A stretch of 54,940 nt of DNA, the filler included, from Jimgerdemannia flammicorona (Eukaryota): assembly GCA_003990765.1 (NCBI GenBank). It is 3 parts of 3 records of this genome, joined end to end, with 100 filler letters (N's around TTAATTAATTAA, not from the genome) between each part and the next. Parts side by side here need not be neighbours in the genome. Positions count along the whole stretch, not along the records: positions 18,360 to 36,605 come from RBNJ01002252.1; 2 more parts are not named here. One strand, 5' to 3'. Made by a program: the position numbers and the translations under genes. The notes beneath the pieces were generated by a model. The model made no database searches. It saw only the letters and a list, made by a program, of their open reading frames with translations, and was not told where the DNA came from. Numbering within the stretch: the stretch's first letter is position 1; each line of letters starts with the position of its first letter. Below are positions 1 through 54,940 of the stretch, one piece after another.

Positions 1-862
1 AAAAAAAGAGAGAAATAATATATTGTTTTTGTCTAAAACAGTTTAAATATTAGTAAAAAGTGTCAGTTTTATTATTAGAAAAGATATTTATTATTAAATA
101 TTTTAATTTATAATAAAGAAGTTATTTATAAATTGAAAAAATAATATAATATTAAATTATTTAAATATATTAATTAAAATTAACTTATTTAAATTATTAT
201 ACTAAAAATAAAAAAAAATTGTAATATAATTAAAATATTTTATATTTATATTAATTTTAATAAATAATTATATTATTAAATAATAAGCTTAATTTGATAA
301 TAAATCTTTTAATTAATATAATATATCTCTTAATCTATAGTATAAATAAATATATCTACAAAAATATTTAATATAAAATATCACACTTTATACTATATAT
401 CATATATAATTAATACTTAGTATACTCTTTAATACTATAACTTAAGTATTTTTAATATTTATTTTTAATATATCTATAATTTTGAGATATAATTACTTAT
501 TAGAGAATACAAATTCTATAAGCATAACCTTTAGCTAATTTGAATAGAGAGATCTGATAACATCTATTCTCTGATCTATTTATATATAGTCTTCCTCTTC
601 AATTTCATTATTCTGTTTTACTGTAGAGGTAATAAGTGAATTTTTCCCTCTATAGTTAAGATATGAATAATCTGTTAAAATTTTACTATTAGGAGCAAGA
701 TTTGTTCTACCATGGCAAGGACAACTTACCACTTCTATATTAATTTATCAGATAAACCCATTATAGTTTTCTCAAATATTGACAAAAAAAACTGAATGAC
801 AAACAAAGCTTTGGAAACCTCAGCAGAAATTGTATACTCTTCTAAATAGATATATGCTTGCT

Positions 863-905
<43 letters not shown>

Positions 906-2415
906 ACATGAAATCAGTTATGATAGATAGAGTGGCAGTGTGTCTAGAGACAAGCAGAGTGCAGAATTTGTAGACCTGCACCTGGCAATAGACAACTCCC
1001 AAGCTGCTGAATTGCCAAGTCTATGAAACTGATGAGAAACAAAAAGTAGAAAGGCCCAAAAGTCAATACATATATGTTCTGAGTAGTGATGTGAAGTTTA
1101 GTCAATCCATGAACATCAGGCAAATTATCTACTTTGCCAATTTCATATACTATATATAGATATTCTTTGCCCAAATTTTGAATTATTTGTATACTATTAT
1201 CCTAAAGAAGATAGTGTATCATTTCTAATATCTTATAATTTTAAAGAAAAAAAGATAGCAAGATAAAAGAAATACCTATCTCATTCTTATAGAGAAATTT
1301 AACAGCTTTTTGATAATTTGCTAAAATGTCATTTTCCAGTATAGCTAATATATTGAAAATCATCCTGTATCTCTTACTATTCTTCTGTTGAGATGATCTG
1401 ACTCTTGCTGAAAAGATTAACTATGATATCTTTCTTCCTAAGCATTAACTCTATAATATTGAGTCTAGTATAATATATAATCATTTAGGTCTGCTTTATT
1501 TAACTTTCAATTATATTCATATTTATTAGCCTTCAAATTATTACAATAGCTGCATTATGTTCAGTAATATAAAATATATATATATATATATATATATATG
1601 GAAATTTAATATCTTTCCAAAATCTTTTAACCTCTGAATTATCCTGAGAATGAAAATAACTAAGTGTGAATATTGTATAGATAGTACTAGAAATTGAGAA
1701 TATAAGCAACAAATATATATTTACCAAATTAAGTTCAAATGGTTTGATATATTTCTTAATATACTGTGGTATATCCATAGATTGGATATACCTAAGATAT
1801 TGCTTATAGGTTTGGTATAGGGATGTCTTCTCACTAAGGTTGATTCTTCTTTCACTCTGGATGAATTTCAGAAATTTGATACAGATCCACTTATGCCAGA
1901 GTATGTTTATGAAAATTGGAGATATATCAGAGATTTCAATGGTGTCATCACTCATTTTGCTACATTTGAGTGAAGTTTAACAAGAGAAATAGAGGAAGAG
2001 TATGCTCACCTAGTAGACTCTCATAGCTCTTTGAATCCACTGAAATACCTATTACTATACTTATAGGAAATATAAGGCAGGGTAGAGATATGTGTTGAGT
2101 ATAAATCTCAGTAGCATATAGTGATATATGGAATGTTTATTTATGAAGAAAAAGGTGATATCACCAAATTCTACCTAATAGAGAGGCTACATATATGTAA
2201 ATTTGCCTGCATGTGACTATAGGTTAAGGGATATGTAATAGTAGATTTATTTTTAGTCTTAATAGATTCTATCTTGATATATTATATAAAATATTTCTCA
2301 AATAATAATTACTCTTATTAATAGTAACTATTTATAATATTTCAACTTCTATATAGATTAATTTTTAATTTCAATAGATTTTAATATTAATACTTTATAT
2401 AGAGAATTTATTAGT

Positions 2416-2495
2416 AACACCTTTCTCTAGTAATATTCAAGTGATACAAACTTCTAATAACTCTCAAGATATCATTTTTGGAAAAAAGATACTAG
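2416..2495 (+). mobile_element. 5' UTR of the L1/Tx1-like LINE, separated from its body by the gypsy insertion
   Basis: Aligns by eye to 54603-54683 of the young copy (...gaaaaaagatactag vs ...gagaaaagctactag). Confidence 0.75.
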
Positions 2496-4030
2496 TGTCA
2501 CATAGTGGTCACTAAGTCCTTTAAATATGCCAGATTCTCTTCAAGGTGTATCTCTTAGACTAACTCAAGTTTATTATAAGCAAGTTCTTATTGGAGTGCC
2601 TTCCCAAGGTCTTATAGTCCTCAAACTTCTTATCTTTAAACTGTCTTGTTATCTCTTAGATTACTTGTAAGGAAGTGTGTATATTATACTAAGAAGAACT
2701 AACTTTATTTCAGAGAAAATAAGAGGGGTATTTATACAAAATATAATTCAATAGTTGCTAAGATATAAGGCTAAATATAAATTACAATAACTAAAACTAC
2801 TAAGTTCCAGGGCTGGCACTGATAGTTGTACAGGTTCAGAATACTGATATTATTTAGTGTCATATCAAAATACTAGTGCTGGAACAATTTTGCATCACCT
2901 CAGAATACTAGTGCCAGCATTATCCAGTGTTACATGAGAATACTGGTGCTGGTATTATTCAGTGTAATAAAGAACTTAGAGCAGAAAGTTCAGGACCATG
3001 GGAGCTTCATCCTTGTCATTATCATCACTGAAGGAGATGAGATCCATGAACTTGTTATGTAGGTTGCATATTTCACATACTTCATATGGGATGACGTCAT
3101 CACTGATGACATCATCACATTCAGCAGGGAAATCAGAAACAAGATCTGGAGCTCTCCAGTCTATGAGGTTCTCTTCTACAAAATAGAGAACAAATGTGGG
3201 GTCTTGGGGAGATCTAACCTGGATATTTGAGCCTTGAAATACTGAGATCAATCCTTACAGGAATTGGTCTGGGTTGTCCTGAAGGATAGGATGCCAGAAG
3301 TCTTCTACTTCTTTACTGTTGAGGGTGATAGTGGACTGGGCTTCTGTAGCCACCCTGGCTTCTAGTATATTGATATGATGGGATGATAGATCTCTGAAGT
3401 CTGAGGCTCTGACATACTCCAAGTTGGGGATTGACCATGGTACATGTCTGAAGATCTGATAGATCTTCTTAGCTGTCCTCATTTTGCATATATCTATGGG
3501 AGTGACATCTTGTAGCTCTTGGGTGCTGGCCTGTGGGAACTCCCAGCAGAGGAGGTTTCCTATTTCATACTCCTGCTATATTTGGAGGCATTTGGTAGCA
3601 ATGGTGATCTTTGTTTCTATTTCATGGTAGTAGAGAATGAAGTGATAAGGGTCTGCAGTACCCAGGTGGACACTAGGAGTCCTTCTTGAGCAGGTCCCCA
3701 TGGCTCTTCTGATGTCTTGGAACATCCTTTCCTCGACTGAGATACCTTGGTGATTCCTTGACCTTGAGATTTGGTGGGCAGCAGATATTTCATTTGTGGT
3801 AAGTCTTTGAGCTATTTTGGGATTGGTGGTTCTTATTGGTTACTGCTACTGCAGTTCCTTGATCCTTCTTTTATATTCTTCAGGATACTTGTACTGTGGT
3901 CACAATGACTCACAGTTGGTCATCATTGCTCATCTCATATGCTATATGATCTTCTTGTGCTCTGATCTGGTGGCTTACAAGGAAAGGCTGTCTCCTGTAC
4001 TGATGTCATCATTCTGGAGTCACTATTACA
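2496..4030 (-). repeat. 3' LTR of gypsy element 1
   Basis: TGTCACATAG...TATTACA, colinear with 9692-11226 (offset 7196); differences are mostly transitions. Confidence 0.95.
2976..3815 (-). pseudogene. ~280-codon LTR-embedded ORF of unknown function (3' LTR copy)
   Basis: ORF-track fragments 3255-3482 and 2976-3251 are one frame that extends upstream (MFQDIRR...YEIGNLL...TAKKIYQIFRHVPWSIPNL...LSSHHI). Stops are transition-derived and differ between the two LTRs; presumed start is ATA (from ATG) at 3815. Confidence 0.75.
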
Positions 4031-4040
4031 TCTTCCTCCT
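4031..4040 (-). other. Polypurine tract of gypsy element 1
   Basis: Minus strand reads AGGAGGAAGA immediately before the 3' LTR. Confidence 0.85.
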
Positions 4041-4399
4041 GAATAAGGATCTTCCTGAGCATCCTTATTCATTGGTCCAGTCCTGAAAAATTTTCTGATC
4101 CCATAACCTCTGGCAAGGGGTTGAAAAGTGGTATTTATGGGCTAGCATCTTCTCTTTGTATTTTGGCATAATGGTGAAGGGTTGCTCCCTTCATATAGAG
4201 CAAGGGCCTGATTCTGATCTTAACCAATCAGTTGATGGTTTGAACTCCTCTGACTTCGAAAGTCTCATAGATGAGTAGTTGCCAGTGCCATATCCCTTAG
4301 AGAATGGTCCAGACAGATAGCCTGCTGGTCATGGGACATGCTGTTATGATTCATGGACTAGAACCTCATGGGCGGTCATTATATTTTGCTTCTCTTATA

Positions 4400-7300
4400 T
4401 AGGTTCATGGTACTTCTTGAGTCTGTTCCTATGTACTGTGGTAGGTAGTATGGTCCCTGAGATTTTTCTAAGCCAGAAGATAGTTCCCTTGATATCTTGC
4501 ACATAGAAGGGTCCTTCCCATTTGGGCTCCAGTTTTCGTAACCATGAGGCTTCTACTATATTTTGATATAGTAGAACCTTTTCTCCAATCCGGATGGGTT
4601 CTAGGGCCTTGTGATTCTTTTCTATATTCTTCTTTGTCAGCGCTTGTGACTTGGTGATATAATCTTCAGCCTTCTTCCTGATTTGGTGTAGTCTCCGGAT
4701 TTCTGTATCAACCTATCTCCAAGTTAGGTCTAGATTTGTGGCTGAGGTTCTATCAGAATCTTCTTCTCTGAAGAGCAGCTCCCTTGGGGTAAAGTGTGTG
4801 CTCTGTGACCATATGTCTCATAGGACAGAGAGGGCAGTTGGGAGGTAGTTATCCCAATTCTTATATATTTCCGAGATCTTCACTAGGATGTTCTTGAGGG
4901 TCTTGTTGGTTCTCTCTGCCTGTCCATTTCCTTGAGGGTGATATGCGGTGGTCTTGATGTGCTGGATCTTGTATTTCTAATACATTATCTCATGGAATCC
5001 ATTGACAAATTTCATTCCATGGTCTGTTGTGATTTACTTTGGTGTCTTGTAGTAGCAGATGATTTCTCGGTGTAGGAAGTCGGTTATAGAGAGGGCATTG
5101 GCTTCTTGTAATGCTCCTGCCTCTATCCATTTGGTGAAGAGGTCTACAATAACTATAATATAGCAGTTTCCTGATAGTGTTACTAGTAGTAGTCCAATGA
5201 TAATTCTTTATGACCCAGGTGCCTGGTCTTACTGATCTTATTTCTGTTTTTGGCACTTGTCACACCCTTTGACAAATTGGCACAGGTCTTCTTCTATCTT
5301 GGACCACCACATGGTTCTTCTTATCTTGTCATATGTATTGGTTCCTCCTAAGTATCCTTGCTTGTATACTTCCTTCATTACTTGATACTTCTTATGTTCA
5401 GGTATTACTAGCTTTTCTCCTTTTCTAAGTATAGTGTTGTCTAATTCAAACTATTTCCAAGTCCGGTTAATGATAGTGGTGTCCAGGGTTCGAGGTGGTT
5501 GGGCATCTTCTACTGCCTAAGATAGCTGATTAATCCATAGTATAGCTCCTTATTCATGTTGAATAGTCTTGATGGGGGTGTTTCGGGGTATCTTTGAGAG
5601 TGCATCGGTATTGGTATTGGTCTTTCCTGAGCAGTACTTGATAGTACAGTCATACTCTTACAGTCTGTAGATCCATCTGGCATATATTCCTTTGGGGTTC
5701 AGAGTGTGGAATAGCCAGGCAAGAGCAGAATGGTCTATTTGAATAGTGAAGTATTTCCTAGCTAGGTAGTAGTGAAACTTGTCTACTGCCTAGACTACTG
5801 CTAAGCATTCAAGCTTATATGACTCATAGTTCTGTTCTGCTCCACAGGTATCTCAGCTTGCATAGGAGATGACATATTCATGTCCATCTTTCTTCTGAGC
5901 TAGGACTGCTCCAAGTCCTATAGCACTCGCATCTGTCTGCAGGATGAATTCTAGGTTCCAGTCTGGTCTTCTGAGGATAGATACTTGGGTCAACCTGATC
6001 TTGAGTTCATTGAAGGTTTCTTGGTACTCCTTGGTCTATTTGAATTTGGTCTCCTTCTTCAGTAGCTCATAGATAGGTACTGCAATGTTAGAGTATCCTT
6101 TGATGAATCTTCTGTAGTAGCTGGCCAGTCCAAGGAAGGTGTGGACTTCTGTGGTTGTTCTGGATCTCAGGTAGACTGCAATAGCCTTGATCTTCATGGG
6201 GTCTGTATGGATTCCAGTCTGGTTGATGAGGTATCCTAGATAGGCAATTTCTTGAGCTGCAAACTTGCATTTCTTGGGCTTGATGTAGAGGCCATGCTCC
6301 TTAAGCCTCTTGAGGGCTAGCTGTATGTGATTGACATGTTCCTGTATAGTATTGCTGAAGATGATCACATCATCAATATAGACAAAGAGTCATTTTCCAA
6401 TCTCATTGCTGAAGACTCTGTTCATCATTTGCTGGAAACTTACTGGGGCATTGTACATTCCAAATGGCATTCGCAGATAGATATAGGTGGCATCAGGTGT
6501 GATGAAGGCTGATTTCCCACTGGCATCTTGAGTGAGACCAATCTGATGGAAGCCTGAGAACAGATCCAAGGTGGTATAGTATTTGGCTTTGCTTCCAAGG
6601 GTGATAAGGATTTCTTGAATATTCGGCAAGAGCTGCCTATCCTTCTTGGTGATGGCATTGAGCTTCCTGTAGTCAATACAGAGTCTTGGTGCAAACTCTC
6701 CAGGCTTGCTTCCTTTCTTCAGGGCTAGGACAATGGGTGAGGCCCAGGAGTTGATAGCTTGCTTAATGATTCCAGCTTCTTCCATTTACTTGAGTTCTGC
6801 TTGTAGCCACTCTCTGTAGGCAGGTGGTATGGGTCTGGCTTTCTGATAGATGGGCATGGTATCACCGGTGTCAACTTTGTGATAGTACTTAGGCTCTTGA
6901 TTGTGGATATCCCTAAAGTCTGTAGCAAGTACTCCTTTGTTCTGATGCAGGATCTTGAGAAGTTGTTTCTCCAGAGGAAAGTTTTCTCTAATGGTATATG
7001 TGTACTTGTTCTGGTCCTTGTCTTTCTTGTACTCAAGTTCAGCAATCTTGGTGGTAGCATAGGCTCCTCTTCCAGTAGATCCAAAGCCTTGTTCTCCTCT
7101 CTTGGTCTTGATGAGTTCGATGGCTTCTATGATCTTGGGCTTCTTGATTTCGTGGATCAGCATCTGGCCAATCCTGTCATACTTCTTGACTTCGAAGGGG
7201 GTGGTGTGGTTGTGATTTCTAACTATAAGGAAGATCTCACTAGTGTAATCAGGGTCAATTACTCCTCCTTCAACTGAGATTTCACTTTTGGCCAAACTGC

Positions 7301-9634
7301 TTCTGGTCTTGATAATTCTGGCATAGTTTTCTGGTAACTTGACTCTAATTCCAGTGCCAAGTAGGGTGGTGGTCTGTGGTTCGAGGGTAGCATCTTGAAT
7401 ACTGACAAGGTCCATTCCTATGGCTCCTTCAGTCTTGTATTCTGGGATCTTGGCTTCAGGGTGAGACTTCTTGACTTTGAGAGTAATGTCTGATTCTTGT
7501 TCCTCCTCATCATCACTGTCAGCTTGAAGCTCTGGGGGCTGGTCATCTTCTTTGGCTTTCCTTTTTGTTTTGGTAGCTTCTTGCTCATGTTTCTGTTGGT
7601 GGATTTTTCTGACTTCACTGATACAGGACCAGCAGTCATTCAGGTGTTCGGAGCAGTACATTCTAGTACCATGGGGGCATCTTCCTTGAGGGGCATAGCC
7701 ATCAATGATCTTATTGTACCACTGCTCATCTGTGAGTTTAGGTATCTTGTTCTTATTCTTGTTCACCGAGTGCATGAAGACTTCTGTGTCTTCATCTCTT
7801 TCCTCTATGTCTGGTAGGACTCCTTTGTGGACATTGATAGAGACTTATACCTTTCTTTCTCTGTAGTTGATCTGTATCTTCTAGGCATTAAGGTCAATAA
7901 TGGCCTTGACCTTGTGAAGCCATTGGTTGCCAATGAGAATGTCATAGTTGGTGGTACTTGTAACAATCACATCTACTGAGATGGTAGCTCCTCCTATCTT
8001 AATGGGACTTCTCGGATTTTGCCAAGGAGAATAGCTCATGTACCATCTGCTGTGACATAGACCATCTTGATGGACTCTTCAATGTCCCACCCTAGGCAGT
8101 CAATTGCCTTCATGCTCATGAGACATCCTCCAGCACTAGTATCAATGATGGCATCAAAGATATAGTCTTCAATCTGACAGGGGGTATAGGCTGATGTCTT
8201 GTGCTAGTCTTCAGATTCTTCACCTGAGTTCTCAGATTCTTCCTGTGCATTGTGAGCTTCTACAATCTTGTACTCTTGATTCTTGGCAGTAGTTGCAAGT
8301 CCTACTCTCAACTGCTGTCTGAAGGCAGGGACTTTAGCTAGCTGTTCAAAAGTAGCATTAACCTTCTGTTCCTTGAGGTCCTTGTAGATGTCATATTGGT
8401 GGATCTTGGTCTTGTGCAGCTTCTGTTTCTTCTTGCTTTCGCTTTCTCCTGAGACTGGAGTAGTGCCTTCTATGATTTGGCAGGCAGCTTCATCTAACTC
8501 CATATCTTGATCAATCTCCTTGGGTTGGGTCTTACTTTGAATAGTGACAGCTGGGGTCTTCTTTGGTCTTCCAACTGGTTTGCTGTTGCTCTTCTTGTCA
8601 TAGGGCTTGGACCAGGTTCTGGTACCTTCGATAGCAAAGTAGAATTCGAGCTCCTCATAGTATTCTTCATCATCAGTGTCACCGATCTCCTCAATGACTA
8701 CTGCATTGGTTTGTTCTCTGGTTCTGCTAGCATTGCTTGGTTGGGCTTTGCATCTTGTTTTGGTTATGCAACTCTTTGCATAGTGGCCTTCTTCTCTACA
8801 TCTGAAGCATGTGATATTGCATTCTTCTGTAGCAGCTGCAAATCTCTGCACTAGTCTCTTGTTAGTGCTTTGGACCTCTCTAACAACATCACCAAGATGT
8901 GCAGTCATCTTGGTGAACTGCTTGGCGAGTTCTTCCACTGGATCAGCTTTGGCTATCTTGGGGGTAGGTGGGGTTGGTTGTCTGTTTATGACTGTGGTAG
9001 GTAAGATACTAGTTGACTTTGATGGCTCTATCTTGATGCCAGTTATTTTCTCCATTGAGTGTTCGGCAGGGTGTCTGGCAGTCCAATATTTCTGTGCAAA
9101 GACCACTTTCTGATCAAGGGTCAGTGTAGCCGAAGTAGACCAGATTGCTAGGGCAATTTCAGGGTGAACTCCTTTGAGGAAGATTGAATCCACTATTTGT
9201 TCCTTGAGGTAGTCATCATAGCCAGCCAAGACAATCTGATGGCAAATTCAGATATAGAATGAGTTAGAATCTTCACTAAGTCCCTGGCAGATAGTATTGA
9301 GTTGATCCTTGAGAGCTTGCTTGATCTCTTCAGTATAATATGTTATTCTGAGGAAGACCTTCATGTTGGTAAGTTTGGCTGCATCAGCATCAGTAATAGT
9401 GGCTGCATTGAACTTATCTCTAACAGGTCCTCTGAGGCTGACTGATAGAAGGGCCAATTGAGTATCTACACCAAGGGCTTGTATAGTGGCAAATTATTCA
9501 AAGTCTTCAATGAAGGTTAGGATTGACTCTACAGTAGTATATCCATAGAATGTGGGGGGATGTATTTCCATCTTATCTTGAATTCTTGCAGGGGTGACTC
9601 TTGTAGTCAGGGTAGTTGTTGTGGGGGTTGTTCA
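4400..9634 (-). pseudogene. gag-pol polyprotein with stops and frameshifts (ends approximate)
   Basis: Gag PPTFYG; zinc knuckle CFRCREEGHYAKSC; protease AIIDTSAGG (~8150); dUTPase; RT LCIDYRKLN, LDLFSGFHQI, MPFG, YIDD (~6375); RNase H LQTDASAIGLGAVL; integrase with GPF motif (~4510); no chromodomain seen. Confidence 0.93.
7071..7485 (-). other. dUTPase domain between protease and RT
   Basis: Trimeric dUTPase motifs GMDL, RSSLA, GVIDPDY, RIGQML, RGEQGFGSTG within ORF 6786-7775. Confidence 0.95.
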
Positions 9635-9670
9635 TTTTTCAGCTTGAAAGTGAGGGATTTGTCTTGAATC

Positions 9671-9688
9671 ACTAGCCAATGGGCACCA
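9671..9688 (-). other. Primer-binding-site-like motif
   Basis: Minus strand reads TGGTGCCCATTGGCTAGT 3 nt after the 5' LTR; the TGG start complements tRNA CCA; cognate tRNA not determined. Confidence 0.7.
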
Positions 9689-9691
9689 AGT

Positions 9692-11226
9692 TGTCACATA
9701 GTGGTCACTGAGTCCTTCAAATATATCAGATTCTCTTCAAGATATATCTCTTTGACTAACTCAAGTTTGTTATAAGCAAGTTCTTATTGGAGTACCTTCT
9801 CAAGGTCTTATAGTCCTCAAACTTCTTATCTTTAAACTGTCTTGTTATCTCTTAGATTGCTTGCAAGGAAGTGTATATATTGTACTGAGAAGAACTAACT
9901 TTATTTCAGAGAAAATAAGAGAGGTATTTATACAAAATATAATTTAATGGTTGCTATGATATAAGGCTAAATATAAATTCCAATAACTAAAACTACTAAG
10001 TTCCAGGGCTGGCACTGATAGTTGTACAGATTCAGAATACTGGTATTATTTAGTATCACATCAAAATACCGGTGCTGGAACAATTTTGCATCACCTCAGA
10101 ATACCAGTGCTGGCATTATCCAGTGTTACATGAGAATACCGGTGCTGGTATTATTTAGTGTAATAAAGAACTTAGAGCAGAAATTTCAGGACCATGGGAG
10201 CTTCATCCTCATCATCATCATCACTGAAGGAGATGAGATCTGTGAACTTGTCATGTAGGTCGCACATTTCGCATACTTTATATGGGATGATGTCATTGCT
10301 GATGACATCATCACATTCAGCAGGGAAATCAGGAACAAGATCTGGAGCTCTCCAGTCTATGAGGTTCTCTTCCACAAAATAGAGAACAAATGTAGAGTCT
10401 TGGGGAGGTCTAATCTGGATGCTTGGGCCTTAAAATACTGAGATCAATCTTTGCAGGAATTGGTCTGGGTTGTCCTGAAGGATAGGATGCCAGAAGTCTT
10501 CTACTTCTTCACTATTGAGGGTGATAGTGGACTGGGCTTCTGTAGCCACTCTGGCTTCTAGTGCATTGATATGGTAGGATGATAGGTCTCTGAAGTCTGA
10601 GACTCTGACATACTCCAAGTTAGAGATTGATTATGGTACATGTCTGAAGATCTGATGGATCTTCTTAGCTGTCCTTATTTCACATATATCCATGGGAGTG
10701 GCATCTTGTAGCTCTTGGGTACTGGCCTGTGGGAACTTCCAGTAGAGGAGGTTTCCTATTTTGTACTCCTGTCACATTTGGAGGCATTCAGTAGTAATGG
10801 TGATCCTTGTTTCCATTTCATGGCAGTAGAGAATGAAGTAATAAGAGTCTGCAGTACCCAGGTGGACACTAGGAGTCCTTCTTGAGCAGGTCCCCATAGC
10901 TCTTCTGATGTCTTGGAACATCCTTTCCTTGACCGAGATACCTTGGTGATTTCTTGACCTTGAGGTTTGGCAGGCAGCAGGTATTTCATTTGTGGTAAGT
11001 CTTTGAGCTATTTTGGGATTGGTGGTTCTTATTAGTTACTGCTACTGCAGTTTCTTGATCCTTCTTTTATATTCTTCAGGATACTTATACTATGGTCACA
11101 ATGACTCACAGTGAGTCATCATTGCTCATCTCATATGCTATATGATCTTCTTGTACTCCAATCTGGTGGCTTGCAAGAAAAGGCTGTCTCCTGTACTGAT
11201 GTCATCATTCTGGGGTCACCATTACA
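9692..11226 (-). repeat. 5' LTR of gypsy element 1
   Basis: TGTCACATAG...CATTACA, with a PBS-like site next to it on the minus strand. Confidence 0.95.
10172..11011 (-). pseudogene. LTR-embedded ORF (5' LTR copy)
   Basis: Same frame at offset 7196; fragments 10430-10618 and 10172-10375. Confidence 0.75.
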
Positions 11227-14200
11227 CTAGTAACATAGCAACTAATAAGCATTCTAAGATATATATTAGGCAGAGTGACCCTAGTATATTTAACTAGCAG
11301 TATATAGAGAGAAGTCATAGCTTAGGGGAAAGTATGTGAGACTTACTGGCTGGAGGGTATAAAAGAAGAAGAGGTAGTGCAGGGGGGTAGAGAACTGAGA
11401 GGATGAGCTTTGTAGACAAGGTGAAGGAGAGTCATCTAGTAACTAGACTAGAGAACTAGCTGAGAAAGAGAAAGGAGATAGTGAGGACTGCTGGATCTGG
11501 TAAAGTGGTTCATAGTGATAAGAGCAGTAGAGTAGAGAGAGTAGGGACTAGAGAGAGTGAGACTGATAATTTGGAAAAAAAATCCAGATATAATGATTGA
11601 TAGTGGACCTGCATAGGGGGTGGATATAAGGTCTGCAGATCTGGTAGATAGTGTAATGGAACTAGTGACAACCCTATTACTCAAGAAATTGAGGTCTGAG
11701 TTTGTCATCATACTATACTTCTATGGTCTAATAGTGACTACAAGAATGATTCTGAAACTTCTGGCCCAGAAGGTAAAGGATACAGTCTTGGTGGAGTTCT
11801 TAAAGGGTCTGGAAGAGATGGAGGTTAGATTCAAGAAGAAGAATGTATTGTTGGCAGTAATGGAAAAGGGGATGATAGTAGGAGGAGTAGTGATCTCCAT
11901 GGCCAGATGCTTATACTGAGACCTCTGAGTAGTACAGTTGATGGTGATGGATGTTCTGATAGTATCAAAGGAGATGACCAGAAGGCTGATTGTAGAGGCC
12001 ATCAAGGAGTATAAGAATATTATAGATGTTGTATTTCAGGTCTAAGAAGGCATGGAGTTCAGGATGGGTAATGTAGATATTAGAGTACAGCTAATAGGTA
12101 AGAAGAATACAAGGAGATCATGGAACTCATCAGCAGTACTTAAATGGAAACTAGTAGAGTACAAAGTATCAAGAGTAAAGAGGATACAAGAGGAAGAAGA
12201 GAACTTATTAGAAGCATTGGAATATTTGGCTGATACTATTGAGAGGAGAAGGCTGGCCTGAAAGAAGTTTGAGACTAAGACAGTGATAGAGATTATAAAT
12301 GGCAAGAAGGTATAGCTGAATTGAGTGGCCTGGAAGAGGACACAGAGGAGGCATATTCAGAAGGATCTGCTGGTAAAGCTGGGTGGGAGGGTAGCAGGGG
12401 GGACTATTACTAAAGATGAGAGATTAAGGGTTAGTATCTGGGCTAGGGAGAAGAAAGTAGCTCTGGTAGTAGCCCAGAGAGAGAGAAGTGGTGCTGGGCT
12501 AAGTGTTATCATGGAGAATGCAGAGATAGTTGAAGGGAAGTATCCTTAGTATAGAGTGTCAGAAGGGGCTACTGGCAAGGATAAGCTATAAAATATACTG
12601 GAGGAAGATTGAGATGAGTTGGCAAGGAGGAATACTGAGGGAAGGCAGGCAGAAAGGGGGAAAATAGTAGCCCAAAGAGTTGAGAAGGTAGTGGATGAGG
12701 AGAAATAACTATGGAAAATACTTGAGAACATGGTAGCTAAAGAGCTGAGGAGAGAGGACTTTAGGATTTTGAGTGAGAGATACTGAGCTAAAATCTTACA
12801 TAGTGAGGAGGTGCTAAGGAAAATTCAAGAGAGACTGAGAAGTATCAAGTAGATGATTCCAGAGAGAAGATACTTTGGGTAATTGCAAATAACTAGGCTG
12901 CTTATATGTGAGAACTGAGGAAAGGGCTGATGAAGTGACAGGTGGTATGTGAGGAGTACCAGATAGAGATGGAGGCTGTAGATAGTATAGATTATTAGGA
13001 GATCTTGGTAATACTGAATACTCAGCAGGAGGAGGCAGATGAGCTTAAGGCAGAGAGGAACTTGGATCTTACAGATGAAGAAATGAGCATAAAATTATAG
13101 AGTGGGTGCTTCTTCTCAAAAAACATTATTCAATATAAATAGTATAACTAGGATCTTCTCTTTGAATATCAATAGACTGAGGGGTGTGATGAGATATCAG
13201 AATATCTTTAGTTGGTTGAAGGAGCAAGATATAGATCTTTTCTTATTATAGAACATATGTTATGATGTAGACTTAGACTTACTGGATTAGATAAGAGAAT
13301 AAGGAGGTATAGTAGTATAGTAAGATCAGGTGGGCATTCTGGTTAGGAAGGAAAAGGAGAATATTGGGGATATTGGATATTGGGAGAGCAGACTGATATA
13401 GAGAGTGTGGAAGAGGCCCGACTGGAGTCCCCTGACTATTGAGTCATACTATTACCCAGCAGAAAGGGGGAAATGAGTGGATTGGATTCAGAGATTGTAA
13501 GAGACCAATATTTTGGCAGCTGTGGAGCTTGACTGTTTGAAGAGTAACTTTAATATAATATATAATAGTAGGATGAACAGGACTAGTAGAGAGAGGGAAT
13601 TAACAGGCAGGAGTAGAGAGATGGAAGATTGGAAGAAAATTGAGAGACTGAGTTCTTTAGTAGATACTGGGCAACTTGGGTGAGAAGATTGTCAGATCTA
13701 TACTTATTAGATGACAGGGCTGAGATCAAGGATTAACTGGGTATTGATGGCTGAGTGCTGTGGTGCAGATATCTGGAGTGAGATTGAGATAGTCTGGTGT
13801 CCTTGATCAGACCACTGGGGCTTACTGGATAGAGAGAGGTTTGGGGGTAGTAGAGATGGGCCTGGATATTAGTATCTGAATACCTCACTACTGGGGGATT
13901 GTATCTTGTAGGGCAAATGAGCGATAGAAGTTAGTATTAGAATTATTAGCTAGAGGGCACAGGGGTTGGAGATTGGGGATCATTGGAGGCAGTTAAAATC
14001 TGATACTCAGTAGTACTGGGGGAAGGCCAGGAGAGAGAGAGGAGTCCAGTAGAGATAGCATGTTAGATGAGGATGGAGAAACTACTAGAGAGGTGGACAG
14101 GGTCTTTGGTAGACTGTGAGGAAGGAGACTGGAGGATTCAAAGGATCTAGTAGGAGGTGGCCAAACTAAAGGGACTGCTTAGACAGGAGGAGAAATTACA

Positions 14201-15455
14201 GGTGAAGAGGTTGGTAACTCAGCTAAGATAGCAAGATTTGGAGGAGGGAGAGTAGCCTACTAAATTTCTGTTGAGGCTACTGTGGACAAGGAGAACAAAA
14301 TAGCAGTGAGAAGGAATATTGGATGAAGTAGGAGATATGATGACAGAGACACCAGAGATTATGAGCCTACTGCAGTCTTGCTGGAGACAGCTATAGAGTA
14401 AGAAGGAGGGGCTCTGGGTATTGAACAGCAGTTAGAGGATTAGTACTCAGATCTGGCTATAGGTCTGAGTGAACTTGAAGCCCTAGTGTAAAGAGAGGAG
14501 GTGTGTTAGATCTTAGCAACAATAAGTATAGGAATGGCCCCTAAGAAGGATGAGTTGTCTTGAGATTTTTGGAAGAAGATAGCTAGTATTGAGATCATGC
14601 TAGAGGAGATAGTATGGATATGTGATGAAGTTATTAGCTCAGGGATCTGAATTGGGGGTCAGTGCCTGAGACTTGTAGCTATTGTATAAGAATAAGAGAA
14701 GAAGGGAAAATTAGAAGAACTAGAGACTGATCATGCTTCTGAATATAGATTACAAGTTAGTGATAAAGATTTTAGTAGCCAAGCTGCAAGAGGTAGCTCA
14801 GAAGATACTTGGGGCTGAGCAGAGGGACTTTATCAGTAGTCACTTGATTTGAGATAGGACAGCATGAGTTCATAGTATTATTGAGGGTGCTTGAGCAGCC
14901 AGGGTCAATGGTTGACTAGTCTTTCTGGATTAAGAGAAGATATATAATAGAGTTTGGTATATATGGCTGAAGGGAATGTTGAAATAAATGAGAGTCTCTC
15001 TAGAGTTTAGGAGATCATTGATTGGTCTATTGGAAGAGAGTCAGGTAACTATTATAGTGAATAGGTACAGGGAAGAGTCCTTCCCCCTAGACAGAGGAGT
15101 ACTGCAAGGAGATCTATTATTACTAATTCTCTATACCCTCTCACTAGAGCTCTTGTTAGATAGGATATAGTACAGAGTTGAGAGTTTGAATATTTTGGGA
15201 GTAAACTGAAATATTGGGGCCTTTGCTAATAACATAGTGGTCAGGCTGAGCTCTGTAGAGGATGTGGCAATACTGAAGAGTATAGTGGAATAATATAAGA
15301 GGTACTCAGATACTAGACTCAACTGGTATAAGTGTGAGACTCTGATCCTAGATAGAGGAATAGTTAGTGGTAATGTGATCAGAATAGTGGTCCTAGCTGG
15401 TAAAGTAGTCTGTTACTTGGGTATTTATTTTTCAGTATATGGTTCCCTGCTATTC
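11227..15455 (+). mobile_element. Heavily mutated L1/Tx1-like LINE (ORF1 relic, then APE-RT ORF2 from ~13140), truncated by chromovirus insertion
   Basis: Degenerate motifs IFSLNINRLRG, SRINWVL, SDH, GPGY*YLNTSLL, EGE*PTKFL, LLNIDYKL, FLD*EKIYNRV, RGVLQGDLL, FANN (FADD), YLGIYF; 5' part aligns to 54680-54940. Confidence 0.9.
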
Positions 15456-17519
15456 TGTAAGAGGGTTACTTTTTAGGGTGACCATTATGTAGTTCTGGAA
15501 AGGTTTTCTGGATATTCTGGATGTTCTGGAAGACCGTTTTCTTATGGTCAAGATCAATTTCATATGGAGTACGTCCTCTACACTTATTGATTTCTAGATC
15601 AGGTTGACGTCTCAACCAAAGTCCTTTTCTGGACTAGTTCTGGATGTTTAGGATTTTCCGTATTTCAGGAAGTTCAAGAAACTAAGACCAGCTTAGTTGA
15701 ATTGGTGTATCGCTGCAGACAATACCCAATTAGGAAATTTCGTGATGGGGTTAGGAGTAGGACCTAACAGAGAGCGGATTTACTTAAGAGTGATTTGTGG
15801 GTTATTAAATAGGTTTATTTGCTATTCATGATATTGCTATACTAGGAGTATTTGTGTGAAGGGGTATTGTGGGGAAGTGCTCAGGAGTTGTGTTCGGATT
15901 GTTCAAGTCTGTTCGAGTCTGAGATTCTGAGGTCTGGGGGAGGGGGTATTTATACTAGTGAGGGGCTATCTGGACTAGGCTAGATATGGATGTAGCACTA
16001 AGTGCTTTGCTGAGTCAGAATGCAGTCATGTAGTACAAGTGTGATCTGACATGTCAAGGGATCATCTGACTGCTGAGTCAGTTCACAGTCACATCGTACA
16101 AGGCTAATCTAAGTATACTATGTCTGCTAGACTATTTATAGGTTTAGGCACTATCTGGGTAGTCTTTGATGACATTACCATCGATTGCATCATCTCTGAT
16201 GAAGTAGTTATCTAGGAATAATGGTTCGTAGATTACTTCTCCTTGTTGGCTGAGGTAGTAATACATTGGGACTTCATCTCCGTCCCACAGGATAGCATCA
16301 TCTGTTTCGTATGCTGGATAAGGTGTTGGTGGATGAAGGATGGGTGTACTGTCTTCACTTTCATCGGATTCGCTGTCTGCGTACCTTCTATAGGTTATAG
16401 CACTATGAGTTGCAGGGTTATAGTATGCTGGCGGCTGTGGTTCATGTTGCTCGTACTCAGGTAGTAGAGTGGTTGGTTCGATCTCGAGGGGTACAGGTTG
16501 TGTTCTCCGGTCTCTTCATTGTAATTGAAGTAATCGGGGGTGAACATGGGTTGGTATTCGTGCCAGTGGTCATTGTCCCAATAAGTCTCGTATGCAGTTA
16601 TGAACTGTTGTAAGTTCATCGGCAAGGTTGGCAGAGTGATCAGGGTTGGCAGAGATCCTTAGCTAGAGGTCATGTCGGCGTCAGAGGGATCATTGTCTTC
16701 TGCTTCATCTTTGTCGAAGTGGATTATATTGTAGACGTCCTTCATAGCATATCCAACTTGAGGCATTTGTAGGATATGGTCATCAGGGTGCGGGAAGGTT
16801 CTGTCTGTGGTTTCGACATACTCGAGGTACTTGTGGTTGATTTCTTATATCATGTCATCGATTTGGCCGTAGGACAGGGTAGCAACCATTTTGCTGGTAG
16901 TAACTCGGAGGCGGGGAATAAAGGTGTTGTACTCATAGAAGAGTTCTTGATGTTTGCGGGCGATGAGCTTCTGGTGTTGAGACATCTGGGTAATGTCTGT
17001 ATCATGGTGGTGTTTGACCATGTCATCCAGGAGGCAGCCGATCTGGTAGTAACTTGAGATTTGTCCAATTCGGTGGGCCTTGCTAAGCATGTTCAGGGCA
17101 TTCCATTGGGCTTCCACGAAGTAGAGGGGTGCTAGGCTATGGATATTCATGAGGAGCAGAGGGGGTGTGGCTCGGTTGACAATGGCATTCCAAATGTCAG
17201 CGCGGATGTGGTTGTAGATCTCAGTAGTCATGTTTGTGTGTTTGGAAGTTGTGGTTGTTGTTTGTTTTGGTTCTCTGATTCGACGCGTTTTGGTGCTCAG
17301 TATATATGCATTTGGTCCTGATTGGTAAGATTCCGTTTGTGTAGATCTTGTATTCCGTGACTTCGTATTGACTCAGCTTTGTGCACTATGACTTCGGTTT
17401 GACTCAGCTTTGTGGTCAAGCAGGTGATTTCCAGATTTGTTCAGAGGTCACGTGTGATTTCAGTGGCTTGTTCAGAGGGTGAGATGTAATTTCGGTGGCT
17501 TGGAGGTTGTGCACTTACA
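15456..17519 (-). repeat. 3' LTR (2064 bp) of the chromovirus
   Basis: Inverted termini TGTAAG...CTTACA; PPT adjacent; LINE RT frame stops abruptly at 15455; partner LTR not in the window. Confidence 0.8.
16659..17231 (-). pseudogene. ~190-codon LTR-embedded ORF, one internal TAA
   Basis: ORF 16845-17231 continues in frame after TAA (probably CAA) to an acidic tail IIHFDKDEAEDND; shares motifs with the gypsy-1 LTR ORF. Confidence 0.75.
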
Positions 17520-17579
17520 ACTCTCCCCTTCTTAGCTTTCGATGTCCTCATTGGGGCCTTCTAGTTTGTTCTAGTGTTG

Positions 17580-17882
17580 TTATACCATTTGGGAGGTCAA
17601 AAGTCTGGTAAGATCCATTTTCTCAGAAAGTGGCATGCTCATAGTACAGTTGCCTAACGCGTTAGATTCACATGTTAAAGAGTCGTGTGTTCGATGCCGT
17701 GCGCTGGAAGTGATTCTGATGTCATTCACTGCTGGAGAATTTCCTCTAAGGAATCTTCTTAAATATCTATGCCTTGTTTCCCACCAGTGGTATAGGGAGA
17801 ATAGGCTTGCTTTCAGTTTTGCTATTTTTTCCAGAGGGTCGGTATTCTTGTCTTGTTTTGCTGAGTTCTTGATTTGGTTCAT
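17580..17882 (-). CDS. Extra 100-aa ORF between pol and PPT, unknown function
   Basis: Intact ATG-to-stop ORF, in frame with pol after the pol TAG. Confidence 0.35.
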   Translation of the reverse strand: MNQIKNSAKQDKNTDPLEKIAKLKASLFSLYHWWETRHRYLRRFLRGNSPAVNDIRITSSARHRTHDSLTCESNALGNCTMSMPLSEKMDLTRLLTSQMV

Positions 17883-18259
17883 GATAGTTATAATGTTCAG
17901 GAGGGTAATATATAGTATGTATGGATAGGTGGAGAGTATTTGGTTCTAGTTGTTCAAGGAATCATATTCCTGAACTAGGTTGGTAGCATTCTGGAGGTTG
18001 GTCTTGGGTTCCCAGGTTGCATTGTGGATTGGGTAACCTTTCCATTTGACAAGGTACTCGGGATGGTTCTTGTTGCCATGTTTGTTGAGGATTTATTCAA
18101 CTTTGTATTCTTCTTGGTCATTAATAATGACAGATGCAGGTGGTTTGGTGGTCCGATTTGGAAATAGCTCATCATCATTGTCATTGTATCGCTTTAGACG
18201 TTGAACATTAAAGACTGGGTGAATCTTAATGGTGTCTGGTAGCACCAGTTTGTAGGAGG

Positions 18260-18359
18260 NNNNNNNNNNNNNNNNNNNNNNNNNNNNNNNNNNNNNNNNN
18301 NNNTTAATTAATTAANNNNNNNNNNNNNNNNNNNNNNNNNNNNNNNNNNNNNNNNNNNN
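18260..18359. other. Artificial contig linker
   Basis: N-run with central TTAATTAATTAA (stops in six frames), identical to 36606-36705. Confidence 0.97.
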
Positions 18360-18475
18360 CATCCCCCCCCCCTACTCCTTTTCGACGAAAAACCACTTTA
18401 TCAAACACCATCGCCACCCACCCACCACTCTACTCACAGATCTCCTCCACCAGACGGTGGCGATGCCCACCTTGC

Positions 18476-20775
18476 AGTCTCCACCAGTTGAGCACCTCCG
18501 TGCCCTCCAGCAGGACCACGCAGTCGCTGGCGAGGTAAATGGTAAGTTCGTCTATTGATGGTAGCTCTTTCACTGACGGCTCCCTCTTCCTCTTTCTGCC
18601 AAAGTAAATGTGGGACAGGAGGGATCCCTCGGCATATTCATCTGGACTTCGGCCAGAACCTTGTGGTGGTGCATAGTTTTTCCGGTACACTTCAATTATG
18701 GCCTGCTTGGTTCTCTCAATGAAGTACTGCTCCCAGCCCTGATCTTTATGGTATTGTAGCTTTAAGCGTAGGTCCAGCACTGTTTGAAGAAAAGGAGAGT
18801 GAGTTTTTGTGGGGTTTCCACTGTTTTGGAAGGGGCAACAGCCACATGCCAACATTGACATACCTGTACTGATTGAGTATACGGCAGTATCTGTTTGAGT
18901 GTAGTATTTTCTAAGCTTGCTTAGAGCAACCACCATGGCATCTCTCTGATCTGGGCTTAACCGTAAATCACCGCAACCCTCCAACCTGTCCTCGAGCTTG
19001 TTCTCTAGCTGGTCAATCAGAAGGTTATATACCGATATCGCAGAGCTTATTGTCAGGGTCGTTTGTTTGACTATATCCTTCGTACAATCGTCGAAACACT
19101 GGCAGTTATATGTGGTGAGGTGCGGAGGCAGACAAAACGAGTGTGGAGCCAGGGCAACCACCACTTACTTCCAAAACTCTGATAACATTCCTAAGTATGT
19201 CCCACTCGCTTTCACCTAGAGCCTCGGCCCATATTTCCTTGTTAGCAGCCATCGTTGAATCTATTGGCTTTTTTTTTTTTTAAAATAAATCTTTCATTAT
19301 CCGAAACAGTTGCTTCAGCCGACCGAAGAAAAAAAGAATGCATATGACAGCAAACTCCAGCACACACTGGATCATTGCAAATGTTGAGTTCCAACACATA
19401 CAGACATCCAATATAAGCTCTTTCAGGGCTAAACTGATTGCCCTATCCTGTGCAGTGAATTTGTCTCATCTTTGTGGGGATGATCAGACTGACACAACCA
19501 GTTTGTATAGCTTGGAAATTATACTCAGGGCCCCTCCTCTCTCGGATGTTTTGTCTATGTGCGTAGATAGTCCTGAATAGTGAGGTTCAGTACGTGGGCC
19601 TGGCATCGCACACAGCAGCTTTCTGAACTGAAGGCCATGTTTTCTTGTTTGAGGCTGGCTGCTAAACCTTGGAAAAATGTTGAGTTGTTTGTGGCATTGT
19701 CCATCGTAATGACCAAAATCTGTACTTGAAATATTTGGTTGACAAATTTATGTGAAATAAGTAACCAATAAAATCTGGTTTGGTTTAGGACCTCCCTCAA
19801 AATACCGACCTGATGGCAAGCCCCCCTATTTTACCTTGGTGATGATCCCAAGCTCCCGGATACAACTAATAAAAGCATCTGCGATGTTGTCTCCAGAATG
19901 AGGGCCAGCAAGTTTGATGAAGTCAAGAGTGAGAGATATAAGCTGCCAATCGAGGTCAATCCAATGACTGGTAATGCCCAGAAATGAAATTGCATTGGGG
20001 GATGTCCATGTGTCGATCGTAAACGAAATTTTGCCTGCCGAATTCTGCTTATTGAATGTGAGGTTAAATTGGTGAGCTCTCTTGTATAATTCAGCTTACA
20101 AAGGTCATGGTGCTGCCCTTATTTTACCTGAAGTGTTTGGCGGAGATTGTCATGCTCCTTCCTATAGGCCTCCAGGACATCTTTGTGAATAGTATCAGTA
20201 CTTAGCAAATATAAATCATGCTTGAGGAGGCCAAAGATGCTATGCAATTGATCACTCTCGATGGTTGTGAATGGCTGGTCTGCATACACAATCTAGCGAA
20301 TGAGCCGATTTCGAAATTCTGCCGAAGAGTATGGCTAAAATTTTTGATTAAATGGCATTGTTGGTACAGAAATGGTCAGGCAATTGGATAAACGTACCCA
20401 CCATAGCTTGGATGTCGATTTTATTTGTCTCCATGTTCTTTTTGATTTTGTCAGAGTGCTTGTCTTTTATGTGTCGATTCATGTTCGAAGTTGTACCCCT
20501 AAGCATTTTGAACTTCTGGCTGGTGCAGTTCATGGGGGTGGATGATACAATATCATGTATGTGTCAAACAATATCATGTGTGTGTCAAAACAAAGTGTCA
20601 ATAGGTGCGTCTTAATTTTTTACCTGCAATAATTACAAACAACATCATCTCCTATCTTAGAACAATGTTGCCAGATTTTGGAGCGAGGATTGCGTGGAAG
20701 GTGTGGAACTATCAGGGATGTTTGACTTGAAGCATCATTGGTACTGTGAACTGTTGAAGACTAATCTGTCGACAT
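18476..20775 (-). pseudogene. Intron-containing hAT transposase with BED finger, in-frame stops
   Basis: RSKIWQH..VVCNYC / GTTSNMNRHIKDKH (BED); ISFTIDTWTS..FLGITSHWID; GPHSGDNI; ITMDNATNN; RCQAHVLNL; WNST; LDLRLK; ELTIYL..VLNWW; several GT-AG introns. Confidence 0.92.
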
Positions 20776-20887
20776 GTGTGTTTGCGTGTTTGTATGTACA
20801 TATGTATGTGTGTGTGTGTATGCATGTGTGTATATATGTGTGTGTGTGTTGTATTGTGGATGCGTCCAGCATATGAGTCATGTGGAG

Positions 20888-21437
20888 GATTTGGATTGCA
20901 GGATTTGGTTGAAGGATTCGGATGAGGATTCAGATTGAAGGATTCGAATTGGAGGATTCGAATTGGAGGATTCGAATTGGAGGATTGGAATTGAGTGATT
21001 CGGATTGAGTGATTTGGATTGAGTAATTCGGATTGAGTGATTTGGATAGAGTGGTCCGGATTGGAGTGGTTTGGATGGGTGATTCAGATGGGTGATTTGG
21101 ATGGGGCAATTCAGATGGGGCGATTCAGATTGAGTGATTCGGATTGAGTGATTTGGATTGAGTAATTCGGATTGAGTGATTTGGATAGAGTGGTCCGGAT
21201 TGGAGTGGTTTGGATGGGTGATTCAGATGGGTGATTTGGATGGGGCAATTCAGATGGGGCGATTCAGATTGAGTGATTCGGATTGAGTGATTCGGATTGG
21301 GGTGGTTCGGATGGGTGATTCGGATGGGGTGATTCAGATGGGGCGATTCAGATTAAATCCAAGTTGATCCAGATGGCTTCGGATTTGAGAATCGAATCAA
21401 ACCATCATGTGACGAATCGAATTCGGATTTGATTCAA
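20888..21437. repeat. hAT subterminal repeats (GATTCGGAT-like units, higher-order 139-bp duplication)
   Basis: Dozens of 12-13-bp units; block starts at 20993, 21132 and 21271. Confidence 0.9.
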
Positions 21438-21458
21438 ATTGACTCGTTCGGAGCACTA

Positions 21459-22936
21459 ATGGTTATGTTGGCCCGGCTGACTGTACTGTACTGATTGGGG
21501 GCATACCCTGCCCACAACCCACCTCCTACGTGTACCTGGGCATGCCGTACACTAACAAAGGGTTTGACTTTGTCAACCTTACATTGCAGAATGCGGCGAA
21601 GGTGGAACAAACTCTTGGTTTCTGCCACACCCATGGTCCCCTCTGGTCACTAATGGTCAAGTTGGCCATCATATGAACATTCATCAGGCCTCAGCTGGAG
21701 TATGGCCTCCCCCTTCTACAAGCTTCCTGTCCAGCTACTACCATGGGGCTTCAGGTGTTGAAGTGTCCCGAGCAGGTCTTTGATGACGCTGTCACTTGGG
21801 CAGTTGGATTTTCTGGCTGTCCCTTGCTTGGCAGCTCGATTCTTGGCCTCTCTTCCTTCCTTCATCATATGTCTGACCTCTGCTGCATATTCCAAGCCCA
21901 CCTGGATTGGTGTAGCAAGTCAGGTAACAACCCTATCAGTCCCCTTAGCGAGCACTTTGTCACGCATCCCCCGGGTTCTATTATTGACAAGTTCCGGCAT
22001 TGGACCTCTTGGCTTGACTTCCTCAACTAGTACTGGGACCTTTGTCCCCAGGTCCGCAAGACTCGCTCGCTCTGCTCCTTCTTCCAGTCCTTCCTTTGGG
22101 ATCAGTTGCTGCAGGAATGGGCCTCCTCTTCTCAGGCTCTCGTTCGGTATATCACCCCCAAAGGCCACTTGCGGTCGAGGGGTGCCGATTGTGTCCTCTC
22201 CTTCCCCCCCCAGCTTGTGCATTCTGCCCTTGCTTGGCATTATGGCTACTTTGGCCAACCCTGCCCCTGCCCCTGTGGAGATAAGTTTCATCATGGCCAT
22301 CTCCTCAGGTGCAGTCTTCTCAACGGTTCGTATTCTGCTTTCCGAGGTTCTTCCGATTGTGATGAACAACTCGATTGGTTTTCCAATGATGAATGCCAGG
22401 AAGAACTTCATGCCTACCCTCTTCATGCTCTTCACTTGACAGCCTACCATGCTATAGACACCATGTATAATTCTGGTGGCCACCTCGTGGTCGGGTTTTG
22501 TCTGACCGAGATTATGAAGATGCTTGGGTGATTGAGCGATCGCACATTTTCTTTACTCCTTTCCTTCCCCTCATTTGCCCTGGTTGGTTCCCCAGTCATT
22601 GAGAGCGCATTGAGTTATTCATCTCATGTCAGTCGTTTAGTGTTTAGTTGTTGATACAGTTCATGTAGTTGGTGCCAGGTAAATGTGTATTATATCTTAG
22701 CCTTTCTTTTCTTGCTTCTGCATTTATTATCTTTATGGCCATGACAAAATGGTTTTATCCAGCCCGTCCATAGGGTGGTCACCTCTCTGGCCTTTGTTTT
22801 GTACTTCTTAGCTAGTTGTTTACTTCGCTGGCCTTGTTTTGCTTTTCTCATCTTAGGTGTCTTGTCTTTTGTTGCACTGATGTACCCTACCTTCTCTACA
22901 ATGAATAAATTCTTACTTAAAGCCTAACCCTAACCC
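21459..22936 (+). mobile_element. Telomere-repeat-tailed non-LTR element, copy A (RT C-terminus and 3' UTR)
   Basis: YVYLGMP, FIRPQLEYGL, CPCGDKFHHGHLLRC; colinear with 25473-26948; ends AATAAA..GCCTAACCCTAACCC. Confidence 0.93.
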
Positions 22937-25900
22937 ACAAGCTGACCTCTCATTTGTCGCCGACTGAGAAGGGCGCTAGGCTGCAGCGCATTTACATTGA
23001 CGGATTTGCCCATCTTAAGATCGGGCAGATTCGGAAGAACTTATACAATGTCCATGTGATGTTGTCAAAAGTTCTCAACATGTCGTACGTCTCGGCGTTG
23101 ACTATCGAATTCCTGCTCTGCCCTGATTATATCACAGCATTCCAAAAGAAGATGAAGGTGCTCAGGTTCTCGGTGCTGTCAGCCTGGGACCCCATGCTCC
23201 CATGTAACAAGAATGCCACAGAGGCTGTGAAGACATAGATACTCCAATCATTCCATGCTCAGGTCCGGTAGCTGGCAGGCGAAGCCACTGCGAAGAGGCC
23301 TGAGGTGCAGACCTTCTACCGAGCTTGGGCTGTGGAACTCAGCCTTACTCTCCCCTCCCCTGCCTCCCTGTCGGCCAGCTCTGCTTCGAAGGCAGGTGGT
23401 ACTGTGGCCATGATGGGTGATATGGCGATGGATCTGGAAGCCGAAGCTTCCTCCTCAGGTGCTTCCCACGCTGTTGGCGCTAATGCACCCGGCCCACAAT
23501 AAGAGTTAGGTTCCTCAATGCATACGGACTACCCCAGAACAAGTTCGATATGCTCAGTTGGCTGATTGGTCCTGCCCTCAATGTTCTTTTCTTATGTGAA
23601 ACGTGGCACATTCCGCTGCGTCCCTCTCTACTCATTCACATGTTCTCTCCTCCGGCGTCGGACAGGATTGTGGTTCACCAGAATGGTGGTCTCGTGGTCC
23701 TTGTGTCAAACCGTTTCACCCCCCTTATTTCCGGGTCCTCCGCTGATCCCTTCCATATCCGGCTCATGTTCCAGGGCCTGGCTTTAGTTGGGGTTTATGC
23801 CCCCCCTTCTCTTCCCATTGGTAGCTTCCGTGATTTGGTGTCTGGACCCTTCCCGGGTAAGGCCCTTTTGATCGGTGACATCAATACCCATTTCGGTGCC
23901 TGCCTTGGTGACATCAACTCTGGTCCTCGCAATCAGATAGATGTCGTCGACACCTCTCTGATGACATGGTCATTGAACCACCTGACCCCAGTGGCTGGAT
24001 CCACATGTGTTGATCACGCGTTCGCCACCGCGTCCCTCCACGCGTCCCTTACTTGCTCCACCCCTCCTGTCGCTACCAACCACCCCTCCCTCCTCACTGT
24101 CTCCTTCCCCTTCTCCCCCTTGCTAGTTGCTGCCTTGGCTGGCATCCGTCATTATTCTGCGAGATACCTGACTGACCCAGTCATCCAAGCTCACCTTCAG
24201 GAATCAGTGGATATCATTTGCAATACCGTTATCAGGTCTATCTACTCGCTCAGAGACCACATCGCCAGCTTTCACTCTGTGGATGATTGCCAGCAGTTTG
24301 TGGATTCCCTTGACGCCCTTTTGACCTCTGGTCTACAGTCTGTCTGTGAGGACATTCTTGGCTCATATGACGCAAGAGAAATCAGGGTAGTGCCGCTCCT
24401 CCGGTGAGACCTTCTTCACAATGCATCTTCGGTCTCTGATGCCATCTGTGGTTTCAAGCGAGCATACTGCTCCACCCCCTCTACTCCCCCTCAGTCTCGC
24501 TCCCCCAATGTCCTGGTGTTCAATAATGTGGTTGCTCACTTCACCACTATCTTCGGCCAGCCGGACGCCTCCCTCTGCCTTGATGACTCTGAGGATGTCT
24601 TCCCCCTTAGCGTGGGTGCTCTTGTGCTGCAGTTTTGGTTTGACCAACCTGCAGTTTGGAGGGCTGTCCACAGCTACACCCTCTCAAAGGCATGTGGTGC
24701 CGACTCCTTGCATGTCCGGATCCTTCGGGTGATGGCAGGTGAGAAGGACACCCCTTGTAGCCTTTCGAAGGCCCTTTCGTTCTTCTTCCAGATGTGCATG
24801 GTCTGGGGGCTCACTCCCTGCCACTGGAACTCAGCCATCATCACCCCGGTCCCCAAGAAGGAGGAATCATGAATGATTGATGGATTTCGCCCTATTGCTC
24901 TGACTGAAATATTTCATAGACTCTTCAAGCGGTATTTGGAAGGTTACGTCAAAAGCCGAAGTAACCTGACAGAAATGTCGCGCTGCCAAGGTGGCTTCTG
25001 AACCCGCTTCTTGTCCCTTTCTCATGTCTTGTTATTGCATGAGACGTGGGCTAAGAGATGGAGCTGCTGTGTCTTTTTGGACCTCCGGCAGGCATATGAT
25101 CAAGTCCCCCTCAAGCATTCTTTCTCACCTTGAGGCACGAGGTGCCAATGTGGCCCTCCTTAGCATTATTCGAAGTCTGTTCAATCACTGTTCTTATCAG
25201 GTAGTTGTTAATGGCCTCGTCACCCCTTTGGTCCCCACTGAGTGCAGCCTCTTCCAGGGCTCCCTCCACTCCCCTTAGCTATTTGATGTCTTCATCGACC
25301 CCCTCGCCGCCTCCTTTGATGAGTAGTTCAAGGAGTACGACTTCCCCCTCAGACTTTTCTTTGCTGATGATATTGCCCTTACCCCCTGCACTGCTGCGGA
25401 AGGGCAAAGGATGGTTGATTTTTGCGAGGATTGACTCTGGGTGAACGGTATGGAGCTCAATCCCAAGAAGTGTGGTTATGTTGGCCCATCTGACTGTACT
25501 ATGCTGATTGGGGGCAAACCCTGCCCGTGACTCACCTCCTATGTGTACCTGGGCATGCCGTACACCAACAAAGGGTTTGACTTTGTCAACCTTGCATTGC
25601 AGAATGTGGCAAAGGCAGAATGAACTCTTGGATTCTGCCGTGCCCATGGTCCCCTCTGGTCGCCAATGGTCAAGCTGGCCATCATATGTACTTTCATCAG
25701 GCCTCAGCTGGAGTATGGCCTCCCCCTTCTACGAGCTTCCTGTACAGCTACTACCACGGGGCTTCAGGTGTTGAAGCATCCCGAGCAGGTCTATGATGAC
25801 GCTATCACTTGGGTGGTTTGATTTTCCGGCCGTCCTTTGCTTGGCAGTTTGATTCTTGGCCTCCCCTCCTTCCTTCATCATATGTCTGACCTCTGCTGCA

Positions 25901-26948
25901 TATTCCAAGCCTATCTGGATTGGTGTAGCAAGTCGGGCAACAACCCTATCAGCCCCCTTAGCGAGCGCTTTGTCATGCATTCCCCAGGTTCTATTATTGA
26001 CAAGTTCTGGCGTTGGACCTCTTGGCTTGACTTCCTCGACTAGTACTGGGACCTTCATCTCCAGGCCCGCAAGACTCGCTCGCTCCACTCCTTCCTCCAG
26101 TCCTTCCTTCGGGATCAGCTGCTACAGGAATGGGCCTCCTCCTCCCAGGCTCTTGTTTGGTATATCACCCCCAAAGGCTGCTTGCAGTCGCGGGGTGCCG
26201 ACTGTGTCCTCTCCTTCCCCCCCTGGCTTGTGCGTTCTGCCCTCGCCTAGCGCTATGGCTACTTTGGCCAACCCCGCCCCTGCCCCTGTGGAGATAAGTT
26301 TCATCATGGCCATCTCCTCAGGTGTGGTCTTCTCGACGGTTCATATTCTGCTTTCCGAGGTTCTTCCAATCATGCTGAACAGCTCGATTGGTTTACCAAT
26401 GATGAATGGCAGAAGGAACTTTGTGCCTACCCTCTTCACGCTCTTCACGAGATAGCCTACCATGCTATAGACATCATGTGTAATTCTGGTGGCCATCTCG
26501 TGGTCAGGTTCTGCCTGACCGAGATTACGAAGATGCTTGGGTGATCAAGTGATCACATATTTTCTTTATTTCCTTCTTTCCCCTCATTCGCTTTGGTTGG
26601 TTCCCTTGTTGTTGAGAGCGCATTGAGTTATTCACCTCATGTCAGTCATTTGGTGTTTAGTTGTTGATACAGTTCATGTAGTTGGCACCAGGCGAATGTG
26701 TACTATATCTTAGCTTTCTCCTTCTTGCTTTTTGCATTTATTGTCTTTATGACCATGACAAAATGGTTTTATCCAGCCCGTCCATAGGGTGGTCACCTCT
26801 CTGGCCTTTGTTTTGTACTTCTTAGCTAGTTGTTTACTTCGCTGGCCTTGTTTTGCTTCTCTCATCTTAGGAGTCTTTGTCTTTTGTTGCTCCGATGTAC
26901 CTTTCCTTCTCTACAATGAATAAATTCTTACTTGAAGCCTAACCCTAA
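22933..26948 (+). mobile_element. Copy B: 5'-truncated in ORF1, near-complete APE-RT ORF2 (~23499-26666, disrupted)
   Basis: APE motifs FLNAYGL, LCETW, NGGL, GVYAPPS, IGDINT, VDHAF, TNHP; RT motifs KACGADSL, ITPVPKK, FRPIALT, CQGGF, FLDLRQAYD, LFQGS, FLADDI; ends GCCTAACCCTAA. Confidence 0.95.
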
Positions 26949-27268
26949 GTATCTCATATCAATCATTTGGTATTTGGGCATTAATATTATTCTCATAGTT
27001 GGTACCAGATATTTGTGTATTATATTTAGTCTCTCTCTTCTTTGCTTTTTGTATTTATTATTCTTATGGCCATGACAAAATGATATATCCAGTCTATCTA
27101 TAGAGTAGTTACCTCTCTGGTCTTTTGTTTCTTTCTTCTTAGTTAATATTTACTTCCCTGGTCTCTTTTTGCTTTACTTACCTCAGAAGTCTTTACTGTT
27201 TATTGCTCTGATATATCTTATCTTCTCTACAATTAATAAATCCTTACTTGAAGCCTAACACTAACTAA
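26949..27268 (+). mobile_element. Copy C: 3' UTR-only fragment
   Basis: Colinear with the last ~320 bp of copies A and B; ends GCCTAACACTAACTAA. Confidence 0.9.
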
Positions 27269-27459
27269 GCCACTCATGTGATTTTCCCATTTAGCTAGAC
27301 TTAGCTTTATGACCTAATTAGCTAAGCCTCTTATTAGGTATAAATATTCCCTTTTATATTATTTTTTCATTGTATAAATAATGGTCATGTGACCTGCATT
27401 TTGCAATTTCAAATAAATAAATAAATACATCTCTATCTATTTCTGCAATATCAGCCACC

Positions 27460-27511
<52 letters not shown>

Positions 27512-30500
27512 TATTTATGTAATAAAATACATTGACCTTACCTCTATATGATCTCTGAAGGGTCCTCCACCCCCTACCCCTTCATAATATTCAACATAAC
27601 ATTTCTCTGTAGTATCTACCATCAGCCATCTCCTCTATCATTAGTACAAATACTACCTACCTCTATATATACTTTATATCTTACTCTACTATACTGAATG
27701 TCATGACATCAGTCTCCTTTCTCTCAGTTTTGAAAAGAGTAGCCTTATATTGATATAAATGTTATGCAGGGATATCTGACGGATATGTATCAGTAAATTT
27801 ATCTTCTCTATGTGATATTGAAAATAATGAAGAGATTGCAATCTCTTCTAATTCATACCACAATGCTCAGCATCTACTCTTCTCTCCCATGCCCCTGACC
27901 CTCAATTATAATAAGTGTGGTTGACCAAACACTAGTTTGAGAATAACCCCAACTATTACTTATGTAGATCTCTCAGCTGACACTGATCTAGTTACAGAGA
28001 TGGCCATGATGAGAAAGAAGATCTTAGATCTGCTGACTCAAGTGGCTGATTTGATCAAGATCAATGTCAAATGATAGTGCAGCTTGCTACACAATTGGCA
28101 CTCACTGCTTCTATATCTTCTGGTACTCCTTCAGAAAAGACTCCTACTACCCCATCCTTATCTACTACCTCCAAATTCTCAGTCCCCCCTTCTATTGGTG
28201 GTCAAAGGCCAAGAAATAAGTAGACAAGCAGACTGCTAAAGCCAACATATCACAGTCTGGTATACTACCAAAGAAGATAACTCCCATGGTTGTACCTCTA
28301 GCTACTAAAGCCATATCTTCTAAAAAGGACAAGGCCAAAGCCCCCAGGCCAGTACCCCAGACTATATCAGTGGGACTCAGTGTCACCAGTCTATCTTCAT
28401 CTCTCTCTTTGGCCCCCTCTAAATTATATACTAATACTACCAAGAGGGTCTCTATCAAAGATAGGACCCAGGTCTACTCTGAGACTGAAAGAGCTGCTGT
28501 TGCTATATTCCTTTCATACATGACCCATAAACTAATCTTTCATTTATCACCAACTAAAAGAAGTACTCAGCTACAGTATATTTGTATTGACATATTTGCC
28601 TATCTTAAAATTGGATAGGTTTGGAAGAATCTATATAATGTCTATATAATATTGTCAATCTCAAAATATCATATATCTCAGTATCAACTATTGAATTCTT
28701 CCTATATCCTGATTATGTTATTGTATTCTAAAAGAATATTAAGATGCTTGGGTTCATGTTACTCTTTATCTTAGACCCTATACTCCACTGAAATAAGAAT
28801 ACTATAGAGGCTGTGAAGACTCATATCCTTCAATCTCTCTATGCTCAAGTCTGACAGTTGGCTGGCAATATTACTGCAAAGAGGCCCAAGGTACAGATCT
28901 TCTACAAGATATGGGCTATGGACCTTCATCTCACCCTCCTCCCTCTTACCCCCTTGATGGCTGGCCCTGCTTCAAAGACAAGTAGTACTGTGGCCATAAC
29001 TAGAGAGATAGTGATAGATTTGGAAGCTGAATATTCCTCTTCAGATGCTTCTCATACTATTGATACTAGTGTGCTCAGCCTACAATGAGAGTCAGATTCC
29101 TCAATGCATATAGACTAACTCAGAACAAGTTCAATATACTTAGTCAATTCTTTTTATATATAAAAAGTGACACATTTTGCTATATCTCTCTCTACTTATT
29201 TATATGTCTTTTCCTCTGGTATCATATGGGATTATGGGCCTACAGAATAGTAGTCTTGTAGTTCTCATATTAAACCATTTTGTCCCACTTGTTTCTGAGT
29301 CCTCTGCTGACCCCTTTAATATCTTGTTCATGATCCAGAGCCTGGCTTTGGTCAGGGTTTATGTCTCCCTCTCTCTTTCTATTGGTGGCTTCTAAGATCT
29401 TTTATCTGGTCCCTTCCCAGATAAGATTCTTTTGATTAGAAATATTAATATATACTTTGGTACCTGACTTGGTAATATTAACTTTGATAATAGAGATTAG
29501 ATAGATGTTGTTGACACCTCTCTAATGATATGATTGCTAAATCACACAACTCTGGTAGCTGGATCCATTCATGTTGATCATGCATTTGCCACAATATCTC
29601 TCTATGCATCTCTCATCTGCTCTATCTTCCCTATTGCTACTGACCACCCTTTCTTCCTTACTGTCTCCTTTTCCTTCTCCTCCTCACTGGTTGCTGTCCT
29701 GGCTGATATTTACCATTATTCTACAAAGTATCTGACTGATCCAGTCATTTAAGTTCACCTTCAGGAATCAGTGGATATCATTTGTAATAATATTGTCAGG
29801 TCCATTTACTCTGTCTAGGACCACATCATTGACTTTTACTTTGTGGAAGATTGTCAGCAGTTTGTAGATTCCCTTAACTTCCTTTTGACCTCTGGTCTAT
29901 AGTCTGTCTGTAAGGACATTCTGGGCTCATAAGATGTCAGAGAGATCAGGGCAGTACAGCTCCCACAGTGGGACCTACTTGTAGTGCATCTTTAGTCTCT
30001 GATACTATTTATGGTTTTAAGTACATATATCACTCCACTCTTCTGGTTTCTCTCCAATCTCCCATTGTATAATGTAGTTGCTTATTTTACCACTATCTTC
30101 AGCCAGCTGGATGCCTTCTTATGCCTCAATGACTCTGAGGATGTCTTTTTCCTTAGCATGGAGGCCCTTGAGCTACAGTTATGATTTGATCAGACTATAG
30201 TTTGAAGGGCCATCCATAGCTACCCTCTCATAAAGATCTGTGGGTCTAACTCCTTGTATGTCCAGATTCTATAGGTGATGGCAGATGAGAAGAATACTCC
30301 CTATAGTCTATTGAAAGCTTTGTCCTTTTTCTTCCAGGTGTGTATGGTTTGAGAGCTCTCTCCATGTAGCTAGGATTCTGCTATCATTACTCTAGTTCTT
30401 AAGAAAAAGAAATCTCAGACAATTGATGGATTTTGTTCTATTGCTCTCACCAAAATATTTTGTAGACTCTTTGAGTAGTGTTTGGAAGGTTATATTAAGA

Positions 30501-32554
30501 GCCAAAGTGGTCTGACAGAAATGTCATACTACCTAGACAAATTCTATACCCACTTCTCATCCCTTTCCCATGTCTTGCTCTCACATAAAATATGGACCAA
30601 GAGATAAAGCCACTATGTCTTTCTTGACCTCCAGCAGACATATAATAGAGTTCTCCTCAAGTTTATTCTTACTTGCCTTAAGGAATAAGGAGTCACTGCA
30701 GTTCTCCTTAGTATCATTAGGAGTCTGTTCAATCAGTATTCCTATTAGGTAGTTATTAATGGCCTTATTACCACTTCAGTCCCAACTGAGCACAGCTTCT
30801 TCCAGAGCTCTCTCCTCTCTACTTAGCTCTTTGACATATTCTTTAACTCTCTTGCCACCTCCTTTGATAAGCATTTTAAAGAGTATGTCTTCTGCCTTGG
30901 GTTTTTCTTTACTAATGATATTGCCCTCACCCCCCATACTATCACTGAAGAGCAGAGGATGGTTGACTTTTGTGAGCACTGGCTCTTGGTGAATGGTATG
31001 GAACTCAACCTCAAGAAGTACAGATATATTGGTCCTGCTGACTATACTATATAGATTGGAGGTAAATCCTATCCATGACCCCTCACCTATATATATCTGG
31101 GTATTCCATATACTAATAAAGAGTTTGACTTTGTCAGTCTTGTATTACAGAATGTAGTGAAGGCAGAATAAACTCTTTGGTTCTACTATACCTATAGTCC
31201 TCTATGATTACCAATTGTCAAGCTGACCATTGTATGTACCTTCATTAGGCCTTAGTTAGAGTATGGCCTTCTTTTCTATGAGCTTTCTGTCCAGTAACTA
31301 CTATGGGGCTTCAGATGTTAAAGCCCTAAGTAGGTCTTTGATAATGCTATCACTTGGGTGGTTGGATTTTCTGGCTATCTCTTACTTGGCAGTTCAATTC
31401 TTGGCCTCTCTTCCTTCCTTTGTCATACATTGTACCTCTGCTATATATTCCAAGCTCATCTGGATTGATGTAACAAGTCCGGCTACAACTCTATTGACTC
31501 TCTTAGTGAGTACTTTGTCATATATCTCCTGGGTTCTATTATTGATAAGTTCTGATAATGGATCTCTTGGCTTGACTTTCTTGACTAGTACTGAGATCTT
31601 TGTCCCCAGATCTGCAAGACTTACTCTCTTTCCTCCTTCTTCTTATCATTCCTCCTGGATTAGCTACTTCAGGAATAGGCCTCCTCTTTTTATGCCCTTA
31701 TTCAATATATCACTCCCAAAGACCACTTGTGATCTAGGGGAGCTAACTATGTTCTCCTTTCTCTCCTGATTTGTGCATTCTGCTCTCACCTAGTATTATG
31801 GCTATTTTGGCCAACTCTACCTCTGGTTCTATGAGATAAGTTTCATTATAGTCATCTCTTCAGATACAGTCTTCTTAACAGTTCATATTCTGCTTTTAGA
31901 GGTAATTCTAATTATAATGAATAGCTCAATTGGTTTACTGCTAATAAATTGCAGGAGGAACTTCACACCTACCCTCTTTATGCTCTTCATAAGTCAGCCT
32001 ACCATACTATTGATACCATGTATAATTCTGGTAACCATCTCATAGTCAGGTTTGGCCTGATTGAGATTTTGAAGATGCTTAAGAGATCAAGCAATTGTAC
32101 ATTTTCTTCATCTCCTTTTATCCCCTCATTTGTCTTAGTTGATTCTCTTGTCATTGAGAGTGCATTGAGTTATATATCTCATATCAGTTGCTTAGTGTTT
32201 GGTATCAATATTGTTCCTTTGGTTGGCACTGGGCATTTGTGTATTTTATCTTAGCTTCTCTTTTTTTTTGCTTTTTGTATTTATTATTCTTATGGTAATT
32301 AGAAAATTGTTTATCTAGCCCAACTGTATGGTGGTCATCTCTCTGATCTTTGTTTTGTTCTTCTTAGCTAGTTGTTTACTTCACTGGTCTCTTTTTGCTT
32401 TTTATATCCTAGCCAAGCTAAGCCATCCTTGTTTCACAATTGTCTGGACTGCTGTTCCTTTTCTCATCTTCAGAGTCTTAGCTATTTATTGTTCTTATAT
32501 ATATTACCTTCTCTATAATGAATAAAACTCTTACTTGAAGTCTAATTCTAACCC
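27269..32554 (+). mobile_element. Copy D: probably near full length (putative 5' UTR, ORF1 to 29088, ORF2 from 29085), strongly mutated
   Basis: 28523-32554 is colinear with copy B; upstream low-complexity ORF1 relic; ends GTCTAATTCTAACCC; 5' boundary uncertain. Confidence 0.88.
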
Positions 32555-33079
32555 TTCATATCTACCCTCTTTATACTCTTTACCAGACAGCTTACTATAC
32601 TATTAATATCATATATAATTCTGATATCTATCTTGTAGTCAGGTTCTGCTTGACTATGATTATAAAGATACTTAGACAATCAAGTGATTGTATATTTTCT
32701 TTACTCTCTTTCTTTCTCTCATTTACATTAATTGGTTCTTTGTCATTAAGAGTATATTGAGTTACTAATCTCATATTAGCCACTTAATGTTTAGTTATCA
32801 ATACTGTTTCTATAGTTAAAGCTAGGTATTTGTATATTTTATTTAGCTTGTCTCTTTTTTGCTTCTACATTTATTATCTTTATAGCAATGAATAAATATT
32901 TTACATCTCTCTAGTCTTTGTTTTATTCTTTTTAGCTAGTTGTTTACTTTACTGGCCTCTTTTTGCTTTTCTCATTCTAAGATTTTTTGCATTAATTGCT
33001 CTGATATATCTTTTCTTCTCTACAATGAATAAACTCTTACTTTAAGCCTAACCCTAACCCTACTCTACCCTAACCCTAA
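32555..33079 (+). mobile_element. Copy E: 3' fragment with the longest telomeric tail
   Basis: Colinear with the last ~530 bp of the element; ends CCTAACCCTAACCCTACTCTACCCTAACCCTAA (33047-33079). Confidence 0.9.
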
Positions 33080-33385
33080 TATATTTCCTAATATCTAATC
33101 TTGGCTAAAATATGACCTCTAACTTCTTTATACTTCTGTCTAGCTACTACTATAGGTCTTTAGATTTTAAAGTATCTTTACAAGATTAATAATATGTAAT
33201 GTTATTAATTAGTTAATCAGATTTTCTAATAAATCCTTACTAATAATTCATTTCTCTACTTTCTTTCTTTTATTATTATATATTAGATATCTACTATATA
33301 TTTTAAGCCTATTTAGATTAGTATAATAAGTCTAATAATAATCTCATTTATTCTATTAGTAAGTGTTTTATCATATATCTTCTAA
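33080..33385 (+). mobile_element. Copy F: very decayed fragment of the RT C-terminal region
   Basis: Still alignable by eye to ~21680-21975 (ttctgtctagctactactatagg vs tcctgtccagctactaccatggg). Confidence 0.7.
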
Positions 33386-35546
33386 AAGAAAGCTATCTTT
33401 ATATCTCTATACTTTAGATCTATCTCTATACTTTCTCTTTTTAGATAAAAAAGAGTTAAGATAATAATTTTCTAATTTATTTCACTTTCACTAAATTAAC
33501 TATATCTCAATAACTAACTTGAATCTTTAAGATTTGGATTTCTATAAATTACTTTAAAATCAAATCTATTCTTATTTTCTATCTATTTACAAGTATATAT
33601 ATATTTTCTTTTATTATTATATATTATTCTGTTAGTATCTATTTTAGAGTTTAATAGCTTTACTTTTCTTAATTATTCATAGTTTTACTATAGGCAATAA
33701 TACTCATTCTTCTATCAGGCTTATTTATTAGTAAATATATTATATACTATATTAAAAACTCTTCTTATATATTTACACTAGCTTCAGTTAGTACTCTATC
33801 TTTAGAAGCTCATTTAGTCACTCTTCTCAATTACTCCTCATATTAGAGTAATGATAAAAACCTACTTCAATTAGATTTTACTTTAGTTTTTATTACTTTT
33901 TCTATATTAAGCAATCTCTCTATCTTTATATCTTATATAATTCTTTCTTATCTTTCTTTGTAAGAATTTTTACTTTATCTCTGTAAACTCTTATACTACT
34001 CTATTTTCTTATTTATATCTATATATTTAATTCTTCTTATAATTTGTATTTTATATTAAAGAAAGATCTGCCTCTAATCTTTTCAGCTAGGTAAAAATAT
34101 TTTAATATCTTATAGAGTCTTTTAAACTATTCATAATTAGTAATATTTTCTCAAAGTATTTTTAGGTCTCTAATAATTTTATCCTCATTTTCTCTCTAGC
34201 TATATTCAGATTATATTTTATATTTATTTCTATATCTATATTCTTCTTAGTATTTAATCTAGTTAGTACTTAGCAATCTTTTTATCATCCTTAATCTCTA
34301 TTAACTTCTTTATTTCTTATATACTATTTATCAAATTATTAATTTATTCTTCTATCTCTACTAAAAAGTAGTATATTTCTCAGCAATTACTACTTAATCA
34401 GTCTCTCTTTTCACATTAACTTTATAGTTCTCAGCCTTCAATATTATAGTCATTATCTCAGACTTCTATCCCTCTTACTACTTTATACTCTTACTTATAC
34501 ATATTTATTACTGATAATATATAGATCTATCTTTTTTTGCTCATCTATAGTCAACTTTCTTATTACTAAAAATATTTAGCAAGTTTATCTAGACTTCTTC
34601 TATCTGAAGTCACTGACCTTCTTTTTTCAATAAAGTAACTCTAGCTCTAATACTAGTAGGCTTATTTTATCTTTTCTTCAAAATATCAACTAACTGAAAA
34701 TTCTCTTCTTTAATAATCTGCTCTTATCTAGTAATCTAAATTTAATTCTATATATACTTTTCATCATTATATCTATTATAGTATTCTTCTTTCAAATATT
34801 AGTTAACTCAAAAGAGTCTATCTCTCTTTATATTATATTTTTCTTGGTTTTGATATTTATTCATTTCTTCTATCTCTTCTCTAGCTTTACACTCTAATAT
34901 CTTCTTTAAACTAATCAATAGATTCAGTCATCTCTTCAGGATCTCTAACAGATCTTTTTTCTCTTTTTTACTCTCTTTTACTTCAAATAAAAAGTCCCAT
35001 ATCAGTATTAAATATCAGACTTTAGTCTTTTTAGTAGTCTTCTTTTTAGTAAGCTAGAGCCTTATATCTATATTTTTTATCTTGAATAAAGTTCCCTTTT
35101 ATATCTAGAATCTAATATCTATACTCTAACCTTACTTCTTCATTACTTCCTTCCCTCTTCTCTATATTTTAATAATTATTATTATTAAGATCTCTTTTAC
35201 TAAAAACTATACTAACCTTAGATCTTACTTTAGATATATTTATATAGCTTTATTATTTTCTTTACTTTTAACTCTTATTTTTTAATATCTTCTAAAGATC
35301 TCTTCTCTTTAAACTCTATCTTAACTCTCTCTTCCCTATTTAAAAAATTCATTAAGATAATATTATTTAGCTAATTTATTAGTAAGTATAAATTATTCTG
35401 ATAAATACTATAAATCTCCAGAAATATAATATTACTATATAATCTAAAATCAATTTCTTAAATAATAGAATTACTACTATTATCTATTATTAGATATCTC
35501 TATCTTAGTACTTTAGCTATTTAGTCCTACTATTACTCATTATATC

Positions 35547-35577
<31 letters not shown>

Positions 35578-36300
35578 CAGATCTATTATTATCTTACTAT
35601 CAGTAGTTATATCTAAATTCCTCTCTACTATCTTTCTAATTTCTATATTTTCTCTATTGAATAATACTTCTTCAGACTCTTTTTATATTCATCTTTACCT
35701 TTCTTTTCTTCTATCTATCATCAATATCTTTAGACCAGTCAACAGTCTTTATCTTATCTGGAAATCTTATTTACTCAAACTCTCTACAATTGTATTAGAC
35801 TACTAACTCTCTTTAACTTCTCTCTAACTACTTTTATAACTAAAAAAACTCATTTTATACTATAATCTCCTCTTATATATTACTATCTAAATATATCAGA
35901 TCTACTAGCCTCATATATCTATTAATTTTTTTTTTATTAATATATTAATAATATCTTTCTTTAATAAACTATATAATAAGTTGTAAATTTTATATTATAT
36001 AAATAATAATAAAGAGAAATAATTACATATTATTAATTTATAAGTAAAATATCAAAAATCAAATTATAGTTTAAAAAATATATATATATTATATATAAAT
36101 TATAAATACTAATAACTAATTATTATATAATATAATAGAATATACTTTTAATAACTAATATAATAAATATTAATTATTAAGTAAATTATATTATATAAAA
36201 TAATATTGATTTTTATATATTTATAAATATAAAAAAAAAACCCTTCAATATAAATTTTTACTTTTAAAAATCATTTTCTAACCAAACATCAGATTGATAC
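33386..36300. other. Extremely AT-rich, CpG-free, strand-skewed relic DNA
   Basis: No ORFs; pyrimidine-rich on +; grades into near-pure AT at ~35900-36270; source element not identifiable. Confidence 0.5.
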
Positions 36301-36391
36301 AAATCAGCAATATAGTAAAAATTGGTAAAGAAATATATATAAAGAATAAAATTTCATAAAAAGAGACAAAATGATAACAGACAAAATCATA

Positions 36392-48500: not shown

Positions 48501-51067
48501 TGATCTCGTGCTCAGGGGATGCAGCTCTAGATCGGACAGCCGATGTAAACATGGTTTCCCACGTGTGCATGTATACCGTGGAGGGCCTGACGTGGATTTG
48601 TCAGACGCAATTTGACAGGACCTTGCCCCACGAGGAAAAAAAAAAACAACACCCCCCCCCCCCCCCCCCACACACACACACCCCACCCCCAAAACAAAAC
48701 AAACAAACAAATAAAAGAAATTAAAACACGACATTGCATCGTACCTTTGAAGGGTCTTGTGCGGCATCAATTTCTCCTGAACAATTTTTTTTACGTCAAT
48801 AATAGGGTAGGACTTGAGTCTGTTATCCCCCCATCATTTAAATTGGGTTGATCACTCTTCCAATGACACCTGATGCAAACAAGCGAAATCATCGCATGAA
48901 TGTGCTCGTATTTTTTTGGTCAAGCTTGCAGTGATTGGTTCTACGGAAACCAAACGAGAACACGGCAATGATGAGGTGATGGAAAGGGTTTCAGTTGAGA
49001 GCTTGATCGTTCACAACATCCTTATTTGCATTAAAGTTTCTCACAGATGTAACGTAATTTGGTGGCTTCAGCCTCGAGCCTGTATGAAGTGGCTTGTTAG
49101 AGCATACCTAGGATTTCATAATCAATCACATCCAATTTAATCTGACACCCAAGCACCAATGTTCTCTGCAGCCAGAATACACCGCGTCGATTTCCCGGCG
49201 AACCAGATGGCACCGTTCTATTCCACCTGCATACTGCACCTTACCATTTCGATCGCAGAATCCAGCTCCTAGCAGGAAAGGAGCTTATTTGCTGGAGAAT
49301 GACTGCATCACGGTACAAATGGATATATGTGGACTTACCAATGTAAACTAAAATTATGACAAAACTGCATAATGCGCAATTTTCTGGCTCCCAACCACAG
49401 AGTCCGAACATTGATCTCAAAAGGCGAAACCGTATCCGCGGATGAGCATCTTGGGAACCCTGTCCCTATATATCTCTTTCCGATGCATGATGACATTGAA
49501 TACATAGGGTTCGGGAAGCTTACCATTGCGCTGGTACAAGGGAATTAAAAAATATTTGATAAGTGGTAAATGTATGTACTTCGCATAGATTTTTACCTTA
49601 TTTCGTACGTCACGGAAAAGAATGCCTAAACAACGTTTACAAATACGTGCACGCCAATGTTCGCCCATGTTCTTCTTCCGCGGATGAATGGTGTCTTCCA
49701 GGATGGTCATTCCGAAAGTTATCATATTCAATACTAGTACTCCATACTATACTAATTTCAGAAGTTAGGTTCCTTCCTTTTTTTTTTTTTTTTTTTTTTT
49801 TTGGTGTCCCTTAAACCGTGTTAGTCCGCATGCATTAACATATTAAATCACAAATTGTACCATCGTATTTTCCCATTCCTTGACTGTGAAGTGAGGGGCT
49901 GTAAGGTATAAACCGGGTGATGAAGTATTAAAGTCGGGAGAGGTTGGTGGTACGATGTGATGCATCCAAATGTCACATCTAATCTGTCAAAGTCGGTTAT
50001 CAGCACCTTGTCCCACCCATTCTTAATCTCCGTGGATCTTCAGGGACACTTTCATGCTACCCGCCAAACCTATGAGCTGTCCTACTCAATTGAACGGTGT
50101 GTCGATCGGAAACGGTTACGCCATCGTGCACGATACGTACCCGTTACGTAACCACTGTTAATATCCCTCAACTATGCAACATGTGGATGATAGGTGTGAT
50201 GAACAACATGTGGATGATAGGTGTGATGAACAACGGTGGACGGATAATAGCATTTCATGCAGGGATCACGTTCGTGTGAGCGTGGCCTTGTTTGGACCGG
50301 GTTCAGACCCAAAATAACTGGAAAGGGCAGCGCAAGCGTGCCACCTGTCCCACATTTTTACCTTTCGTGACCGCGGTAGATGATCGTGGCAGGGTTGTCT
50401 CGAAATCGTAGCGGAAGTCGAGTGGAACGACCATAATCATCAAGTGAGGGTTCTCCCGCGGCCCTTCGACGCTTAGCTTGCGCAACCTTGTAGGCTATTG
50501 AATGTAGGGGCAGGTGGAAATAATTAAACGACTGTGAATTTGGCTCATTGGGTCTAAACCTATGAAACGTTAACAGTGACATGCGTTTGGTCGACTATTT
50601 TGTCGCCTGGCCACTACTTATGACGATCTTACCCCTTTCGTATTTTTCGAATAAAAAAAAAAAAAACATTATCAATGAAAGATCCATTATGGCCTGGATG
50701 GGACAAAGTACCACGACTCGCATGCACCTCAAATAAATTTTAAATATTTGAACATCACCTGTAGCTACTCAGCTGATCGCTTGCGAGTTCTGGCTAGTTT
50801 CGATCATGGTTGATCGCCGATCGCCATGAAAATGTGGAGCATAGCTCGGTTGGTCTTGATCTGGTTTGAATTGAGCTGCATGTGTTTTTGTTCCGTGGGT
50901 TCCTTTTCTTTCTCTTTGGTAGTTATATGCCCTACGCCTTTTAATAGCCTTTTTTTCGTTCCCGGCGTCCCTAACGCGTACGAAACCAGAATAAGCGGAG
51001 GAGGTCGAAAGTGTATCTGAACCAGTCCCGCCGAAAGCGCCGCTGTGCCGGCGTGGCGCGCGCAGCC

Positions 51068-51994
51068 ATGCTTGTCAATGAGAGCATGCCGCCGTCTCCT
51101 GTAAACCCCGATCCAAGGGCGCCCACGTCCCAGGAGTCCCTCCCCAACGAGCTGTTCCTTTGCATTCTAATCCACCTTAGCCCGAACACCGTTTACCATT
51201 GTTCGGTTTTGAGCAGAAGGTTCTACCAACTGACCATTCCGTATCTTTGGAGGTACCTGCAACCGTCCTCTCTGCGGTCGTGGCAAGGCATCATCAACAC
51301 GTTGAGATCACCCAGAGCCGCCGATTACGGACCATGCGTCAATCGCGTCGATTTCTCCGCCCTGTCACCCTGGGAGGCGCAACAAGTGACGGATGGCATG
51401 CTGGTGACCTTGCTAACCGAATGCCAGAACATCGGAGAACTGTCCCTTGTCCGGCTCCAGCAGTTGTCGGCAATCACCCTGCAACAAGTGGCAACGCGCG
51501 CCGACAAGCTCGAAATGCTGGACCTAAGCGCATGCTCGCAGTTCTCCACGGGCGACCTACAAACACTCTTTATCGATCCGGGAACCCCCTCGTTGCGTCG
51601 ATACCCAAAGCTCACAACCATTGATCTCTCCAGCTGCAGCCTGGGTGTCAGCGACAATCTCATCCAAAGCATCGCGCATGTAGCCCCCCGCCTGCGCCAC
51701 CTGCACCTTTGTCGAAGCGGCAACGTGAGCGACAACGCCCTTGCCTCCGTTGCTCAGCATTGCCCCGATCTCGAGGTCCTCGTCATCACCCTCCCTAAGG
51801 GGCTCATCCAGTCCAACAAGATCACCGACGCTGCCGTGCGCGCTCTCGCGCAAGGGTGCAAGAAGTTGAAAATCGTCGTCGGGCGGGGGCAGACCAGGGT
51901 CACGGATGCCGGCGTGGCAATGTTGACGAAGGAGTGCAGGGACCTGGAGAGAGTCGATTTCAGTTTGAAAATTCCGGGAAACGCCGAAAACTAG
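51068..51994 (+). CDS. F-box / leucine-rich repeat (cysteine-containing) protein
   Basis: F-box SLPNELFLCIL..CSVLSRRFYQLTIPYLW; LRRs LEMLDLSAC, VSDNALASVAQHCPDLE, ITDAAVRALAQGCKKLK; first ATG at 51068. Confidence 0.9.
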   Translation: MLVNESMPPSPVNPDPRAPTSQESLPNELFLCILIHLSPNTVYHCSVLSRRFYQLTIPYLWRYLQPSSLRSWQGIINTLRSPRAADYGPCVNRVDFSALSPWEAQQVTDGMLVTLLTECQNIGELSLVRLQQLSAITLQQVATRADKLEMLDLSACSQFSTGDLQTLFIDPGTPSLRRYPKLTTIDLSSCSLGVSDNLIQSIAHVAPRLRHLHLCRSGNVSDNALASVAQHCPDLEVLVITLPKGLIQSNKITDAAVRALAQGCKKLKIVVGRGQTRVTDAGVAMLTKECRDLERVDFSLKIPGNAEN

Positions 51995-52764
51995 GTTTTT
52001 AGCACTTTAAAGTGCCTATGAGGTTCTGTTTGTAGTGAAAACAAAGTCCTTCGACAGTGCTACAATAGTATTCTTATGCATATACAAATATTAGAGCTCC
52101 ATTTATTTACTGGGCGCGTAATTAACAGGAACAAGGTTCTATGCATTTTTATGACACACTGGGTTCCAATGTGGATTCCATTTGTTTGAGTTTTTTTTTT
52201 GTTTCTATGCAAAATTTTTATTACGATATATAAGATCTTTTACGATAATAAATTACTAGGTAATGCCGGATACCACACGCCTGTGGCTCATCTTGGACAT
52301 TGTAATCCATATTTGACAGACAAACTGAGTCATCCCATGACAACGGAAAGCATCGAAGAGGAAGAATCCATTGTAATGAATTGCAGCGCCACACCTTCCA
52401 TGCAATGCATAATTTCACACCCAGTTCTGACTAATCCAATAACATATCCTCATTCGCTCTCGACCACTTCTCGAGCTAGCCGTCTCAGGACCGCGAAGGT
52501 TATCAATTCTGCACAGGCGGAGATTAAAGCAACAGGTCATTACGCAGCGCCAAGAAGACCTTATTCATGGGCTACATACAGGTTTTCGTGTAAACCCTAT
52601 TAAGAGTCAAATATAGTGTGCATCGACGTTCTCGGTATAATGGGTAAAAGTATTCTGAATACATCAAATGTAGCTGGGTACAATCGCTAGATATCTAAAT
52701 AAGAGAAATGTCCGAGCTGGAATCTACGCTAGGTGGAACGTGATAAATGTCGATCCTCTATCGA

Positions 52765-52821
<57 letters not shown>

Positions 52822-54602
52822 AAACTGACTGCTGCTTCAGTCCGAAAGTGGTAAGAACATCTACCGTCCAATGATGTGACATGGCCGGATGCATGAGTTG
52901 TTTATTGCAAATCCGGATCTTTCATAAGAATACGCCAAGTGGACATAATTACGTTAAAGGCAATCCAACAGGTTCGAGGTGGACAGCGATTTACTGTTTT
53001 GGAGGTTCAACTTTTGAATGTGCTCTACCGCTCGATAGCAGTCAACTGTTGACTCGTAAAACATTTCTGCCGGACGAGGCTGAAGATGCATGGTTGAGAG
53101 TCAATCCGGTACAGATCGGCAGCTCATTACTCCGCGATGTGGCTTTTAATTTATCCGAAGGCACCACATCGTCAAGTTTGAAATGTATGCTGGTACCTGT
53201 CGCTTTTCCTGATCAAGGCCCCGGGCACCAGATTCTCTCAGGCCGTCGACCTGGAAAAATGACCGGGCTGTGCCTCTGGCGGTAGATCGGTAAAAACCAT
53301 TGTCGTCCCATTCTCCTGGCTGAGAGTCAACTCTAGGTTCGAATGTGCCGAAGCGATTTTGAATTGGACCTTGTATATCTTCGCTCAATTCCAGAGACGC
53401 GGTAATCCGTTGGAGCCTCGTTTTACCGCTAATGTTGCGTGCACTAACGTCGACAATGCCCCAAACTGTTCAATTTCTATAATGGTGTTATCTTCATTTG
53501 AAGCTATCAGGTTAGATGTGTTTGTGCACGTTCATTTGGCATGATCTTTTGCTCGTCTTCCGTGAGTGTGTCAAAGACATCACGATTGATAGAAACAAAA
53601 CAATAAAATAAATCTCGATGGTCCTTCTCAATGGTAAAAAATAAAAATAAAATAAAAAAAAAAAGGTGAGGTTCCATATAGGTAAGATTATAATTATAGT
53701 TATAGGTCCGCTGATCGGACCGGCATCTCGGAAATCTGACGTTATTGTTATGCTCCAAGATCGTTCTCAGAAGCAAATCCACATCTCGTCGCGTGACCCA
53801 TCAAGCTTCATTCTAGTCGCCCAAGACACGAATCGTGATGGTAGGAGTTCCCAGCCGCCCGTGATGGTAGGAGTTCCCGCACGAAAACGAAATTGAGTGC
53901 CGGACTCCTCTTGTTTATGTGGATCTCCTCCGAGTGGTTCCTTCGGGTTACATAGCTATGTACTATTCCCTCCGGAATTAGAGAATTCCCTGCTCTGAAG
54001 AATATCCGATCAATCGAGAGGTATATGCAACACCAGTCCAGCTATCCAATAAAGTTGGAAGAAAGATTATTCATATCTCTATCTACAACCGTTGTATTCT
54101 TTACATATTTCCCTTTTAGATTGAATTGGATTACAATCACTCAGTTTGGATTATTATTAGTGATATTTAATAGTTATTGTAACGCAATTACACTCCAACG
54201 TCACAAAGGATGACGTCATCAAGTTGACATCATCGGATTCATGTCACCAGCAAGGTTACATGCTAGAAAACTCAAGAATATTAGTGAGATCATAGTGATT
54301 TTGCACTAATTTCAGCCAACAATATCATAGTAGTCACACTAGTCTCTGTACTAGTTTAGTATATGACTTTATTGACATCACTATAGATATGCCTCAAAAA
54401 CAGACTAAGGATACTAAAAATAGTACAAGACTAAATTAATCTATAACTCCATTGATATCATAAGCTAAAATAGTCTATGATATTATAGAAACTAGAATAT
54501 ATCAAAATTAGTTACTGATATTATTAGCTCTCTGATATTATAAGCTAAACTAGACCATAATAAGTAATGAAATCATAGTGGGGCTGGCTAGATACTAGTT
54601 GT

Positions 54603-54940
54603 ACATCCCTCTCTCCGGTAACATTCAGGTTACACAACCCTTTGGCAACACTTTCGACACAGTTTCTGGAGAAAAGCTACTAGTATCATGGCGACCAACG
54701 AGCATCCGGAGGTGCGTACTGGGCAGGGTGGCCCTGGAGCGTTTGATTGGCAACAAGTGGGGAGAGGCCCCGGCTTGGGGGGAAGTATGAGGGGCTTGCT
54801 GGCGGGGGGCCGAGGTGGAAGAGGGGGCGGAACTGGAGGACAGGGGACTGGCAGGGTGAGCTTCGCAGAGAAGGTGAAGGGGGGTCGACAGGGAGCTGGA
54901 CTGGAGAGCTGGCTGAGAGGGGGGAGGGTACCGGGGGCAG
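54603..54940 (+). mobile_element. 5' end of a young copy of the L1/Tx1-like LINE; ORF1 open from ATG 54688 to the window end
   Basis: MATNEHPEV..GGRGGRGGG..VSFAEKVKG; colinear with 2416-2495 plus 11231-11480. Confidence 0.85.

Follow-up and report, generated by a model that had tools for sequence, protein, structure and literature searches.

Two decayed open reading frames, which we call ORF A and ORF B, are probably copies of one undescribed family of retrotransposon accessory genes, borne by long terminal repeats (LTRs; for ORF B most likely), with what looks like its own promoter and a possibly trans-acting product. The window, by which we mean the whole stretch of DNA analysed (54,940 nt including filler, three parts of three records of the Jimgerdemannia flammicorona assembly GCA_003990765.1), carries ORF A in both LTRs of a dUTPase-bearing element (element 1) and ORF B downstream of the pol of a chromovirus (element 2). 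The features are collected in Table 1.

Table 1. Features of the two elements, in positions of the window
Feature	Position	Strand	Basis and remarks
Element 1, complete Ty3/gypsy LTR retrotransposon, RIP-mutated	2496..11226	-	LTR pair, TSD, PBS, PPT, Pfam domains
5' LTR of element 1, 1535 bp	9692..11226	-	Self-BLAST, TG..CA ends
3' LTR of element 1, 1535 bp	2496..4030	-	Self-BLAST pair, TG..CA ends
ORF A, 5' LTR copy, ~271 codons	10172..10984	-	tblastn, P0005 residues 1-271 cover 10984-10175
ORF A, 3' LTR copy	2976..3788	-	tblastn, P0005 residues 1-271 cover 3788-2979
TATAAAA box of ORF A (LTR position 156), 87 nt before its start	11065..11071 (3' LTR 3869-3875)	-	Motif
Two TGA[CG]TCA sites upstream of ORF A TATA box	11102..11118	-	Read in 5' LTR copy
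Second TATA box GTATAAATACC, LTR position 1295, AATAAA 27 nt later	9900..9932 (3' LTR 2704-2736)	-	Putative promoter of the genomic RNA; putative poly(A) signal
ORF B, ~360 codons	16144..17231	-	ATG 17231, final stop 16144-16146; frame comparison and relatives
N-terminal domain of ORF B, homologous to ORF A	16848..17231	-	Profile, phmmer, BLASTP, hhalign
TATATA, 75 nt upstream of ORF B ATG	17301..17306	-	TGAGTCA sites begin at 17406 and at 17375
GTATAAATACC TATA box (15943-15955) and AATAAA (15814-15819) downstream of ORF B	15814..15955	-	Motifs
Putative chromovirus 3' LTR, ~2.3 kb	15456..17728	-	Downstream of pol stop, fall of contig depth; both boundaries approximate, inferred
End of element 2 pol, SH3_Tf2-1 and chromodomain	17946..18259	-	Pfam; cut by contig end 18259

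ORF A in the LTRs of element 1

The LTRs of element 1 are 92.6% identical over 1535 bp with no indels (self-BLAST), and the element has TG..CA LTR ends, a CTAG target-site duplication, a PBS and a PPT. Between the LTRs, on the minus strand, Pfam detects a gag zinc knuckle, protease, dUTPase, RT, RNase H and integrase, in the order gag-PR-dUTPase-RT-RH-INT; with integrase after RT, dUTPase between PR and RT, and this LTR structure, element 1 is a member of Ty3/gypsy (Metaviridae). No Chromo match was found by Pfam in the three read-through frames of 4031-4900, and tblastn with the pol end of element 2 against element 1 gave nothing at E <= 10. Element 2, known here from the end of pol alone, is a chromovirus by its C-terminal integrase chromodomain: a Chromo domain at 17961-18107(-) (E 3.3e-14) comes after an SH3_Tf2-1 match at 18186-18257(-), with the pol stop at 17946-17948, and the remainder is missing because the contig ends at 18259. 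The first-pass annotation was thus right to speak of two different gypsy lineages, one with a dUTPase and no detectable chromodomain, the other ending in a chromodomain.

ORF A lies in both LTRs of this structurally complete element, on the same strand as pol. The frames originally proposed for it, 2976-3815(-) and 10172-11011(-), read as quoted, with two (codons 80 and 187) and three (codons 80, 127 and 194) internal stops, respectively. The 5' LTR copy begins with ATA where the relatives have ATG, and at codon 80, where the relatives have W, one LTR reads TAG and the other TGA. All interruptions of ORF A are RIP-type C>T/G>A stops. Among the differences between the two LTRs, 108 of 113 are transitions, mostly in CpA/TpG context (28 of 50 C/T changes before A and 35 of 58 G/A changes after T); the decay of the element 1 LTRs, almost all C>T/G>A with a preference for CpA>TpA, is that of repeat-induced point mutation (RIP), and this CpA>TpA type we take to point to an ascomycete host. 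The window copies of A and B both read as dead genes, whose stops, all but one, are traceable to RIP-type C>T or G>A changes.

Frames of 161-271 aa are intact in six cluster-level relatives of ORF A (E 2.6e-120 to 1.5e-32, 53-80% identity), and other members of the clusters reach 323 aa; they come from short metagenome contigs of 0.5-2.4 kb. A scan for further related loci gave one in metagenomes, L001, and none in viral contigs or prokaryote genome contigs. L001 has an intact 323-codon frame, and its blastn likeness to the element 1 LTR is restricted to the ORF. Compared with the two window copies it gives dN/dS values of 0.21 and 0.18, the value between the two LTRs being 0.62. The annotation had held that dN/dS near 1 with no conservation of frame would speak against a gene; we found values of about 0.2 against L001 and intact frames in the relatives. 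Judged from its sequence, ORF A is a real, conserved gene.

ORF B and its homology to ORF A

ORF B is interrupted by two TAA codons (16845-16847 and 16659-16661) and by a frameshift or deletion near 16490, close to which, at 16490, contigs of the sequencing runs have loose ends. The frame first given for it, 16659-17231(-), reads as quoted, with one internal stop, but its end was set too early: the ORF continues to 16147, since a relative, P0012, is colinear with it beyond 16659, through the second stop and the frameshift. Searching 1.84 billion representatives turned up two real relatives (E 5.6e-70 and 2.7e-23), which jointly span ORF B end to end, so that each half has an intact counterpart. 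P0011, a less RIP-mutated relative, stops at a codon where the window copy has a stop as well, and no single full-length intact B frame occurs among the relatives found. A word-based homologue search with the RIP-mutated frame returned nothing, and one with P0012 returned P0012 itself only. We regard ORF B, too, as a real conserved gene.

The N-terminal domains of A and B, ~110 residues long, appear clearly homologous, and over these residues only, the N-terminal third, the two form one protein family by significant colinear similarity against composition-preserving controls. The window copies compared directly do not align significantly (BLASTP best E 0.17, not colinear; hhalign P 0.058); this, together with an hhalign probability of 10-13% when relatives are included and an identity of ~25% over 110 residues, is what convergence or chance between unrelated helical acidic orphan proteins, coincidentally alike in position, would lead one to expect. 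Such an explanation is very improbable and already largely refuted by the comparisons that use relatives. BLASTP of P0011 against P0016, a divergent relative of A, gives E 8e-7 over those 110 residues, and phmmer between relatives of A and B gives 22.5 bits (E 5.5e-9), a score reached by 0 of 5000 global and 0 of 5000 windowed shuffles (maxima 10.4 and 8.8 bits); hhalign with relatives gives P 0.0021-0.003, reached by 0 of 176 column shuffles, and the three programs return the same colinear alignment. The A profile scores P0011 at 18.0 bits (0 of 2000 shuffles reach it) and the RIP-mutated copy at 10.3 bits, the less mutated copy thus standing higher, and, run without bias over the window's full set of 996 ORF pieces, it ranks B first among non-self matches (16848-17372(-), E 0.008). 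The B profile did not retrieve the A pieces from the window ORF pieces at E <= 1. In phmmer, the A members near the window copy give B weak scores (E 4e-4, 1.7e-3 and 0.018), and therefore the A-B link rests on the divergent P0016 sub-lineage and P0011.

The first-pass annotation had aligned the two proteins by eye, had inferred a shared accessory gene and had named an alignment not significant against shuffled controls as the outcome that would count against it. The window copies alone do not align significantly; once relatives are added, the similarity is significant (0 of 10,000 phmmer shuffles). The blocks MFQDIR/IYNHIR, YEIGNLL/YQIGCLL and TAKKI..F/IARKH..F are those that HMMER, BLASTP and hhalign align, and the remark that the DNA shows no obvious similarity agrees with blastn E-values, all >= 0.037, between LTR-A and the B region. 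The idea of a shared accessory gene survives in so far as both ORFs are taken as real conserved genes with ~110 homologous N-terminal residues. The pairing of acidic tails is not supported, as B goes on for ~170 aa past that point and the C-terminal halves match over only 10 columns (P 0.036); nor is the suggested likeness to proteins of Glomeromycotina, since all relatives found are metagenome proteins, and the mutation spectrum suggests a different host. No named proteome yielded a member of the family in the homologue searches.

The A and B proteins each have a pI of ~4.5 and share the same charge profile. Pfam, searched with all frames and the intact relatives, contains no family for either below E 0.03; the sole match, to choline kinase (E 0.035), falls well short of the threshold, scoring 13.9 bits where the cut-off is 29. 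Among PDB sequences there was no match at E <= 1, whether the query was the A profile, the B profile or P0012. Both proteins are present in the ESM Atlas as poor models (pLDDT 0.35 and 0.39), with no usable neighbours and feature scores <= 0.83, and the AlphaFold2 models of A (pLDDT 34) and of the B N-terminal domain (pLDDT 50) are too poor for a fold search. Under the alignment the predicted helices of the A and B models seem roughly to coincide, a likeness that is weak at best.

Putative regulatory signals and the position of ORF B

A and B are parallel in anatomy, with TATA boxes before and after each ORF; the promoter elements of both are short consensus motifs. The motif GAATATAAAAG stands at the ORF A TATA box and also in L001, 65 nt upstream of its ATG. 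The TGA[CG]TCA sites upstream of ORF A are presumably bZIP/AP-1-like. The 13-mer of the downstream box (GTATAAATACC) is identical in LTR-A, L001 and B, and in L001 it is followed by AATAAA ~26 nt later, as in LTR-A. If the second TATA box of the LTR marks the start of genomic transcription, ORF A, which is inside the LTR, would lie upstream of that start.

The presence of promoter-like and terminator-like signals at each ORF, and the origin of all relatives from short contigs, would also suit a gene of the host, or a small mobile unit independent of the retrotransposons, that the LTRs captured or that inserted itself into them, that has no role in the retrotransposon life cycle and of which the metagenome relatives are free-standing examples. 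We consider this distinctly improbable: with GAATATAAAAG upstream and GTATAAATACC plus AATAAA downstream in common with LTR-A, L001 is itself suggested to be an LTR, the gene has the same orientation and place relative to pol in two different elements, and a gene carried along with its element is in keeping with the purifying selection between element lineages.

ORF B lies ~0.7 kb downstream of the end of the chromodomain integrase, on the same strand as pol, most likely within the LTR of element 2 and so in a place equivalent to that of ORF A. The first-pass annotation had a sense ORF in each 1.5-kb LTR of the dUTPase element, which is the case, and in a 2-kb chromovirus LTR, which is putative: the B region has no second copy in the window, element 2 is cut by the contig end, and the putative LTR region has no clean PPT/TG start or CA end. 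A possible LTR end at 15232-15250 (17/19 match of the LTR-A terminus) was judged chance because it lies inside a plus-strand RT domain. An extra ORF downstream of pol is present in many LTR retrotransposons. The single copy and the missing boundaries would fit a gene that is homologous in A and B but lies inside the LTR only in element 1, ORF B being an ordinary extra 3' ORF between the chromovirus pol and a short LTR. The latter could start near 16140, because a TATAAAT (16134-16140) directly adjoins the ORF B stop, with a second TATAAAT (15948-15954) and the AATAAA downstream. We hold this to be unlikely, as the anatomy around ORF B parallels that of LTR-A, where LTR membership is shown. In four runs (three soil-metagenome runs from two studies and one run labelled 'organism A'), summed contig depth is 2-8 times higher over 15675-17267 than in the integrase/chromodomain bin (X1, 968-2157 against 277), as expected of an LTR, but such depth cannot rank parts and is an unreliable guide. 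Contigs of the runs cover both elements, with almost no cover over 11427-15143, and their depth in the soil runs drops between 15144 and 15674.

Possible role and comparison with known systems

In the reading that we favour, a family of LTR-borne accessory genes, the protein would consist of a helical N-terminal domain of ~110-150 residues, common to A and B, and a long, strongly acidic C-terminal half of poorly predicted structure that has diverged between them. Because the gene is wholly inside the LTR, each full element 1 carries two copies and each solo LTR one. Each gene would have, 65-90 nt ahead of its start codon, a TATA box of its own, with TGA[CG]TCA sites before it and the second TATA box of the LTR and AATAAA after it; with these signals, the LTR could act as a self-contained transcription unit of ~1.1-1.2 kb, apart from genomic RNA. 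Such a separate message would resemble MMTV sag or the internal promoter of foamy viruses. The product may, with low confidence and by composition and analogy, be a small acidic nuclear factor acting in trans for the element, and it might boost LTR transcription or blunt host silencing. A more far-reaching version, which we put forward only tentatively, has the LTR as a gene cassette (bZIP sites, TATA box, ORF and poly(A) signal) that could be expressed from full elements and solo LTRs, would move between unrelated Ty3/gypsy lineages by LTR recombination and would encode small acidic proteins of a new family, acting for the elements as a trans-acting activator or a counter-defence against silencing or RIP.

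The superantigen gene sag of MMTV lies in U3 of the LTR; nef of lentiviruses and bel/bet of foamy viruses overlap U3. ORF A is like sag (more loosely, like nef and bel/bet) in being a sense coding gene that lies downstream of pol within an LTR, in what would be its U3 part, and for both an own message, instead of genomic RNA, would be expected to be needed. The viral genes belong to vertebrate retroviruses, whereas here a fungal Ty3/gypsy element has the entire ORF with promoter-like and poly(A) signals inside its LTR. The Pfam and PDB searches, at the thresholds given above, indicate no sequence relation to Sag, Nef or Bel.

Among fungal elements, brtn is an antisense gene of the Boty-like elements of Botrytis cinerea and an example of the aORFs of LTR retrotransposons (PMC8365987, PMC7264820). 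As far as these sources describe it, it is likewise an extra gene of unknown function beside gag and pol in a fungal gypsy element; it is antisense by title and is not placed in an LTR in the text available, whereas A and B are on the pol strand and A is in the LTR, so that the description sets them apart. In bdelloid rotifers, additional ORFs are common to diverse retroelement types (PMC5408684), a similar case, in the part of that source at hand, of the same accessory ORF in unrelated retroelement lineages of one genome, in an animal host, with other proteins and with LTR location not mentioned there. Fungal gypsy elements with a dUTPase include the PosPlaTy3 families of Postia placenta and elements of Phanerochaete and Tuber (Tmt1), PosPlaTy3-5 having it between PR and RT as in element 1; the available text describes no LTR ORF, and a figure legend has 'add. 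ORF' without position (PMC2864245). Phrase searches of the literature on LTR-internal ORFs gave, among the matches listed, no paper on LTR-encoded retrotransposon proteins.

Accessory genes distinguish complex retroviruses from simple retrotransposons, and fungal gypsy elements are usually regarded as gag-pol only. A conserved, selected gene inside an LTR, if true, would be duplicated at every insertion and would leave each solo LTR with a potential gene, altering how such LTRs ought to be annotated and masked. Its occurrence in two different gypsy lineages would mean either an old shared component or an exchange of accessory modules between elements. Should the product prove to control transcription or host silencing, it would offer a handle on retrotransposon expansion in repeat-rich soil fungi.

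An ORF inside the LTRs of a dUTPase-bearing gypsy element

The dUTPase-bearing element of the first contig (element 1) is a structurally complete Ty3/gypsy element, as its LTR pair, flanking signals and series of Pfam domains demonstrate. Self-comparison of the window gave a direct repeat, 2496-4030 / 9692-11226, of 1535 bp with 92.6% identity and no indels; the repeats start with TG, end with CA and are flanked by a CTAG duplication. The dUTPase was detected by Pfam with an E-value of 3.2e-27. No chromodomain was found by Pfam in three read-through frames at the 3′ end of element 1, and tblastn with the integrase end of element 2 (the 'chromovirus', which ends in a chromodomain) gave no match at E ≤ 10. 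Fungal gypsy elements with a dUTPase have been described, including ones with the PR-dUTPase-RT order seen in element 1 (PMC2864245).

Each LTR of element 1 (LTR-A) contains one sense frame, ORF A, of 280 codons, open except for internal stops, two in one copy and three in the other. The differences between the LTRs (transitions in 108 of 113 cases; C/T before A in 28 of 50, G/A after T in 35 of 58) bear the signature of repeat-induced point mutation (RIP). At codon 80, where all relatives have tryptophan, one LTR has TAG and the other TGA; the remaining stops lie opposite glutamine or tryptophan codons of relatives, and the first codon, ATA, is ATG in relatives.

The homologue search yielded six clusters of ORF A relatives, 53-80% identical (E 2.6e-120 to 1.5e-32), whose frames of 161-271 aa are intact, and cluster look-up added further family members, the longest of 323 aa. 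All of these relatives are encoded on metagenome contigs (JGI or ENA, 0.5-2.4 kb), either without a name or under the label 'hypothetical protein'; a likeness to proteins abundant in Glomeromycotina, suggested in the first-pass annotation, was not established. The metagenome relative L001 (1345 bp) has an intact frame of 323 codons. Compared with L001, the window copies have dN/dS ratios of 0.21 and 0.18 (Nei-Gojobori; dS 1.8-2.1, near saturation; one DNA relative), versus 0.62 between the two LTR copies, and the blastn similarity of L001 to LTR-A covers the ORF with the 18 nt preceding it and nothing else. This contrast, together with the confinement of similarity to the ORF, argues for purifying selection on the ORF A protein among lineages, with the frame, kept in relatives, destroyed only locally. 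ORF A is a real gene within the LTR, present in both repeats as the first-pass annotation had it.

ORF B and its relationship to ORF A

ORF B is a sense ORF downstream of the pol gene of element 2. The 190-residue frame starting from the ATG was searched exhaustively with phmmer against 1.84 billion representatives and produced four matches, two of them real; the other two (one repetitive and one very long protein; E 2e-5 and 1.6e-4) were set aside as unrelated. The first real match, P0011 (128 aa), is 89% identical to ORF B residues 1-128. The second, P0012 (247 aa, 62% identity), matches ORF B residues 115-185 with its first 71 residues and then runs on, colinear with the window down to 16150. 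Judged from this continuation, ORF B has ~360 codons, from 17231 to 16147, and is longer than first reported. The sense ORFs noted earlier in the two regions are both real, with intact frames in relatives of A and with both parts of B matched. None of the B relatives found has an intact full-length single frame. The end of P0011 falls at the codon of the first TAA of ORF B in the window; it is explained either by shared or parallel RIP at a CAA codon or by a genuine stop of a sub-lineage.

The two proteins had been proposed to be homologous. For the window copies by themselves the proposal fails: their best BLASTP match (E 0.17) lacks colinearity. When the B frame was compared with the first A alignment, hhalign chose the pairing of the first-pass annotation at P 0.058; with 17 A and three B sequences the score was 29.0 (P 0.003, 119 colinear columns), against 14.9 and 13.8 for reversed profiles and a mean of 15.0 for column shuffles (SD 2.8, maximum 27.1, at least 29 in 0/176). 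A second run gave P 0.0021. The HMMER profile of A detected P0011 with 18.0 bits (E 7.2e-8 as a single comparison; 0/2000 shuffles, maximum 5.5) and the more RIP-mutated window copy of B with 10.3 bits (E 1.7e-5). P0011 was also compared with P0016, from a divergent A sub-lineage: phmmer gave 22.5 bits (E 5.5e-9) and BLASTP an E-value of 8e-7 with 25% identity over 110 residues, while none of 10,000 shuffles reached the phmmer score (0/5000 global, maximum 10.4; 0/5000 windowed, maximum 8.8) and the reversed sequence scored −0.8. As a selection-free test, the A profile was scanned over every six-frame ORF piece of at least 30 aa in the window (996 pieces); the piece 16848-17372(−), E 0.008, ranked first after A's own.

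Against homology count the weak phmmer matches of B to the A members near the window copy (E 4e-4, 1.7e-3 and 0.018), the failure of the B profile to retrieve the A pieces among the window ORF pieces, and the comparison of the C-terminal halves, which yields no more than a 10-column match (P 0.036). The pairing of acidic tails in the first-pass annotation is not supported either, the B stretch being internal to an ORF that continues. On these sequence comparisons we regard the N-terminal ~110 residues of A and B as homologous, the sub-lineage of P0016 forming the bridge; beyond them, the two proteins are either diverged past recognition or unrelated.

Signals around the ORFs and neighbouring sequence

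The short signals around the two ORFs have a parallel layout (Table). L001 opens with GAATATAAAAG, also present in LTR-A, 65 nt upstream of its ATG, and 3′ of its ORF has GTATAAATACC followed ~26 nt on by AATAAA. LTR-A, L001 and B have an identical 13-mer at their downstream TATA boxes; beyond it, LTR-A and the B region show no significant DNA similarity (all blastn E-values at least 0.037), in agreement with the earlier remark that none was obvious. All the signals are short motifs, and we take TGACTCA/TGAGTCA near the ORFs to be candidate bZIP sites. From the parallel layout we infer that each ORF would have its own promoter and share the poly(A) signal of the LTR, while the second TATA box would serve the genomic RNA.

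Features of elements 1 and 2 and of the contigs joined in the window
Region	Feature	Position	Strand	Remark
Element 1	Primer-binding site		 	TGGTGCCC; after upstream repeat copy
Element 1	Purine tract			GGAGGAAGA; before downstream repeat copy
Element 1	Inter-repeat Pfam domains, in order		minus	gag zinc knuckle, aspartic protease, dUTPase, reverse transcriptase, RNase H, integrase zinc-binding + core
LTR-A	TGACATCA	LTR 23
LTR-A	TGACTCA	LTR 109
LTR-A	TGAGTCA	LTR 119
LTR-A	TATAAAA	LTR 156
LTR-A	ORF A	LTR 243-1055		2976-3788(−), 10172-10984(−) in window
LTR-A	GTATAAATACC	LTR 1294
LTR-A	AATAAA	LTR 1322
LTR-A	LTR end	LTR 1535
Element 2	Chromo domain	17961-18107	minus	E 3.3e-14
B region	TGACATCA	17724	minus
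B region	TGAGTCA x2	17406, 17375	minus
B region	TATATA	17301-17306	minus
B region	ORF B ATG	17231	minus
B region	ORF B break 1	16845-16847	minus	TAA; glutamine in P0012
B region	ORF B break 2	16659-16661	minus	TAA
B region	ORF B break 3	near 16490	minus	frameshift; extra letters in soil-run contigs
B region	ORF B final stop	16144-16146	minus
B region	TATAAAT	16134-16140	minus
B region	TGACTCA x2	16080, 16017	minus
B region	GTATAAATACC	15955	minus
B region	AATAAA	15819	minus
Gaps	N44-TTAATTAATTAA-N44	18260-18359, 36606-36705		six-frame stop linker
Third contig	Dor1/COG8-like	39079-41337	minus
Third contig	Neugrin-like	41971-42462
Third contig	Chromate transporter	42810-44584		two ORF pieces
Third contig	F-box/LRR protein	50975-51991

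Unlike ORF A, ORF B could not be placed in an LTR by its ends: no clean LTR ends were found around it in the window sequence. It starts 715 nt downstream of the element 2 pol stop (17946-17948), in surroundings arranged as in LTR-A. Contigs from four runs (three soil metagenomes of two studies and one coded-organism run) cover element 1 and 15144-18300 with thousands of pieces, 80-99% alike, and leave 11427-15143 almost bare. Summed depth over 15675-17267 exceeds the value for the integrase/chromodomain bin 2-8-fold in the four runs, a measure that cannot reliably rank parts; the excess fits an LTR. We consider it probable that ORF B lies inside one.

The window consists of three artificially joined contigs (1-18259, 18360-36605 and 36706-54940), so adjacency across the gaps has no meaning. 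The end of the first contig cuts element 2, and its truncation is therefore not biological: of pol, the window has the last 300 bp (an SH3_Tf2-1 match and the Chromo domain), along with ~2.5 kb downstream of the pol end.

Between the two gypsy elements, 11227-15450(+) is a different retroelement with RVT_1 at 14712-15348(+) (E 1.3e-11), unusually purine-rich on the plus strand (GC skew up to +0.54) and almost uncovered in the soil runs that contain both gypsy elements; we read it as a probable non-LTR element, flanked or interrupted by gypsy insertions. In the second contig, a frameshifted ORF series at 18360-20500(−), e.g. 18433-19164, has no Pfam match and by eye looks like a possible remnant of a hAT-type transposase. 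At 20883-21366 a 14-nt unit is repeated in tandem (~14 or more registers), directly before another repeat family. Repeats of ~1.4-1.5 kb (21460-22933, 25473-26948 and 31025-32402; 77-90% identity) and a 3.9-kb unit present twice (22990-26858 and 28580-32400; 74% identity) give 21460-33060 the appearance of a further element in tandem or nested arrangement, with ORFs that have no Pfam match. The very AT-rich segments 1-3000 and 33000-37000 (GC 19-29%) are consistent with heavily RIP-mutated repeats; the third contig carries ordinary eukaryotic genes at 39079-52000 (GC 55-60%).

Accessory genes of retroelements and a possible role for A and B

Extra ORFs are described in plant and fungal LTR retrotransposons, e.g. 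the antisense brtn of Boty-like elements (PMC8365987; PMC7264820), and in bdelloid rotifers accessory ORFs are reported to be shared by diverse retroelements (PMC5408684). In a literature phrase search for ORFs located in LTRs, none of the matches listed concerned retrotransposon proteins (a Botrytis aORF supplementary figure fell outside its scope), and the phrases 'in/within/inside the LTR' are absent from the plant aORF review. A retroelement accessory gene as such is known; here it is embedded in a fungal gypsy LTR and is common to two lineages.

Both families are acidic (pI 4.5): the second half has a net charge of ~−25 to −35, following ~120 N-terminal residues that are neutral to slightly basic. 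AlphaFold2 predicts N-terminal helices in A and B with low confidence (pLDDT 34 and 50), and neither protein has a match in Pfam, PDB sequences or ESM Atlas. Genes borne in U3 are known in retroviruses, e.g. MMTV sag. By analogy with such U3 or U3-overlapping accessory genes and with acidic activation domains, we favour the view that the A/B product may be a small nuclear trans-acting factor serving the element, which would activate LTR transcription or counter host silencing.

Follow-up and report, generated by a model that had tools for sequence, protein, structure and literature searches.

Head-to-tail APE-type LINEs with telomere-type 3′ repeats in Jimgerdemannia flammicorona and in a wider clade of fungal elements

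The window, that is, the whole stretch of DNA that was analysed (54,940 nt), came from Jimgerdemannia flammicorona, a member of the Endogonales in the Mucoromycotina, and one 100%-identical protein agreed with this host. Positions 21460–33386 were occupied by six same-strand pieces of one LINE encoding an APE and an RT, all decayed and arranged head-to-tail. Five of them (copies A–E) were delimited by blastn of the window against itself, and the sixth (fragment F) matched copy D, so the "six copies or fragments" of the first-pass annotation was right. Other repeats extended for 21 kb to the left, and housekeeping genes stood 5 kb to the right. On the left flank there was a 14-bp minisatellite, (GATTCGGATGGAGT)n, at 20915–21353, and no telomere repeat was found between it and copy A. 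The right flank (33387–37500) was AT-rich (GC 0.22–0.29), unclassified decayed sequence with genes beyond it, among them COG8/Dor1 (39076–41337, minus strand).

All six pieces lay on the plus strand. Copy A (21460–22922) was 5′-truncated and retained the 3′ 1.46 kb, comprising the ORF2 C-terminus and the 3′ UTR; its 5′ junction was with non-telomeric DNA, and no telomere repeat was present there. Its 14-nt tail, CCTAACCCTAACCC (22923–22936), was followed on the very next base by copy B (22937–26937), which was 4.0 kb long, the least mutated, and truncated at the 5′ side inside ORF1. The tail of copy B, CCTAACCCTAA (26938–26948), was the 11-nt form that proved to be modal. Copy C (26949–27253) was a 0.3-kb fragment of the 3′ UTR with heavy C>T mutation (GC 0.30), and its 12-nt tail, CCTAACACTAAC (27254–27265), had one mutation. 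Copy D (27266–32540) was the longest (5.3 kb) and heavily transition-mutated (GC 0.37, 2 CpG). It possessed a 5′ region not present in copy B, ORF1 relatives were not detectable for its 5′ part, and its 14-nt tail, TCTAATTCTAACCC (32541–32554), had three C>T mutations. Copy E (32555–33046) was a 0.5-kb 3′ fragment whose 16-nt tail extended into the longest tract (33047–33080), which was 34 nt long and imperfect and read CCTAACCCTAACCCTA, then CTCTA and then CCCTAACCCTAA. Fragment F (about 33092–33386) came from the interior of ORF2 and lacked a 3′ end of the element, and its identity to positions 3978–4268 of copy D was 64.6% in a plain comparison and 87.9% (E 1e-80) with transitions collapsed.

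The 3′ ends of copies A–E (n = 5) aligned to an identical last base (CTTACTTNAAG), and 11–16 nt of CCTAAC-type repeat came directly after it, each tail abutting the start of the next, 5′-truncated copy. As in LINEs, the copies shared their 3′ end but were truncated to different extents at the 5′ side, as seen by blastn and in the alignment of the 3′ ends. The 22-nt pattern CTTACTTNAAG+CCTAACCCTAA, searched with up to three mismatches, had exactly five matches (22912, 26927, 27243, 32530, and 33036), all on the plus strand, against 0.01 expected from shuffled sequence. No A-run followed any of the five 3′ ends in the window, and no target-site duplication of at least 10 nt was found for the array, the 5′ ends of which are poorly defined. 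The first-pass annotation had described five copies ending at one nucleotide, with telomere-type repeats directly after it, no poly(A), no evident target-site duplication and a 5′-truncated copy next in line, and this observation held. It had also described an ending in (CCCTAA)n; telomere-type repeat was indeed present, but the length of the tracts was overstated, since there were ~2 units per junction and just one perfect CCCTAACCCTAA in the window.

Three-frame translation of copy B gave an RRM-like block of ORF1 (about 22987–23200) and readable GDINTH, ETW, and FADD motifs. The APE of ORF2 was located at about 23514–24230 (E codon 23598–23600, GDINTH 23874–23891) and the RT at about 24840–25560 (FADD 25360–25371), followed by a CCHC motif (26281–26325) and AATAAA (26919–26924), all on the plus strand. 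Copy B contained stops and one frameshift near 25135. Homologues of copy B were found at 28–34% identity, and tblastn with the protein P0001 covered residues 4–1015. The family profile aligned to residues 8–823 of human L1 ORF2p (E 1e-47), which was the nearest solved chain and the sole full APE-LINE among the PDB matches; the TRAS1 and R1 endonuclease chains in PDB were not reached at E 0.01, and the endonuclease part matched L1 ORF2p alone. The APE residues E36, Y106, D131, N133, H180, D206, and H207 (P0001 numbering) were invariant in nine divergent proteins and aligned to the QETH, YAPN, GDFNT, IDH, and SDH motifs of human L1 ORF2p. The Pfam Exo_endo_phos match was weak and was above the cut-off in P0005 only. 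RVT_1 was found downstream of the endonuclease in 9/9 homologues (E 1e-25 to 1e-31), and one metagenomic relative (L016) encoded an intact ORF2 of 1108 aa. Domain searches revealed no RNase H domain in the roughly 1000-aa ORF2, no zf-RVT, and no Pfam match for ORF1; the C-terminus had a CCHC motif only. The predicted proteins thus place the element among APE-type LINEs, with an N-terminal APE and a LINE-type RT, in agreement with the first-pass annotation. A Penelope-like identity (Athena/Coprina) was rejected because of the conserved APE and because the best structural relative was L1 ORF2p, and a CRE-clade RLE identity (MoTeR, FoTeR, and Cnl1) because the endonuclease was N-terminal and APE-type.

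Relatives were compared at 79 metagenomic loci, comprising the 32 closest (about 30% aa identity) and 47 more distant LINE loci. A C-strand tail was found in 20 of the 32 closest loci, always on the sense strand and with a modal length of 11 nt. Ten of the 32 stopped before their own 3′ end, L002 had an imperfect tail (CCCTACCCT), and L017 had no tail within 764 nt. None of the 47 more distant loci contained 12 nt or more of tail repeat. The exact 11-mer occurred 22 times in 17/79 loci, all on the ORF2 sense strand. The C-strand orientation on the sense strand was shared by 31/31 tails, and ten of these 31 were exactly 11 nt, at junctions and in solitary copies alike. In the RT tree, the tail-bearing tips spanned one clade (63 of the 112 tips), within which aa identity was about 30%, and the tail was the sole conserved nucleotide feature in 12 diverse 3′ ends. 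At least 150 protein clusters (50% identity) matched over the full length, and the named matches belonged to Calcarisporiella and Sporobolomyces. Judged by these alignments, a tail of ~2 C-strand units that replaces poly(A) is a trait of a deep, widespread clade in its assessable members. The clade, found in early-diverging fungi, is apparently undescribed: no description of the family was found in the literature searched, a possibility that the first-pass annotation had raised.

The array shares features with several known systems. TRAS1 and SART1 of Bombyx mori (R1 clade, APE-type) have an N-terminal APE and an RT as in the window family, and the sense 3′ end of TRAS faces C-strand repeat. 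TRAS and SART are insect R1-clade elements with poly(A) and kilobase-long (TTAGG)n tracts, whereas the window family had no poly(A), tracts of 11–34 nt, and a fungal host. Like the window array, those of HeT-A/TART/TAHRE in Drosophila are head-to-tail and variably 5′-truncated LINE arrays with their 3′ ends centromere-ward; they are terminal, and the elements have poly(A) tails and a host without telomerase repeats. Zepp of Chlorella also has poly(A) and stacks into earlier copies. For SART1Bm, base pairing between the RNA end and telomeric DNA is proposed to take part in priming. [quoted passage not shown] The fungal telomere-associated retroelements in the same literature were either RLE-type (MoTeR, Cnl1, and FoTeR) or endonuclease-lacking and Penelope-like.

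Endonuclease-lacking subtelomeric elements of Zymoseptoria are reported with 1–3 telomere units at a 3′ end that points away from the telomere and with truncated copies in tandem (PMC4522978). The 3′ telomere units, the 3′ end directed away from the telomere, the tandem truncated copies, and the fungal hosts make the Penelope-like elements (Athena, Coprina, and the Zymoseptoria family) similar to the window family; however, they have no endonuclease and a PLE/TERT-like RT, in contrast to the conserved APE and L1-like ORF2 here. MoTeR, FoTeR, and Cnl1, fungal non-LTR elements of the CRE clade, likewise have a few TAACCC units after the 3′ end (PMC12857005), arrays of truncated copies, short junction tracts, and internalised relics (PMC12857005, PMC7367193). 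They are reported at chromosome ends, and the FoTeR paper gives them a C-terminal restriction-like endonuclease and clusters them with CRE/SLACS (PMC12857005), which agrees with the first-pass statement that the telomeric non-LTR elements known from fungi have an RLE; the window family has two ORFs and an N-terminal APE, and no chromosome-end copy of it was seen. Grem-LINE1, the centromeric element of Mucorales, is also an L1-like LINE of Mucoromycotina. It is described as pericentromeric, as absent from Endogonales, and as having CCHC in ORF1 together with a zf-RVT domain (10.1101/706580), and the window family differs from it in the ORF1 without a Pfam match and in the zf-RVT that was not found.

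Among the relatives, at least five tails ran straight into another copy, and most others adjoined non-telomeric DNA, inside contigs of up to 90 kb. Arrays were detected by blastn in L012, L021, and L011, and in L006 a 5′-truncated copy was preceded by a tail at a distance of 386 nt. The L012 and L021 arrays joined different subfamilies with 65–70% nucleotide identity. In L011, a 140-nt 3′ fragment was 96.4% identical to the 3′ end of the adjoining full copy. L014 and L016 had 9.8 kb in common up to the tail and were divergent beyond it. In L008, the tail merged with one half of a palindrome, the telomere-like one (AAACCC); in L005, the element bordered on a 30-nt satellite in which ACCCTAACCCT units were embedded. 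Telomere repeats stood at 5′ junctions only where the tail of a preceding copy provided them, and they were absent at copy A and at L013/L023. The seven loci with a 5′ junction had no target-site duplication of at least 10 nt, with 5′ ends that are poorly defined; L008 offered one doubtful case.

The first-pass annotation had placed a telomere to the left of the array. The orientation was as it stated, with the sense 3′ end followed by C-strand repeat as in TRAS, MoTeR, and Coprina, but the left side held 21 kb of other DNA without telomere repeats. The array lay at least 21 kb from either window end; it is interstitial in the window and not a present chromosome end. After the 21 tails that preceded non-element DNA, the next 12 nt gave 70/252 in-phase telomere matches vs. 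48–70 in controls, so this DNA was no more telomere-like than the controls. Telomere-like continuation past the tail was observed only at copy E, L019, and L005. Several relatives were located deep in long contigs, such as L016 (23.6–38.8 kb of 90 kb). No contig had a long telomere tract at its end, which is weak evidence since short-read assemblies rarely reach such tracts. Restriction of copies to chromosome ends or to telomere tracts was seen neither in the window nor in the relatives' contigs.

The young copies A and B were located 5′ (on the telomere-ward side) of the old copies C–F. Copies A and B were 89.9% identical over 1477 nt (blastn) with a transversion distance of 0.012, and fragment F was the most diverged copy, with 0.11 transversions per site. 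This gradient comprises just two or three age classes. The strong age difference indicated that the array was built at one spot in at least two events, and the order is as expected if it grew at an end or inside a telomere tract.

Here, the explanation placed first, to which we give about an even chance, is that of a LINE homing to telomere repeats by pairing of its RNA tail with TTAGGG-type DNA 3′ ends, with the array being an internal relic or seeded by interstitial repeats. The transcript would end in ...CCUAACCCUAA, and in the window element AATAAA preceded the tail by 13 nt. This RNA end would pair with a TTAGGG-type DNA 3′ end and prime reverse transcription. The element's own endonuclease might produce this DNA end by a nick in the G strand, whether in a telomere tract, at an interstitial telomere-like site or in the tail of a resident copy; alternatively, the end of a chromosome might serve. 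Successive insertions at one tract would stack 5′-truncated copies with the newer ones 5′, and the surviving junction tracts would be short, about two repeats or fewer. The window array would then be the relic of an internalised tract, or would have been seeded at an interstitial one. In favour of homing are the five tailed 3′ ends at one base, the tail in 20 of the 32 closest loci and throughout one RT clade, the arrays in relatives, the young copies 5′ of the old, the invariant APE residues, and the L008 palindrome. Published observations on MoTeR provide precedents: interstitial tracts are unstable above 2 TTAGGG units, internalised relics retain 3′ repeats, some of them in single-copy DNA, and duplications of a relic with its 5′ flank occur (PMC7367193). 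The divergence of L014 and L016 after 9.8 kb in common matches the last of these. The distance of the array from the window ends, the lack of telomere repeats to its left and at the 5′ end of copy A, the flanks no more telomere-like than controls, the relatives deep in long contigs, and the fixed modal length of 11 nt, which fits a purely RNA-templated tail, count against homing. The first-pass suggestion that copies were added at chromosome ends or targeted to the telomere tract was supported in part: the younger copies on the 5′ side are as it would predict, but the interstitial position of the array, the short junction tracts, the conserved endonuclease, and the relatives' tails, which mostly adjoined non-telomeric DNA, do not support it.

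The main rival explanation, possible though on the unlikely side, is a dispersed LINE of the stringent type, inserted anywhere by ordinary APE-mediated TPRT, with the tail as an element-encoded telomere-like microsatellite that has no telomere role. Analogues of such a tail are the I factor's (TAA)n and the short repeats of UnaL2/CR1-type LINEs. Arrays would arise through microhomology with resident tails or when abortive reverse transcription is followed by a jump onto a new RNA template, and the L011 fragment is what such re-initiation would be expected to leave. The modal tail of exactly 11 nt, the flanks unlike telomeres, the many copies inside long contigs, and the conserved endonuclease motifs all favour it. 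However, the repeat matches the canonical telomere unit of fungi exactly, has the sole orientation able to pair with the G strand, and has persisted through a clade whose aa identity is about 30%; under this model, selection for that motif would have no source. The joining of subfamilies in L012 and L021 fits poorly with a template jump in one event; the age difference in the window, which requires at least two events, and the lack of target-site duplications of at least 10 nt at the seven loci and the window array also argue against it.

Homing to telomere repeats could further be extended to the clade, and this broader proposal is offered tentatively, with considerable doubt. Endonuclease-competent LINEs of early-diverging and other fungi would use a CCCUAA RNA end to prime on TTAGGG 3′ ends in two modes, namely, endonuclease-dependent insertion at internal telomere-like sites and endonuclease-independent addition at chromosome ends. 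If true, it would represent a third independent origin of telomere homing in fungal retroelements, beside the RLE elements and the endonuclease-lacking PLEs, and a living intermediate linking ordinary LINEs and end-extending elements.

It is improbable that the family extends chromosome ends without an endonuclease in the style of HeT-A, Athena, and Coprina, with the tail pairing with the G-overhang and internal copies as former ends. The anatomy resembles that reported for the Zymoseptoria elements (PMC4522978), the younger copies are distal, and the satellite beside L005 would fit. However, the catalytic residues are invariant in divergent intact ORF2s, which suggests that the endonuclease is used and that end-priming is not required; the many internal contexts (20 loci) and the unrelated repeats that fill 21 kb on the distal side of the window array are also at odds with it. 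Chance resemblance or an assembly artefact is in effect refuted: loose telomere-like 11-mers (10/11 matches) occurred 1–7 times per shuffled window, but the full end-plus-tail pattern far exceeded its expectation, relatives carried 11-mers on the sense strand, and the feature recurred at 20 independent metagenomic loci in other assemblies.

Telomere-associated retroelements are central to ideas on the kinship of telomerase and retrotransposons and on chromosome-end repair. A telomere-repeat tail conserved in an APE LINE clade would be a further instance, independently reached, of the same solution, and would allow the pairing-primed model to be tested with an active endonuclease present. The scale, at least 150 protein clusters, is notable. 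For genome annotation, short interstitial telomere motifs of this kind mark LINE ends and are not to be taken for chromosome fusions or assembly breaks.

The hypermutation separating copies B and D may reflect either RIP or 5mC deamination: C>T or G>A accounted for 672 of the 1015 differences, CpG fell from 134 to 2, and CpA was affected too.

Five same-strand copies of one LINE were identified in the window by self-comparison and direct reading of the sequence: copies A (21460–22922), B (22937–26937), C (26949–27253), D (27266–32540) and E (32555–33046). A sixth piece of the array, F, an internal ORF2 fragment at about 33092–33386, was recognisable only after transitions were collapsed (87.9% identity, E 1e-80, compared with 64.6% as plain sequence). 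The aligned 3′ ends of A–E shared an identical last base, and each ran directly into a tail of C-strand telomere repeat. The combined pattern CTTACTTNAAG+CCTAACCCTAA had exactly five matches in the window, all on the plus strand, and shuffled sequences were expected to give 0.01, which ruled out a chance origin. The tails of A–D were 14, 11, 12 and 14 nt long, respectively, and an imperfect 34-nt tract (W-E) followed copy E. No A-run was found by direct reading after any of the five 3′ ends. At the junctions in the array, the following copy started at the base directly after each tail, and tblastn detected no further LINE copies in the window outside the array. The first-pass annotation had proposed six same-orientation copies or fragments, five of them with a common terminal nucleotide followed by telomere-type repeats, and no poly(A); all of this was confirmed.

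Copy B comprised the C-terminal block of ORF1, followed by an ORF2 with endonuclease (ETW, GDINTH, VDH), reverse transcriptase (RT; FADD) and C-terminal CCHC motifs; its ORFs were interrupted by stops and one frameshift. As no uninterrupted ORF piece from copy A or B, searched singly, had a Pfam match, homologues were retrieved with a read-through translation, which gave relatives of ~1000 aa with 22–34% identity. RVT_1 was found in nine of nine relatives, and Exo_endo_phos matches in them were weak. The profile of the relatives aligned with residues 8–823 of human L1 ORF2p (E 1e-47), and the invariant E, Y, D/N, D-H and D-H positions of the family coincided with the endonuclease motifs of human L1, in what we take to be the residue numbering of L1 ORF2p. 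A phmmer search of PDB with one ORF2 relative (P0005) gave an alignment confined to RT, and the matches in ESM Atlas were generic RVT/Exo_endo_phos clusters without taxa. An intact ORF2 of 1108 aa was present in L016, one of the metagenome-contig loci (L-numbers) carrying related LINEs. Judged by its endonuclease and RT motifs and the alignment with L1 ORF2p, the window element is an APE-type LINE, as first proposed. A Penelope-like identity was rejected because the profile aligned with L1 ORF2p including the APE motifs, and an RLE identity of the MoTeR/FoTeR kind because the endonuclease was APE-type. ORF1 of the relatives, for which no Pfam family was found, had a Cys-rich N-terminus, a segment resembling a coiled coil and an RRM-like block, the last also present in the window. 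The 5′ part of copy D showed no significant ORF1 homology; it contained a T44 homopolymer (27465–27508).

The tail was a trait of the family. Scanning of metagenome contigs with protein alignment yielded 79 loci, and the 32 closest were inspected. A C-strand telomere-like tail directly followed a recognisable 3′ UTR in 20 of these, and ten ended before the LINE 3′ end. No tail was found within the 764 nt present in L017. In L002 (3170–3205), an imperfect CCCTACCCT at the LINE end was followed by (TTTGGTTC)x3, which is either a tail of another type or an imperfect one with an unrelated microsatellite beside it. Among 31 tabulated tails from the window and relatives (26 from relatives), the modal perfect tail was the 11-nt CCTAACCCTAA (10/31), and the longest perfect run was 21 nt. 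The exact 11-mer occurred 22 times in 17 of the 79 loci, always in the sense orientation of ORF2; of the other 47 LINE loci, which were more distant, none had a repeat stretch of ≥12 nt on either strand. An RT tree (FastTree, midpoint root, rows with <60% model coverage left out) had 112 tips, and the 24 tail-bearing ones fell across one clade of 63 tips (support 0.70). The remaining 39 tips of this clade comprised 11 loci and 28 proteins that lacked DNA context. Nine of these loci ended before the LINE 3′ end; the other two were L073, outside the set read for tails, and L002, with its imperfect tail. The tail was the sole nucleotide feature conserved across 12 diverse 3′ ends, and AATAAA was located 10–25 nt upstream of it in the window, L001 and L003–L006. 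Clusters (50% identity) matching the whole profile at E 1e-196 or better numbered at least 150, and the only named close matches were from Calcarisporiella thermophila and Sporobolomyces ruberrimus.

Tails also led into further copies in the relatives, whose LINEs belonged to subfamilies alpha, beta and gamma. In L012, an alpha copy with an 11-nt tail was directly followed by a 5′-truncated beta copy; L021 carried alpha, gamma and beta copies and a 3′ fragment in succession, with 345 bp of other sequence between alpha and gamma; and L011 had a full copy followed by 3′ fragments of 140 and 225 nt. At least five of the 26 relatives' tails led directly into another copy. L006, in which a truncated copy could be detected from 386 nt past the tail onwards, is probably a sixth case. 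Most other tails of relatives adjoined DNA other than the element. Over the 12 nt past the tail at 21 such junctions, the repeat phase was matched at 70 of 252 positions, no better than in controls (48–70). The exceptions, with telomere-like sequence past the tail, were W-E, L019 and L005. Directly past the tail in L005 (4486–4720) there was a ~30-nt satellite of ~7 units, each with ACCCTAACCCT or a variant, which looks like a subtelomere-type repeat. Exact k-mer searches found no target-site duplication of ≥10 nt. Loci L014 (3–9811) and L016 (1–9814) shared 9.8 kb at 92.8% identity, comprising the LINE and at least 3.7 kb of 5′ flank, and diverged exactly at the tail end. Possible explanations are a rearrangement or duplication with its breakpoint at the short telomere motif, 5′ transduction, and a join made during assembly. 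In L008, the tail passed into a dispersed palindrome, GGTGAAACCCWGGGTTTCACC, of which only the right half was present; the lost left half ends in telomere-like AAACCC, a single anecdote favouring microhomology priming. These 20-bp palindromes were dispersed in L008 at 2236, 2650, 3303, 3527 and 9943. Head-to-head telomere-like palindromes, AACCCTTAGGGTT, were observed near LINE copies in L019 (8–22 and about 5385).

The copies of the window array differed in age. The transversion distance between A and B was 0.012 per site, compared with 0.07–0.08 between these two and C, D and E (common 300 bp) and about 0.11 between F and the other copies. Thus, the array had its two youngest copies on the 5′ (left) side and its oldest on the 3′ side, an order based on no more than two or three age classes. 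The old copies (26949–33386) displayed massive C>T/G>A hypermutation relative to 21460–26937, and nearly all their CpG was lost. Between B and D, 672 of 1015 differences were C>T or G>A, and the CpG count was 134 in B versus 2 in D; CpA was also affected. This decay could be RIP-like in a Mucoromycotina genome or, equally, 5mC deamination. To our knowledge, classical RIP is not established in Mucoromycotina.

The array did not lie at a chromosome end in the window. To its left there were a Ty3/gypsy-type LTR retrotransposon (about 2000–10200, minus strand) that encoded a zinc knuckle in gag and a dUTPase domain (ORF at 6786–7844, minus strand), further repeats, and a minisatellite with a 14-bp unit, which ended 106 bp before copy A. 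To its right, 4 kb of AT-rich decayed sequence was followed by COG8/Dor1, a chromate transporter and an F-box gene. With repeats to the left and genes to the right, the array was therefore interstitial within the 55-kb window. Comparison of the two flanks found no common sequence. In L016, the LINE lay 23.6 kb into a 90-kb contig.

We argue that the telomere likeness of the tail is functional, because its unit is the canonical TTAGGG/CCCTAA, because it stands in the sole orientation allowing the RNA end to pair with a G-strand 3′ end, and because it was kept across a clade with ~30% protein identity. MoTeR offers precedents: in the available text on that element, interstitial telomere tracts undergo breakage when they exceed two repeats, and copies once at telomeres come to lie internally; the present family resembles it in short tracts, internal "relics" beside single-copy DNA and duplications of element plus 5′ flank (PMC7367193). 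These points together favoured a LINE homing to telomere repeats, a reading to which we give about an even chance. The RNA of such an element would end in ...CCUAACCCUAA, reverse transcription would start by pairing of this end with a G-strand DNA 3′ end, the endonuclease would have its own target on the DNA, and the window array would once have occupied a telomeric position. The main rival, in which the tail is a plain microsatellite encoded by the element, is possible and somewhat less probable. Pure addition to chromosome ends is improbable, since conservation of the endonuclease and the large number of internal copies count against it; for the same reasons, we argue that insertion extends beyond natural chromosome ends.

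In 3′-end anatomy and tandem truncated copies, the window family resembled the RLE-type FoTeR and MoTeR (PMC12857005; PMC7367193, as far as available) and an endonuclease-lacking subtelomeric family of Zymoseptoria, interpreted by its authors, in the part available, as Penelope-like (PMC4522978). Unlike all three as there described, its enzyme set matched TRAS-like APE LINEs. The accessible text of a 2023 survey gave MoTeR1 as the sole fungal telomeric retrotransposon (PMC10088271). Membership in Grem-LINE1 of Mucorales, reported absent from Endogonales in the text available (10.1101/706580), was rejected because the domains described there differ. Full-text literature searches found no fungal LINE of the APE type whose tails were telomere repeats; an earlier description elsewhere is possible, since Repbase and subscription journals lay outside their scope.

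Several minor features were observed. A related Ty3/gypsy element in L032 had its dUTPase placed between RT and integrase. The COG8 ORF was 100% identical to a Jimgerdemannia flammicorona protein, and the next-best named matches were from Mucoromycota and Glomeromycotina. The GC-rich gene region right of the array contained 39-bp and 41-bp minisatellites at 42209–42409 and 38387–38499, respectively. Homopolymers A41 (864–904), A89 (37103–37191) and A54 (52766–52819) may be tails left by other retroposons, of the poly(A) type.
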